A stretch of 64,000 bases of DNA from Penicillus capitatus (taxonomy: Eukaryota; Plantae; Chlorophyta), in NCBI GenBank assembly GCA_965649825.1, contig OZ287697.1, positions 1,079,635 to 1,143,634 of the forward strand, read 5' to 3'. Position numbers and translations under genes: made by a program. How positions within the stretch are numbered: position 1 is the first letter of the stretch; the number at the start of each line of letters is the position of its first letter. The notes beneath the pieces were generated by a model. It ran no database searches and was not told the origin of the DNA. It saw nothing but the letters and a program-made list of their open reading frames with translations. Shown here piece after piece: positions 1-64,000 of the stretch.

Positions 1-442
1 ATCCGTTTGCGCCGCTCTTCGCGTTGCTTTTCGATATCCTCTTCCTCTTCGACCGGAATCGAATCGATCTCCATCGTATCGTCGACTTCGCGTTGTGTAT
101 CGGATCGATGGCGTTTGTGTCGCTTTGTGCGCTTCTCTCGACGATGCTCTTCGCGGCGATGACGCGATTTTGACGCCGAGGAAGGAGACCGACCGACACG
201 TCGTCCATCGTCGTGGCGGATGCGTCGATGGTCGCGGCGATGAACTGGCGAACGACTTAGACGACGTGTTTCATCCCTAACAACGCACAGACATGTCCAC
301 AACAGCAACGCCAGAATACCTACCCGCACGCGCGACGACGTGGACGGTGCGCATTGTCATAGTTGCCCTCGCCGTTCTGCACGATTTCACCCGGTTCTAA
401 TTCACTCTCGGCCAAGAGGACGTGGACCCCACTTCTCTCCAT
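1..442 (-). CDS. 5' part of an Arg/Ser/His-rich nuclear protein, probably PRP4-type splicing kinase N-terminus (partial, runs off window start)
   Basis: ATG at 442 (MERSGVHVLLAESELEPGEIV...), GT..AG intron at ~279-322, then DETRRLSRSPVHRRDHRR...EEEEDIEKQREERRKR. An RS/H-rich tract followed by an EEEDIEKxREERRKR motif resembles the PRP4K N-terminus. The kinase domain is outside the window. Confidence 0.5.
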
Positions 443-622
443 GACGACGAAAACGTTGTTCAGTATTAAAGGCTCCGATTCAAATTCAAAATCCGTCGAA
501 TTCGAACGCACAAATCAATTACCGAACGAACGAACATCGTTATCCACGGCGTCGGAGATGATGTGACACTTGTGTTCCTCACGGTCAAGAAGCACATTCG
601 ACGTGCACAGTGCGAGACAGAG

Positions 623-1518
623 ATGACGTCGCATATCTTGTTTTCGCTCATCGCCCGAGGGACGGTCGTTTTGGCCGAGTACAGGTGCGTCGAGGGGAGC
701 GTAAGGGGCGAATGGGAAGGGTGTGTGGTGTAGTACCGTCACGGGTAATGCCCAATTCATTGCGCATCGCATTCTGGAGAAGAATCCATCCGTTGACACG
801 TAAGACCCGACGGCACAGGTCACACATAAGACGATGTGTGATGCTAGTCGGGTCTCCTATTCCCAGGAACGTCACATGTACCACATCCTCGTCAACGATG
901 GCATTACATTTCTCTGCATGGCTGAAGAGGTTAACGCAATGTCGCACTTATGATGTCACTCTTTTTGTGTAGGCATTCGGACATCGTATACCCTATGCCT
1001 ATCTAGAGGACATTAAAAACGAGTTCTTTGCGACCTACGGAACAGCTGCGCTGAATGTGCGGTGATGTGTGTTGAGTGAGAAGGTCGGCAGCAGTGTGCG
1101 ATCTAGGCGGTAGCTTATGAGTATGATACGGAGTTTTCTCGAAGAATGCAGGAGAAGATGGAGTACTTTTCGAGCAATCCCAATGCCGATGCGATCAATC
1201 GCGTCCGGGGTGGGATCGCCGATGTGAAGAACGTGATGATCGAGAATATCGAGAAGGTCTTGGAAAGGGGAGAGCGATTTGAGCTGCTCGTCAACAAGAC
1301 ATCCCAATTGGGACAAGAGGCGTTCATTTTCAAGAAGGAAGCTAGAAGACTGAAACAGCAAATGCGCTGGAAAGTGAGAAGAGTGAAAAGAGTGAGAATC
1401 GAAACGAAGGTGATCGTGATCGTAGAATATGAAGATGACGCTGATCATTATCGCGGTGTTGTTCGTCATCGCCATCATCATTCTGATCTCGATCTGCGGT
1501 ATGACTTTCAGTTGCTGA
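623..1518 (+). CDS. VAMP7: Longin R-SNARE, VAMP7/VAMP71 family (5 introns)
   Basis: Spliced: MTSHILFSLIARGTVVLAEY...YHILVNDGITFLCMAEE...RIPYAYLEDIKNEF (longin domain); RVRGGIADVKNVMIENIEKVLERGERFELLVNKTSQL (synaptobrevin coiled coil); C-terminal TM IIIAVLFVIAIIILISICG; TGA at 1516-1518. Confidence 0.92.
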
Positions 1519-1663
1519 TTGCGGCGACCGATCGGAGTTCGAGGGACCAGCAGGGAGATAAGGACGATGTGACGTCCGTGTCGAATGATGAGGGTTCGTA
1601 CTTGATGTGTGTCAGCCAAATGAAATGCGATGTGACGTTTGGTAAGCGACGCGCGCGATACGT

Positions 1664-2099
1664 ATGGATCCCATGGACGGAACATTGACCCGATCGCGGC
1701 TTTTCGGAAGCGGGTTGACAAAAGAGATGCTGCGCTGCATCGAAGACGATCAGCGACGAAAAGTTCGTTCCGTTACGTCCGCCGCCATCGATGACGCAGA
1801 CGTCATGCAGATTCGCGACGATGCCAAGAAGCGCGCCGCTGCTGATCGCGTCGATTACGATACGTTCAAGAACAGAGTCTTCGCCTCTCATCATTACCTG
1901 TCACATCACTCACACATTCTCACTAGGTCGCCGCCAGTCACCTCACTCCCCTCAACGTGACGTCGATCCGTGATGCCTGTCGGTGAATCATCGATCGAAT
2001 CGGCAGCGCATCGGATGCCTTCTAGGTCGCGATTTGCCTATTTTCGATCTCGCATGCATCCGACACCAAAAGATTGAAAGAATCGAGTTTTCATCGTAA
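1664..2099 (+). CDS. Small CCDC103/PR46b-like protein (dynein attachment factor N-terminal domain)
   Basis: After removing two ~50-nt GT-AG introns it reads LTKEMLRCIEDDQRRK|IRDDAKKRAAADRVDYDTFKNR|VAASHLTPL, matching the ExxxAlxxD..R.nDAKxRA...yDeF...V.asHLkPl motif. The last exon is uncertain. Confidence 0.7.
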
Positions 2100-2501
2100 G
2101 ACTTGCTATCGAGCGTCATCGTCATCACACACTTCACTTTCAGCGACGCTGCATTACTTTAATAATATACAATTCGACTCACACTCTTCTCACACACAAG
2201 AATACATGCACACATGCATTCACTTATGCCGACGTCACCACCGCCGCCTTTTGACGGAATCCCATTCAACGCGTCGTTGACATTCTCGAAAAATCTGTCA
2301 TAGGCTCCCACCCTTCACCAGCTGCCGCTTATAGGAAGTATAGACGTTATATAGCTGACAGTGTATGGCCCAATGGATTCGTCCCTTAACAGGACTCCTG
2401 CATCGGTGCCACATAAGACCAAACGAAAACTAGAAAATCCGTCATCACTAAAGAGCCCAAGCAATTCGAACTCGTCCGTCATAAACACGCAAGCATGTTC
2501 G

Positions 2502-4865
2502 TCAACGATCAGGTTCGGGTTGGGAAACTTCCGAGAAAAGATGGTCAGGGAGGCAGTGCTTGAAGTCGGACAGACCCACGTCGGAATTACCAGACGGCGC
2601 TCCAGGCTGATAGGACCCGGTTTTCGTCATCGATGACTTCACAAAGTCACGATCGACATCCTACAGGACACAGATACGATCCCGATCGATACGATCGAAT
2701 CTCATCGTACCAGATCGACGCTCCAGATCGAAGGATTGGAGGAAAAGAGGCTGCAGTCTCTGGACAGTGCATAAGGATGCTGCACCGAACCGGACGACGT
2801 TTCGTAATGTGGAGCAGGTGATGTGACAGGAAGCGTATGGCCTTGACGTCGCGTAGGTAGGAAACTCGTCATGCTTGAGTGTGTTGACGTCAGAGGCAGA
2901 CTACCGGCACGTTGTTGCATTCGGGATGCGAGGCTCATCGGCGGTAGGCCGCTGTAAGATCGCTGAGGATTTTCGCCGCCAAAGGAGTAACCCGTCGGAA
3001 GGCTCATTCTGTTATTCAAGGAACCGCTGGACGAGAGGGCCGGATCCAGTAAGGAACCGCCGAGGAAAGAGGGCAGCTGCTGGCAACGTCGCTGATTGAT
3101 CATCTGATCGTCGACGTCCGTTACCGATCGGCGAATCGGATGCAACGGCGACTGTGTCACTGGATAGGCAAAGAAGGGCTTGTTACGGAGGTTTCTCAAC
3201 AGACAGTCGATCTTGGACTGCACTTGCTCCTCTGTGGCGTAGCTACTGCTGAAAGGGAGATCCATAGACGTTGCAAAAGGACTCTGTTGAACAGGACTCT
3301 GCTGCAACGCCGCCGGCTCTCCACAGGGCAGCGAACAGAACGCCCTTCCGGAATGGCACGTCTCATCCGAAAACGCCCCCGATGACGTCATCGTCATTTG
3401 CAAGCTGATCGTCGGCTCGTCCAGCGATGCCACATCGTCTGAGCTTTCCTGCCGCGTCTTGATCGGTTTCACCGTGGCATCTCCCTCCGTTTTGTTGTTG
3501 GGTACGGTTGGAGGTAGTTGCGGCGGCGTCTTGGGTGTGATCGGCTGCGATGAGGGAAGTTTCTTGGCAGTTGTGGTTGTCGTAGTTTGAGGAAAGAGTC
3601 TCTCCTCTTCTTGTTTGACACGGGGCGTGCGTCCCTTGGGTTTATTATGCATCACTTCTTTCCATTCGTTATTGGCGTCGGCCGCCGCCGTCACAGAAGC
3701 AGCTGTCACATCATCCTCTTCATACGTCCCTTTGATCTTTGCCTTTGCATGCGCCGCAGCAACTTTGATCTCGCGTTTGCCCTCGCCTCCCTCATGTTTT
3801 CCTCTAGATTGTGATCGGGGACGTCTCTTGGACGTCGACTTGCTGGAATCGCGAGTTTTGAGTTTGGCACTCAATCGCGCCGTTGATTTGTGTTGCGTGG
3901 CCACATGCCGTTCGGCAGGCGCAGCGGATGTCTTCGGAGATCGCTGCTGCACAGATGATGTGACCCTTCTCTGCCCAACCACGGCTCGGAGCCACTGCCA
4001 TTGCCGCAGCAATCCTTGACAGAGATCCGATATCCCATAGACAAAGAGCAGTGCCGCCACCGATAGAACCGTCATGACGAGACACAGACTCATGAGCAGA
4101 ACGTCTTTATGCAAGATTTCGGCTTGAAGCTGCCGCAGCCATTTCTCGATCGATTTCAGAACAAAGCCGGCGGAAACGGACGCGCGTCTCGGTCGGCATT
4201 CGTGATCCATCGCCCGTCGTTTCTGTGGATCGTAACAAGGACGACCGACATCTGTGCCACGCTCGCGATGACGCCCTGCGGCGTGTAGGAGGGGTGGTCC
4301 CATCTCATTCGGTCGGTCTGGCTGATGGCGGTCGACGAAACCGCGAATCAGCTCCTTCATATCCGGTGATATGTACTGGCCTCGATAATAACCGCCTTCA
4401 TTCCCGCGTCCTTCTGCCTCCTGCTCCTCGATCCATCGAACGGTATCGCGCGATAACAACGCCGAGAGCGACGCTTCGACATCCACTGGCAATCGCGCTC
4501 CAGGAAAGAACGCACTCTCGACCGTTTTCTCTACAGCGCCAAGACATGTCTCGGGTGGACAACATCAACGGCGTGCGTGTACCCGAAGGCTCGACGATGG
4601 ATGTGTGTCGTTCGTTCGTCTCGCTGCATTCCTGTAGGACAAGAGGGGTGACGGTTGAAAGAGCCGCCGTAGCTGAAGGGCGTCTTACGTAGGGAACAGG
4701 CGCTTCGCTTGAAGTGGAGGTACCGGAGCGCTGTGCGTCGCTGTGGCCGACAATACGTTCTTCTTGGTGTGGCGTCTCGTCGCTGAGCGTTGTCGATAGA
4801 TGCGACGACGCGAGGAATAGCAGAAACCAAAGTGGCAATAGACGATAAGCAAATATCCACCGCAT
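2502..4865 (-). CDS. Hypothetical membrane protein: signal peptide, one TM, long S/P/T-rich disordered tail
   Basis: ATG at 4865 (MRWIFAYRLLPLWFLLFLASS). Two GT-AG introns join it to the 596-codon ORF 2702-4492 with TM LLMSLCLVMTVLSVAALLFVYGI. A final intron (GTACGA..CTGTAG) joins an exon ending DFKHCLPDHLFSEVSQPEPDR* at 2502. Confidence 0.7.
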
Positions 4866-4932
4866 CTGCGCACCACGGCAAGGAAGCCGAAAAATGACTG
4901 AAATGACGCGAGGTCGATTAAATGGAGTCCAT

Positions 4933-7203
4933 TCAGTAGCCGCCCATCATATCTGGACTCGGCACTCCGGCGGCGGATTCCGGCTCGGGAATCTCCGTGA
5001 CGATCACGTCGGCCGTCAGAAAGGTCTTTGCCACCGAACAGGCGTTTTCCAGACAGCAGCGAATCACTTTGGCTGGATCGATGATGCCGCTCTTCATCAA
5101 ATCTTCATACTGATCTGTTGCTGCGTTGTATCCCACGGCCACGTCATCGTTTTCGAGCACGTGCTCGACGACCACCGAGCCATTCACGCCGGCATTACTA
5201 GCGATGAGTTTGAGGGGATAGCTCAAGGCTTTCTTGACGATATCGGCACCGACCTGCTGCTCCTCATCGGCAAATGTCGACTTAATTCCATCGACTTTGG
5301 ATGCCAGGCGCAGCAAAGTACAGCCGCCGCCGACCACAATACCTAACCGTAGCACACGTGATCATCACACCGTTCGCGCACCGCAATATTTTGGCAAACC
5401 TTCTTCGACAGCGGCCTTTGTCGCATTCATTGCATCCTCCACTCGGAGTTTCTTATCCTTGAGCTCTGTCTCGGTGTTGGCGCCAACCTGTGCATCACAC
5501 ATGCTCGAAAGTGTGATCATATGTGGATGATGTGACTTGGATGACGGCGACGCCGCCTGAAAGACGGGCGATGCGTTCGTTGAGCTTCTCGCGTTCGTAG
5601 TCCTGTTCGGTATTGGCCATCAATGTCTTGATCTGCTTCACTCTTGCGTCGACCTCTTCCTGCGTACTGCCGTCGCCGACGATGGTACATCGCTCTTTGT
5701 TCACTTCCACTTTCGAAGCGACGCCCAATACCTCCTCGCCGACCTTGTCCAAGCTCAATCCCAACTCCTCTTTGATGACTTGACCACCTACGCAACAGCG
5801 ATCTCACTCTTTTAACCTTGATGTGACAGGAGTGACCTGTCAGGATGGCGATGTCTTCGAGATAAGACGTTCGGCGTTCGCCGAATCCGGGCGCCTTGAT
5901 GGCGGCGACCTGATAAAAAGACAGACGTCAGGGAAGATGATGTGACAGGTAGGTATGACCTTCAGGTTGCCACGGAGTTTGTTGACCACCAGCGTTGCCA
6001 GCGCCTCCTGTTCGATCTCTTCTGCCATGATGAGCAAGGCATAGCCACTCTTGATGGCCGCCTCCAGCAATCCAATAATGTCGCGGGCTGTCGAGATCTT
6101 CTTGTCCACCAACAGCAGCCGGCAATTCTGATACTCAGCGACCTACGACGCACATCCATCGCCGCGACTGCATAAACATAAAGAGAGAGAGACCATGCGT
6201 TCGGTATCGGTGACAAAGTAGGGCGAGATAAAGCCGCGTTCAAATTGCATGCCTTCCACGATCTGCAGACTGTCCTCAGCGGTTTTGGATTCTTCCAGTG
6301 TCACCGCTCCTGAAACGTCACATCACAGGATGTGATGCAGAGAGGGTAATCGCGTTTCGCTCGACCTTGTCGTCCGACGCGTTCCAAGGCACCGGAGACG
6401 AGACGGCCGATCTCTTCGTTGTTTCCGGCCGACACCGTTGCCACATTTGCCAAATCTTCATCCGATACTTCCGTCGACATGTCTTGCAATCCCTACCACC
6501 ACTCTCGCATCGCACCTCTCACAAAAGTGTGATGGGTCTCTCACTTTAACGAGCTCTGCGACGGTTTTCTCGATTCCGCGCGTGATCTGGATCGGATTGC
6601 CGCCAGCTGCGACGATCTTCATGCCCTCGGCGATGAACGCCGCCGAGAGAATCGTCGCCGTTGTCGTGCCATCCCCTGCTGTATCGTTCGTTTTCGATGC
6701 TGCCTGGCGAACGAGTTTGGCGCCGATATTTTCGACGGGATCCTCCAGTTCCACTTCCCTGGCCACGGTCACACCATCGTTTACGATCTTCGGCGAACCA
6801 TACTTCGTCTCCAACACCACATTCCGTCCCTACATACACTCTTATCGAAAAGAGTGAGATCCATCATGATGGAGACCTTCGGTCCTAGTGTCACGCCAAC
6901 GACTGTGGCCAGTTTATCTGCTCCTGCTTGCATGCGTTTGAGGGCTGAGCCGTCTTTGTTGAAATGCAGTTCCTTCGACGCCGCTCGGCAGCGAAGGACA
7001 CGCGCTCGTCCGAGGCGTCTGCATCGACAGGCGATCGAGATCGAGATCGATCGATGGGTCGCCTTACCGTGCCGATGGCGAAACGGCGGCAAAATCGGAT
7101 GAACCCTTGTACCTGCAGCACCCCATGTTACGTTCGTTCGGATCGGCGGATCGCGTTGCCGGACGTACGTCGACTTCATCGGCGTCGATCCACGGAGCGA
7201 CAT
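4933..7203 (-). CDS. CPN60B: Plastid chaperonin 60 beta subunit (~9 introns)
   Basis: Transit peptide followed by [79 protein letters not shown] and [28 protein letters not shown] is typical of the beta type. Confidence 0.96.
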
Positions 7204-7323
7204 CTCCAAAGGCGTTTTAAAACGAAGAGTCGACGTAGAGGATGAGGGTTCTGGGTGCAATGGTTGGAATAACAGGGCGAAGCTTCTAGTAAAACGAACG
7301 TCACATCACCCTCCCTCCTTATC

Positions 7324-7756
7324 ATGCACGCCTTCTGCCCTTGCTGCGCCAATCTCCTCAGCGTCCAACGCGACGAAGACGGTCAGGTGCATTACCAATG
7401 CATGTCCTGTCCCTATACCTATCGACTGCGATACAAAGTGCGATTCGATCGCTGAACGCAGGCATCTATGCAGCGATGACGTTTCGATAGCGACGTCAAA
7501 CGTTGCACACGACGAAGAAACACATCGAGCCGGTCTTCCGCGGAGACGACGCCTTTCGTGGAGGACAGAAGACGGAAACAGGCAAGCACACATTCGATGC
7601 GCCGTGACCAGTGTTTTGAAACGTCACATCATAGCTGTGTGTCCCAAGTGTGGCCATCATGAAGCGTCGTTTATCGAGATGCAGACGCGTTCTGCCGACG
7701 AGCCCATGACCGTTTTCTGTCAGTGTGCCAAATGCAAGGCGATCTGGAAAGAGTAA
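7324..7756 (+). CDS. POLR3K: RNA polymerase III subunit RPC10/RPC11 (two zinc ribbons; second intron GC-AG)
   Basis: MHAFCPCCANLL...YQCMSCPY; C-terminal TFIIS-like ribbon CPKCGHHEASFIEMQTRSADEPMTVFCQCAKCKAIWKE*. The frame needs intron 7582-7634 with a GCAAGC donor. Confidence 0.92.
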
Positions 7757-7783
7757 TCTATTGCAGTCGAGCGTCTGTCTTTA

Positions 7784-8796
7784 TCATACGAGGAGCTCTT
7801 TCTCCATAAGCAGTCGTCGTCTAGCCGGTTGCCAGAACGGAACGGGCATCGGACGATTGTGCTGAACGAATCGAAAATCGCACGATCGATAACAGCGCTG
7901 AGCGATCGGATCGTTCGACCATGCATGCAAACACAGCAGCTGCACATTCATCGATACGCACAGCGCCTCGGCCGCTTCGATCAGCAACCGAGCGACGCCT
8001 TGCCTGAAACCCCCGAGTCACATCACAGTGCAATGACAACGATGTGACAAACCGTCGATACTTGGCATCCACTGCCATGCTCGAGATGTACGCTGCGTGA
8101 TCTGGTGGCTGGGCTTGGTGGAACTGAGGTCGTGTCTCTGGACTCAGACTCAGATGTGTCAATCCCACGATACGATGCAATCGCTCCGGACCCAGCTCCG
8201 TACGATCTGATTGACGCCATTACGAGGATCCTTGTCGAGAAGGGAGGAGACGTACCGTAAGGGATCAGCTGTGCGACGAGCATCATGGCGCTGGGCGGCG
8301 CAAGGAGAGCTCTCATACAGAAATCTCTGTCGGCCAAACTATCATCCACTGCCATCTTTGTGCTGAGAACATGAGCGACGTACTTAGCATCGCGTCCTGT
8401 GATCGATTCGGGCGCTGGGAGGAAGGCACGGGTCAGGAGGGCAGCGGTATCGCAGATATCATCCATGTCCAGTGGCCTGACGTAGCACCACGTTGAAGAG
8501 CACTTCGACGGCGAGAGGGTCAGTTACCGTACAGCCACTTCGCCGGACGTTATGGTCTGGGTCAGGAACACCCGCGATTGCATAAGGGGCGAAGCTTCGT
8601 CCGAAGCGGAACTGCGAAGGAACGAGGCATGACGCGTGACACTGTGCAGGAGACGCCGTTTCTCGGCAGCGTTAGGCGCCGGCGTGCCAAACAGGCGTTT
8701 CAGAAGAGGCGGCGCCCGTTGCGGCGCAGCATGGCTTGACAGAGTAGCAGATGGCCATGGACTCAACGAATGTGCCATGCATGATCTGGAGACCAT
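7784..8796 (-). CDS. GNAT-family N-acetyltransferase with probable transit peptide (start codon uncertain)
   Basis: The C-terminal exon LIEAAEALCVSMNVQLLCLHAWSNDPIAQRCYRSCDF matches GNAT motif A/B. Upstream exons are 8023-8466 and 8524-8796, with an S/R/A-rich N-terminus. Confidence 0.72.
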
Positions 8797-8905
8797 GGCT
8801 TCGAGGTGAACGAGCGAACGAACGAACCGTGTCATCGATTCTGAACGTACGACCGCCGCCGAAGCCAACAGCGCCTCTAAGAACCACGAGCCCTTCGTCA
8901 GCGAA

Positions 8906-9394
8906 ATGGCGACTGTCTCCGAACTCGCCTGCACCTACGCGGCCCTTATTCTGCATGACGACGACCTGCCTATCACCGTAACTGAATCCCAGACGTTTTG
9001 CCAACCCGAACTCACGAACCGACACGCATCAGGCAGAGAAGATCACCACGCTGACGAAAGCGGCCGGTGTTACGGTCGAGCCCTATTGGCCAGGACTCTT
9101 TGCCAAGCTCTTTGCCAGTCGTAGCGTGGGTGATCTGATCTCCAACGTCGGTGCAGGTCACTCTTTCTCACTCTTAGCATCCCTCCATACGCTTCTTCTC
9201 TAGGCGGTGGCGGTGCTGTTGGAGCAGCTGCTCCTGCCGCTGGTGGCGGCGCCGCCGACGGAGGAGCGGCGAAGGAAGAGGAGAAGAAAGAAGAGACAGA
9301 GGAAGAATCCGCAGACGAAGTGCCACTCTCATACATTTTCACTCTTTTCAGCATCTCTCTTTTCCAGGACATGGGATTCTCTCTCTTTGACTGA
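8906..9394 (+). CDS. RPLP1: 60S acidic ribosomal protein P1 (3 introns)
   Basis: [24 protein letters not shown]|[27 protein letters not shown]...[17 protein letters not shown]|DMGFSLFD*. Confidence 0.97.
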
Positions 9395-9456
9395 GCCACC
9401 CATCCCACCATGCACCGATGCACGTGTATCTGTCAAGCGACTGTTGTTGTTATGTC

Positions 9457-10868
9457 ATGCATCCCATTCTGAACGAGATACGCAAACAGCTTCGTCTCCT
9501 TCACGAAACGCCACGCGATGGCACTTCGAAAGCGGAACGATGGGTAGCTGAGCAATGGTGGGAAGCCTTCGTTTTTACGGTACGCCTTGGACCCAACGTC
9601 CTCACTTACAGCCAATGTCTCTTTAGTTTTATTACGGGCCAAAGAACTGCTTCCAGCCCGGCGGCGACGATTTGCTCTTTCTCGTCCTCGACGTTCGGTT
9701 CCTTACTGCGAACGAGACGCCCTATACCGTCATTCGACGAATGGAAGAGTTGCCAGTGGAGTTTCATAAGAGCGGCGCGCAGTTTGGCAAAATCGATTGG
9801 CGTCAGACACTGGAACTGAACCTCGTGATGCAAACGACCTACACTGTCTTCGTCGCCATCTGCACGTAAACCATCTCGGCTATGGCCTGACTGTACTGGA
9901 TGTATGGGTAGTCCTGAGGAGATACCGTGGATCAGTGCTCCGGGGGCATTGCCTAATACCACAAGTGTGAAAGTGGCCAAGAGTGTCCATGCATCGACGG
10001 TTACTGTGGGATTGGATCTCAAATGCCCCAAGGCAGATACGGCATCGGTGTGTTATCCTGACGTCTGCTTTGCGGTGGAGGATTACGAAGACGCCTTCAG
10101 TAGCTTCGTCCGATCTCGCTTAGGCAGAGGGACGGCCGGAAAGATGTCGAGATGTAGGTCTTGACGGATGAATCGCAGCGTTTCTGCGTCATGCTGTGCA
10201 CAAAGAAGCTCACGCCTCCGCCGCCGGCGGCGCCATCCGTAAAGGAGACGGAGATCGAAGCCGAAGAGGATGGTGTGATGTGTGATCCCTTGATCCATCC
10301 ACGACGATCGCCAGTGTCGTCATCGACGGAGCTGGCTGAGAACGGATCGGATGTGACGACGCAGCATCGCATCTTTGGCGGATTGGTGTCGTTTGTGCAA
10401 GTGAAGGGTGGTCTCTTGGGCAAACCGCAGTGCATGCCGCATCGTATTCTGCAAGAACGCGTGATTCCGATGAAGGGACCAGGTTTGCGAGTGATGTCAC
10501 TCTTTCCAGAAGAGTGAGCGTTGTGCTAGGAGGGGAAGGAAAGGCAGAGGTGTTTACTTCGATCGACGTCGGGCCATCTGTCCTGCCAGTTTCGTCGCAT
10601 GCCACATCGGAGGAAGAGAGTGAGATGCCAGGGCCAAACCATCCACGCTCTTTCCTTCACCGTACTTTGCGCTCGGCCAAAGGTTTGTGTGACCGCAGAT
10701 GATGATCCATTTGATCTTTTGGTCGCAGATCTCATGCGACGGTTGGGAGGAGAAAACGAGACGTCGGTTGTGGACATCACGGATGAATCCAATCTTAAAT
10801 TTCGTTGTTCTTTAATGACATTGACACTTCCTGTCTCGATCGTTGCCCTCAAGATCTTAGAATCCTGA
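9457..10868 (+). CDS. KIAA0930-like / DUF2045 family protein
   Basis: Motifs DDLLFLV, IDWRQTLELNLVMQTTYTVFVAICT, VHAS...YPDVCFAVEDYEDAF, IFGGLVSF, MKGPG..GKAEV and CSLMTLTLP occur in the order known for DUF2045. Confidence 0.82.
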
Positions 10869-10890
10869 TGTGACAGCTGTTCCTTCGCTT

Positions 10891-12955
10891 TTAATCTTCT
10901 GCATCTTCATCGGACCAATCGCAGCTACTCGGCGCCCGATGGGCGTAACGATAGGTTCTGGCGGCGGCATCGCGGACGACCATCGAATCGGGTGTGCCAA
11001 AAACAGACGTCGGATCAAAGGTGGCCAACGGAGGGAAGATCTTGGCCGGATCGACGGTTTTCTGTGCCATGACACTGTTCTGCAGCGCCATCTCTCCTGC
11101 CCACGACGGCACGTGCTTCTCACGTCGTCTCTCTTTGCGTTTGATACGGGTATCGGTCGCCATCATACCGGCCGGCGTCAGACTGTACTGAGGCGAAGCC
11201 GCTGGCATCCCTCCTTCACCCTAGAACACATCGCTCGTCTCGCCCTTGATCAAAAACAAAGCGCAGTGTCACAGGGATCGGGGTATGGGATGGGGTGATC
11301 CGTTGTCGGGCTGCCTGTTGGGTATTCTACGGGAGTGGGGCTGAAAGTGTGTGAGGAAGCGCGGAATGGCGGCGTACTTTCTTGTTCGGCCGTATCTGTT
11401 CGGTGCGCTGTTTCTTGTTGGGGGATGGTTCGATCGCGGAGGTGCGTTTGCCTCCGGGCGGCGGCTCAGGTTTGCTGGCGATCTTGGCTGGTTGTGTCTG
11501 TTGTTTCTGAAGCTTTTTCCACTGGTCCCTCTTATCTTTTCGCGTCTTCCTCGCCGCCTCGCGTTTCTCTTCCTGTTCTCGAGCGAGCGCCGCCTTCTTC
11601 AGAGCCGGAATCTGTAACACCCTTTCTTCTATGCCGAAGACAGTGCGACAAGAGTGAGAGACCTCTGCTTTGTGTGCCCCCGATGCGATCTTGACCTCCT
11701 CCATGCGTTTAACAGCATCGATGAACGAACGAACAGGGTGTTCAGCATTGACCTGTTTCGCACAATGCGTCTCTTCTGTCTTATCTTTCTTTGTGGCGGC
11801 TGCCGGCGGCGGCACCTCCTTTTCTGTAGCTGGATGTGCCGTTTTCAAATCGATGAGATGCGCTGGGGCGTGATCGACAAGGGTGACCAAGTTCTTCATC
11901 TTCTGGACAGTAGAGACCAGTGCTGTACCAGGCGGCTTTGGAATCATCGATTCCTTTCGCCTCCTCAAAACAGTTTCCTCCTTCTCCTGTTCCTTTTGAC
12001 TGGCCTCGATGCCATCCATATCCGCATCTGACGGTAACACAGGCGCCTCCTTTTCTGTCGGATTGGCTGAACGCGTGTCTGCGACCTCCGGTAACGATTC
12101 CTCAGCAGGTGCCTCTTCGTGACACTCTTTCTCACTCTTTTTACTCTCCAGACCGTTTGCGCCTGTCACATCAAGCACGCCACCGCTCAGCCTCTTCTCC
12201 TTGACGATCTCGGTCGTCTGTGCTGCGGAGACTTCATCACTGATATGATCTGCTCTCTGCGTATCGTTCGGTTTGTCGATGTCCATCATCGATGCTGTCG
12301 CATTCGGATCTTGATACTGTGTACATTCTTGCGGTATGCCTTCTGGTATCATCATCGGGCGAAAGACTGGGCTATCCACTGGCGTCATGCTCCGATAGCG
12401 ATCTCCCCATGTCACAGGACTGAAAGCAAACGACGTGCGTGTCGTACGCGAGGTCGGTGTGCGACTGCCTTCGCTGACGTCCCACAACGGAACGGGCGTA
12501 GCGATCGTCGGACGGACATCCACATTTGACGCCGTCTCCAACGGCACCGTACCGTCGATCGACACGCGACCTTCATCACTCCCTCTCTTCCATTTTTCTC
12601 GGTAACTTTGACGTCCACTCTCTTCCTGGACGACGTCGGCGGGCGGAGGCCCTTCGATCGACTGTGCGGGAAGATCAGTGGGCGTCGTGTTTACAGCGTC
12701 GACTAAGGCGACGGTCGTCAAGAGGTTCTCTCGATAGAACGACGCGAAGAACGTATAGTTTCCTTCGACACGTCGACGCAGAAACTGATTGATATCTTTC
12801 TGTAGTTGCCCGATAGCCAACACGTCTTGGCTGAACGACTCCCGCATCGAAAAAACGACAATCGATCGATCGGAGCAATATCGGACCAATCGGTCGGATC
12901 GCGTACGATCGTCGCGCCGATGGCGATCGAGCTGTCTTTTCATGTTATCCTTCAC
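10891..12955 (-). CDS. INCENP-like chromosomal passenger protein (C-terminal IN-box)
   Basis: A long low-complexity charged ORF (11327-12955) plus a last exon HVPSWAGEMALQNSVMAQKTVDPAKIFPPLATFDPTSVF...RAPSSCDWSDED, matching the Aurora-binding IN-box (PxWA...Q...DP..IF...F...R.SS..W). Confidence 0.8.
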
Positions 12956-13068
12956 AAAATAGCATCGTCATCATGTAAGATTGTCTTCACACAAAAAATG
13001 GACAATAAAGAATCCTCGATCGAGCAAGAATGAAAAGAGCGCGATGTCTCGACGCGTCACTCTTTTTT

Positions 13069-14426
13069 CTAGACAGCTGAGTATCCCTCAGGAAGAGAAG
13101 ATCCAGTTGAGCCGGCCAGATCGGCGTCTGCCATGTAAGAATCGGCCAACTGGATTCTCTTGATGTTATCCTGTTCCTTCACCAGCGCATTTCCGTACGA
13201 CATCAGCACGGTCAGGTTCATCTCAACCTTGTCAAACTTCACAGCGCCTTCTTTGGAATTGACCAGACGACGTCCGACGTTCTCGACTCCCAAATCCGTG
13301 ACGAACTCGCGGACCTTATCATCATAGACGCGCGATCGCAGAGCGCCGAAGAAATCGATGGACTGATTGGGGAATCGATCGACGAGCTGTTCGACGTCGG
13401 CACGGCTCAAGTTATCTTCCTGGAAGATTCCCATACAGATGCCGATTCTGTCCTCCCTTGTCGGATTCCAATAGTACTTCTCCATCCGTCCGTCACGGAT
13501 CAGCGGCGCATAGAGCGTGGAGAAATCGTTACCCGTACAGATGATGGGCACGCGAGGAATGGTCTCCTCCTTGTAGACCCCGGGCAGCTGGACATTCGTC
13601 GGATTGTCGGCAATGTTCATCAGCGTGGCGTTGACCATCTGATTGTTCACGGTATACTGTGTGGCATCTCCCATGCGTCCGGCACCGGCGTCCAGATCAT
13701 TGATAAAGAGGGCACACATCTTGCCTTTCTTAATGGTATCGGACGCTTCTCTGTATCGCTGACGGATGAGCTTCGCCGGTTCACCAGCATTGCCCGATTC
13801 CAATTCGCCGGCAGACATGACGATGGGACTGATGTTGAGCTTCTTAAAAGCGAGGTTGCATTGGAAGGTCTTTCCTTGACCTTTGCCTCCCCAGATCCCC
13901 AAAATGAGCGGGACCTTGATCTTGGGCAGCTCCATAAAGTTCTTGGCGATGTGGATCGTCAGTTTGTCCAAGAAAGCGGGCGCAATGTAATAGCCTTCTT
14001 CGATATTGCCGAAGGAGCGTTGGGAGGTTTTGATGTAATCTGTCGACGACAGCACGGCGTTGTGTGTCCCGTCCAATCCCTGAGCTCCCTGAAAGAGGCT
14101 ATCCACCATGTCACGTCCGCGCGTGATGTCTTGCTGCATAGAGAGTCCGACACACGAACGAACATACCCTTTGGCTGACGGAGGTATCGACGACGTACCT
14201 GATCATCTGAGATGTCTTCGTCCAGGCCACGGAACTTGCCGATTTGACTTTTGCTCTTCATGAACACGGTCGCGCCGTTGTGCACCTGGAGAGCAGAAGA
14301 TCGTGGCGGCGATAGGTGATGTGACGTTACCGTCGTCGAGAGACGCGCACCGCCGATGGAGCGCGATGACGGACCGAGGGCAGCGACAGGACGCGCGCAG
14401 GAAGACGGCGCGGCATGGCATCTCAT
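13069..14426 (-). CDS. RCA: Rubisco activase (short form with no redox C-terminal extension)
   Basis: Transit peptide, EDISDDQ|[16 protein letters not shown], Walker [62 protein letters not shown]. Confidence 0.97.
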
Positions 14427-14636
14427 GGAGCGCGACTGCAGACCATGAGAACGGTTTGAAATGGAGATGGTCTGGTGTGAAACCCGCCTGCATGTTGGTA
14501 CGTTCGGGGGCTGATAACAGGATCTGTTCAAGCTCGACCGAGAAATTCGACGAGGAGGCAATGAAAGGCTATGGCGCGAAGCGGAAAGGCAGAAAATGGA
14601 CGAAACCTACCATTTTAAAGGGCGGATAGAACGCTG

Positions 14637-16863
14637 TCACATCACGCGATGCGACGAGGGTCGCGTCGCTATCCAGTAAAGAGCATTGGCGATCGAATTG
14701 CCGATGTCCGGTGCACCGTTCAGCTGAGTGAAACCGCGCCACGCTGTCTCTTTGTCGATCACGGCGAAAGACATCCAGAGAAAACCGCGCCATGCGATCT
14801 CGACCGTCGGATCGTCTTTTAGGTGTCCGATGCAATGATGGATGCGTTCGATCCAGTCAGCGGAAAAGAGCCGTTCGGAGATCGGCACAAACGGCAGCAT
14901 CTGTATGCCGTGTATGTACTCGAGATTGGATCCAAACCATGTGCCGTAGTCTACTTTGCCGCTCCAGACGATGCCGACGGTGGCGTTGAGATGGAAGGGC
15001 TCGGGATAGATCGAGGCATCGGGATGCGGTATGTGCCAGTACGTCTGCGTTGACAGAATCTCCATATGCATCAGAGCGGCGCCGAAATCGCGTATCATGG
15101 CGTCGTCCATCACCTCGCCGAGCAGTGAGATGGCATAGTAGGCATGAATTGCTTCGGAACTGGATTCCTGGTTCTTTCCATCGGGAAAACAGAACAGACC
15201 GGACGCCCACGAGTGTCCAGCGTAGTGATCGAAGTGACGGAGTCGGGGGAAATGCACGTCGTCGTAGCAGGGATTGGCGTAATCTCGCACGAGGTCGATA
15301 ACTGGACGCCACCACGCATGGAGCCAAGCTGGATCGCCTTTGCCGATGGCGGCGGCGGCGTAAACGAAGTAGCCGTACTGAAAGTGATGATCATTGTACA
15401 TACCATTCCCATAATCCGCTCCAGAACTCAGCGCTCCTTCGGTGGACACGAGGCCGCCCCAGACAGCGTCATAGACAATGGCATTCTTGTTGGCACCTTT
15501 AAGCCACGGCTCCAACGCCTTCTGCATTCGACGCCGGACATTAGATGCGACGATGTCCTCGCCGAGCTCATCCGCGATCACGGCCAGACGACCCATCGCT
15601 GCGACCTAAACAGAGAGGTCGTACGTTTGTGCAGAAGAGGCATTGGATGCACGCGTTTGCCGAAGGCGTATGGATCGGTGTTGTGCACCTCCATCGCGGC
15701 CTCTGCATAGAGAGCGCCACGCACGACTTCGGCCTTAGCAGCATCGATCTTCTGCAGACTATTCCACGAGACGTTGACGATTTCGAGCGTTAGATCCCAC
15801 TGGGTGCCTCGAACGCCATACATTGGGCCCTTGATGCAGCGATACCAATGGGAAGCGGACGCCAACGCAGGCGGCGCTTTCATCCGAGCATGGTGTGGCA
15901 GCGCCAGCATCAGGAGATCCACTTCCTCCGCCGTCGGCGCGACCCTCTCCGTCTGAAACGTATAGACACACGTCAGCCTGTGTGCAAACACTGGGATCGC
16001 GTGGTGGATGCGCGTTTGTCTGTGGACGCACGTGTTGTTGGAGATGCAGTATTCGACATTGCCGCCTATGGGCACGACATTGCGACAGCGATTCAGCAGC
16101 TGCGTCGCCTCTTCGCACTCCGGCTCCAAAGCCAAACGCAAGACGCCTGTGAACGGTGCCGTCGCTGTGATGATTAGAGGATTAGCACTGGAAGCCACAC
16201 ATCATATATATATATCTGCCTCTTCAGGATGTGTATGCGGCGGCCACTCACGTGAAGTGTAGTGTGATATCGCGCGATGCATAGATCATCCAGACTTGCT
16301 GGTTATTGAGCGGAACTCGAAAGATGTGGCCCGTGAACTCGCCACGGAAATCGGCGGCGATGGCGAAAATCGATGAGATGATCGGGGTGGCGTTTTCGAA
16401 TCGGAAGGTGAGATAGGGAGCGCCCTGAACCACGGGACACGTCATCGCCGTTGCGTTGGTCGTCGAACTCCAAGCGAACGTCGCACTCAAGTCGTCATAT
16501 CGAAGGAGACGATGCCCCGTCAGCGGCTCTTGACATCCCACTCTGCACGACACCTCACTCTTTGCTTTCGTGTGACGACGAAGCTGACCGGAAGTTGTCG
16601 ACGAAGATCGAAGAGACGAACTTCTCCGACGTTAAGAAGTTCGGATAGCACAGCGCGGCAACGTCACATCGAAGCTGCAGGAGATAAGGCAGGGGGTGGA
16701 CTGTCCAACCGCCGCCCTCCAGACACGCCGGCGTCCACCAGGCATTCGTCGGATAGGGTCGTCCCACGTTGCCCCAGAGCGTTTCGTCTGGTCGAGAAGG
16801 CACCGCCGGCGCTTGGGCATAACTCGGCGCAACAGACCTCGCATTCGACAAAACCGATGCCAT
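14637..16863 (-). CDS. Endo-1,3(4)-beta-glucanase, glycoside hydrolase family 81
   Basis: PYPTNAWW near the N-terminus, GAPYLT, YNDHHFQYGYFVYAAA, RHFDHYAGHSWASGL, catalytic NQESSSEAIHAYY, YGTWFG and IHGIQMLPF. Confidence 0.93.
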
Positions 16864-16883
16864 TTATATCAAACGTCTTGTCA

Positions 16884-17950
16884 ATGGCAAACGAGACAGA
16901 TCCCTTAGCGGCCACCGTCCACGGCACCAACCCTCAGGTGATGGCGCATAACGCAAGAGGACGGTCTCGACGTGGCGGCTGCAGAATCTGATCGAGCACA
17001 TCGTTCGGGCGAAGATTTATGAGTGTCGTTACTGGAAGGAGGAATGCTTTGGCCTCAGTGCTGAAGTGCTGGTCGACAAGGCGGTGGATTTGAATCATGT
17101 CGGTGGGACATATGGCGGCTCCCAGCAACCATGTCCCTTTCTCTGCCTCATTAACAAGATGCTTCAGATCCAACCAGACAAGGATATCATTATCGAATTC
17201 ATCAAGAACGAGGATTATAAATATGTGCGGCTGCTGGGTGCGGGATTGCGTCGCGTCGGATGTGATGTGACGTTGACGTGACAGGGGCGTTCTATCTGAG
17301 ACTGGTCGGCAGGGCAGTCGAGATCTATCAGTACTTGGAGCCGTTGTACAATGACTACCGCAAAATTCGGGAGCGATTGGCAGATGGGAATTTTGCTTTG
17401 AGTCATGTCGACGAAGTGGTCGATCGGATGTTGCGTACCGATCATCTCTTTGACATCTCTCTACCCCGAATTTCACTCAGGTCACGATCTCACACTTTTT
17501 GAGTGAGACATATCTGACGTGATGATAGAATCCAGTTGGAGCGATCTGGAGCATTGGAGCCACGCACGTCGGCCTTGGCAGGAGATCTGGAGGATGAGGC
17601 AGTAGACGAGGAAGAGGTAGAAGAAGTGGCGAAGGAATTGGCACAGGCAGATGCGTTGAGAGAAGAGAAGGAACGGAACAGAGACAAGGAACGCGTGCGA
17701 TTTCGCCGTCATCGATCTCGGCAATCTCCTCCGCGATCTGCAATGAAAAGACAGGCGCTTTTCTGTTTAGGAGCCCAAAACGACGATCCGAAGATGCGCG
17801 ACCCAAAGAGAAGAGCAAGAAAAAAGTGAGAAGTGTGAGAAAGGGGTGGCTGCGGGAGATAGTGTGCCGTAGGTGGCGACCGAGGAAGATGCCGAGATTG
17901 CCGAGGCAAATGCCTTGCGTGCAAAGCTTGGGTTGAAGCCACTCAAATGA
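16884..17950 (+). CDS. PRP38: Pre-mRNA splicing factor Prp38A
   Basis: MANETDPLAATVHGTNPQ|NLIEHIVRAKIYECRYWKEECFGL...GGTYGGSQQPCPFLCLINKMLQIQPDKDIIIEFIKNEDYKYVRLLG, ending IAEANALRAKLGLKPLK*. Confidence 0.95.
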
Positions 17951-20233
17951 TACGCTCGTTGTCTCTATACCGTCTATCTCACACATTTTGTGTGATATCT
18001 CATCTCTACTTGCGTCGTTTCGTGGGCCGTCGATAAGAACCCCGTTGTCGAATCGCTTGCGAAACTCTGAATCGCACATGTCTGTTATTGTATACTGAAT
18101 TGGGTGTTGCCTGTTGGAAGGAGGAGAGGGTGCGTCAGACGCCGTGGCCCTATTGGAAGGCAGTCTTGGGGCGGCGGGGATCTGTGAAGGGCTTTGCGTG
18201 CGCTGGTGTGTTTGATCATCATCTGCTGATGTGACCCGGCTACGACGGCGATCCGGGTTGGATACAGCTTGCGTTTCGCACGGCATCCAGGAAGGCTCTT
18301 TTTCGGCGATTTCGGCAGCAAAACGCTTGACGGCATCTCTGGCTGTCTCTTCGTCCGTGACCTCGCTCTCTTTCATCAGTCGCTCTTGAAACTGAGCGAT
18401 CTGACGACTGAAGACATTGCGGATGCTGGCCTAGATCAACGACATATCTCACTCTAACGTCGCTTCGTAAAAAGTGTGATGCACGTGAGTGTTCGAAAAG
18501 ATGACCGATTGAAAAGCGGAAGTGCATCCGTGCAACGAGATCATCTTTAGATTTCCCTGCAGCTCTGCCATGATCAACTCATCCATCAGCGCCGGCTCCT
18601 GAACATCCGAACGGAACTGCACAGCCGCCGCCGTCGGCTTCCTACATCTCACTCTTTTGCAAAAGTGTGAGAACTGTCTCCTTACTCGCGTCTCTTTGGT
18701 TTTTTGACCCAGAGAAGCATGTCATCCGGGTTGGCCACCGTACACGCAAAGCGTTTCTGCATCTCCTGCGTGCGAATGATATCGAATCCCGTGTAGTCGA
18801 TCCGAAGACGAATCAGCGGCAGCATTTCTGGGTTATCTCGATAGGCATCGGCGACCATGGCCTCAAGCTTCCAGCGAACGAACTCCTTAACTGTGTGCTC
18901 CTGTGTGGGATAGACACCGTACTGCTCGGCCAGCAACACATTGGCGAATTTAAAAGGCCGGACACCTTGGAGCCTGTGCTTCGACACACGATGCTGGGCA
19001 TTGCCTTCATCATCGCCAAAGACTTCCAGGAGAAAGACATGTTTAGCATCTGCCTCTCCTGCCGTCACACTTCGAGATAAGATGTCTCCATCGCGCAATG
19101 ATTACTCTACCTTCTGCGAGAGAGGTCGCGACGGTGGAGCCTGGTTGGAGGACGTGGAAATCTCCAACGGTCGAGGGCTGTTGATGTGACAGAAGAGTGA
19201 TTCGAGGTAAAAGAGTGAGATGCTGACCTGTGTTTCGGTGAGGCATTGATGTTCGTGTCCCCAGAGAACGAAATCTAAATCTTCATAGGCTGCCAGATGT
19301 CGATCTTCGATCCATCCGTGCGTATTGCTGAAGCCACGCTGAACGCGGTTCTGATGTAGAACAAAGAGATTGAACCACTCCTGGTCGCTGTCGAAAGTCA
19401 TCTCCGACGGTCGGACCCTGCACGGCATCTTACACAAGAGTGATCAACGAGAAGGTGGAGATGACCATTTAACGGCGCCCGGTTTTCGGAAAACAGTCCC
19501 CACGCGTTGATCGGCAATGTGGCCCAATCCGTACAACGCCAGTCGTGTAGATCCCTGCATCTCACTCTTCTTATAACACAAAGCGGGGAGTCTCACACTT
19601 TTGCTATAAGAATCGGGCGGAGTGTCAAATCGCCATTCTCCCCAATGTCCTGTACACTTTGATGTGACAGCTCCTCGAAGAGGGCTGCACGCTATGCCGA
19701 CCTTTTTGCCAAAGTAGTTGATCAGACCCGAGGAGGATGGGACGTCCATCGCCGACAGTGAGGCGTCGCCATGAGGATAGTCATGATTTCCATGAATGCT
19801 GAATACTGGCAGTCCCACTCTCAGATTGGGATTCTCAAAATTCACCTGCCTAAACATAGGCCAGACGATACGTCACATCATGGCGGCTTATACATACGGT
19901 TCGGCGAGATTCCCGCCGTTCTCGACAATGCGAAAGGCGACGTCTTTGTCGTACAAGCAGTACTGCGACAGAAGACGGTCCAGTCGGACAAACGTCTGCT
20001 TCGTCGGCGCGGCCTCGTGAAAGAGATCGCCGCCCAAGAGAACGAAATCCACATCGAGCTCGCGTGCCGTTTTCAACACCTCTTCAAAGTTGCGAAACGC
20101 ATCGTCGCCGATGACGGCGTTCTTCTCGGCGTAGCCCTAATCGAATCTATCGATCGAAACGTATCGATCGATCGGAACGACGCACGAGGTGATTGTCGGT
20201 CGAGATCAGGATGCGCAGAGGAGTGGTGTCCAT
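17943..20233 (-). CDS. MRE11: Double-strand break repair nuclease MRE11 (3' end model uncertain)
   Basis: MDTTPLRILISTDNHL|GYAEK, LLGGDLFHE, NFENPNLRVGLPVFSIHGNHD, LYGLGHI, WFNLFVLHQNR, LWGHEHQC, PLIRLRIDYTGF and VANPDDML. The end at 17943 assumes a 44-nt GC-AG intron and a 36-nt intron. Confidence 0.92.
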
Positions 20234-20293
20234 CTGGTCGACGAGATAATTGAGAAATGACGCGACCCTCAAACTTTGACGAGCATAGCGACG

Positions 20294-21665
20294 ATGGACA
20301 TCATCAACGATGGCACGAAACTCCACAAACGCCGCCTCATGTCCAAATACGATTCTGTTAAAGTACTGCTGTCTGTCTTTGTGATGCCTGTGCGGTCAAG
20401 CACTGCCATGCAGGTGTTCGTTGCGCTCCCAGGTTACCCTTCGCGTTCGTACATCTTGTCACGTTATCTCATCTCCAGGATGCTCACAGTGGCGAAGATT
20501 CCGACCACAAAAGTGACCTGTCACATCAGACATGTACTGCCATGACGTCTTATAGTCGGTGAAGATCGCCTTGCTGCTGAAGAAACACTTTGTCGACCGA
20601 GACATGCTCTCCATTACACAAGTGCCCCATCGACCTGACCCCTGGGACATGTCTCGCATCAAGTGGCAGTTGGCAAACGTAGGCGGAGCTGGAGGTAGCG
20701 CTGAAGGAGTACATGGAAAAGAAAGGCTTTGGAGACGTCTTCTCTCAGCGAATGCACCTGGTCCAACGATTTTTCTGCGAGAAGAGGACGATGGTGATCA
20801 CGATCTGCGGCGCGCCGTCTGTCGGCAAATCATCGTTCGCCCAACAGCTGGCCGGTCGATTCAACATATCAAACATTCTCCAAACAGATCTGATCTATGA
20901 AGTGTGATATATGGCTGCATAAGAGTGAGATGAAATTGTGTGAGAATAGTTACGAAAGAGTGATCCCGCCTCGCCGTTCCGCAGGCCAACCATGTTCGAA
21001 GAGCCTGGGCGGACTGGACGCGATTTGACGCAGGAGTACGATCGCGAATGTCATTTCGTACAACGGGCGATCGATGCCGAACTGCACAAGGTTGACATCG
21101 CTGCTGGATCTCACTCTTTTATGAACCGTCCGTTAGTGTGTGACCGAAGGCAAGGTGGTGATTCTCGAAGGACTGCATCTCAATCCAGGTCTCTACCTGC
21201 AAGAGATGGCCAAGTTCGGCGCATCGACTTTTGCTCATCACTGCGAAAACCGCCGTTGCGATGCTGCGTCGCCGATCTACATTCCGATCGTGATCGGCTG
21301 CTCACGTGAAGATCACTGGCTTCAGACACGCGAGGCGCTGTATCGAAGAGGAAGTCGTTTCTTTGCTCCACAAACGACACGAGAAGGTACCACAGCCATC
21401 GACTCCATACAGCTCGCCTGTCTCTCATAGCATGCCATCAGGCGGCGAGACGATTTTTGAGAAGATCCGGGAGATCCATACATATCTGACGGAGTGTCGT
21501 CATCCAGATGTGACGTATGTCCATGCGGGCCTCGATGACGCATCGTCTGCACTGGACGATCTTCATGATCTTTTTTTGAAATGCATTTCATTGGCGATGG
21601 ATGATTTGGCGTATGCCAACGGTGATGGTATGTACGAAAATGGACAGGGAGGTTTACACGGATAG
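20294..21665 (+). CDS. P-loop NTPase of the 2-phosphoglycerate-kinase-like / LPA1 family
   Basis: SKYDSVKV, YILSRYLISRMLTVAKIP, VKIALLLKKHFVDRDMLSITQ, Walker A ICGAPSVGKSSFAQQLAGRFNISNILQTD, and GKVVILEGLHLNP. Confidence 0.82.
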
Positions 21666-22792
21666 CGTTGAGGACTTGTGTAATTGCGAAAGAGAAGAGC
21701 ATTGCTGCGCCCAGAGCAGCGTATCGTCATAGCCTTTACGGCGATAAACATCGACCTCTTCCATTCGAAGGGGCACCAATCCATTCCACAACGTCTTCCA
21801 CACGCTCGGGATCTCGTCCCGTGGACGACGATCGGGGCTGATATCGACGTCCCGTCTATCGAACAATCGACGATTTGCTGCCGGTAAGGCCGAGACCTAG
21901 ATACACATGCGCCTCGTCTGTTTATGTGTGACCATGTGTGACGCAACCGTGATGGTGCGATCGGATGCGAGTGATCCGTCGAGTGGGAAATCTGGAAAGA
22001 AATGCGTCGGCATGCCGTCAGAGTAGATGCTCCCGTCCTTCCATTCGACACCGAGACGCGGACCGAGATAGTAGGGAATATAACAGGAAGCCACCACTGC
22101 GTCGATGAATTCTTTCCGTGAAGCGTATTGCGTCAGGACTTTGCCAGAGATGCCTTTCTTCGGGGTATAGATCGTCACGCCGATGCCGATGCGATCCGTT
22201 GCCCTGCGATGGACGTCATGAGGTAGCATTTCCTAGAAAATAGTCGATAGTGTCAGCCTTTTAGGGTTTTCTCTACCTCTAGTGTTTCGTACAGGATCTT
22301 TGTGACTTTCCATCCGTAGCCAGAATCGAGCAGACGTCCCTGGATCTGACGCGTCAGTTCTGAGCAATCGCGTGGGGAGACGCCAGAAACGGCAAACGCT
22401 CCGGCGAGAGCTCCGGCTGAAGTGCCCGAGATAGGCGTGTCTTTGTGAAAAAGCTTCAGCTCTGTGAGGCACTCCATCACTCCTGAAGTCTAACTCCTTC
22501 ACCCGTTGATGAACGTCTGTGCGCTTTTACCGAGATAGTAAGAGACGAGGAAGCCACCGGGAGAAAAGACAATGCCGAGGTTCGGCGACGGACTCTCAGC
22601 GACCTCTGTGTCATGTGCCGCGACACGAGGTCGTCGATCTACGCGTCTCGCCTTTGATGGCGATAACTCGACGCTGCGCACAAGGCGACAGCGAGTAGCA
22701 CGAATGCTCTTTCGCGTGCCGACGTGCAGACGATTCGACAAAGCCGCGACGTCGGTCATCAGACGCCGCGACGTCAAACTACGGGGCATCAT
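21654..22792 (-). CDS. Patatin-like phospholipase with putative transit peptide
   Basis: GIVFSPGGFLVSYYLG (glycine-rich loop), GTSAGALAG (GxSxG nucleophile), AVVASCYIPYY and YSDG (DG motif). Confidence 0.86.
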
Positions 22793-23078
22793 GAATATGC
22801 CTGTACTCAAAAGAGATGTCCCACAATCGGCCGCGGACCGAGTGAGAACACACAAAGAGCTTTACACGCGTTAAGAGCGGTACTCTAAGGGACAGCTACG
22901 TCCATTTAATACCACGAGCTGTTGGCTGTCTAGACAGCCGCATCATCGCCCTTTCAGGACCATAAAAGACAACCCTCGCAGAGTCCACGATTGATCGATT
23001 CTAAGGCACGAATTCGATCATCAAAAGCGTCGAGAAGAGCATCGCGGGATGATCTAATCGACAACATTCGTGCTGATC

Positions 23079-24055
23079 ATGGAAGCCAACACACAAGCTT
23101 TGACACCGGACAGGTCATTCCTCTTCCTAACCATCTAATTGCTGCAATGCGTTTCCGCAAAGGCACACAGACGCGTCGTTCTTTATCGATTTCGCCGCTC
23201 TCACATTAGCCGATTCGATCGGCGGAGGCGCGTCGTCTATCGTCTATCGAGGTACCTGGCATCGGTAAGACCTCGTGCGGATACCGTCGATTGCATTCGT
23301 GCCTTTGTCGTGGATTTAGGTCTCCGGTCGCGATCAAGAAATGGTTCGATCCGACGTGCGGCACGATGACGCTTCGTGAATTCCATGCCGAGTTGCTAAC
23401 GGTCCGACGGCTACGCCATCCGAATATCGTCCCGTTCTACGCTGCTTCCGCTCAGCCGCCAGATCTCTGTCTGGTGATGGAACATCTCCCGACGTCACTC
23501 TTCGATGTCTTACACAACGCACGACTGCCAATAGACGATCACCGTCTTTGCGCGATGGCACTGGACATCGCCCGAGCACTTCTCTATCTTCACGCTCAGA
23601 CACCGCCCATCATCCATCGCGACGTAAAACCGGCGAATCTCTTACTGGATCGCGCATGGCGCGTGAAGCTCTGTGATTTCGGCCTCGCTTCCGCTCTGCC
23701 TCATCAGCGTCATGCCGGTACCGTGGCATACATGGCACCGGAGTTACTCGATCCTGACAGGACATTCAACGCTGCCGTCGATGTCTACGCCTTTGGCGTT
23801 GTCTTGAACGAGATGCTGTCAGGACGAGTGCCCTTCGAAACGATCGATGACAACGTCATCCGTCGACGCGTGATGCAAGGCGATCGACCGATCATCCCGA
23901 TTTCGTGTCCACTGCCTCTGCGACGTCTCATCGAATCGTGTTGGCAGCACGATGCGCGTAAGCGTCCCATCATGGCGGACGTGCACGATCGACTGCAGCA
24001 TTATCTGATCGCACTGAAGAACGACGCGTCGATGAGAACACCGATGCCGTCATGA
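23079..24055 (+). CDS. Kinase-only tyrosine-kinase-like (Raf/MAP3K-like) Ser/Thr kinase
   Basis: Spliced: FIDFAALTLADSIGGGASSIVYRGTWHRSPVAIKKW, LRHPNIV, IIHRDVKPANLL, KLCDFGLA, GTVAYMAPE, DVYAFGVVLNEM and CWQHDARKRP. Confidence 0.93.
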
Positions 24056-24154
24056 AATGATGAGATTCACTGCACAGCAACAATCGCGGAGATCGACAGC
24101 ATCTTTGAGGCATTGTTTATTGGCAGATCACTGCAGACAAGAGCAACGAAGCAA

Positions 24155-25457
24155 CTACGTATCGGTCTTGGCTCTCTTGACACCCAAAAGCTTCTTCATG
24201 ATTTCGTACGACACAAAACGAATGCTATTCTGCGGAACGACCTTCAATGTATTGGCTGCCCATCCTCTGTAAAATCCTCTCAGTCCTAGGCCAGCAATCG
24301 ATGCACGGGTTGGTCAAAGGAAACAAGGGAGGAGACCTTCGCTGCGCCAGATCGTGGCGAAAGCATCGATTTGGTGGCGGTACATCTTCCCCGGCATCTG
24401 CATACGCCGCCGAATCGTGTCCAGAGGGTAACAGACTGTTGCCGCAATAGTCCCCGAGACAGCACCGATCAAGAGATTTGATGTGACGTTCTGTTTGACA
24501 TCCGCTCCTCCATAGAACTGCGTCTTGAACAGATCATAACACGCAAAATTCAACGCAGCGTACGGCGCGATCCCTAACACCATCCTCACATCGATCGACG
24601 TCATCATAAAGTTGCAATCTTGCCGATTAGGGTCGGAAACAGTCCCTTGTACAATGCCACTGGCCCCTCCGTTTTCGAAATCGTGATAAAAGCATTCGTC
24701 ATTCCTATCATCCACAGAAGTGTTTTCTGATCTCATGGGGTGTCGTACAAACCCGAGTAAGGATGCGTTGGAAGAGCCAGTCGTAGTCGGACAGTGTCCA
24801 AAGGATGCGTCAATGCTGTCGCTGTCATGCCAGCTAAAGCTCCGGAGATCAATCGCCTTGGCACCTAGACAGTATCATCGGTTCATTTCGCCATACGTCG
24901 TGTTGTGGCACACGGTAAGTTCTCCGGCATCGTTGACGAGGATTCTCTTGTATTGATCGTTGGCCATGAGCTGCGCCGCAGAGTAGGGGAAAATTCGAAT
25001 GATGTTTGTGCCATTGCCTTTCCAAAATGACAGTATCCCCTCCTCCCTGAGAACCCCGATTGAATAGGACAGGATGCATTAGCTGTTGAGTGACCTGAAG
25101 ATTTTGACAACAGATTGCCAGACACCGGTATAGGCAGTGGCCGACGTTCCTGAGCTCTTGACCGCCTGAAAGGACCCTCACTCTTTTTGGGTTCGAAAAA
25201 GAGTGAGATGTTATACTTGAACTTGAAAGAGGAGTTTGATTCTGTCGAGTGGCGCTGAGGCTGTTCGCGCTATGGCCCCCGCGACACCTCCGGCGATAAA
25301 CATCCTGAACAGGCGTTGACGAGGTTAAGACTCTATATGATGCGATACCGAGAGTTATCGAAGGTTTTGAGAATGGTGCTGGTGACGGCACCATAGGGAG
25401 AAGCCTCAGACCCAGACATCGTACAGCCAAAGAACGCCTAGAGATAACGAACATCAT
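24155..25457 (-). CDS. Mitochondrial carrier family protein, thylakoid/envelope ADP,ATP carrier (TAAC) type; contains a GC-AG intron
   Basis: [65 protein letters not shown], and the C-terminus [40 protein letters not shown]. Confidence 0.88.
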
Positions 25458-26295
25458 GATCACAATTTAATCGATCCTATCGAACTGCCTCGCTACTCTG
25501 CCATACACGCCGAATCGACGATAGACCGTGTTGATGTGACGTCTGTTTCCCAATGGCTCTTTATCTAAACCTTCTGCTTGAGAATGGTGAGGTAATGTGC
25601 GTGGTTCTCTGTTATCGGGTGAACTCTACCGATACAATGAAGTCGAATTCGTCATCGTCGACAAGATCGTCGTCATCGTCTATCTGCCCTATCGGTCGTC
25701 GCATCTTGGCGAAGTGTTATATTACGGCTGTCTTGGCGATCATGGGTTTTTTTCTGCCCCAAAATCGCAATTCCAAGGCAGAGATCGTCGTCGATTTCGA
25801 TGACGTTCCGAAAAGATGGTGCTCGGCTCCGCAATGCAGACCGTAGTTTGTATGAAATTTTCCTCTTCGTCCATCGTAGCCGCCCGCTGCCCAGACCGTG
25901 CCGTCGAGGGCAAAGGTGCCGTGCTGTTCGAGAGATGTTCCGCTTAAGAGACTCAGCACACGCTCATCGTTTTCTTTCGCGTTGTTTTTGTGTTGCGATT
26001 TCTTAACGCGTATGACACCGACGTTGATGTCAAGGGCCTTGCGTGCAGCCAGTGGTCGAGATTCATTTCCGCTTTCATGCGTTGGCTTTCTAACCGACGT
26101 ATCGAGCACGCGTAAAAAATGTATCGTCCGTTCCTTTCCGTCCTGCTTCTTGGCATCCTGCATGCCGCCTGTTCAGAAAACAGCATTCACAGTAGGGACG
26201 TCACCGCGCTAAACGGCCCGTCGACCCGCGCTTCGTTCTTCCTCACCGCCTCAAACCCGTCGTCATAGCTAAAACTCATGACGTTCTTTGTTTAG

Positions 26296-29200
26296 AAGCT
26301 TTCCTCAACCGTCCTGAAGCAAGAGAACACCGACAACAGGAACGACAGCTTCGAGGGGTGAGCACAGAACAGCCTCACTAAACAAGAAAAAAAAAAATAC
26401 TGAAGTGTCTTGCACTTAGGCACCACGGGAAGCACGTGCTTTGTTTCAAGCTTCGAGTACGGAGAGCGAACCGGACGAAGGTGCCCCTCACACATCTGTT
26501 ACCACCAATTCCAGCACTCAGCTGTCTGTTCGTGTGCTGCGTAGTTCAATGTGGAATAGATGAAATTGCTATCGGCTTCTATTTGGATGCCGCATCGCGT
26601 ACATGGCGCATCACCGATACTGTATTGGACGATATCGACAACGATTTGCAGCGACTTGTCGATTGCACCGAAGAAGGCGATACGATTCTTTTCGATGTCA
26701 CCGGCATGATCGTCGCTCTGGCCAAACGTGTGACGATTCGATGGCCGTTGACGATCACAGCCGACATCGAAGATCGAGAACTGGTCGATGGCATCTTTCC
26801 AGAAGCGCCCAGTCGAGCAACGATGGTCTGTCCTTACGAAAACGAAGGCATCTTTCTTGTGAAGTTCGTTGCTATGATGGCTCTGTCTGCGACTGAGACA
26901 GTGGTTGCTCAGGGCCAAAAGCATCATCTTTGCTAATCTCGCATTCGAGCGCTGCATTTTTGAGGACGGCGAAGCGCCAGGCGCGATTATCGAAATCGAC
27001 AAATGCTCATCGCAGCGCTCCACTGATATTGTCCGCTTTCACCACATCGGTTTTAACGGAAATCGTATGATCGATGCCGTGGGTCTCAGGATCGACGCTC
27101 CATCGTGCGCCGAGCTCGAAATGATCGACATTGAGTTTACCAACAACATGTGTTTTGGCGCCTGCGGTGCCGTGCTCGCCGAGAAGAGCACGTTACGGGA
27201 CGTGACAATCGAAGGCAATACCTTCTCCATCAGGGACGGTGCCAAACCTGCTGTGATCTATGGCGGTTACGGTTCCGACACCATCGCCAAACGTGTGACC
27301 GTTAACGATAACGAATGCGCTGCATTCCACATCGAAGAAGGATTCATGACCGTGACCGATTCTACCTTTTCCCGCAACGGAATCATCGGAATAGAGAACG
27401 AGATCGAAATGGGCGGATGTTTTCACTTGGATGACGCTGGATTGACGATCGAAGATTGCGAGTTTCATCAGAACACTGCCGAAAACGGCGGCGTGATCAT
27501 GGGCGTCGAATCCGACGTCATCGCAACCCGATGTACATTCGAAAATAACACAGCCATTATGGGAGGCGTCATGTATTTTGGCGATGATACTTCACTCTCT
27601 ATCCAACGGTGCCAATTCGCATCAAACAGTGCCGGAGAAGATGGCGGTGTTCTTTTCGCCTCAGAGACAGAAGTGGATATTGCCAACAGCACCTTTACGG
27701 ACAACATGGCTGAGAGAAGAGGCGGATGTGTCTTCCTGGAGCGCTTCAGCACGTTTGAACTGTTGGGTGCGTCGCTGCGACGCAATAATGCGCTCGATGG
27801 AGGAGCAGTGGCCGTCACGGATCGATCGACTGGCAACATCATCGATTGCGACTTCATCAAAAACACGGCAGATGAAGGCGGCGGTTCTTGCATTGTGGAT
27901 GAAGCCAGACTCACTCTCCGTTATTCTCGATTCACCGAAGGCACAGCATTGCTTGGAGGATTCGTACATGCCAAGCGTGCCTCAGTCGATCTCGGCAATT
28001 TGACGTTCGTCGGTGGGACAGCGCGTGATGGAGGTGCTATCCATGCCATGTACCAGAGTCGACTGGATGTGGACAATGTGACGTTGGAAGAGAATCAGGC
28101 ACGTCAGGATGGCGGCGCTGTTTACATGGCCGAGAATTGCACAGCGAATGTGACCGAAACGCAGTGCCATGCGAATGTGGCCAAAAGAGATGGCGGATTT
28201 CTTTGCGCCGAGGCATCATCGACACTCAACATGCGCCAGTGTTCTGGTAAAGATCATCGCGCGTCGAAAGGCGGCGGAGTCGTCATCGGAAGAAGCTCCA
28301 GTCGCATTCAGATGGACGATGTCACGTTACGATCGAATGAAGCCGGTGCAGGAGGTGTCGTTCTTCTGCAGTCTGGATCGTCTGGCGTCTTCACAAACTG
28401 CTCCTTCTCAGGCAACGCTGCTGATCAAACCGGTGGCGTCATGCATATCGAAGACGCGAATCTGGAGATGCAAAGGTCGACATTCTCGACAAGCCATGCG
28501 CAACGAGCAGGATTTATTTTTGCGTCGAGCTCGACATTCGATATCGCCGATTGCACTTTGAAGAAGGGATCAGCGGATGATGGTGGATGCGTCTACGTCG
28601 ATCGAGGAGGGTCCTTTACCGGCTATAATGTATCCCTTAGTCGATGCGAAGCCAAGAAGAACGGCGGAGCGATTTACGTTCGTGACGGGCCAGACGTGCT
28701 ACTGCAATTCTGTCGGGTATCGACGACGAAGGCTAACGAGAGCGGCGGTGTCCTTTTTTCACACGGCGCTTCGATCGCCATCGAAGATTCTTCATTTGTC
28801 GATAGTGAAGCCGATCGATTCGGCGGCGGCATTTATGCTACGCAGCAAGGCTCGCTCGAGATGCTCTTTTCTTCCATCGAGAAGACATCGGCGAGCGATG
28901 GAGGCGCCATCGCGATCAGTGCTAATGTCACAGCAAACATCACAGAATCTAGTTTTACCAAGAACGCAGCGACTGACAGAGGCGCGTCGTGGTTCATCGA
29001 ATCATCGATCGCCACGTTTAGCGCGAGTGAATTCGTCGACGGTACCGCACATTTGGGCGGACTCGTCTACATCACCAATCGATCCTCCGTGGACATCCAA
29101 GAAGGCAATTTCGAAAATGGCGAGAGTGAACAGGGCGGATGTCTATCGGCAGAGCTCGAAACGCAGTTGGTGCTAGAAAACGTGGATATGGACGAATGCA

Positions 29201-32200
29201 GAGCGAGAGGAATCGGCGGCGGTATTGTCTTAAGGCAGATGTCGAAAGCAGATATGACAGATGTCCGCATCCGATCGACCAGCGCGAATGCCAGTGGAGG
29301 GGCCCTTTTCTGTTCGAATTCCGAACTCAGCGCCAAGCGATTTGAGATCGAAGACAGCTCTGCCGGTGTTCGAGGCGGCGCCCTATATGCTGCCTCTTCT
29401 AGCGTCGTCTCTCTGAAAAAATCCACAGTACACCATACCTCTGCGATGATCGGTGGAGCAGCAATGCTTGAAGCCAATGTGTCTGCCGTATTCGAAAATG
29501 TGACGTTTACGGAATCGATCGCTGATCGTACTGGTGGCGTGAGCTACGTCGATCGATCGAGTTTAGCAATCGTCGACAGTCTAATCGAAGACAGCAGAGC
29601 GCAGGACGGCGGCTGCGTTTATTCGCGGCAGTCCTCTCTGAACATCGACGACTCGATCATGCGCAACTGCACGGCGATCGAATCTGGTGGATGTGTCGTG
29701 GCTGAAAGCGGTAGCTCTGTCGTTATGAGCGATGCAAGTCTGACAGAAAGCTCGGCGAGATACGGTGGGGCCATCATGCTTCAGAATTCGACGCTAAATG
29801 CACAGCGCCTGCACGTTACGAAGAGTCGAGCACGTTATGATGGCGGAGCGATCTTTGCTGGAAATGCATCGACGGTGCTCTGCGCCGCATGCCATCTAGA
29901 AAACAATGCAGCTAAGGGTAAAGGTGGGGCCATCTCTTTCGACTCTGCCACGTCACAAATTCTCGCTCTGCAATTCGACAAGAGCACCATTCAAGGAAAC
30001 ACTGCCGATCAAGGAGGTCAGTATGAATCAATTCTTCTGTACCCTCTGGCATAGGGTTACGAATTGTGTAGGTGGTCTCTACTTCACCAGCAGCAATCGC
30101 AGCGCAGAATGTGCGAATCCAGGAGCGCAATGTTCCGTTGCCGTTCTATCGGAGACGACCTTTGTCGACAACGAAGCGTCTTCCATCGGCGGCGCTCTTT
30201 TCTCTAATGAACTGACTGCCATTCGAGTCGCCTGCTCATCACAGGATAAGCGTCCCAGATCCGAATTCTACGCGAGAGAGGAGTGGGAGTCCATGGGCAG
30301 TTTAAAATCGAATGCCGATCTATGCAAGGAGTGGAAAGGAAATCGAGCCAAAACTTATGGACCGGCAGCCGCTTCCTACATTCGCACTGTCAAGAAAACG
30401 ATTCACTACGATCACGATAACACAAGCGTCGTTGTTGAAGGAAACACGCATGTCATCGCCAATCAGCGCAGTGGATCGCACTTACCCACAATTCTGCTTC
30501 AAGCTACTGATGAACTCGAACAGGGCCCCGCCATCGGCGCCAGCAATGAGACGATTGAAGCGATCATGTCGTCACCGGACAATTTTTTCGTGGGATCGAT
30601 CCGCGTGTCTCTCGCCTTTGGCGAAGCCGTCATCTCCGGCATTGCTGAATTTGCGCCGCCAGGGACTTACCAAATCCTGATCGCCTTTAACGATGAGAGC
30701 ATGGAGGCCTTAGCTCTTGAGGTTCACATTCGAGAGTGCCTCATCAACGAAGCATGGACGGTGGAAGGACCAACCTGTCGAGAATGTTCGGCCGCAACGT
30801 ACAATTTTTTGCCCGATGACGAAATGGGCTGTCGTCCGTGTCCCGATAAGGCAATCTGTGAGAGCCGTGTGATCCAACCAAAGAAAGGATACTGGCATCA
30901 GACTCCGTGTTCCGAACACATCCAACGATGTACCAAATTCAAAGCCTGCGATTTTGCAGACCGCGAGAATCTGCTGATGGAGATCGGTGACGCCACAGAG
31001 ACGTGCGATTTCGAAGAAGACCAGTTGACGGAATACACACACGCACAATGTCGCAAAGTACGTGCAACTAATCTCACACTTTTTCTCACAATCGTCGTTG
31101 CCATGCATAGGGCCACTCAGGTCCGCTATGTGGCTCCTGTGAAGCTGGATACGGTCGATCGCAATCATCCCTCTGCAAAAACTGTTTCATCAAGTTTGGC
31201 AATGTGATGCTGGTTTTGCTCTCGAGTCTGATTCTGCTGTCCCTCTGCTGTTTGTTCGTTCGGAGCAACGTGGTGTCGTTTTTATCCACGATTCGAAGAG
31301 AACAGGTGCCGACGTCGCCATCCGAAGGCCCGTCAACCAGTAGCAACTTATCACCAGCGGATATGAACGCGGTGAAAGTATGGTCCTCAGAAAGGATAGT
31401 AAACAGCGGAAAGACGCCTCAGCAGGTTTCGGATAGACGCCAGATGACCGTCAATTCTCCGGAACTGGCCAAATGGAAAACGGCAGAAATGTTTAAAGTA
31501 TAAGCATCGCTCACTCTTACGACGGCAAAGAGTGATGTATGGTGCGATAGATCATCATCAACTATCTCCAGATGATCGCTCTTGCAGTGAGTGTGAATGT
31601 GGATTGGTCTGTCACGTTGGTCGCTCTCTACGAAGCAGCAGGCAAGCATCGGATCCCTCTGAGTGCGTTCGTTCGTACATTGCTTATCGTCTAGGTTTCG
31701 TGAGTGGCATGACGACGGAGACAACGCATCGATCTGTCGAATGCTTGGCGTCTGATGAGGCATCCGTCATCGGCGTCGTGATCGATCTCGTTCTACCTCT
31801 CATTGTCATTGTTCTATTCGTGATCTTTTGGACACTAGCCATGGTTAGGTACAAGGAAAACGTGATCTATCTACTGAGAAAGATCATCCTTAGTGCCACG
31901 GCTGTTTTCTACATTTCCTACCTATCTCTCACAAAAACAATAATAAACATCCTTATCTGTGTCGAAGTTCACGATTCTGTCGATTTCATAAATGATTCCA
32001 CTGCATATTACTGGGCAATGGATACCAGTGTTACATGCTACAAGGGATCGCATGTCGTTCTTGCTAGTGCCTTGGGCTGGCCTCTCTTTGCCCTGTTCAC
32101 TATAGGCTTTCCCATGACACTCGCTGGCGTTGTTCTGTGTTGCGTTCAGGACGATTACCAAAAAGGAAGGGTGTATGACACGACAGGTATCATGTATCGC

Positions 32201-32737
32201 TCTTACAAAAAGCGATTTGTGTATTGGGAGTCTCTGATTCTGCTGAGAAAGGCGATCCTTGCAGTGGTCGTTGCCTTTTCTTACTCACTAGGTCCCAATC
32301 TCCAGGCAGTACTCGCTGTCTTTGTTTTGGGACTGGCCCTGTATTCACAAGCGCTGTGCCGTCCTTTTCGTGAGGAGTTTGAAGTTTTGAATGAGATGGA
32401 AGGAATCTCGATTCTTGCTTCTTTGCTCACTTTTGTGTCGAGCATTTTTTTCGAGGACGAACGCGTGTCAGATAGCATCCAGATTTTCATAACGGTGATC
32501 GTTACCCTGTGCAATCTCGGACTGTTTTTCTTTTTCCTTGTTTTCTTTTTCAGACTCGGTGCCAAGTACATAAGAACGATCTTGGACAGAGAAGACGTGG
32601 CCTACGATTCTGACGGTGAAACGTATCATATTCTTAAGGTCTATTTCTTTGATCATGTGTTTGGACATATTCGTGGAGCGATTGGTCGCTGTGGAAAACG
32701 CATTTCCCGCACGTTGAATCGCCGATCCGATGCTTAG
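26296..32737 (+). CDS. Giant surface protein, paralog 1: Pmp-like parallel beta-helix repeats + Cys-rich stalk + multi-TM domain (5' end unresolved)
   Basis: A 1049-codon exon with many GGA[ILV]/GG[CV] and FxxN motifs; CxxC..CP..C..IQPKKGYWHQTPCS; last exon 31532-32737 with hydrophobic helices and YWAMDTSVTCYKGSH / YWESLILLRKA. Homologous to features at 53543 and 60048. Confidence 0.85.
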
Positions 32738-33379
32738 ATCACGTTTCTCATCATGGCAGTGTGTTTGTCTTTTCCTTGTGCTAAGAATGTACTTCACTTG
32801 CTCTCTGTTACACACCTCATTTGTAGATCCGTCAGATAAATGCTGTCTAGGACCGCTTCGAAAACGGGAAAGGTATTTGTCCATCTCGAGCGCGTTCAGT
32901 TCTGAAAGATCTGTAGTTGAACTTGTATATCATTGTCGATGCTTAACGCTTTATGACTGAAAGACACTCGAGGCACGATGTCTCTGGATTCCTGAACTAT
33001 TGTCTGTTCTGTCGAAACGCAGCAACGGTAACGTAACGGTAAAGGATTTCGACGGACGACAGAGTGATGATCTTCTTTCGGCGAGACGTTACGGCGATTC
33101 CGAATCGGCCTCGTTTGCCAAAGTTTGTGGGTGCGTGATGTGATTGCCACAGCGGCAGGGAAGTGAACGTAAAAATAGATACAGTGTGAGTTAATCCATG
33201 GCGTTTTGCAGGTCGAAATATTCTACATATGGTTTGCAAAGAACCTGCTTTGACGCGTTCCCTCTCGACACTTCAAAATTTATCGACAACGCTTCATCGA
33301 TAGGTAACGATGCCGACAGCTAACCCGTATGTATGTAGCGATAGCAAAAATGAGAATTCTGGACGGGAATTCGTTATAC

Positions 33380-35238
33380 ATCGATTCTTCTTTGAATTCT
33401 AAATCGCTTTCACGCGATCGAGTGTTTACGAATAAGAGGAGCTTTAACATTAATGTGATGACATAATAGGAAGGGACCTCAGCCGAGGTCTGAGTAAACT
33501 AGAAACCTGCTGTTCAAACACACTAAACGGACAACAGAGGTCCGTAAACTTGGCATTCATGTGAGAATTCTGGTTCAGGGAAACCGGTGTGTAAATCTCT
33601 AGAAGCGGTATGTAAGCAAGGCGACTTCCTTGTTGTATCTTCTGATCGCACACGTGACCTCGTCTTCGTCCGAGACCACACATGATGGAGTCTCGAGAAA
33701 GAATCCAAAGGACTTCTCCCAGCCCAGCCATTTCATCCCGTCGAAGGAGTTTCTGTAGAGGTAGGATCCCTCTCCGACAGCAAAACAGTGTATCTTGCCA
33801 ACACCGGTGGTCACACATTCCGGTGCCGAATGAAAGACACCTCCCAGATCGACCCAGTCGCGCCATTTACCATCGTAGGTCCTCTGCATAACGCTGTTCT
33901 CTTTAACACCCAAGCTGAAAATGTCCATCCTGTTCGAACTCCATGACGTCGCTGATGGACGCCCATTCACTAGACCTCTGTGAACATCATAGCCGCTCGG
34001 CCAATCTCCTGAGACAAGTTTGTATTTTTCATAGAGTCCCAAGTCCATTACGGTAGCGAAGCAGGCGAAGTGGTCCTTGTTGAGCGATGTACATCCAAAG
34101 GGACCAAAAAAAATCCCTCTCAAGTTCGTGCGACTTCCCCATTTTCCATTGACTGCTCCAATGTGATGGCCTCCGTTGACGTCTCCTCTGAACATACAGT
34201 CGACGGCGGAGGGCGATCGGGCGATACAGGAAGGAACTTCCATCAATCTCCCTCCTTTGGACTGCCAGCCGCTCCATTTTCCGCCAGAAAACGTCTTGAT
34301 ATAGAGTGCAACGTTGGTGCCCAGCACCAGGACGTCGATGATGCCGACGTCGCGACTGACACATTCGATCTCGTCGACGATGGTACCGCCGAGATCCTCC
34401 CATTCGCTGTAGACACCCTTGTCAATGGAAATGTGCATGACGTTCGATTTCGGTGTTCGGATGAAGCAGTCCACACGGCCTGGTCCCCATGACGTGCAGC
34501 ATGGGCGACTTTGTGCCGTGTTCCCCGAGATCCGGAAGCGTTCTTGTGGTTTCTTGTTCACAGCTTCATTTCCGTCGATGTTGACATTGGCGTAAGAAGA
34601 TGTCGCGAGAGCGCCCTTTTTTGCCGTCATTTCCACGCCGTCGCATTTGGAAGCTCCTGAGCAGTCGTTTCTTGTAGAGCCAGTAGCAAAATTCAGTTGG
34701 ACGAGCGCCAACAAGAACAGCTGAACGCTAAACGGAGACATACCCGCTTCGGCGAATCTTTTTAATAATTAGATATCGGCAAGATGCGGCCCAATGACAA
34801 CAGACAAACGCAGATGCTGCAAGAAAGAATGGCGGAATATAGTACGGTCGCGAATACCACGTGGCGAGGAGTGTACGAATCTGGTTGTTTTCGGGAGGCG
34901 AGGCCAATCGAGTTCCTTGCCGACGCGAGTGGGCGACGGTGACGCAACGCATCGCCTTGCAGCATTCTTCTAACAAGGAGACTTCTGCCGCTGGATCATC
35001 CACTGGTGATTTGCTACGGACCAGTCAGTCCTTCAGTTCATGTTCAGCCCACAGAATCTGCTTCAGTAGAGGCTCCCCAGCTGCTCTGATTGTTCCTGGA
35101 TTCGGTATTGTTGTGTGTCTCGACGAATCAACATGATCGCGGCTGGTTGTTTTTTGCAGTCGTAGTACGCTTTTCTCGCTCACTGGACTTGATCCATGCG
35201 ACGACGATGATCATCGTTCGAAATCGATCGATCGATCG
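33380..35238. repeat. Duplicated lectin unit 1 (3' flank + CDS + 5' flank)
   Basis: 33380-35238 aligns with ~35675-37516. 34487-34827 is identical to 36772-37112. 33466-33583 is nearly identical to 41633-41750. Confidence 0.93.
33599..34741 (-). CDS. Secreted 7-bladed beta-propeller lectin, PLL/PHL (DUF346-repeat) type, copy 1, intronless
   Basis: Signal peptide MSPFSVQLFLLALVQLNFATG, then seven ~46-aa repeats of the form P-x-C-x-S-W-x-x-x-R-x-D-[CIV]-F...W-x-x-W-x-x-L-G-G, the PLL-type blade consensus. Confidence 0.8.
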   Translation of the reverse strand: MSPFSVQLFLLALVQLNFATGSTRNDCSGASKCDGVEMTAKKGALATSSYANVNIDGNEAVNKKPQERFRISGNTAQSRPCCTSWGPGRVDCFIRTPKSNVMHISIDKGVYSEWEDLGGTIVDEIECVSRDVGIIDVLVLGTNVALYIKTFSGGKWSGWQSKGGRLMEVPSCIARSPSAVDCMFRGDVNGGHHIGAVNGKWGSRTNLRGIFFGPFGCTSLNKDHFACFATVMDLGLYEKYKLVSGDWPSGYDVHRGLVNGRPSATSWSSNRMDIFSLGVKENSVMQRTYDGKWRDWVDLGGVFHSAPECVTTGVGKIHCFAVGEGSYLYRNSFDGMKWLGWEKSFGFFLETPSCVVSDEDEVTCAIRRYNKEVALLTYRF

Positions 35239-35883
35239 CAAACGAAAACAAAAATCTCTGTTTATGCTAAGCTGCGAAGACTCTACAAATCATTGACAAT
35301 CTGTCCTGCGACGTCATCATGGACGGTGCAGATCTCATCGCCACCATACGGAAGGCAAACACCGACTACTTTCTAGGCACTTGGATTTGCGACAATAGTT
35401 CAAGGGAGAGAAACCGCGTCTGCTTCATACGCAATCGCGATACTCTCGCCTTTTGCCTCGAGCACGGTGTTGACGCATCTGCTCTTAGCTTAGTGAAAAG
35501 ACGGGATGTCTCTGATGTGCGCCCTGATAGCTTCTGTTTTCTAGGTGCCTCTACGATGCTGTCTTGTTTTCCCATATCTATTCATTCACGATACAGTCAG
35601 TTCTCTTTACGACAGAAAAAAAGGTCACCAATCTTTTCTTCCACATTGATGGCACAACATTGCCGCCTTCATGGATTTTCATTTAAATCGCTTTCCACGC
35701 GAACGAGCGTTTAAGAATAAGGCGAGCTTTAACATTAATGTGATGACAGAATAGGAAGTGACCCCAGCAGATGTCTGACTAAACTAGAAACTTGTTGTTC
35801 AAACACACTAAACAGACAATAGTGCTCCGTAAACTTGGCATTCGTGTAAGAACTCTGGTTCTGGGAAACGGTTGTGTAAATCT

Positions 35884-37026
35884 CTAGAAGCGGTATGTAA
35901 GCAAGGCGACTTCCTTGTTGAATCTTCTGATCGCACACGTCACTTCGTCTTCATTGGAGACCACACATGATGGAGTCTCGAGAAAGAATCCAAAGGACTT
36001 CTCCCAGTCCGACCATTTCGCACCGTCGAAGGAGTTTCTGTAGAGGTAAGATCCCTCTCCGACAGCAAAACAGTGTATCTTGCCAACACCGGTGGTCACA
36101 CATTCCGGTGCCGAATCAAAGACACCTCCCAGATCAACCCCGTCGTGCCATTTACCATCGTAGGTCATCTGCAAAACGCTGTTCGGTCGAACACCCAAGC
36201 TGAAAATGTCCATCCTGTTCGAACCCCATGACGTCGCTGATGGACGCCCTTTCACTAGACCTCCGCGACCATAAAAGCCGCCCCATCCTGTTCCCGGGGT
36301 CCAGTATTTTTGTGAAAGGATCAAGTCCATTGAGGCAGCGAAGCAGGCGAAGTGGCCCTCGTTGAGCGACGTACATCCAAAGGGGCTAAAAAGAATCCCT
36401 CCTAAGCCCGTGGGTTTTCCCCATTCTCCATCGACAGCTTTAATGTGATAGCCTTTGCTAGCCGGTCCTCTCATAATGCAGTGGACGTTGGAGGGCGTTC
36501 GGACGACACAGGAAGGCACCTCCATCAGCTGCCCTCCTTTAGACTCCCAGTCGCTCCATTTTCCATCAGAGAATGTCTTGACCCAAAGTGCAGTGTCAGT
36601 GCCCAGCACCAGGACGTCGATGATGCCGACATCACGACTGACGCATTCGATCTCGTCGATGATGGTACCGCCGAGATCCTCCCATTCGCTGTAGACACCG
36701 TTGTCAATGGAAATGTGCATGACGTTCGAATTCGGTCCTGTTCGGACGAAGCAGTCCACACGACCAGGTCTCCATGACGTGCAGCATGGGCGACTTTGTG
36801 CCGTGTTCCCCGAGATCCGGAAGCGTTCTTGTGGTTTCTTGTTCACAGCTTCATTTCCGTCGATGTTGACATTGGCGTAAGAAGATGTCGCGAGAGCGCC
36901 CTTTTTTGCCGTCATTTCCACGCCGTCGCATTTGGAAGCTCCTGAGCAGTCGTTTCTTGTAGAGCCAGTAGCAAAATTCAGTTGGACGAGCGCCAACAAG
37001 AACAGCTGAACGCTAAACGGAGACAT
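35884..37026 (-). CDS. Secreted PLL-type beta-propeller lectin, copy 2, intronless
   Basis: 380 aa. The first 85 aa are identical to copy 1, with the same seven-blade pattern. Confidence 0.8.
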   Translation of the reverse strand: MSPFSVQLFLLALVQLNFATGSTRNDCSGASKCDGVEMTAKKGALATSSYANVNIDGNEAVNKKPQERFRISGNTAQSRPCCTSWRPGRVDCFVRTGPNSNVMHISIDNGVYSEWEDLGGTIIDEIECVSRDVGIIDVLVLGTDTALWVKTFSDGKWSDWESKGGQLMEVPSCVVRTPSNVHCIMRGPASKGYHIKAVDGEWGKPTGLGGILFSPFGCTSLNEGHFACFAASMDLILSQKYWTPGTGWGGFYGRGGLVKGRPSATSWGSNRMDIFSLGVRPNSVLQMTYDGKWHDGVDLGGVFDSAPECVTTGVGKIHCFAVGEGSYLYRNSFDGAKWSDWEKSFGFFLETPSCVVSNEDEVTCAIRRFNKEVALLTYRF

Positions 37027-38334
37027 ACCCGCTTCGGCGAATCTTTTTAATAATTAGATATCGGCAAGATGCGGCCCAATGACAACAGACAAACGCAGAT
37101 GCTGCAAGAAAGGATGACGGAATACAGTACAGTCACGTATACCACGTGGCGAGGAGTGTACGAATCTGGTTGTTTTCGGGAGGCGATGCCAATCGAGTTC
37201 CTTGCCGACGCAAGTGCGCGACGGTGACGCAACGCATCGCCTTGCAGCATTCTTCTAACAAGGAGACTTCTGCGGCTGGATCGCCCACTGGTGTTTTGCT
37301 ACGGAGCAGTCAGTCCTTCAGTCCATGTTCAGCCCACAGAATCTGCTTCAGGAGAGGCTCCCCAGCTGCTCTGATTGTTCCTGGATTCGGTATTGTTGTG
37401 TGTCTCGACGAATCAACATGATGACGGCTGGTTGTTTTTCGCAGTCGTAGTACGCTTTTCTCGCTCACTGGACTTGAGCCATGCGATGACGATGATCATC
37501 ATCCTCCGAAATCGATGGATCGAATGATCGACGTCTTCGACGGTCCCATCACGTAGCGATTGGATCGCCGACATTGCGACTGACTCGGAAAGGTAATAAT
37601 GCCTTTTCTGTTCAAGTTGAATGACGCTCGATTTGAGTCGAACAAAGATCTGCGACGAAAGATGCGTATGTGACACTGTCATGAAAAACATCACATGGTT
37701 TACGGCATTTATGATTTTTAGGTTCACAGGAAACGTATTCTCGCATGGCTCGATTTCCTTTTCGCGCTTACGACAACTACGATTGGGATACGGTGGCAAG
37801 GAGTAGAAGAATGAAATGTGACGCTGATCGCAACGTTTGACTGATTTACGGTACTGTCCAGTCGCTGGAGTGCTTGTGTCTAGTTTCCGCATTCTAAACA
37901 ATGGACATCGTTCGAATCTGTTCTTCGTTTAGAAGATCATCACGATCGCCTAACTATGCCGGTCAAAAGGAAAATGTAAAGAACAGAGATCTGTAAGATG
38001 ATTGCCACAAGAACTCCGAGTTTTATTCGGGCGACGCGTGGCTGTAGTCACTGACTTCTGATCTTACGTTGGTACCACGGAGCAATGCACACCAATCCAA
38101 ATCGCGAGACTTGCCTTACACATTCATCATTCCTTTCATAACCTGTTAGACGACGCCGATGAAGTATAAAGAATATTCCAGTTTAATCTCGTCTTCGAAG
38201 ACTATTGAACACACTAGACACAGACATCTTATGTTTTTTCTTTTAATGGTTTTACAACTCCTTTATGAAAAGATCAGGAGTGCGTCTGTGTTCAGTACAA
38301 GATCAGCTCGTAACAGGCACAGAAGCCAACATGT

Positions 38335-39057
38335 CTAAAGCCAAATGAAATGAAATGTGTACGATTGAAGGTCGGGTGACTCCAAGGAGTGCAATGGTCT
38401 TCTGTTCTGCGTTCCGCGGGGTTCAGGTAGGGTCCCGATGGGCCGCGTAGGGCTGTTGAAAATGCGAATCGGGAGGATCATGTAGTCTAGGTTAGCGTAC
38501 GATGTCGCTTTTCCGGCGAAGATCTTCTCGTGCAGGTTCCTCGAGATGAACACTCTAAGGTTGCAGATGGGAAGCCATTCTGGCAGCGGATTGCCCGAGG
38601 GATCCCTCTTTCTGCGGTTCAGGAGGTGCGGTGCAGTCATGTATGTGTTCAGGAGTCCCCGTGGGGGACATTTCCTATCGAGTCGCGTTTTGAATGGCGA
38701 TGCTGTCGAGGGCGTCTTCTGCAGCGATGCCTTCATCGACGTTCCCAATGACGACGGGATTTTGCCTGTTGAAATCGATTGGTACGGGTAGCTGACTTCA
38801 AATTTTCCGAGATCGTCGAGTTCAATGTTCCACGTGTCTTCGTCGTCCTTCAGATGTTGGTCCAGGATCTTCCCAAAAGTCTTGAATTTATCTTCGCGAA
38901 TCTGAATGTAGTATCGGCCTCCACGATCAGAACGAATGTCTTCCACAAGTTCCTTCAGGTTCGATAACTGTAAAGTTCTTTCTAGACTGATGCCGAGTTG
39001 ACGGAACGGCGGCCGTTGTCCCTTCAGATATCCGGTTTGAACTGAAAACTGCAGTCG
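38335..39057 (-). CDS. Orphan ORF B: open in the same frame immediately after the TGA of ORF A, with no in-frame ATG until deep in the ORF
   Basis: Stop-free from 39057 to the stop at 38335 (RLQFSVQTGYLKGQRPPFRQLGISLERTLQLSNLKELVEDIRSDRGGRYYIQ...). No family recognised. Confidence 0.45.
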   Translation of the reverse strand, partial: RLQFSVQTGYLKGQRPPFRQLGISLERTLQLSNLKELVEDIRSDRGGRYYIQIREDKFKTFGKILDQHLKDDEDTWNIELDDLGKFEVSYPYQSISTGKIPSSLGTSMKASLQKTPSTASPFKTRLDRKCPPRGLLNTYMTAPHLLNRRKRDPSGNPLPEWLPICNLRVFISRNLHEKIFAGKATSYANLDYMILPIRIFNSPTRPIGTLPEPRGTQNRRPLHSLESPDLQSYTFHFIWL

Positions 39058-39960
39058 TCACAGCGAATCTGGGCCTTGATCTCCTGCGTCTGTTTGCGGA
39101 TCTCGCGGGCCTGAGAGATGCGCTGCTTCTGGGCGGGTCTTTGCTATTGTGAGCGTCTCCTGGGGCATGCTATGGCGGACAGCAACGCGATATGATCTGG
39201 GCGGGGAGATGTGCGCGAGGTTGGCTTCAACGGATGGGGGAGGCGGCGGAATCGAGAGTGTGGACGGGACCAGGGTACAGTGAAAACTGAGGCAGGTTTG
39301 CATCTCTGCCAGGAGGAGACTGGCTTCCTTGAACATGTCAATGCATGCAGCATGGTCGGCCGGCAAAGCCTTCTGGAAGTGCTCCAAGGTGCTTCGTACT
39401 TTTTCAAAATCTTGGGCGAATGCAGTCAGAAAATCCGAGGGAGTGAATGTTTCCTGGAAGCGGGCTATCTGTGAGAGACAGGAGGTCTGGGCGTGTCGTT
39501 CATAGTAAGGGCCTTCGGGGGTCAGCAGAAGCGAGTCTCTGGAACGTTCGTGGAGGCTGACGAGGCAGAGCTGCTCGGCATCCCGCCGTTCGTGGGCTGT
39601 CAAGTAGGCGCGGATCTTCGAGATGCGCTGCACTGGGTCCAGAGTAGCGGCTGCTTGTGTGGGACACGCTCTGACAGCAGCGTTCACGAGAATGAGCTCG
39701 TCCTTGCCCATTGCGTCGAGAACCTCGGGGGACCGGCGTAGATCGCGCCGGTATCTGACCGTGTAAGCGGCCTGGGCAACCGCCGTGCGCACTGGGTCAG
39801 GGGCGGTGCCAGGACCTCCGGACTGCGAACCGAAAGGCTGCATCGTGCGTATCGCTCGTGTTCGGACACCAACGGTCGGCAAGAAATTTTGGCGGGCGGA
39901 ACGGAAGTGTCGTACGAGAAAAAGGTCGGGACATCTCATGTTGATTTCCTCGAATCTCAA
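39058..39960 (-). CDS. Orphan ORF A (300 aa), no recognisable domain
   Basis: Long uninterrupted ORF with a helical central part and a Pro-rich C-terminal part, ending CTG TGA at 39058-39060. Confidence 0.55.
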   Translation of the reverse strand: MRFEEINMRCPDLFLVRHFRSARQNFLPTVGVRTRAIRTMQPFGSQSGGPGTAPDPVRTAVAQAAYTVRYRRDLRRSPEVLDAMGKDELILVNAAVRACPTQAAATLDPVQRISKIRAYLTAHERRDAEQLCLVSLHERSRDSLLLTPEGPYYERHAQTSCLSQIARFQETFTPSDFLTAFAQDFEKVRSTLEHFQKALPADHAACIDMFKEASLLLAEMQTCLSFHCTLVPSTLSIPPPPPSVEANLAHISPPRSYRVAVRHSMPQETLTIAKTRPEAAHLSGPRDPQTDAGDQGPDSL

Positions 39961-40420
39961 CCAGCAAATTCCCAGTTACCGACATCATAACGTAAGCCTG
40001 ACCTTGTTGATCTTGCGCGACACAAGTGGTTCTTCTGTTTTTACGATTGCGATCGATCGATGAATCAATCGTCACAAACGACGAAAGGATAAATTCCTCC
40101 CGTGTATCAGATCGTGCTTCTCTCATATCTTCTCTAATCGACCACCGTTCTGTTAGGACCGGAGGCATCGTCGCATAGTCTGAACGCATCGGGACCTGTA
40201 AGACGAAAGGAGCCAGACGGGTATTGTTACAGCATCTGCACAGGTATCATAGAAACAGATCACTTCAATCTTTCTTGACGTTCTGTGATCTAACAGTACC
40301 GCGTCAATGGATAGTCAGTCGAGTTCGCGTTGTACGATAATTGATTAGAGACGAAATGACAGAAGTACGATCCGATGATCGAGATGGACTGCTGCTGTTT
40401 TCCGTGACACCTGAAACACA

Positions 40421-40442
40421 GATCGATCGATCGATCGATCGC
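40421..40442. repeat. (GATC)n microsatellite, the longest of many GATC/CGATCG runs
   Basis: GATCGATCGATCGATCGATCGC. Similar runs occur at 7031-7054, 12861-12912, 20148-20174 and 35223-35238. Confidence 0.9.
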
Positions 40443-40537
40443 GAACGTAAAGCAGAAACCTCTGTATCCGCTAAGCTGCGAAGACTCTACAAAACACTGA
40501 CGATCGTCCTGCGACGTCATTATGGACGGTGTTGATC

Positions 40538-40758
40538 TGTCAGCGGAAGGCTTCACGTTCTTACAGAGCAAGGGTATCTACAAGGCCACGTCTACGGATT
40601 TATACGCTAATAGTGACAGGACAGGTGAGTCAGCAGCCTCTCAGAGCCATAGGAAAAGGACTCTGAGGTGACGTTAACCCCGAATGAGCTCCCCTTCAGA
40701 GACAGAACCCTTAGAAACCGAGGCAGTCACGATGTGACTTGCTACAGTCATTCTGACA
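40538..40758. mobile_element. Solo-LTR-like insertion, 221 bp
   Basis: Begins TGTCAG and ends CTGACA (TG...CA, 6-bp inverted ends), flanked by a 5-bp direct repeat TGATC (40533-40537 and 40759-40763). The homologous empty site is at ~35325-35340. TATAAAT lies on the minus strand at 40598-40604. Confidence 0.8.
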
Positions 40759-41783
40759 TGATCTCATGGCCGCCATACCGAAGGAAAATCACCAAGAACT
40801 ATCTAGGCACTTGGTTCAGCGACGATAGTTCAGGATATAGAAACGGCATCTCGGAGACACGCCGATCGATCGCGATATTCTCGCCTTTTACTTTGAGTAC
40901 GGTAATGAGTCATCTGCTCGTAGCTGGTGAAAAGTCGTCACGTTTCTGATCTGTCCCCCACGGATCCTGTTTTCTAGGTGCCTCTACGACACTGCCTTGT
41001 TTTCCTGAATCTATTCCTTCGCACTACATTCAATCCTCTTGATTGGGAAAACGAGCTCACCGATCTGTCCTCTGGCAGTGATGGTAGAGTGTTGCCTTTA
41101 TGGCTATTCATTCTAATCGCCTTCCATGTGTATCTCTATATCTTCCAAAGGCGTTCCATAGCACCATGTCTAAAGCACGGAATAGCGAGGAGCTAGTTCG
41201 AACGGAGAGACACAGTTTCTTTGTGCTGGCGGCTGTTGATCACACTCGCAAGAAAGCACGTGTAAGAGAAATGTTGAAAGCGAACACGCCTTTCTCCCCC
41301 TCACAGTCTAGCGCGCATTAGGCCTTATTCATCTCGACCAGATCAATGGCTGTTGTTCCGCCTGGATGTATACATACCTTCGTTGTCAATAAGCATGTTG
41401 CCTCTCGCAGCACATCACACATAGGGTATGCAGCTTCGCCGTGACAGATTTGTTTGCCATTCGGTCAGCCAATGGAAGCAGAGCGCATTTGCGACTGTGA
41501 ACAGAAGATCGGGATCAGACCGATTCCTTTGCTCGGCGAAAAGAGGATCTGCATGAGTCCGACGGCGTCAACGCAACAAGGCGAACGTGTGTCTAAGGAA
41601 AAAAGGAACATTAACATCAACGTACTGACACAATAGGAAGGGACCTCAGCCGAGGTCTGACTAAACTGGAAACCTGCTGTTCAAACACACTAAACGGACA
41701 ACAGAGGTCCGTAAACTTGACATTCATGTGAGAATTCTGGTTCAGGGAAAATTGGCTGTTCAGGGAAACAAGTATGTAGATTT

Positions 41784-43051
41784 CTAGAAGCGGTGTGTAA
41801 TAAAGACGACTTCCTTGTTGAAACTTCTGATCGCACACGTGATCTCGTCTTTGTTCGAGACCACGCATGACGGAGTCTCGAGAAAGAAGCCGAAGGACTT
41901 CTCCCAGCCTGACCATTTCTCACCGTCGAAGAAGTTTCTGTATAGGTAGGATCCATTTCCGACAGCAAAACAGTGGATCTTGCCAACACTGGTGGTCACA
42001 CATTCCGGTGGCGAATCGAAGACACCTCCCAGATCGACCCACTTTTCCCATCCTTTAGCACCGTGTGTCAGCAGCACGACGCTGTTATTCTTGGCGTTTA
42101 AGGCAAAAATGTCCATCCTGTTGTTCGATTTCCATGACGTCACAGATGGACGCCCTTTCACTTGACCTCCGTGATCACTATATCCGGGCAGCCATTCAGC
42201 TGAGATTTGGAATTTTTCAACAAGGGTCAAGTCGATTGAGGCAGCGAAGCTGGCGAAGTGGTCCTTGTTGAGCGATGTACATCCAAAGGGGCCAAAAAGA
42301 GTCAATCCCAAGTTCGTGTATTCTGTCCATTCTCCATCGACAGCTGCAATGTAATGGCCTTCGTTGAGTTTATTTCTGACCATACAGCCGACGGTGGAGT
42401 GCGTTCGGACGGCACAGGAAGGCACCTCCATCAGCTCACCTCCTTTAGACTGCCAGCCGCTCCATTTTCCGCCAGAGAAAGTATTGATGAAGAGTGCAAT
42501 GTTGGTGCCCAGCACCAGGACGTCGATGAAGCCGACATCACGACTGACGCATTCGATCTCGTCGATGATGGTACCGCCGAGATCCTCCCATTTGCTGTAG
42601 ACACCGTTGTCAATGGAAATGTGCATGACGTTCGATTTCGGTGCTCGGATGAAGCAGTCCACACGGCCTTCTTCCCATGACGTGCAGCATGGGCGGCTCT
42701 GCGGCTCTGCGCCGATGATCTTGAACGCTTCAGTGACGCTTTTATCCACATCGCCGTTGGCGTCCTTTAACACACAACGCGTCAGAAGAAAACTTTTGGA
42801 ACAGCGCGACGCACCTTTGTCTTCGCGACGGCGTACGGCAGAAGGATGTCGTTGCGGCGTGTTTGTGCAGTTGCAACGTCAACGTTGTGCGGAACTGCAT
42901 CCCGCGGAGCAGACAGGCGATCGGCTTCCGCTCCGTCAAGATCTGACTGCGCCGCCATCTTGGAAGTCGGGATCCAGTACCCGAAAACGCCGTTGCAGGC
43001 GCACAAAAGCGTCCCTGCGATGATCAGCGCCGAAAGGCTTGTCGTCTGCAT
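41784..43051 (-). CDS. Secreted PLL-type beta-propeller lectin, copy 3 (different signal peptide/pro-region, one 50-nt intron)
   Basis: MQTTSLSALIIAGTLLCACNG...AKTK|intron ~42768-42817|DANGDVDKSVTEAFKIIGAEPQSRPCCTSW..., followed by the seven blades. Confidence 0.8.
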
Positions 43052-43357
43052 CTTGGCGAGCTTCTAGAAGAAAACACGGCCTGCCTTAAAACTGCGTTTT
43101 GCGAAATGATTGTCGTCGGAGGCGCAAAAGGTCGATGTTCGATAGGTTCTCTCAGCAGACGCTTACTCCGAGGACGGTTCGCCCAGAGCGGGGACCGTGT
43201 TGATACGAACAAACGCGGTAGCAAAACCGCTTCTTTCTTGCAGAATATGATGTTCGTTTTCAGACCCCCTTTTATATTGCTGCATGGATGGCGTCATGCC
43301 TTTGTCATGATCGCGTCGTGCTTCGTTCCTTTTTTGCCCTACATCTTCGTGACAGTG

Positions 43358-43849
43358 TTACAATGGAAGAGAAGCGAAGAGTCCCACAGCGTATTTTCTG
43401 CTCAGATAGCCACACTTCTTAAGACTCAAAGTGGACAAACTACTCGGACAAGGACCGCTGAATGGCTCTTGTACCCACCTGTCGATCTACATCCGTCTCT
43501 GTGCAGACATACCAAGTAAATGCACTATTCCCCTCACAGGATTCTGCCAAGCACGACAAAGAGACTATACCTTTTGAAGTTAGCGTAGCGTCGACACTGT
43601 ACTTGCTTCGGCGATAACCTTGCCCTCCATCCAGATCAATGGAGACTGTTCTCAGAAGATCTAGCCGCCACACGCACAAACATTTATGCGAGCTTCTCGT
43701 TGACGTAGGAGATTCGGCAGCAGCGGCAAAGCGAACGGTCGGCTTTCAACGTCGCTCCAGATGCATGACTGGCCGATTGGCTGTACAGACGACACATATG
43801 ATGATACAACCGCACTCTCCGTGGTCCATCGCTGCGTCGCGCTAAACAT
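43358..43849 (-). CDS. Possible small multi-exon orphan gene
   Basis: Several GT..AG segments allow an open spliced frame (MFSATQRWTTESA|PIGQSCIW...LL|LLRTVSIDLDGGQGYRRSKYSVDATLTSK|...). No homology recognised, and some introns would be unusually short. Confidence 0.28.
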
Positions 43850-43981
43850 CGACGTTTCGAATGCGATCGTGATCGAACCGATCGAAAACGCGATCGCGAA
43901 ATCGAAGGCAGCGTCTGTCGATTTCAGTAGAATGCAAGGGTCGTTTTAAAGTACAGACAACAGCATCGTCACATCTGATTG

Positions 43982-45629
<1,648 letters not shown>

Positions 45630-45639
45630 CACTGATGAG

Positions 45640-48287
45640 ATGATCGACAGAAACGCAGGAGAAGCGATTCAAGTGACGCTAAACGCCGATCGGCATGTCG
45701 AAGATCGGAAGCTCTAGGTTGTCGTCCGATGTCGACCGTTTACGATGAGAGAAAAGCAGAAGGACATGCAGAACATCATCGACGTCGATGGCGAGCGTCA
45801 TGAAGTCCATGTCGGCTATCTTGTGTGATCGATCGTCGCCGATCGTGACGACGACAGATACGGAATTCGGAACGAAATGTCGCCAGAGGAGCGATTGGTC
45901 GCGTCTTTACGTTTGACAGAGTCCATCGACGCATTTTTAGATCAGCGATGACGAAATCGTGTGTGTAGGTCTACGATGCGCGATCGCAGCAGAAGACAAT
46001 TTTTGAACAGACGGCTCGACCGATCGTCGACGCCGTGTTGGAAGGATTTAATGGTGACGTGACTTGTTTTCTTTGTCTTGGCCGTGCATTTAACAGTGGT
46101 GCAGGAACGATCTTCGCTTATGGCCAAACGGGAACGGGCAAATCGTACACGATGGAAGGCGATGTCACATCACCAGATACTCAAGGCATCATCCCACGCA
46201 CGTTCGCACACATCTTTGGCCACATTGCGCTGCAAAGAATCGAAAACGTCGAATCGATGACGCTTTGCGACTGCGCTTTTCTTTTATAGGCGGTAAAAAG
46301 ACTTATCTCGTACGTGTATCCTATTGCGAGATCTACAACGAAGAGATTCGTGATCTGTTATCGAGAGATACGTCCAAAAAGCTGCATTTGAAAGAGACCC
46401 TTGACTCCGGCGTCTACGTTCATGGACTAAAACAGATCGTCGTCAACGAGGCAGCGGAACTGCATAAGATTCTGCAGATCGGTCGTCGTTATCGATCGGT
46501 CGGCGAGACGAAGATGAACGACGACTCATCACGATCACATTCGGTTTTTACGCTGGTGATCGAATGCCACGAGGCGATGCCCGATGGCGTGGCGCCGATT
46601 CGCGTTGGCAAACTGAACCTCGTCGATCTGGCAGGCAGCGAACGTCAGAGAAAGACCGAATCGACAGGCGATCGCCTTAAAGAAGGAATCAGCATCAATC
46701 TGTCTTTGACGGCACTGGGTCACGTCATCTCCTCACTCGTCGATCCGAAGCAGACGCATATTCCCTATCGAGACAGCAAACTGACGCGGCTTCTGCAAGT
46801 CAGTCGCCGGGAGTGATCTATCGAGGGTGCCGATGGATTCAGGATGCATTGGGAGGGAATACCAAGACGGTGATGATCGCGAACATAGGACCGGCACAAT
46901 GGAACGTGGAAGAGACGCTGAGTACACTGCGCTATGCCAATCGTGCGAAGAACATTCAGAACAAGCCGCGCATCAACGAAGACCCCAAAGACGCCTTACT
47001 CCGTCGCTATCAGGTACCCTCACACGACGTCCGTGTCATCTGCCGCGAGCGTCGTCCAGGAAGAGATTGCTCAGCTGAAGGCCGAGCTGGCAAAGAGAAC
47101 GGGAAGTGACGTATGGCCTGAGGTTTGCCTTGGTAACGGTGGCGTTCGGCGCGCTGAGTGCGACTGCCTTAGAGACCGACGTCTTCGCATTCAGACGTAC
47201 GTCGTAAACTCGAGGATGAGATCAAGGCCGAATTGCATCAAGAAGCGCTCGATCGCATTCGCAGACGAACGGAGGAGGAAGGTGATCGGCGCATTCAAGT
47301 CCGCCGCCCTCGCATTGAGGAATCCCTTCAGAATCTCGTTGCGTTGTCGGATCCCTCAGGCGCTTCACGAGAAACGCGATGCGTCGGTTGCCGAGAAGGA
47401 ACGATGCGCGTCGGCTCTGCAGGCACAGGAGCGCGATCTCCGCCACCAGACGCGTCGACTGGAACACGGAAGACTCGAACAGAAGGCCTTGGAGGAAAAG
47501 ATTCGCGACATGGAGAGCAAAGTCGTCGACGCCTTGTGCATGACCCTTCATGTCGCCTTAGTTGATTCCTTAGGTTCTCCACGGCGGTGTCAATCTGATC
47601 GACAAGATCGAACGTCTCGAACAGCAGACCGCAAAGACGAAGGCGCAACTGGAGCAGAAGGTCGAAGAAGAACGCGAACGTCAGAAGCGCCTAGAAGTTC
47701 TGGAAGACGTCCATCTCCTCGCTGAGCAAAAATTTAGCTCCCTCGAAGTACCTACCGATAACGACATGCCTTCATCTTAACAGGCGCACTCACAGGAAGA
47801 GATGGAGGTCAAGAGCCGCAGACTGAAGCTAGTGAGGGCAAAGTTCGAGGCGAAGCGTGATGAGTTAGAAGATATGGAATGGGAGTATGGACGGGAAAGA
47901 GATCAATGGTCGGAAGAAATCGCCCGTCTCATGCAGGTCCTCCAACTCAAGCAGTGCATCATCGATAGCTTCATCCCTATACACTACCAAGAAAAGATCC
48001 AGCAACAGAGTCGCTACGACGATCGCACCGATCAGTGGCACATTCGCGATGTCCATCACTCAGGTAGCGAACGCCATCGATAACCTCCCTTGAAAGACCA
48101 AGCAGGAAACGCCGTGCATTCGCGTCCGTGCGATCCAGAAGAGTCGCCGTCGATCGACGATGGCCCTTCTGTCTATCTCTCGTACGAAGACTGCGTCGAA
48201 AACAGACATGCCGTGCATTGCCGTTCTTCATCGCGACGTCGAGATGACGTTCGACATCCGATGGGTGACGTGGAGTGTGGTGTTTAG
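45640..48287 (+). CDS. Kinesin-2 (KIF3/FLA8-FLA10 type) motor subunit; 3' end approximate
   Basis: [11 protein letters not shown]|[98 protein letters not shown] (neck typical of KIF3), followed by a coiled-coil stalk. Confidence 0.9.
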
Positions 48288-48387
48288 GATCGTGGCGATC
48301 GAGATCGCGCCGGCATCGTGATCGATAAAACCGTCTGTCCACTCATTTGTTCGACATCGATGTCACATCGTAATCCATCGCAGCGCC

Positions 48388-48897
48388 TCACTTATCGGCA
48401 TCGTCCTCTTTCGACCCGGCGGCGCTTCCGATCAGCGATTTCTTCAACACCAATGATGGCTTGAACCCCACACGGATCGGTTTATCGCGTTCGATCGCTT
48501 CTCCCGTTCTCGGATTGCGAAAGGTTGTCCGATCCACTTCTTTGCAGAAAAACTTGCCAAAACCTACACGGTATGTCCCTCATATCATATTCCATGCCCG
48601 TTCGCGACAAGCACCGTCAAAAACGACCTCATCTCCGTTCGCCAAAGCATTCTGTACGATATTGAACACGTCCTGCACGATCTCACGCGACTGCTTATCT
48701 GTCAAATCCCCATGCCGTTCCTGCAGTTTTCCGGCGACGTCTTTCAATCGATGGGCCTTGAGCGGAGGACCAACACGACGCGGTATCCTGCGCAGCGTTC
48801 CGGTCGAATAGACACATCGTATGGTCTGAAGAGTCGGCGCCATGTCTGACGCAACAATCGACGTTGATCGTGCCGGATACACGTATCGATGTCGCAT
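48388..48897 (-). CDS. HU/IHF-family bacterial-type DNA-binding protein with N-terminal organellar presequence (1 intron)
   Basis: LKDVAGKLQERHGDLTDKQSREIVQDVFNIVQNALANGDEVVFDG|FGKF..KEVDRTTFRNPRTGEAIERDKPIRVGFKPSLVLKKSL matches the Bac_DNA_binding consensus (GFGxF, RNPxTGE, FKPS). Confidence 0.87.
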
Positions 48898-48963
48898 GAC
48901 GCGACGTTATAATTACTTACTGACTCTCTCGCACGAATAGCCCGTGAAAGACAAACGACTGCA

Positions 48964-50226
48964 ATGAACACCCGTTCTGGCGTCATTACTTGGAGCGGCG
49001 TCGCATCGTGTGGCGTCAGTGTCGTCCTCTATGTCGTCTCGCGCCACGCAGCAGGACGGCTCCATCACCTTCAAAGCGCGACGTCGCTGCCAACCCTCGG
49101 AAGTAAGTGCGATTTCGCTGTCTCGTAAAAAATCTCATTCCTATGTCCTTCGCGTTCCTCTGTGTCTAGCGGTTCATGAGCTGTCGTCGGAAGTGCTGCC
49201 AATGATAGTGGCGGTGCGCGGTAAGGCCGGCGCACAGGAGCCAATCTGTTCAGAAATGACGTCAACGGCCTCGGTCATTGCTGAAATCATGGAAGAGCTC
49301 AGTTCAAAAACGCAAAACGAAAGAGGCGAGTGGACTTCCGAATCGCAAGTGGTTCAGCAGCAGCGATGGGAAGCTGCGTGGTTTTTGGTAGCACCCCCAT
49401 CCACGTGGGCAACGATGACGTGACAGATGTGACCTCTAGACGGACTCGACGGCAACACGAGTCAACGTTGCTGGATCCATCCACGCCCAACTGATTCGCG
49501 AAACATACAACATTGCCAAAGAATTTCGAGCGGGACAGAGAAGCATGTGCAATAGAATCATTGACCGGCTAACGTTTTCTGCCCTGTCTTATGGGATGGC
49601 CAGAATTGAGGGGGTGCTGTTTTTAGTGGTTATCAGCCATTGGGCGTCCGCAAGACGGAGCGCTGTTTGCCGGTCGGGACTCCATTGACGGTGGTTGGAG
49701 AATTGGACAGGATCACAGAGAAGGGTGAGTCGAAGTACGTGATTGGGCGACCGAATTCAGGAGCGCCTTTCTACATTACGGATCGATCCGTTGAGGACCT
49801 CAAGACGTCTATCAAACAAGTCGCCCGAAACTACGCCGTAGCTTCGCCTCAGCTTCATCATCTCACTCATCTCATTCACTCTAGTGGCTGGCTGTTGGAC
49901 TCGGCGCAGTTGGGCTGGCCTTGTTAGGGACGAGCACATGGAAACGTGTGAAATCGGCCATGCGATACCGTAAGATTCGCAATCAACTGAACGATGAACA
50001 GCAGCGTCAGGAATTCGCCTCGAGGCGTCGTCGTACGCCAAGCTCCTCCCCACGCGAAGAGCAAAGCGTTCGACAACCATCCTGTATTGTATGCTGGGAT
50101 CGCCCTGCAGATGCTGCTTTCATTCCTTGTGGGCACAACTGTGTCTGCAGACGCTGTGGTATGGAGCTGAATCGCTGTCCAATTTGCAGACGACAGTGCG
50201 TCGTGTACAGAATCTATCCTCTGTGA
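48964..50226 (+). CDS. MUL1/SP1-type RING E3 ubiquitin ligase (TM + GIDE domain + TM + C3HC4 RING)
   Basis: N-terminal TM MNTRSGVITWSGVASCGVSVVLYVV; GVRKTERCLPVGTPLTVVGE and PFYIT (GIDE); RING CIVCWDRPADAAFIPCGHNCVCRRCGMELNRCPICR. Confidence 0.86.
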
Positions 50227-51325
50227 ATGAATTCCCTTGCTTTTCTGCCATGCCGTCGCCTCCCACTGTCTTTTAATCAGTTCATTTCTTGTTTTTTATG
50301 ATATTGTTGCAAATATCAGAACATTCAGTGAATCATCACCGTTCACGTGAGGGGCACTGGACATTTTTAGAAGATTTTTTCGAACCACCGCCTCTCACAC
50401 AAACTCTGTCCGACGGAGATTGCTTAGTCTTGACTCGACTGTATCCATCTCGCAGCTGTCGAATCAATCATACATAAGTCTCTATCTCTATTCCTGCCGA
50501 CACAGCAATCATCTGTCTCAGCAATCCAGCATATGGGTATGATGTGGTTAGGGGGTCATCCAGATATGTGGTATTGGGCGGAATGACAGACATGACGCAC
50601 GGTCTGTGTACGTTATATACTGTCTCTTAAGTTCGTTGTTTATCTGTTCGATGACGGTGAGGGGAAGATGCTGGGAGGTGTCTTTTATTTTTTCTCTGTT
50701 CGTTCGTTCGTGCGTTAGTGTCCAGTCCAGTCCATAGCTCCTTTCTTATCGAGGATGAAAAAAGTGTTTGTTCTTCAACAGCCTAGGGCGTATTGATTTC
50801 CGCATTTCTTATTGATTCATCCCGCAAATATTCAATCGTTCCAAGCGCAACGGTCATTCCTCTGCCCTTGGCAAGCTTTACTGGCGTCATACTCAAAATG
50901 CTGCAATCTGGAGTGGTGTGACGTGACGTGAGGTGACGTGACGTAAAGGGAGAAAGAGAAACACTTTCCGTTCGGCTGGCCCTGCTTAAAGAAATTCCGA
51001 ATCCAAACCACCGACCTTCTCAAACTGTCCTTTTTGCACTGCCCGCACTTTTCTAGTTCCTTGGGTTCTGTTTTGTTTGTTCGTTCGTTTGTTTCATTTG
51101 AGGCAAGTCTACCGGATTCAAGGATGGGGCTTCAAGCTGAAGGACAACAACGGCAATCGTTACCATACGGGATTGGATTCGTCGGCAATGTCAAGGGGCA
51201 TCGCATTGATCGATAGCAGTCCGCGACGTCGCGATTACGAAAGCGGACAGAAATTCTGCGCGACAACGCCATCATCGCCTAGAAGATGCTAATGATTGTT
51301 GCTGTTTGTTGTAAAGGCCGCCGCC

Positions 51326-53166
51326 TTAGGGTCCTAGAAGTTCATTTAATGCCGGAGTTCTATTCAGGACAGAAATGTAGTGCGTCAGCTTTAAACAATC
51401 GACCCACGCGTTCGCCGACTCCTCATCGTCGCTCAAAAAATACAGTCCCTGCAAAACAGCACCCCTAGATGCGGTCATTGGACTCGGGGTGATGTGACTT
51501 GTGGATGGGTGTGTGTCTGGATCCAGAAGGCTTCGCCCTCAGGGAGGGCCAGTTCCGTACAGCGATCGACCGTGATGATGTCTCCGATAGGGATTTGATA
51601 GTGATCGGGTCCCGGTTCTTCCTTCTCTCGATTCTTCGGTGGAACGTACCCACGTCCTCGAAGGTACTGCCGACCAATGCCCGAAACGAAACGCGTTCCG
51701 TCGAGAACGAACCATTGCCGTTCCCACAATTCCTTGACGTCGCCCAACGAACGAAACCTGACGGGAGGAACAGCGACACGTCTCCTGAACGATGATGACG
51801 ATGATGCATCGATCGATTCTTACTGTGCGACGGTTAGATGGCCGACTTTGAGAAAGGGACGTGGAAGCACGTGCTTCACAATGGTGACGGAATTCCTGCA
51901 GCAGAAGGATGGAGTGATGGATGGAAAAGAGTGAGATGATGTGACTGATAGACAGTGCTTGTCGGCTGAAGCGCCGCCGCCAGACAGATGTACTGCGCGG
52001 CCGACTGCATCATAATATTCGCCGCTTCTTCAGCGTTTTTCTCTTGGCCCACCAATTTCTCAAGTGGGCGCAACAAACGACCTATCCGTCATAATTTCTC
52101 ACTCTTTATGAAGAGGCATCTCACACATCATCACCTTCTTCGTCGGTGTACGGCAAGACATTCGGATTCTTAAGAGATTCGCGAATCTGAGCTGCGTGGG
52201 TATAGTAAATCGTTCCCATGTTATAGCAGCCGTGATCGAAATCCAATTGAAATCGCACGGAGCGACGGAACTTGTCGATCGCCTGCGTGGCCAACTGAAT
52301 CTTCTTCCCGGGGTCTGCCTCATAATTACTGACCTCCTAAGTACAGATGATCATTCGACACGGCGGCTGGCATACGTGTGCGAGGACCTGGAGGACGAGT
52401 CCCCAGTTGTTCAGTCCACGTGGATTGTTGCTGCACTCTTTGAGGGACTGCGCGTATTTCTGCGAAGCCAGATGAAGGAAGTACCGTGCCTTGTATCCAT
52501 TCTCTGCCTTCCATAGACTGGAGAGCTCGCTCAGAGCCACGCCCCAATTGTACAGAGCGGCATGAAACTTCGGTCGTAGCTCTAATGCCTCCTCATACAT
52601 CTCACTCGCCTGCTCCACCACACATCCTCTCGCCAAATAGCGAAGCCTGAGATTTGGCGCGTCACCAGAACGAGGAGTTCTTTGACATGGCTGATGGGAA
52701 AGGCACGGGTCTTCATTTCCAAATCGTAGCGCAGTTTGGCTGCCAGTTCTTGTAGCAGGAGGCCATAATGGTACTTGTCATCGAAATGGGTCGGTCGGCG
52801 ATGGGTCAGCGAGGAGAAACGCTGTATCGAGATGAGAAGGTCTCGCACGTGAGCATCTTCCTCCGTTTCGAGATTGAGGGATAGCAACGCCGCCGGTTTT
52901 GCAGGCTTGGGACCAAATGGTCGATCAGCATTCTAACAAGAGCACGCTGTCAAGCTAGATGGGGTGGAATCTGAGGCGAAGCTGACTTCGTTTGCCTGAG
53001 GGCTCTTGGTCGTGCCGAACAACGCTTGGGTCGCTTGGCCGAGTTCTGTCCCGCCGAGACATGGGAGAAATCCTGGAAGCTAATGCGAAGCTGTGATAGC
53101 ACATCAGCACAAGGCAGAGCGTCTGTCTACTCGCTTTTCGATATCGTCTGCGACACTGCTGCTCAT
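51326..53166 (-). CDS. HLB1-like TPR protein with C-terminal PH-like domain
   Basis: DDKYHYGLLLQE, YEEALELRPKFHAALYNWGVALSE, GLNNWGLVLQ (TPRs); WERQWFVLD, IPIGDIITVDRCTELALPEGEAFWIQT and YFLSDDEESANAWVDCLKL resemble the plant HLB1 C-terminus. Confidence 0.8.
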
Positions 53167-53542
53167 AACGACGTGTCCTAGAATGCGATAATATGACAGG
53201 GATAGCTGTTGGCCCGTGACGCACCGGATGATGTGACAGCAGCGAAAGACGTCACCTATACGCGGAGATTGACGTCTACGATGCGCCCGCCGCACAAACA
53301 GATGATCATCATCTTCATTACATAGTAGGCAACCAGGCACTCGTTAATCGAAACAGACAAGAGAGAGCGAGGTTCACCGTGCGTGTTCATTGGCTTAGGT
53401 GTGTCGATTGATTACAGACAGTCGTAAAGGCGTTTCTAGAATCTCGCTGTCTTTATCCAAGAGACAGGTATGGAAAAGCGAAGCCGGAATTTGGAGCCGT
53501 CTTCGGTCCTGACGTCATGAGAAGAAATGCAGAGGAGGGTCT

Positions 53543-56500
53543 TCATCTTTCATCCCTCTTTCGTCTGCGAGACGCCTTGCTGATCTTTGCCCAGATATAG
53601 TCCACCAGATAGACCTTGAAGATATGCGGTGCCCTACGACTGTGATCATATGCGATGTCTCTCATTTCCAACACCACTTTCAGATAGTCGGCGGCATAGT
53701 GTAGAAACAGCAGAACCAAACAGAAAAACAGAACGAGATTGCACATCGTGAGGGCGATCGTGATCAGAACCTTTACGGTATGAGACACCCGATCGTCGTT
53801 GAAGAAGAGACTGGAGACGAACGTCAAGAGAGACACGAGGATCGAAATGCTCTCCAGCTCATTGAGTGCACGGAACTCGTCTCGGAACGGTCGGCAGATG
53901 GTCTGAAAGTAGAGAGAGATGACGAGGACGAAAACGGCGAGGACGCTTTGGAGATTGGCGCCCAGAGGATAGGAGAAAACGACGATCGCTGCGAGCAAGG
54001 CCTTTCGGAACATGATCGTCGATTCCCAGAAAACGAATCGCTTTCGGTAGGCACGGTACAGAAAACCGAAGACATCGTAGACCATCGCGTCGGTATCGTC
54101 GTCCTTCACGTTCTTGATGATGGCATAGCCGACGGTCAGAGGAAAGCCAAAAGTGACGAGGACGAGCAGCGGCCAGCCCAAGAGACTGCTCAAGTAAGCG
54201 TGGGATCCTTGATAGCAGCGAACGCTTGTGTCGATCGCCCAGTACTCCGAAGTGAAATCGTGAACAGCATCGATCGAATCGTGCACGGTGAGGCAGGTCA
54301 GGGTGCTCAAGATCGTCTTCGTGAGGGAGATGTAGCTGACGTACAGGACGGCTACGGTGCTCAGAAGGATCCGCTTGATCAGATACCACCTGTCACGTCT
54401 GTGCTTGATCTTGACGAGGGACCAGAAGAGAACGAAGATGGCGATGACGACGACGGGGACGACGATATCGATCAGTGTGCTCAGAACGGACTTCGAAACC
54501 GATCCGCCTTCTGATAGACAGTCCACAGATCGGTTCACGGCTTCCGATGTGAGCCCGCTGACGAATTCTGCGAAAACACTCGATCGTTGCGCGGCTAGAT
54601 CGAGAGGGATCGATCGGTTTACCTGCGATTTCGAAGAGAGTGATCATCGTCATCGTCCATCTGACGTTGACGGACACGGCCACGGCTATCACCTGGAGGT
54701 AGTTCACCGTGATCTACGTCGAACAGGGAATCGGTTGTCGTGGAGATCGGGCACGTAAGTATACCTTGAACACTTCGGCGGCTTTCCATTTGGCGAGTTC
54801 CGCTTCCTTGACTGTTAGCTGCTGCTGATCGTGAGCAATCGATTCGCCCATTCGGACGGAGCATTCCGGAGGCGTCTGATCGATGGTCTCTCTTTCGATC
54901 GTTTCGCAAGCGATCTCTGTCGATGGATCGTTTGGCGGTTGTTGGTAGATCCCGTGACAGTATTGAGGACGCTGTCGTAACAGAGATATCAGATTGCTGC
55001 GCACGGTGAAGCTCGACAACGCCAGCAGCATGAAGAGAGACAGCAGCACCAGAACGACGTTGCCCGCTCCGACAAAACACTCCTGGCACACGAGACCGTA
55101 AGATTTTCCGTAACCGTCCTCGCACGACCCACACAGAGGACCCGTGTGCCCCTATCGTGCAGACACACGTCAGCAGATGGACGCAGAGCAGAGAGACAGA
55201 CCTTTCGGCACTGGGCGTTGGTGTAGTCGGCGATGAAGTCTTCATCAAATCGGCACGTCTGGACGCCATCGGTGATTTCTTCAAGGTTCTGCTCACGCTC
55301 TGCAAAATCGCAGGCCCGACAGGTAAGGCATCTCTGCAAGTATGGAGAGCAGGGTGTCTGGTGCCAGTATCCTTGCTTCGGCTGGATGACACGCGAGGAG
55401 CAATCTCCGTTGTCCGGACATGGAAGGCACCTGTCGCCAGACGAGAAGCTGTATGTCGAGCTGCTGCATGCCTCGCAGACGGAGGCGTTCACTGCCGGCT
55501 CCTCTCCGATGGAGCATTCCCTGATCTCGACGGTGACGACGAAGTCCTCGAGGGCCGATTCGCTGAAGGAGACGACGATGTTGTAGCTGCCCGGCGGCTT
55601 GAACCCAGTGACCCCGGAGAAGTTCCCTGAGCCGTCGATGAGATAAAGATCCAATGTGCCAGAGAAGAAGCCGTCGTTAGACGCCATCGTGGCGACGACG
55701 GCGTCCTGTTCGATGCCTATCGCGGGACCGTGGCCAAGGGCGTCTCCGACGGCGACGACGACCGTCGGAATGGCGACTCCGCTCGGGTGGTCCTTCACCG
55801 TGTAGCTGTTCCCCTCGACGACGATCGATTCGTCGGTGTCTTCGACGTAGAGAGTCTTCACGGCCGTCCGCGCGTAGGACGACAGCGATGGACCGTAAGC
55901 TCCTGCCTCGTTCCCGCTCCACCCTGGACAGGAAGTGGCGTCGGGTCCGATCGGACGCATTCCGTCCAGCCGCTCCTCAGAGAAGAGGTCGTCGGGTCCT
56001 TCTTCCGTCGACGGCGCCGAGCACTCGACCCTGACGGCAGACAGGTCGTCAGCGAAGATCAGGCCTCCGGCTGTCTCGGCTCTGTTGTGCGTGAAGCCCG
56101 TCTCGGACAGCGCGACTCTCGTGCAGCTGGCGTTCTTCGACGAGCAGTCTACGACTCCGATGTTACCGACGAAGTGCAGTCCACCTGTCGGGAACAGCAT
56201 TCTATGCGCTGCATTGTTGGTTTGACAGAAATGTACGTACCTCCGTAGTCTGCGGAATTGCGGCTCACTGTGCTGTTATAGAGCTGAAGGGCCAGAGGTT
56301 GTGTTCCGCTAGACTCGACGGAGATCGCTCCGCCCCTTCCCCTGGCCTCGTTGTCTTCGAACAGGCACTCCGAACACGAAAACCTCGACGAACCCTTCTC
56401 CGACACCGCCCCGCCGTTTCGCCGCGACTCACAGTCCCCCATCCGAAGCTGTCGCGCCCGCACAACGGACGAGTGGAGTGCCAAGCAGCCTCCTGCCCTC

Positions 56501-59500
56501 GCCTGTCCTTCAGACGCTTCGACGTTTGTCACGTTCAGCGAGCTGGATCCGCCGACGAAGATGCATCCGCCGGATCCTCGGGCGCGTCCTCCGACGAAGC
56601 TTGAGTCTTCGACAGACGCCGACGCGTTATGCAGCCACATGCATCCTCCGTCGTAAGCTCTACTACCGCTCGATCGGTAGTCGATCGCGTTCAGCCTGGA
56701 GCTCGATACGTGGACCGATCCTCCGCGCTCCGCGGCCGAGTTGTCGGTTAAGTTCACACCCTCCAGCCTTCCAGACGAGTCGGTCGCGAGAGACACGGCG
56801 CCGCCCTTTCTGGCGGTGTTGGCATCCAAGACGGAGCGGTTGATCCGAACGCTGCCGAATTGCTCTCCACAGACGGCGCCTCCATCCATCTCCGCCGCGT
56901 TTTGAGAGAACTCGCTGTCCGTTGCCACCAAGCTGGAGTTAGAAACGAAGACGGCCCCTCCGCTGCCAGTGGCGTTGCACGAGGCGACGACGGACGATTG
57001 GTCGATTAAAGCACTGGCCAAGGAAGTCAGATGCAAACCTCCGCCGTTCCCTGTCGCGCTTCCTCTTATCAGCCTCGTGTCGAACAGCCGAATGCGGCTT
57101 CCCCCTCGACAGTCGATGTGTCCGCCAGTGGTTGCGACGCCACTGTTGGCCCGCAAACGATCGAGGGTGACTGTCGAGTTCTGATCGATGAAGAGCGTCC
57201 CGCCAGCTTCTGATTGGCTCCCAGCGAACCGACATCGAGTAAGAGTTACGTCAGAGTCTGCGCTTACGTGACAGCCGCCGCCTTCCGAGACAGCCATACT
57301 GTTGGAGAAGGTACAGTTCGCCACGGTGGCCTCCACATTGCTCTCGATTTTCATCGCCCCTCCGGCTGCAGTAGCAGAACAGTTCTCGAATCTGGTTGAC
57401 GTAACGTTCAGTGTCCCAGAGTCGCGAGCCACGATGCAGCCGCCCTTCTCCGAAGTACCATTCGCGAGCGAGACATTCTGGACGCGCATCTCCGTGTTCT
57501 GCGAGTAGATCCCGCCGCCTTCCAACTCGGATTGGCAGTTTACGATGGGGGTATTCTGTACATTGACGATGCTGGACTCGGCAACATAAATTCCACCACC
57601 TTGCTTTGCAGAACCGTCGACCAAGATCGAATCTTCGATGAGCACTTGGGCGCTAAGGATGTAGAAGAAGCCACCTGTGGTCGACGACGCCCGTTCCATC
57701 TGACACCTGGTGCAAGATAAGTTTCCATTCTGGACGTAAATATCTCCGGCATCGAGTACAGCTTCGTTATCAGCGAACGTGCAATCGACGACACTCGCCA
57801 CCGAGCCGCCGAATGCAACGATGGAGGCACCATATTGAGCACGGTTTTGTTCGAAACTGGAGTTGGCCAGATTCATCGACGCGCCGGCTTCGATCTGAAT
57901 GCAGCCGCCGCTCAGTCCGACACTGTTGCCGATGAACGTGAGATTCGCTCCGTCGAAACGCGAGTTGCTGATCACGGCACTGCCTCCCGAGACTGTGCTA
58001 TTGTTAGACGTGAAAGTACAGTCTTCGATGGAGATGGAACTATTCTTCGAGACGGAAAGGCATCCTGCATTGCCAATACCGTTGTTCCTCTCGAAGACTG
58101 AAGTGCTCAGCGAGATGCTGGATGCGTGTGCGTTCAACACGGCGCTCGTGCCGCCGCTGTTATTCCGAAAGGAACATCCCTTCACGGTCGCCTCTGTTTC
58201 TTCCAGGAAGAGACCAGCGGTGGTTTCGACTTCTCTGGACATGTTCACCAGGTTGCCAGTGAGGACGGTGTTCGTGAGGGACAGCGTTCCGTTCACGGTG
58301 TACAGGAGAGTGCCTTCGTTCTCGGTCGCGTTGATGCCATCTGCCGTCGTCTGCGCTCCGGACGGAGCCTGAAAGATGAAGGACGCGTCTTCGCGCCGAT
58401 CGGCCAGTTTGTTGCTTCGGATCTCGATGTCTCGTAGTGTGTTGTTTAGAGAGAGGACGGCGCCGCCGATAGCTCCGTAAGTATTTCCGATCAATCTCAC
58501 GTCGATCATTTCGAGCGATAAGCACGAGGGAGAGTGCACTCGAATCGCGGACGACGGGCCCAGTCGATTGCTCCTCACATTCACGTGGTGGAACTGCACG
58601 GCGCCGATCGTGCGACTCGACGAGCATTCCTCGACTTCGATGATAGCACTGCCCTTCTGCCTAGCTGATGAATTGAAGAAGCAGTCTTCAAACACGAGAT
58701 TCGCAAAGCGCACCGCATTCGCCCTGTAACACGTCTGCGTCCGCAGGCAATCAGAACGCAAGGAACTCACCTGACGAGGAAGGCCCCCTCGTTGTCGCGA
58801 GGACACGTAAAAGAGAGCTTGCGCCGCGCCCGCGGAAAGACCCCGTCGTCCAGATCGGTGTCGTCGACGATGGCGCTGATCGTCACAGGACGAGGAATGG
58901 TGATTCGATCAGGAGGGCGGATACCGACAGATGGGTCGATGAGAAGGATGTCGCCTGTCCGAGTGCAGTTGAAGACGATTTGCAGATCGCTTTCCAACTC
59001 TTCTACCGCCTCTGCATCGATAGACCAGATCCTGGTGCCTGGATCCAGCATCTGGTCGATCTGATCTTGATCGAGAATACACGCGTCGACTGATCACAAT
59101 CAACACAACCGAATTGATGATCAGCGCCGCGTGGAGGACAGGTGGCACCTGAGTCGTCTGGACGATCGGCGACGTCGGACTGTAACAGAACGCGCCCGGA
59201 TTCGACAAACTGCGACAGCAAAAGCCAGTCAGCTTCGCGCAAACGTATCGGAGAATATAGGGAAACGAGAGCTCTTACGTTGTCCGCTTTCCATGGCGAC
59301 GAATGCGTCGCTGGTGTTCTTGTTCGGCAGGGTACAGAGAAAGGCGTCCCCTTCTTTGACGGCCATCGCAGCACACGGGCAGAAATGGCCGCCGTCGGAT
59401 CATGTGCGTCTGTAGGATGATTCTCCACAGCGTTTCTCACAAGCTTCCCATGCCTTTCCCGTACATCGTCGATTGCCCTTACGTCGACATAGATACCAAG

Positions 59501-59542
59501 TGCGACGAACAGAAGGATAAAGAGGTGTCGTGTGACAGCCAT
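53543..59542 (-). CDS. Giant surface protein, paralog 2: signal peptide, Pmp-like beta-helix, Cys-rich stalk, ~8-9 TM
   Basis: MAVTRHLFILLFVALGIYVDVRA; an 885-codon GGA/FxxN repeat exon; CEACSSSTY..CLPCPDNGDC..IQPKQGYWHQTPCS; TM exon with YWAIDTSVRCYQGSH and FWESTIMFRKA. Confidence 0.88.
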
Positions 59543-60047
59543 AAGGTTTTCGATTCGAATCGAACAAAGCCTCACGCTATTGCAGAGTGACAATCTCTAT
59601 TCTTTATTCTCAGTCAGCGTTTCGTGTTAACTTCTGATATAGAAGAAACGCGGCAACCGCTCGCCGGATGTTCCCTCAGAACTGCTAAGAACGGGTAACT
59701 GCCACGAATCGAGAAGACATTGCGTACGACGCGAACACGATGAGCGACTTCGCGTGTGACGTCACGTATGAAGTGATTCTGAAATCGAGTACCGACTCGA
59801 ACTTAATAGTCTGTTCAAACGATCGATTGCTGGATATACCATCTCATTCATCTGAAAACGGCATATTGTGCCCAGCGCAAGACGATCGGTACTAGACAGC
59901 GACAATCAGCGATGTTCTTCGATCATTGCCTTACGAAAAACCGAAAACAGAATCCACAAACAGAGCATCGTAAGCGGGAGATTCATTCGAGTATCTTCCT
60001 GATGATACATTCGACCTGATGAAAAAACGTCAGACAGCGCGTGCACC

Positions 60048-63000
60048 TTATATCATGCCACGAGGTGGCGGCGCATCGACCGTTTCATCACGTCTGCTAC
60101 AGAGTTCGGCGATGCGTCGTCTGATAGTGACAAGCAAAAAGTCACAACAGTAAACCCAAATGACGTGCCGAGCGCCCCGGTTCTCATCGCAGGGGATTCC
60201 TTCCTTTACCAGGATGGATCTCAAATAGGTCGAACCGAATCGCGCAAAGCAGGCCAAAAGAAAACCAAACAGCATGACATTGCTGACGATGACGACGATA
60301 CTGATCAGAACCTCGACACCATCGGGCACCATCTCATCGTTGAAGAAGAGACTCGAGACAAAAGTGAGAAGAGTGACCAGAACGGCGACGCTTTCGATCT
60401 CGTTCAGATAATCAAATTCCTCGCGATAGGGACGGCACATGGTTTGAAAGTAAAAGGCAACGGCCAGGACGAAAACGGCGAGGACGCTCTGGAGATTGGC
60501 ACCCAATGGATAGGAAAAGACAACGACGAGTGCGAGAACGGCCTTCCGCAACATGATGACCGAATCCCAAAAAATGAACCTCTTTCTGTAGGCCCTGTAC
60601 AGAAACCCGGCGACCTCGTAGACCCATCCGGCCTTGTAGTCGTCTTTCGTGTGGCGCGTCACAATGTAAGCGACCGCCGCCGGATAGCCAAGAGTGAACA
60701 GGGCAAGACATGGCCATCCGGCCAAGGCGGCGAGCAACGCATGCGATCCTTCGTAGCATTTGACGCGGGTATCGACGGCCCAGTAATGCGTCGATGCATC
60801 GTCGCCAACGTCCAGAGCGTCGTGGACATCCACACAGGTCAAGGTACTGACGATGGTCCTCGTGAGGGAGATGTAGCTGATGTAGAGCACGGCAACGATG
60901 CTGAGCAGAACCTTCTTGAGCAGATACGATCCGTTTTGACGTTGCTTGATGGTCATGACCCACCAGGAGACGGCAAAGACGAGAATGGCTGCCAGCGGAA
61001 CCATGAGATCGATGAGACTGCCGACGATCGATGCATCGACGGAGGAATCTGCTGGAACCAGACACGCAACGGAACGGCTAACCGTATCGGATGTCACACC
61101 GCTGACCAGCTCTAGGACACACGTCGCTGTTATCTCTGCGGCCGACGGTTTGCTCATCGACCTGTTATTCTGAAGAACGCAATCATAGATGTGGTCCATT
61201 CCACGTTGATCGATAACGCCACAGTCGTCCCTTGCAGATAACTCACAATAATCTAAAGGAGCATATCGATGGGCAATGTGTGAGAGAGTGAGAAGACCTT
61301 GAACAATTCGACCGCTTTCCATTTCGCGATCTCGACATCGCGCTCCGCTTGACTGGGATGCGGCGTTTGGTCTAACGGATTCGTTTCCAGTGGCGCAGCC
61401 GTGATCTCTGATGGCGGCGTGTCCTGCGGATGCATGATCTCCGTCATTTCCAACCTCATGCTGGCAGGGACACGACGCCTTGATGCACCGGATCCCTCAA
61501 TCCTTCTCATCGTCGCACGGCGAAGGATCGACAAGAGATTGCTTCGCACAGTGACGCTCGAAAGAGCAATGAGGATCGCAACCGAGAACAGCACGGCCAT
61601 GACACTACCAAAGCCAGTAAAGCATCTCTGACAGGAAAAAATGCGGCTCTTCGCATAGTCGACTTCACAAGAACCGCACAACGGTCCACGATGTCCCTGA
61701 AAAAGCCGAAGCTCAGTACAACGACGGCATCGTTTGTGATCACACCTTACGACATTGGACTGCCTCGTAGTCGGCCACATCGTTCGTATCGATATCGCAG
61801 CTTTCGATTGCTTCGACGTAATCGATCAGATCGTCATCACGATTACCGAAGTCACACGCTCTCTGCGTCAGACAGCGCTGCAGGTGTCGGGAACATGGCG
61901 TTCGATGCCAGTACCCTTTATCAGGGCGAATAAATCTCGTCGTGCAGATGCCACCCTCTGGACATTCTTTGCACCGTTCGCCCGGAGCAAAATTGTAGGT
62001 CTTTCCGCTGCATTGTTTGCACAACAAGCCGTTCGCTGCCGCCTCTTCTCCAAAAGAACACTCCCGGACGTCGATCTCCAGTTCGAAATCCTCAAGCGAC
62101 GTCTCGCTAAACTCGATCAGGATCTTGTACCGTCCTGGCCGTCGGTATCCAGTGACACCCGTAAACGTCCCCCGTCCTCCTATCAACGGCACAAGGATCT
62201 GCCCGTTGAAGAATTCATCGGGAGAACGCATGATCGCTTGTACGGTGTCCTTGGCGACGCCGATCGCTGGACCCTGCTCCAATGCATCCAGCACTTCGAC
62301 GTCGATCGTCGGAACGGCGCGTCCACTGGTGTGATTCGACAGAGTGTACTGGCTTTGGAGCACGGTCTGCGTTCGGTCGCCATCCTCGAAACGGATCGTT
62401 TTGCGCACAAGCTGTGCGTACGAAGCTGCATCCGGTCCATAAGCGTCGGCTGTATTTCTCTTCCATGACTCACAGCGGCGAGATCCGAGATCGCCTATGT
62501 TTTCTAGCGCATCTCTACTGGACGTCTTCTCCACGTCTTCATCAGAGACATCAGAGCAGTTTACGCGGACGGCCGCCAGATCGCTGGCAAAAACGGAACC
62601 GCCAGCGCGTCTTGCGCTGTTGTTCTCGAAAGTCACGCCCATCAGAGCTGCCAATGTACATTCGGCACCCGGTTTTGAACAATCGGCGATTTCGGAGTTG
62701 GCGACGAAGTGCATTCCTCCTTTAACAAACACAAAACGTCCACGCGCTGTCCGAAGCGCCGAAAGCATTACCTCCGTACTCTGCACTGTTGTTGCGCAGC
62801 ATTCCTCTGCTGAATTGCATAGCCAACAGGCCGGCACGTTCGGCTTCGACAGAGATGGCTCCACCTCTCTCTTCGGCAGCGTTGTTTTCGAACACACAGT
62901 CGCGGCAGATGATCGTCATCGATCCTTTCCCATTGACGCCGCCGCCGTTCGACAAAGAAATGCAGTTCGATATCTGAACCCGCTCTGCCGTCAGAGTGGA

Positions 63001-64000
63001 GTCATGCAGAGCAACGCAGCCGCCAGATTCTGCTGACCCTCCGACCATGACGCCTCCCGTCACCGCCAATGAGCTCAAAGACTCGGCCACAATCAGTCCT
63101 CCAGCCTCAGTGGCATACCCTGTCGTAAAGTTAATGTCTTCCATGGTGGCCGAGGTGTTGACGAGATGCAGACAGCCGCCAGTTTCTGCCCGACAGTTAA
63201 ATATTGCGCAACCGAGGAAGCGAATTTCGGAGTCTTGAACTCGAGCGATTGCTCCCCTTTCGACGGCTGCATTGTCTGACAAAGTCACGTTTGTCAGTCC
63301 TCCTTCCGTTCCGGCCGTCATCTCGATTGCCGCTCCGTTCCTCGCAGAGTTGTTATCCAGACGGGACATCTGGATGGACACTCGGCTCGATTCGCTACAG
63401 TAAATACCGCCACCATCTCCACCAACAGTACTGTTCGTGATGCTGCTTCCGATCAGCTGCACCGTCGATCGAACGAGGTGGACGGACCCACCGTTGTCCT
63501 TAGCGCTGCACGACAAGAAGACGGAGTCCGTGATCGTAGCACTGCTGTTGTCTGCCAGCTGGAATGCCCCTCCCGAGTTTGAAGCCACTGCCGTCAGCAC
63601 AGTGACATTATCCATACGAACGTTGCTGCTCTTCTGACTCCTTAACGCGCCGCCATTGGCTGCGGAGCTCTGACGAATCTCCGAGTGATGGATATCGATT
63701 TGAGAGTTGTCGGTAATGTCCACACATCCTCCCGATTCAGCCTGACTCTCGTCAAACAAACATCGATGAAGGCGAACGGTCGAGGCCTTTGTGACATGCA
63801 CAACTCCTCCGTTGTCTGCAGCACTGCTCCGGTTGAATGTACAGTCCGTTGCAACGACAGTCGCATTCTCTTCGACGCGCATCGCGCCGCCATTTCTCGC
63901 CGAGCATCGATCGAATCGAGCAGCGGTCATGTTCACGACGCTAGAGTCGCGGAGAAGCATTCCACCACCGTTGTCGTTCGCACTGTTGTTGAGGAACACG
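60048..64000 (-). CDS. Giant surface protein, paralog 3 (5' part beyond window end)
   Basis: GGA/FxxN repeat exon (62722-63999), CKQCSGKTY..CKECPEGGIC..IRPDKGYWHRTPCS, and a TM exon with YWAVDTRVKCYEGSH and FWDSVIMLRKA. Confidence 0.88.

Follow-up and report, generated by a model that had tools for sequence, protein, structure and literature searches.

A family of predicted secreted seven-bladed PLL-type beta-propellers in a green alga, plausibly of bacterial origin

Introduction

The Photorhabdus lectins PLL, PLL2-5 and PHL make up UniLectin class PropLec7A and are described in Pfam by PF26607 (Beta-prop_PLL) and PF03984 (DUF346). Their canonical fucose site consists of a Thr, a stacking Trp and a second Trp (PMC5584973, PMC12203525); they contain no intra-blade disulfides, the only bridges being the inter-subunit ones of PLL and PHL (PMC12203525). 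A second, uncharacterised bacterial group of PLL-like propellers carries a C-x9-C pair in all seven blades, about 23 Trp, a DUF346 match and an N-terminal secretion signal, and most of its members are fusions with enzymatic or other domains, as in Povalibacter HKE93938.1 (M23 peptidase) and Nitrospira MDF0653170.1 (tyrosinase); further examples are Deinococcus roseus WP_189003164.1 and Nitrosomonas MCB1985814.1. AAL/FleA (six-bladed), the tectonins (Lb-Tec2) and CV39L/BP39L (seven-bladed) are likewise multivalent beta-propellers with inter-blade sugar pockets, built from different repeat families. The tectonins have a role in innate defence against microbes bearing O-methylated glycans (cited in PMC6943638). 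The lectins known from the green alga Bryopsis (bryohealin/BPL-1, BPL-2 and BPL-3/4) have F-type and H-type folds, as the original prediction for the present locus had stated, and the Bryopsis genome survey reported no propeller lectin (bioRxiv 10.1101/2023.11.22.568388).

Here we describe three linked genes for divergent members of the PLL/PHL family, found in a window of 64,000 nucleotides, the whole stretch of DNA analysed.

Results and discussion

Gene organisation and genomic setting

All three genes had been predicted at this locus and were found there as ORFs on the minus strand, as are all of their features given below. Copy 1 (33599..34741; identified from its ORF, a phmmer search of the PDB, an AlphaFold2 model, Foldseek and a precomputed PF26607 match) and copy 2 (35884..37026) are each a single uninterrupted exon encoding 380 amino acids, and form a tandem repeat with a spacing of 2,285 bp. 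In alignment copy 1 is 82% identical at the amino acid level to copy 2 and 70% identical to copy 3. The duplicated unit takes in the 5' and 3' flanks of each gene: unit A (33400..35235) and unit B (35684..37523), the latter delimited by its identity to unit A and by repeat families D1-D7, are 90.3% identical over 1.84 kb. Before splicing, copy 3 appears as an ORF at 41784-42773 with a separate signal-peptide ORF upstream, at 42782-43051. A canonical GT..AG intron of 50 nt in phase 0 (42765..42814, GTGCGT...AAAG), located by reading the sequence, joins exon 1 (42815..43051), encoding the predicted signal peptide and the start of the linker, to exon 2 (41784..42764), encoding the end of the linker and the entire propeller, in a coding sequence that runs without a stop to give a product of 405 amino acids. 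At the equivalent position the orthologue P0005 has a 51-nt in-frame stretch that is read through. The conserved 3' flank of copy 3 (41575..41783), probably a 3' UTR, belongs to repeat family D3 and is common to all three copies, with equivalents at 33408-33598 and 35693-35883.

Copies 1 and 2 are thus intronless, as had been claimed, but the intron-dense genome against which this was set is not apparent within the 64-kb window. Exons of 1-3 kb run without a break in the genes nearby, among them an ORF of 3,150 nt at 26905-30054 and an exon of 1,071 nt in the Rubisco activase gene; an intronless gene of 1.1 kb is therefore unremarkable. The same Rubisco activase, which is of green type and 82-83% identical to those of Raphidocelis, Chlorella and Parachlorella, bears out the assignment to an algal host; threonine synthase, kinase and mitochondrial carrier genes also flank the propeller genes. 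The locus was recovered again on a contig of 1.46 Mb, adjoining kinesin genes, and paralogues at further loci adjoin Hira, C2, cyclin and proteasome genes. The lectin-like genes have a GC3 of 0.59-0.62, compared with a host range of 0.49-0.68. Genes for PMP-repeat beta-helix membrane proteins, which are large and probably located at the surface, are abundant around the propeller genes.

Architecture and fold

The product of copy 1 comprises a predicted signal peptide, a disordered linker of about 50 residues and a seven-bladed PLL-type propeller (residues ~66-380). The signal peptide, MSPFSVQLFLLALVQLNFATG followed by S (34679..34741), has a hydrophobic core score of 2.1 and small residues at -3/-1; copy 2 has the same sequence at 36964..37026, and in copy 3 the segment is MQTTSLSALIIAGTLLCACNGVFG followed by Y. 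On visual inspection and by a hydropathy heuristic, all three are hydrophobic with plausible cleavage contexts (A-T-G|S in copies 1 and 2, V-F-G|Y in copy 3), so that the products are apparently secreted. The mature protein would carry no membrane anchor, and the propeller would be closed by pairing of its N-terminal strand with blade 7.

Both parts of the predicted architecture, a signal-peptide-like segment and seven blades, are present in all three copies, the blades being apparent in the alignment as well as in the AlphaFold2 model of copy 1. That model contains 26 strands and is confident (pLDDT 84 overall and above 90 at residues ~70-380; pTM 0.80). In Foldseek the first 22 PDB hits to it are without exception Photorhabdus PLL, PHL or PLL2-5 (TM 0.77-0.81, E~1e-17), and phmmer against the PDB matched copy 1 to PLL2 with E=3e-27 and to PHL with 5e-19; each of the three copies also has a precomputed PF26607 match. 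The next structural class, six-bladed AAL/FleA, scores a TM of about 0.6, within the range of 0.5-0.66 for the other propeller lectins named above, and the NCBIfam CV39L match is marginal (24.6 against a cut-off of 350 bits). The proteins are therefore divergent members of the known PLL/PHL family, as had been proposed. Like the Photorhabdus lectins they are single-domain propellers of ~310 residues with seven four-stranded blades of ~45 residues, most ending in WxxW...LGG; unlike them they belong to a eukaryotic host and begin with a predicted ER signal peptide followed by a disordered linker, and the DUF346 repeat HMM found no match in the algal copies even at E<=10.

Cysteine pairs

A further difference from the Photorhabdus lectins is the presence of intra-blade C-x9-C pairs. 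A Cys pair had been predicted for most blades, and this holds for five of the seven in copies 1 and 2 and for four complete pairs in copy 3, in which the second Cys of blade 4 is replaced by Ser. The pairs had also been read as an adaptation to eukaryotic secretion. This reading fails, because they fall in the Cys columns that are 100% conserved in the bacterial Cys-pair subfamily (including Povalibacter, Nitrospira, Nitrosomonas and Deinococcus), with which the algal proteins also have in common a PSC...DCF motif. Compared with that subfamily the algal propellers stand alone and the ancestral set of cysteines is partly lost, the blade-5 pair being gone and the blade-2 Cys rewired. Pairing is possible for all 14 Cys of copy 1, and Cys81 covaries with the absence of the ancestral Cys127 partner in 18/19, 2/2 and 4/4 cases, which suggests one rewired inter-blade disulfide besides five intra-blade pairs. 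The cysteine pattern is consistent with a secreted, oxidised and disulfide-braced propeller.

Variation at the locus

Comparison of haplotypes showed that copy 2 is absent from the alternative haplotype, so that the locus varies in copy number. The first ~100 codons of copies 1 and 2 are the same, with zero synonymous changes, and this points to gene-conversion tracts between the copies. A hypervariable cassette in blades 3-4 of copy 1 (residues 165-265; 33947..34249) emerged from dN/dS analysis of haplotypes and paralogues. Relative to the alternative-haplotype allele it has dS=0.24 and dN=0.28, against 0.02-0.06 and 0-0.04 in its flanks; among paralogues omega is 1.1-1.35 in the cassette and 0.3-0.5 in the flanking blades, the latter values suggesting functional constraint. 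The excess over 1 is not significant (binomial p=0.2-0.4, for a region chosen post hoc), and the raised dS of the cassette could as well reflect conversion or old polymorphism as selection. The genes would thus evolve by tandem duplication and deletion together with gene conversion, with blades 1-2 and 5-7 conserved and the blade 3-4 cassette fast-evolving.

Together, the variation in copy number, the conversion tracts and the hypervariable cassette are suggestive of recognition-type dynamics, and such polymorphism is ill suited to a housekeeping structural role. We regard as rather unlikely the alternative of a self-directed lectin that recognises glycans of the algal wall or matrix and serves in building the wall, in adhesion between cells or gametes, or in wound-plug and protoplast aggregation. 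Wound and protoplast aggregation had been suggested in the original prediction by analogy with the Bryopsis lectins, and microbial recognition as another possibility; both roles are speculative. In favour of self-recognition, the proteins are by prediction multivalent and secreted, O-methylated sugars of the kind bound by PLL-family lectins occur in algae (PMC6943638), and the loci are rich in the probable surface-protein genes mentioned above. The Bryopsis aggregation lectins resemble the present family in being secreted or released, in growth by tandem duplication and in patchy phylogenetic distribution, but the aggregation lectins known from siphonous algae have F-type or H-type folds, which are unrelated to propellers.

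Sugar-binding sites

The binding of fucose or O-methylated sugars, expected from the likeness to Photorhabdus lectins, cannot be assumed. The Thr/Trp/Trp triad of the fucose (H) site is complete in only one of the 21 blades, blade 2 of copy 2 (GTDTALW...KWSDW); in the others Tyr, Phe, His, Met or Leu stands in place of the stacking Trp. The polar (P) site is missing, and no blade of the three copies has the second-site stacking Trp or the Arg-x-Glu motif. About half of the Trp are lost (~12 per propeller, against 22-23 in bacterial relatives). Because these residues, the canonical sites and the DUF346 match have been lost, lectin activity is plausible rather than assured, and any specificity would have drifted from the canonical pockets of PLL and PHL. 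Possible residual sugar sites are found in blade 2 (Thr142, Tyr/Trp/Phe147, Trp159) and in the blade-6 pocket (Leu328-Tyr329, Asn331, Trp338, Trp341).

The same losses, with degeneration of the canonical sites in 20 of the 21 blades and near-neutral evolution of blades 3-4, would be expected if the fold had been kept and sugar binding given up, leaving a scaffold for a protein or other ligand or a structural extracellular component. This too we judge improbable, to about the same degree as self-recognition. The WxxW motif is retained in most blades; the Tyr that takes the stacking position in blades 2, 4 and 6 can also stack on sugars, and PLL2 itself has Tyr there; the blade-6 pocket is invariant in 16 family members; and the bacterial relatives fuse the module to surface-acting enzymes.

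Origin of the family

The original prediction took the repeat to be mainly bacterial, and the searches agree: 5,382 representative clusters are related to the propeller at E<=1e-3, and all relatives that carry a name come from bacteria (Povalibacter, Solirubrobacterales, Nitrospira, Nitrosomonas, Deinococcus, Alteromonadaceae). The family sequence P0030 sits among smpB, dapA-type and LysM-M23 genes. The best non-algal scores in an exhaustive search came from the bacterial Cys-pair propellers, with local identity of about 38%. A mainly bacterial repeat is not, however, one new to eukaryotes, since a 2024 review table based on InterPro already lists PLL-type repeats for Chlorophyta, Bigyra, fungi and several animal phyla (PMC11186620); given these listings, the origin may be older, or multiple. 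In neighbour-joining (NJ) analysis the eukaryote-type sequences form a single clade (95/100 bootstraps), while its grouping with the Cys-type bacteria received 18/100, so that the phylogeny resolves the clade and not its sister group. No close prokaryotic donor was found among 185,579 GTDB species genomes.

Of the earlier proposal of a horizontally acquired, secretion-adapted lectin family, a bacterial origin is therefore plausible. Any transfer would be old, because GC3 is host-like, an intron has been gained, paralogues have diversified (to about 30% identity across several more loci) and orthologues occur in a second alga, in pairs between the two species. Descent from an ancient eukaryotic or archaeplastid family lost in most lineages would account for a deeply diversified, fully ameliorated algal clade without a GTDB donor, and for the eukaryotic listings cited above. 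We consider it improbable, more so than either functional alternative, as no named eukaryote appears among the matches of three database searches, the eukaryote-type sequences form one long branch with derived Cys columns common to one bacterial subfamily, and a very patchy occurrence stands beside bacterial clusters that number in the thousands. Contamination, misassembly or pseudogene decay, to which the bacterial character of the family and the partly metagenomic source of its sequences might point, is effectively refuted by the spliceosomal intron of copy 3, eukaryotic genes on both sides in long-read contigs that reach 1.46 Mb and come from two samples, host-like codon usage, and ORFs that are all intact with omega of 0.3-0.5 in the conserved blades.

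Conclusions

The explanation that we favour, with somewhat better than even confidence, is that of a secreted propeller family of bacterial derivation acting in extracellular glycan recognition. Most likely an ancestor of the alga acquired the family in a single ancient transfer from a bacterium with the Cys-pair subtype, which bacteria have as a secreted module in fusions with peptidases, tyrosinases or cytolysin-like domains. The algal copies would then have gained eukaryotic signals, and copy 3 its intron, before the family grew into a multi-locus set. Its most likely function would be the multivalent recognition of glycans outside the cell, on microbial or other foreign surfaces and possibly on the alga's own. 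To what was known of PLL-type propellers the locus adds copy-number variation between haplotypes, probable conversion tracts, a hypervariable blade 3-4 cassette and a putative rewired inter-blade disulfide.

Three genes for putatively secreted propellers

The c1, c2 and c3 reading frames, all on the minus strand, lie exactly where the original prediction had placed them. Both c1 (33599-34741) and c2 (35884-37026) are full-length single exons encoding 380 aa, as had been proposed for copies 1 and 2, and c3 carries one intron. The main c3 reading frame (41784-42773, 329 codons) is preceded by an upstream reading frame (42782-43051, 89 codons) that opens with a signal-peptide-like segment, and splicing across a canonical phase-0 intron of 50 nt (42814-42765, GTGCGT...TTAAAG, read from the DNA) fuses the two into a protein of 405 aa. 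The c3 orthologue on the sister contig (P0005) has an equivalent stretch of 51 nt, and because this is by chance in frame the gene is called there as one reading frame. In all full-length family members the N-terminus, as read from the sequence, is hydrophobic with small residues at -3 and -1, and the C-terminus is the blade-7 strand in the AlphaFold2 model described below.

Amino-acid identity is 82% between c1 and c2 and 70% between c1 and c3. The first two genes lie within a 2,285-bp tandem repeat, and a 3' flank of about 190 nt is common to all three. Neither a TGTAA nor an AATAAA signal occurs within 400 nt downstream of c1, c2 or c3, and a search for poly(A) on short contigs bearing P0034, another member of the clade, gave no clear support. 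Two further unannotated ORFs, likewise on the minus strand, lie between c2 and c3 (38335-38946, 203 aa; 39058-39960, 300 aa); no Pfam family was found for either, and the sister contig has comparable unannotated ORFs at the corresponding place.

Fold and family membership

A phmmer search of the PDB sequences returned Photorhabdus lectins only, namely PLL2 (3e-27), PHL (5e-19), PLL3 (3e-15) and PLL (2e-14), together with PLL4 and PLL5. The AlphaFold2 model of c1, built from a 26-sequence alignment, has a pTM of 0.80 and pLDDT above 90 over residues ~70-380, residues 1-62 being disordered; its 26 strands form seven four-stranded blades, the last of which is completed by an N-terminal strand (66-75). 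When this model was compared with the PDB by Foldseek, the first 22 matches were all PLL, PHL or PLL2-5 (TM 0.77-0.81 on the target, E~1e-17), the next class being the six-bladed AAL/FleA lectins at a TM of ~0.6. The seven blades of the model and the uniform identity of its top structural matches, with which phmmer agrees, confirm the predicted PLL/PHL-type fold, and the structure and gene models of c1-c3 are almost certainly right.

The whole-propeller model PF26607 (Beta-prop_PLL) has precomputed matches at E<=1e-5 on c1-c3 and all their paralogues. Scans of c1-c3 with NCBIfam and with a Pfam library that did not contain PF26607 gave no meaningful match, and the 39-residue DUF346 repeat model (PF03984/IPR007132) matched none of the three even at E<=10, whereas bacterial relatives in the same scan matched it at 3e-9 to 4e-34. 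Since the scanned library lacked PF26607 and the DUF346 signature has been lost, the null Pfam result is not counter-evidence to homology. Judged by their sequences, c1-c3 are genuine yet divergent members of the family: a new, divergent PLL-type representative and no new type of system. To our knowledge no eukaryotic PLL-type propeller has been characterised, nor has any member of the bacterial subfamily with one C-x9-11-C pair per blade, structural and functional knowledge having come entirely from Photorhabdus.

Genomic setting

The window contains a green-type Rubisco activase gene (13069-14139, minus strand) with an uninterrupted exon of 356 codons, whose product is 82-83% identical to those of Raphidocelis, Chlorella and Parachlorella; directly beside it, and like it an ordinary host gene, is an ORF for a GH81 endo-beta-1,3-glucanase C-terminal domain (14637-15596, minus strand), and a protein kinase and threonine synthase are also encoded. 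Genes such as these place the cluster in an alga, as originally proposed, and identify the host as a core chlorophyte, the activase being too conserved to place it more narrowly. The GC content is ~53%, near the 52.4% reported for Ostreobium, which is a hint at most, and neither rRNA nor tRNA genes are present in the window. A 24.8-kb contig from a long-read metagenome assembly in ENA carries an identical stretch of 21 kb, and a syntenic version lies next to kinesin genes on a 1.46-Mb contig from the same ENA sample. In a second sample, related genes occur on contigs of 0.19 Mb and 4.08 Mb near genes for V-ATPase, cyclin, proteasome and ribosomal proteins. GC3 is 0.59-0.62 for c1-c3 and 0.49-0.68 for neighbouring genes. 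Contamination or misassembly is thus ruled out by the c3 intron, the host-like codon composition and the eukaryotic neighbours on contigs of up to 1.46 Mb. The genome had been described as intron-dense, but neighbouring genes have uninterrupted exons of 1-3 kb and no such density is seen in the window, so that the absence of introns from c1 and c2 carries little weight.

The surroundings also include a multi-copy family of PMP-repeat genes, whose products combine a large ectodomain, folded as a parallel beta-helix, with a middle domain and a C-terminus that crosses the membrane several times. Three copies with 30-52% mutual identity lie in the window (26905-32737, plus strand; ~53573-58806, minus strand; 60084->63999, minus strand), one of them 860 bp from c1, and others were found elsewhere (L003:1503-6067; L006:645-5575 and 14796-17171). 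At two other loci a homologue adjoins a PLL paralogue, and the orientation varies. A functional pairing of PLL and PMP-repeat genes, suggested by their adjacency at three PLL loci, was downgraded, there being three copies in the window and two in L006, with differing orientations; the adjacency may reflect a mere island of surface-protein genes. Elsewhere in the same alga, the divergent paralogue P0055 has a retrotransposon (RVT_1 and integrase; L005:2357-4053) at a distance of ~6 kb.

Bacterial relatives and the origin of the family

When 1.84 billion representatives were searched exhaustively with phmmer, 5,382 clusters were obtained at E<=1e-3, and the named relatives are all bacterial: Povalibacter (an M23 peptidase fusion), Solirubrobacterales, Nitrospira (a tyrosinase fusion), Nitrosomonas/Burkholderiales, Deinococcus roseus and Alteromonadaceae. 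These results bear out the earlier statement that the repeat is mainly bacterial. The best non-algal matches are multi-domain proteins of 600-1,100 aa with bacterial signal peptides, and the gene for the closest full-length non-algal relative (P0030) sits among smpB, LysM-M23, YkuD and SLT genes. No named eukaryote appeared among the matches of the word-indexed searches, the family-profile search included. IPR007132 has, for its part, been tabulated for Chlorophyta, Bigyra, fungi and some animals in a 2024 review (PMC11186620), and DUF346 homologues were recorded in fungi in a 2023 survey (PMC10481521).

Neighbour-joining of 127 propeller domains places all the algal and eukaryote-like sequences in a single clade in 95/100 bootstraps, and unites this clade with the Cys-type bacteria in only 18/100. 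Motifs of the algal clade, searched in 185,579 GTDB prokaryotic species genomes, gave 31 pattern matches and no relatives, and a search of GTDB genomes by bridging alignment for a close donor returned only three matches of 28-29% (Anaerolineales, Rossellomorea). The family is present at several further loci in the alga, with orthologue pairs across two algae (for example P0015/P0016). A 5.4-kb Logan contig from an unrelated sequencing run, ERR4592246 (P0069), bears two tandem PLL-type genes of the eukaryote-type clade, encoding 321 and 333 aa; tandem arrays of the family therefore recur beyond the window.

The horizontal acquisition originally proposed is favoured by the integration of the genes into the host genome, their patchy pattern and the 95/100 clade; against it, the grouping with Cys-type bacteria has a bootstrap of only 18/100 and no close donor was found in the GTDB genomes. 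An ancient transfer from a bacterium to an alga nevertheless seems probable, and the simplest reading would be a single such transfer followed by expansion, its direction and uniqueness being inferred. Vertical inheritance is the rival account; a family tabulated for several eukaryotic groups would suit it, and the predominantly bacterial distribution of the repeat speaks for transfer.

Cysteine pairs

The original prediction reported a pair of cysteines in most blades, possibly forming intra-blade disulfides. These are real, and in c1 five of the seven blades have one (C82-C92, C172-C182, C217-C227, C309-C319 and C354-C364), but they are no algal invention, since the same columns are invariant in the bacterial subfamily. 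In a joint alignment the five retained pairs occupy columns identical to those of the bacterial Cys-pair subfamily, where all 21 members have Cys (100%), against 7-17% in other bacterial PLL-like proteins. Many of the top bacterial-type matches have seven pairs; the blade-5 pair has disappeared from the algal clade, as has the Cys on strand B of blade 2. C81, the first Cys of a 'PCC' motif (window ~34499-34501 in c1), is an extra cysteine peculiar to this clade. Of the 19 sequences in which the orphaned blade-2 C127 (window ~34361-34363) survives, 18 have C81, and it is absent both from the four without C127 (4/4) and from the two that have the ancestral blade-2 pair (2/2). This distribution suggests that C81-C127 is a rewired, inter-blade disulfide. 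Once it and a linker pair, C27-C33, are counted, a partner is available for each of the 14 cysteines of c1, as one would expect if the protein is secreted.

Bacterial Cys-pair propellers are found joined to M23 peptidase, tyrosinase, cytolysin-family, metalloprotease/reprolysin-like or amidase domains (P0033, P0059, P0051, P0030, P0302 and P0305), and such fusions are consistent with a module that targets surface glycans.

Sugar-binding residues

In PHL/PLL lectins, the hydrophobic (fucose) site of each repeat comprises a Thr and two Trp, a stacking one ('ALW') and a second one ('WSxW'), and the polar (galactose) site comprises a stacking Trp (the second W of 'WHIW') and an Arg-x-Glu on strand B (PMC5584973, PMC12203525). 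When these residues were mapped by HMMER alignments and the family alignment, the complete Thr/Trp/Trp triad of the fucose site was found only in blade 2 of c2. In c1 the stacking Trp is replaced in blades 1-7 by M102, Y147, H192, Y237, M285, Y329 and L/V, respectively, and the second Trp is retained in blades 1, 2, 5 and 6. The polar site has lost its stacking Trp in every blade, the position being occupied by S, T, G, Y, T or S, and R-x-E is likewise absent from every blade, with R-x-D on strand B in blades 1 and 5 only. Overall there are ~12 Trp per propeller in the algal clade versus 22-23 in bacteria. On these grounds the propeller might be a non-lectin scaffold.

Tyrosine is also able to stack on sugars. 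PLL2 itself has Tyr at the stacking position in the HMMER alignment, and in blade 6 the residues L328, Y329, N331, W338 and W341 are invariant among 16 family members; for these two reasons one to three sugar pockets may still be functional. For c1-c3, glycan binding is graded by us as an evenly balanced prospect.

Duplication, conversion and a variable cassette

Over their first ~100 codons c1 and c2 are identical, without a single synonymous change, and dS rises to 0.2-0.5 further on; other tracts are common to c1 and c3. Together these observations reveal a gene-conversion mosaic. The tract at the 5' ends of c1 and c2 (34441-34741 and 36726-37026, minus strand) extends upstream, where ~300 nt are 99% identical, and represents a recent gene conversion that took in the promoter-proximal region.

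The alternative haplotype or strain, represented by the syntenic 1.46-Mb contig (L002), has two PLL genes and is without c2. A comparison of window 35684-37523 with L002:6706-11549 shows one gene in place of the c2+c1 tandem pair, with flanks (the PMP gene region) 98% identical. Between c1 and its allele there are 0-5 differences per 100 nt at the ends and 13-38 per 100 nt in the central ~300 nt, and because allelic difference is so concentrated, blades 3-4 constitute a hypervariable cassette (33947-34249, minus strand; c1 residues 165-265). Here dS is 0.24 and dN 0.28, against a dS of 0.02-0.06 in the flanks; so high a dS suggests either conversion from divergent paralogues or a polymorphism of long standing.

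Among the copies dN/dS is 0.65-0.68 overall, 0.3-0.5 in blades 1-2 and 5-7, and 1.1-1.35 over residues 176-290, a region chosen post hoc, which differs from its flanks with Fisher p values of 0.001, 0.016 and 0.066. Positive selection in blades 3-4 was tested and is not claimed, as an omega of 1.1-1.35 does not exceed 1 significantly (p=0.2-0.4) and the raised allelic dS points elsewhere.

Proposed role and significance

We propose that a bacterial glycan-targeting module was the ancestor of the algal propellers, that c1-c3 would be secreted, disulfide-locked and multivalent, and that they may now serve as extracellular recognition proteins of altered specificity. As a whole, this model of secreted, disulfide-locked propellers of bacterial descent acting in extracellular recognition is one that we lean towards only slightly. 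One rival takes the same propellers to be self-directed lectins for the wall or adhesion of the alga; that they are non-lectin scaffolds would accord with the lost tryptophans, and less readily with the invariant blade-6 residues.

It is tempting to go further and to regard the family as a polymorphic recognition repertoire resembling innate immunity, in which the conserved blades would provide a disulfide-locked scaffold and the cassette a diversified determinant of specificity, reassorted between paralogues through gene conversion and, like copy number, polymorphic between haplotypes. This we consider unlikely; if true, the alga would have made from a bacterial propeller something akin to the variable lectin repertoires that animals possess.

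The polymorphic cassette and the putatively rewired disulfide add somewhat to the interest of c1-c3. Should the three bind no glycans, they would be an ordinary ancient transferred gene family. If they do bind glycans, a bacterial lectin architecture would be seen to operate in the extracellular biology of an alga, be it in microbe recognition, symbiosis or adhesion, and it would become apparent how specificity changes when the tryptophan pockets of the canonical sites give way to other residues. As a robust lectin scaffold, the disulfide-locked propeller might also be of use in engineering. Intron gain, tandem duplication, gene conversion and allelic hypervariability would all have had a part in turning an old bacterial gene into a dynamic eukaryotic family, and the locus offers a compact example of such a change.

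Follow-up and report, generated by a model that had tools for sequence, protein, structure and literature searches.

The closest described counterparts of the algal lectins analyzed here are the bacterial PLL lectins, with which they share a fold and sequence homology (E=3e-27; TM 0.79), repeats of ~47 residues carrying a WxxW motif, an arrangement as clustered paralogues (five tandem homologues in P. laumondii) and the natural degeneracy of certain pockets. The algal genes differ in being eukaryotic and nuclear, one with a putative intron, and their products differ in having N-terminal signal-like peptides, long disordered linkers and paired cysteines in most blades, whereas conservation does not extend to the polar P-site residues (Arg/Glu/Trp/Gln). 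To our knowledge, neither hypervariability nor copy-number polymorphism has been reported in the bacterial PLL family.

The fungal HNWD/NLR WD40 propeller genes (Podospora het-d, het-e and het-r) exhibit exchange between repeats and paralogues, hypervariable binding-surface positions and highly polymorphic alleles. Exchange there occurs among near-identical repeats within and between genes, positive selection has been demonstrated at four positions per repeat, and the proteins are intracellular and NLR-like. The algal cluster resembles this system in its beta-propeller recognition domains, sequence exchange and hypervariability. However, its blades are old and diverged, exchange takes place between paralogous genes, ω is not significantly >1, and the products are predicted to be secreted lectins. 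Plant NLR/R-gene clusters and the vertebrate MHC combine copy-number variation, interlocus gene conversion and hyperdivergent or trans-specific alleles in a low-diversity background, with dS as well as dN raised around recognition residues. Copy-number variation, exchange, divergent alleles and raised dS and dN all recur in the algal cluster, but ω is >1 at ligand contacts and ligands are known in the plant and vertebrate systems, whereas in the algal cluster ω is ~1 in blades 3 and 4 and glycan binding is predicted.

Among innate-defence propeller lectins, the tectonins and tachylectins (Limulus, Laccaria Tectonin 2) are multivalent and bind fucosylated or O-methylated glycans. They constitute a different propeller family with six or five blades and other motifs, whereas the algal proteins are predicted seven-bladed PLL-type propellers. 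Tectonins are mentioned in PMC10481521, and PLL lectins, too, recognize fucosylated or O-methylated glycans, which are characteristic of microbes and invertebrates (PMC12203525). Biomphalaria FREPs and sea-urchin Sp185/333 proteins are clustered, secreted recognition families whose mosaic "element" patterns have been put down to recombination or gene conversion (PMC12074976, PMC1988830). The algal genes likewise form a clustered multigene family with a mosaic pattern and predicted secreted products, but the folds differ, those families are claimed to diversify somatically as opposed to the purely germline or population variation seen in the algal cluster, and an immune function is established for them but conjectural for the algal genes.

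Gene models and layout of the lectin cluster

The window, a 64,000-nt stretch of a Penicillus capitatus contig (OZ287697.1), carries three lectin genes with the following features.

33599-34741, minus strand: lectin copy 1, a single-exon ORF of 380 aa
35884-37026, minus strand: lectin copy 2, the tandem partner of copy 1, an ORF of 380 aa
43051-42815, minus strand: exon 1 of copy 3, signal-like peptide and linker, based on the ORF and relatives
42814-42765, minus strand: putative 50-nt intron of copy 3 (GTGCGT...CTGAC...AAAG), whose removal restores the frame
42764-41784, minus strand: exon 2 of copy 3, linker and propeller
33400-35235, minus strand: tandem repeat unit 1, copy 1 with ~490 bp of 5′ flank and ~200 bp of 3′ UTR
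35684-37523, minus strand: tandem repeat unit 2, containing copy 2, the self-blastn partner of unit 1
35223-35697, minus strand: 475-bp spacer between copies 2 and 1, a 73-87% copy of DNA downstream of copy 3

The products of all three genes are predicted to be secreted seven-bladed propellers, rich in cysteine, that belong to the PLL lectin family. In copy 1, a hydrophobic N-terminal signal-like peptide is followed by a ~60-aa disordered linker and the PLL-type propeller. A phmmer search against the PDB matched PLL2 (E=3e-27). The AF2 model of copy 1 (mean pLDDT 84.5; mostly >90 in the propeller and <50 for residues 1-62) gave PLL2/PHL/PLL5 as the best Foldseek matches (TM 0.79), and the top 22 were all PLL/PHL lectins (TM 0.77-0.81). 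Precomputed Pfam assigns PF26607 to the lectins; a local Pfam scan yielded no match. Each algal protein contains 13-14 cysteines, paired in most blades. Copy 3 has lost one of its blade-4 cysteines, and copy 2 lacks the second Trp in blade 5; both losses count against the explanation favored below.

A model of copy 3 as a 329-aa ORF beginning with GTG was rejected; the gene is better described by two exons, which when joined encode 405 aa in an uninterrupted frame. The predicted intron is putative, and the relatives at loci L001 and L002 retain its GT/AG ends, CTGAC/CTAC branch-like motif and length (50, 51 and 50 nt), with the exons lying in different frames in L002 as well. Homology of copy 3 to copy 1 begins near copy 1 residue 67. 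Exon 1 is unrelated to the N terminus of copies 1 and 2, and is 74% identical to exon 1 of gene B2 from another species but only 67% identical to that of the conspecific allele B1.

The proteins of copies 1 and 2 are 82% identical, and their repeat units are 90.3% identical over 1844 columns by self-blastn, with a period of 2285 bp. The intervening spacer matches positions 40426-40538 and 40760-41126 downstream of copy 3, and by its sequence is taken to be an old, real duplication junction. A green-type RuBisCO activase is also encoded in the window, with best named matches in Raphidocelis and Chlorella (82-83%), which points to a chlorophyte host.

Exchange of segments among the copies

The earlier note had proposed that copy 1 is a patchwork of copies 2 and 3 generated by segmental gene conversion, citing the following tracts.

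34487-34827, minus strand: identical tract on the copy 1 side, 86 bp of 5′ flank plus codons 1-85
36772-37112, minus strand: identical tract on the copy 2 side, 341 of 341 positions matching 34487-34827
33466-33583, minus strand: 3′ UTR patch of copy 1, a near-match to copy 3 at 41633-41750
41633-41750, minus strand: partner 3′ UTR patch of copy 3, a near-match to copy 1 at 33466-33583

The individual observations were reproduced. The 341-bp identity is complete and represents the maximal identical run, with divergence of 5.6% upstream and 7-13% downstream. By chance, such a run would have P ~6e-6 even if divergence were 5.6%, as in the noncoding flank beside it, and ~1e-12 if it were 9.7%, as over the whole unit. 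We read the tract as a probable recent gene-conversion patch between copies 1 and 2. Reference genes were provided by the second haplotype, on which A1 is the positional allele of copy 1 and B1 that of copy 3; A1 differs from copies 1 and 2 at two sites within the tract.

The 3′ UTR of copy 1 is closer to copy 3 (3 differences) than to copy 2 (15 differences, at 35751-35868), and copies 2 and 3 are separated by 16; the similarity between A- and B-type 3′ UTRs is also found on the second haplotype. Similarly, the blade patch lacking a Gly insertion reads DCFIRTPKSN in copy 1 and DCFIRAPKSN in copy 3 versus DCFVRTGPNSN in copy 2. Copies 1 and 3 also have in common the peptides FSGGKWSGWQSKGG and FGPFGCTSLNKDHF, where copy 2 has FSDGKWSDWESKGG and FSPFGCTSLNEGHF, respectively. 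The last blades of copy 1 instead side with copy 2, as 48 discriminating sites in r5-r7 are shared with copy 2 and 13 with copy 3 (binomial p=8e-6). Blades 3 and 4 are distinct in all three copies (nucleotide p-distance 0.25-0.27).

Statistical tests agree with a mosaic origin. The site pattern of the three copies departs from randomness in a runs test (p=5e-5) and is heterogeneous among segments (chi-square p=3e-4), a PHI-like permutation test is likewise significant (p=2e-4), and violations of the four-gamete test affect 49% of informative site pairs. Sawyer runs are significant for copies 1 and 3 (p=6e-4) and for copy 3 and A1 (p=3e-3). Segment trees conflict, wherein B1 groups with copy 3 in blade 1 (92% bootstrap) versus a group of A2, B1 and B2 in blade 4 (100%). 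Segmental nonallelic exchange is thus supported by the 341-bp patch, the PHI-like test and the conflicting trees.

The mosaic itself stands, but the portrayal of copy 1 as the patchwork is too simple. The states shared by copies 1 and 3 in the r1-r2 patches are also present in A1 and B1, and therefore copy 2 is the outlier there, as it is in the 3′ UTR, while copy 3 appears to be a recipient in blade 4. By these comparisons, copy 1 is the conservative A-lineage copy. Across the first half of blade 4, copy 3 matches copy 1 at 56 of 62 positions and its own positional allele B1 at 32 of 62. Its positions 42253-42297 pair with copy 1 at 34065-34109 and not with B1, and in the blade-4 tree it falls among A-type genes. 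We read this patch as a likely conversion of copy 3 by A-type sequence. Both states occur among the paralogues for 30 of the 84 differences between copy 1 and A1, and for 52 the state is found in one allele alone and has no donor among the sequences sampled.

The second haplotype and the hypervariable blades

33959-34269, minus strand: hypervariable center of copy 1, from the end of blade 2 to the end of blade 4
36244-36551, minus strand: hypervariable center of copy 2, from the alignment comparison
42150-42457, minus strand: hypervariable center of copy 3, including 42253-42297
41881-43076, minus strand: copy 3 gene body, where the alleles diverge extremely; identity to haplotype 2 is 70-81%, rising to 96-99% in the flanks

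Window positions 25884-47026 are 100% identical to ctg326229_27x of ERZ25074695, and the second haplotype is ctg340516_41x from the same sample. These two haplotypes are 99.83% identical over the neighboring 21 kb, including an 11-kb stretch free of SNPs, and ~99% identical nearer the genes. Between them the lectin copy number differs, with three genes on the window haplotype and two on the other, where copy 2 is missing and a single gene occupies the place of copies 2 and 1. A 400-column block of copy 1 (34363-33965) is 84% identical to A1, ranging from 48 to 97% in 60-column windows, between flanks of 98-100%.

The edges of the variable cassette are highly conserved anchors (MEVPSC ... GRPSxTSW). 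Within blades 3 and 4, positional alleles differ by 16-50% at synonymous and nonsynonymous sites alike. Between copy 1 and A1, dS is 0.23-0.35 in blades 3 and 4 versus 0-0.08 in five of six other segments, the sixth being blade 7, where four clustered synonymous differences give 0.20. From the pre-blade segment to blade 7, dS between copies 1 and 2 is 0, 0.08, 0.36, 0.36, 0.35, 0.05, 0.09 and 0.20, and between copy 3 and B1 it rises to 0.9-1.1 in blades 3 and 4. Because dS is also high there, the variation derives from exchanged or old sequence and not from amino acid selection alone. The blade-4 sequence types predate the split from a related species. In blades 3 and 4, dN/dS lies near 1 (0.85-2.1) and in no comparison exceeds it significantly. 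The amino acid data are therefore explained equally well by relaxed constraint and by positive selection, and the diversifying selection proposed in the earlier note is not demonstrated. Other close pairs in the family also differ mostly in r2-r4, and in a second lectin cluster pN/pS is 0.89 in r2-r4 versus 0.16 in the remainder of the gene.

In PLL lectins, the sugar pockets lie between adjacent blades, each formed by the T2 turn, an aromatic residue of strand 3 and the W-motif's second Trp. We took H-site and P-site residues from PMC12203525 and PMC5584973. Mapped by homology at ~22% identity, in a register partly picked after the variation was seen, columns with at least three states appear modestly enriched at H-site-homologous positions of the conserved blades (OR=8.1, p=7e-4 versus all other columns; OR=4.8, p=0.025 versus other loops). 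The aromatic-plus-Trp pair is kept only in blades 2 and 6 of the algal proteins. It is absent from blades 3 and 4 of copies 1 and 2 (H+R and Y+P), whose pockets may be dead; some sites of PLL lectins are likewise inactive, with mutated residues (PMC12203525).

Explanations for the variable cassette

We propose that the cluster evolved by tandem duplication or unequal crossing-over plus repeated exchange of short tracts (~20-350 bp) between paralogues, so that segments of one gene have different nearest relatives; we have good confidence in this mechanism. Blades 3 and 4 form a hypervariable cassette. The candidate pocket positions are seemingly conserved in blades 2 and 6, partly so in blades 1 and 5, and most variable in blades 3 and 4, and therefore constant pockets would be kept while two neighboring ones are remodeled or lost. 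An exchanging cluster with shuffled blade 3-4 recognition cassettes is, on balance, our favored explanation as a whole, while its adaptive binding-site component is put forward tentatively.

Neutral birth-and-death under relaxed constraint, in which the blade 3-4 pockets degenerate and drift and the shuffled variation carries no adaptive meaning, would account for ω of ~1 in r3-r4 (0.89 in the second cluster), for the lack of the canonical Trp pair there and for the occurrence of inactive mutated sites in PLL lectins too (PMC12203525). Drift, however, cannot give 16-50% divergence, with dS of 0.2-1.1, between noncoding flanks that are 99-100% identical; divergence of this kind inside near-identical haplotypes means that old lineages were retained or imported. 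Moreover, an ω of ~1 averaged over a region with invariant structural residues would imply some sites >1, and the r2-r4 bias is seen repeatedly, across paralogues and species. We regard this explanation as unlikely, though it is the strongest of the rivals.

Less probable still is a role in self/nonself or mate recognition instead of defence, such as gamete agglutination, allorecognition or symbiotic partner choice, wherein hyperdivergent alleles would persist for the reasons that preserve them at loci governing mating type or incompatibility. The presence of both haplotypes in one sample at comparable coverage (27x and 41x), the restriction of extreme allelic divergence to predicted secreted recognition proteins and the blade-4 types common to different species are consistent with this idea. 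Yet the block around the locus is collinear and only ~1% divergent, in contrast to the algal mating-type regions known so far. The ORFs scanned with Pfam included no mating-type genes, and the same bias in the second lectin cluster is easier to reconcile with a property of the whole family than with one specialized locus.

The assembly derives from a mixed-strain metagenome with at least two or three haplotypes, and strains might have been joined into a spurious tandem, or a graph collapse might have created the identical tract. We consider such an artefact very improbable. The junction of copies 2 and 1 is the 475-bp diverged spacer with no clean haplotype switch, and the flanks of copy 2 are ~94% identical to those of copy 1, far under the allelic 99-99.8%. 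A1 has 32 unique states and so is not a collapse of copies 1 and 2. A 2.3-kb unit at 90% identity is easily resolved by long reads, and the contig names suggest a HiFi metagenome assembler. Programmed diversification of blades 3 and 4 by silent donor cassettes, retroelement-type mutagenesis or deaminase-type hypermutation is scarcely credible, since despite the conserved anchors and the many variants with no sampled donor, neither the window nor the loci compared with it yielded partial lectin cassettes, the substitution spectrum is unbiased (ts:tv ~1, no A- or C-specific excess) and no reverse transcriptase was found among the neighboring ORFs scanned.

Under the favored explanation of an exchanging cluster, old cassette variants shuffled among paralogues and alleles would give the population differing glycan-recognition surfaces, whose upkeep may reflect balancing or diversifying selection by partners that vary, for example microbes, grazers, viruses, symbionts or mates. 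In its copy-number and blade 3-4 differences, set against a haplotype that is otherwise 99.8% identical, the locus looks like a recognition locus; the innate-immune role suggested in the earlier note is conjectural. The binding of microbial and invertebrate glycans by PLL-type lectins would give it a plausible defence logic.

The lectin genes and their protein family

The cluster contains three neighbouring lectin genes (c1, c2 and c3), for which the following models were obtained, along with two ORFs elsewhere in the window.

33599-34741, minus strand: c1, a single exon encoding 380 aa
35884-37026, minus strand: c2, a single exon encoding 380 aa
43051-42782, minus strand: the upstream ORF of c3, coding for a signal-like peptide
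42814-42765, minus strand: putative 50-nt intron of c3 (GTGCGT...CTGAC...AAAG)
13069-14139 and 14637-15596, minus strand: ORFs for a green-type RuBisCO activase and a GH81 endo-beta-1,3-glucanase C-terminal domain

The first two genes form a 2285-bp tandem repeat (units 33400-35235 and 35684-37523, 90 % homology). The junction between them (35223-35697) is a 73-87 % diverged copy of DNA that lies downstream of c3, which speaks against a mis-join and for a genuine, old duplication. We rejected the reading of c3 as a 329-aa ORF with a GTG start, since the upstream ORF joins the lectin ORF once the putative intron is removed, yielding a spliced product of 405 aa. The intron signals and length recur in two relatives (51 and 50 nt). 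The conservation of this 50-nt intron also led us to reject a frameshifted pseudogene, and an intron is more likely than a frameshift given that the exon frames differ in one relative as well. At its N-terminus, the first exon of c3 has no relation to c1 and c2, and homology to them starts ~12 codons ahead of the RPCC motif.

Searches of the PDB with phmmer retrieved the Photorhabdus lectins PLL2 (E = 3.1e-27), PHL (4.9e-19) and PLL (2.3e-14), and the precomputed Pfam annotation of every close database relative is PF26607, Beta-prop_PLL (DUF346). A Pfam-A scan of the three ORFs (33599-34741, 35884-37026 and 41784-42773) gave no match at E<=1, with a library that appears to be without PF26607; the family assignment therefore rests on the PDB search, the precomputed annotations and Foldseek. 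The AF2 model, for which 26 family members were used, has a mean pLDDT of 84.5, with most of the propeller above 90 and residues 1-62 disordered, and its 26 strands of at least three residues plus short ones fit seven blades. PLL-family structures fill the first 22 places among the Foldseek matches (E 2e-17 to 5e-15, TMt 0.76-0.81, TM ~0.79). Sequence homology and the predicted seven-bladed propeller thus both place c1, c2 and c3 in the PLL lectin family. Each protein was read as seven repeats (r1-r7, one per blade) of ~45 residues, most with a Cys in strand 1 and in strand 2, for 13-14 Cys per protein.

The broad family comprises 5382 representative proteins at E<=1e-3, and the close relatives make up only ~10 clusters, all from ENA or Logan assemblies. 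PLL/DUF346 homologues had earlier been noted only in bacteria and, bioinformatically, in fungi, and our literature search found no report of algal PLL lectins or of hypervariable algal lectin clusters. At the protein level, these genes add a new branch, a eukaryotic one, to a known lectin family. Neighbours of the cluster include GH81, a kinesin, a PALP enzyme and protein kinases, and the best named matches of the RuBisCO activase are from Raphidocelis and Chlorella (82-83 %). The activase marks the host as a chlorophyte. An Rfam scan of the window found nothing.

Divergent lectin alleles in a nearly identical background

In ENA assembly ERZ25074695, a 24.8-kb contig at 27x coverage matches the window at 100 % identity over 25884-47026 (21,143 bp), and a second contig, of 1.46 Mb and 41x, is syntenic with the window and represents an alternative haplotype. 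Over 3069-24139 the two haplotypes differ at 36 of 21,071 positions (0.17 %) without gaps, and one 11-kb stretch is free of SNPs; this level of difference indicates conspecific haplotypes or strains. The SNPs outside the lectin block are clustered (4567-5570, with 10 of them within 5197-5570; 16904-19208; and 22663-23856), and together with the SNP-free stretch this suggests a patchy history of recombination or gene conversion in the population.

Closer to the cluster, haplotype identity is ~97-100 % per 400 bp. A 1049-aa ORF on the plus strand (26905-30054) adjoins the cluster within this block of raised divergence, with identity of 96-97 % inside it (29565-29964) and just upstream (25965-26364). 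It has weak matches to Chlamydia polymorphic-membrane-protein repeats (PF02415, E = 1.5e-9) and may encode a beta-helix surface or adhesin-like protein. Indels that total ~236 alignment columns separate the haplotypes in the spacer downstream of c3 (40282-41080), of which a diverged copy forms the c2/c1 junction. Apart from the c1/c2 duplication, the only tandem repeat in the cluster is a (GATC)5 microsatellite at 40421-40441.

Only two lectin genes are present on the second haplotype: B1 corresponds in position to c3, and A1 stands in place of c2 plus c1. The whole c3 gene (43076-41881) is 70-81 % identical to B1, a divergence of 19-30 %, and the centre of c1 (34363-33965) is 84 % identical to A1, a divergence of 16 %. 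These alleles are ~100-fold more divergent than the surrounding genome. The flanks and r5-r7 of A1 are 98-100 % identical to those of c1, whereas the region of blades 3 and 4 is 48-88 % identical in 60-column windows. A1 has 32 states absent from all other copies, and we therefore rejected an assembly collapse of c1 and c2 as its origin. A simple crossover product with the 5′ part of c2 and the 3′ part of c1 was rejected on the same states and on a 5′ flank that is nearer to c1 than to c2.

Bootstrapped neighbour-joining trees made per segment included A2 and B2, genes of a related algal species. For r1 and the segment before it, B1, B2 and c3 group at 97 % and A1, c1 and c2 at 93 %, which indicates that the A-type (c1/c2-like) and B-type (c3-like) genes predate the split from that species. 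In the two haplotypes compared, allelic divergence is far above background, and the lineages are older than speciation, as the blade 4 type of B1 groups with the genes of the other species at 100 % bootstrap. Differential retention of paralogues may lie behind such divergent, trans-species lineages. In the related alga (ERZ26696514) the lectin genes are clustered too, and two contigs of one sample, of 192 kb and 4.08 Mb, carry lectin sets that are at least 90 % identical (P0004/P0294, P0009/P0295 and P0013/P0298/P0299); these contigs are either alternative haplotypes or a segmental duplication.

Exchange among the copies

The earlier note described c1 as a patchwork of c2 and c3 generated by segmental gene conversion. 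The 341-bp identity between c1 and c2 on which it drew is a maximal run, with P ~6e-6 even if the 5.6 % divergence seen in the neighbouring non-coding sequence is taken as the rate, and its other sequence items (the 3′ UTR match, the peptide patches and the affinities of the blades) all hold on re-check, including the siding of the last blades with c2 (48 sites in r5-r7 for c2 versus 13 for c3). Among the three genes, sites at which c1 agrees with c2 and sites at which it agrees with c3 are clustered in order (runs test, p = 5e-5), and the segments are heterogeneous (chi-square, p = 3e-4). Recombination tests on the five conspecific genes (c1, c2, c3, A1 and B1) likewise bear out the proposed exchange: a PHI-like test found less incompatibility between neighbouring than between permuted sites (p = 2e-4), four-gamete violations occur in 49 % of informative site pairs, and Sawyer-type runs reach significance for the pairs c1-c3 (p = 6e-4) and c3-A1 (p = 3e-3).

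The segment trees contain conflicting splits at 92-100 % bootstrap. For r2, A2 groups with B2 at 90 %; for r3 and r4, A2, B1 and B2 group at 92 % and 100 % with c3 placed among the A-types; and for r5-r7, A1, c1 and c2 group at 93-99 %. Both the mosaic structure and the phylogenetic incongruence expected of interlocus gene conversion are present, and gene conversion within this tandem family is well supported as their probable source.

Mosaicism is confirmed, but the picture of c1 as the patchwork oversimplifies it. The patches in r1-r2 that c1 has in common with c3 also occur in A1 and B1, which points to divergence of c2 rather than conversion into c1. The likeness of the 3′ UTRs of A-type and B-type genes is similarly found in both haplotypes, with c2 as the outlier. 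Across the first half of blade 4, c3 agrees with c1 at 56 of 62 positions and with its positional allele B1 at 32 of 62, and B1 has the blade 4 type that the related species also has (GCSAR...FNCFVSG...NLYQRYW); judged by these identities, the recipient here is c3. A1 carries a KWTEY patch matching c3 and a YWTxGTGW patch matching c2, although c2 is absent from its haplotype. The differences between c1 and A1 comprise 30 sites at which both states are shared by paralogues and 52 that are unique to a lineage, and only the former indicate exchange.

A programmed source of this variation finds the least support. No silent donor cassettes for blades 3 and 4 were found with tblastn (word size 2, E<=1) in the window and three loci of the second haplotype and related alga, nor any lectin donor cassettes in the window or six related loci, and a Pfam search of the ORFs between c3 and c2 and elsewhere gave nothing relevant, with no transposase and no RT domain. 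The substitution spectrum is unbiased, with ts:tv ~1 and no DGR-like or deaminase-like mutation bias, which fits old divergence and not targeted hypermutation. The cassettes, reverse transcriptase and base-specific spectrum of programmed or somatic diversification are thus all absent from what was searched.

Variable blades, pocket positions and selection

Synonymous divergence by blade is as patchy as non-synonymous divergence. Between c1 and c2, dS (Nei-Gojobori) from the segment before r1 through r7 is 0, 0.08, 0.36, 0.36, 0.35, 0.05, 0.09 and 0.20. Between c1 and A1 it is 0.23-0.35 in r3-r4 versus 0-0.08 in r1, r2, r5 and r6, with a value of 0.20 in blade 7 that comes from four clustered synonymous differences; between c3 and B1 it reaches 0.9-1.1 in r3-r4. 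This patchiness indicates that the hypervariability is not just amino-acid selection on new mutations. The r3-r4 segments go back further, whether they are old alleles that were kept or were brought in from diverged donors.

The diversifying selection proposed in the earlier note is a candidate reading. Within-species pairs have omega of 0.85-2.1 in r3-r4 versus 0.1-0.6 elsewhere, but omega >1 was not significant in any comparison by blade, by pocket class or in a second PLL-lectin cluster. That cluster lies ~190 kb away on the 1.46-Mb contig (L006, 3383-4858 and 8001-9203), and a 10x alternative contig (L007, 1274-2635) differs from the main contig mostly in r2-r4, where pN/pS is 0.89; the remainder of the gene, with a similar pS, has 0.16. 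Other close family pairs have the same r2-r4 bias, which suggests that fast evolution of this face is a property of the family.

In known PLLs, the sugar-binding pockets lie between blades (PMC12203525, PMC5584973). A hydrophobic, fucose-binding H site is formed by a polar residue of the T2 turn, a Trp of strand 3 and the second Trp of the W-motif, and a polar P site by Arg/Glu of strand 2 and Trp/Gln of strand 3 (PMC12203525, PMC5584973); this dual-site arrangement is said to be unique to PLLs (PMC12203525). We transferred these positions onto the seven algal repeats by a register alignment drawn after the variation had been seen. By this register, the H-site equivalents are T, then Y/W/F, then W in blade 2 and S, Y and W in blade 6. 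In blades 1 and 5 the W-motif Trp alone is kept, with H or M in place of the strand-3 Trp, and blades 3, 4 and 7 of c1 and c2 lack the H-site pair, the r3 and r4 positions being replaced or variable. The P-site equivalents (R/I/A/H/R/K/E and D/D/D/A/D/H/T, with I/T/G/Y/T/S/T at the Trp position), and with them the PLL dual-site arrangement, are not conserved in the algal lectins.

In an alignment of the five conspecific genes, columns with at least three states are over-represented at positions homologous to the H site. For the conserved blades, the enrichment has OR = 8.1 (p = 7e-4) relative to all other columns and OR = 4.8 (p = 0.025) relative to other loops only. With a register drawn post hoc, this is modest evidence that variable columns coincide with predicted H-site positions. 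Omega at the H-site-homologous codons ranges from 0.4 to 4.1 by pair, an estimate from few sequences that recombination confounds. Relaxed constraint on two degenerate pockets, r3 and r4, is a serious rival to positive selection, and an immune role for the locus is a candidate reading. Two substitutions could weaken a pocket or a disulfide: blade 5 of c2 (~36100-36130) has Gly for the second W-motif Trp (WHDG versus WRDW), and blade 4 of c3 (~42240-42250) has Ser for the strand-2 Cys (HFASF versus HFACF), which leaves one Cys unpaired.

The lectin locus is polymorphic in copy number and carries hyperdivergent alleles within a nearly identical genomic background, a combination that is the signature of recognition loci, among them MHC, R-gene clusters and the fungal het/NLR propellers. 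Tentatively, and with the chances against it, we suggest that clusters of secreted PLL-type lectins in a unicellular green alga hold a balanced polymorphism of the MHC or R-gene kind. Microbes, viruses or symbiotic partners would, through frequency-dependent selection, keep old "pocket cassettes" of blades 3 and 4 in the population, some predating speciation, and gene conversion and unequal crossing-over would re-assort them among paralogues. Should blades 3 and 4 simply lack constraint, the cluster would be of modest interest but would still show short-tract gene conversion cleanly in a tandem gene family of an alga.

The PLL fold, structurally well studied in entomopathogenic bacteria, gains here a disulfide-stabilised form in eukaryotic algae, and the natural cassette variants could be used to study how specificity changes in propeller pockets. 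To our knowledge, very little is known of how microalgae recognize microbes, viruses or partners. If balanced polymorphism is the true reading, it would amount to a population-level glycan-recognition repertoire in a microalga, and this secreted, multivalent family with constant and variable pockets would be a concrete, testable candidate for such recognition.
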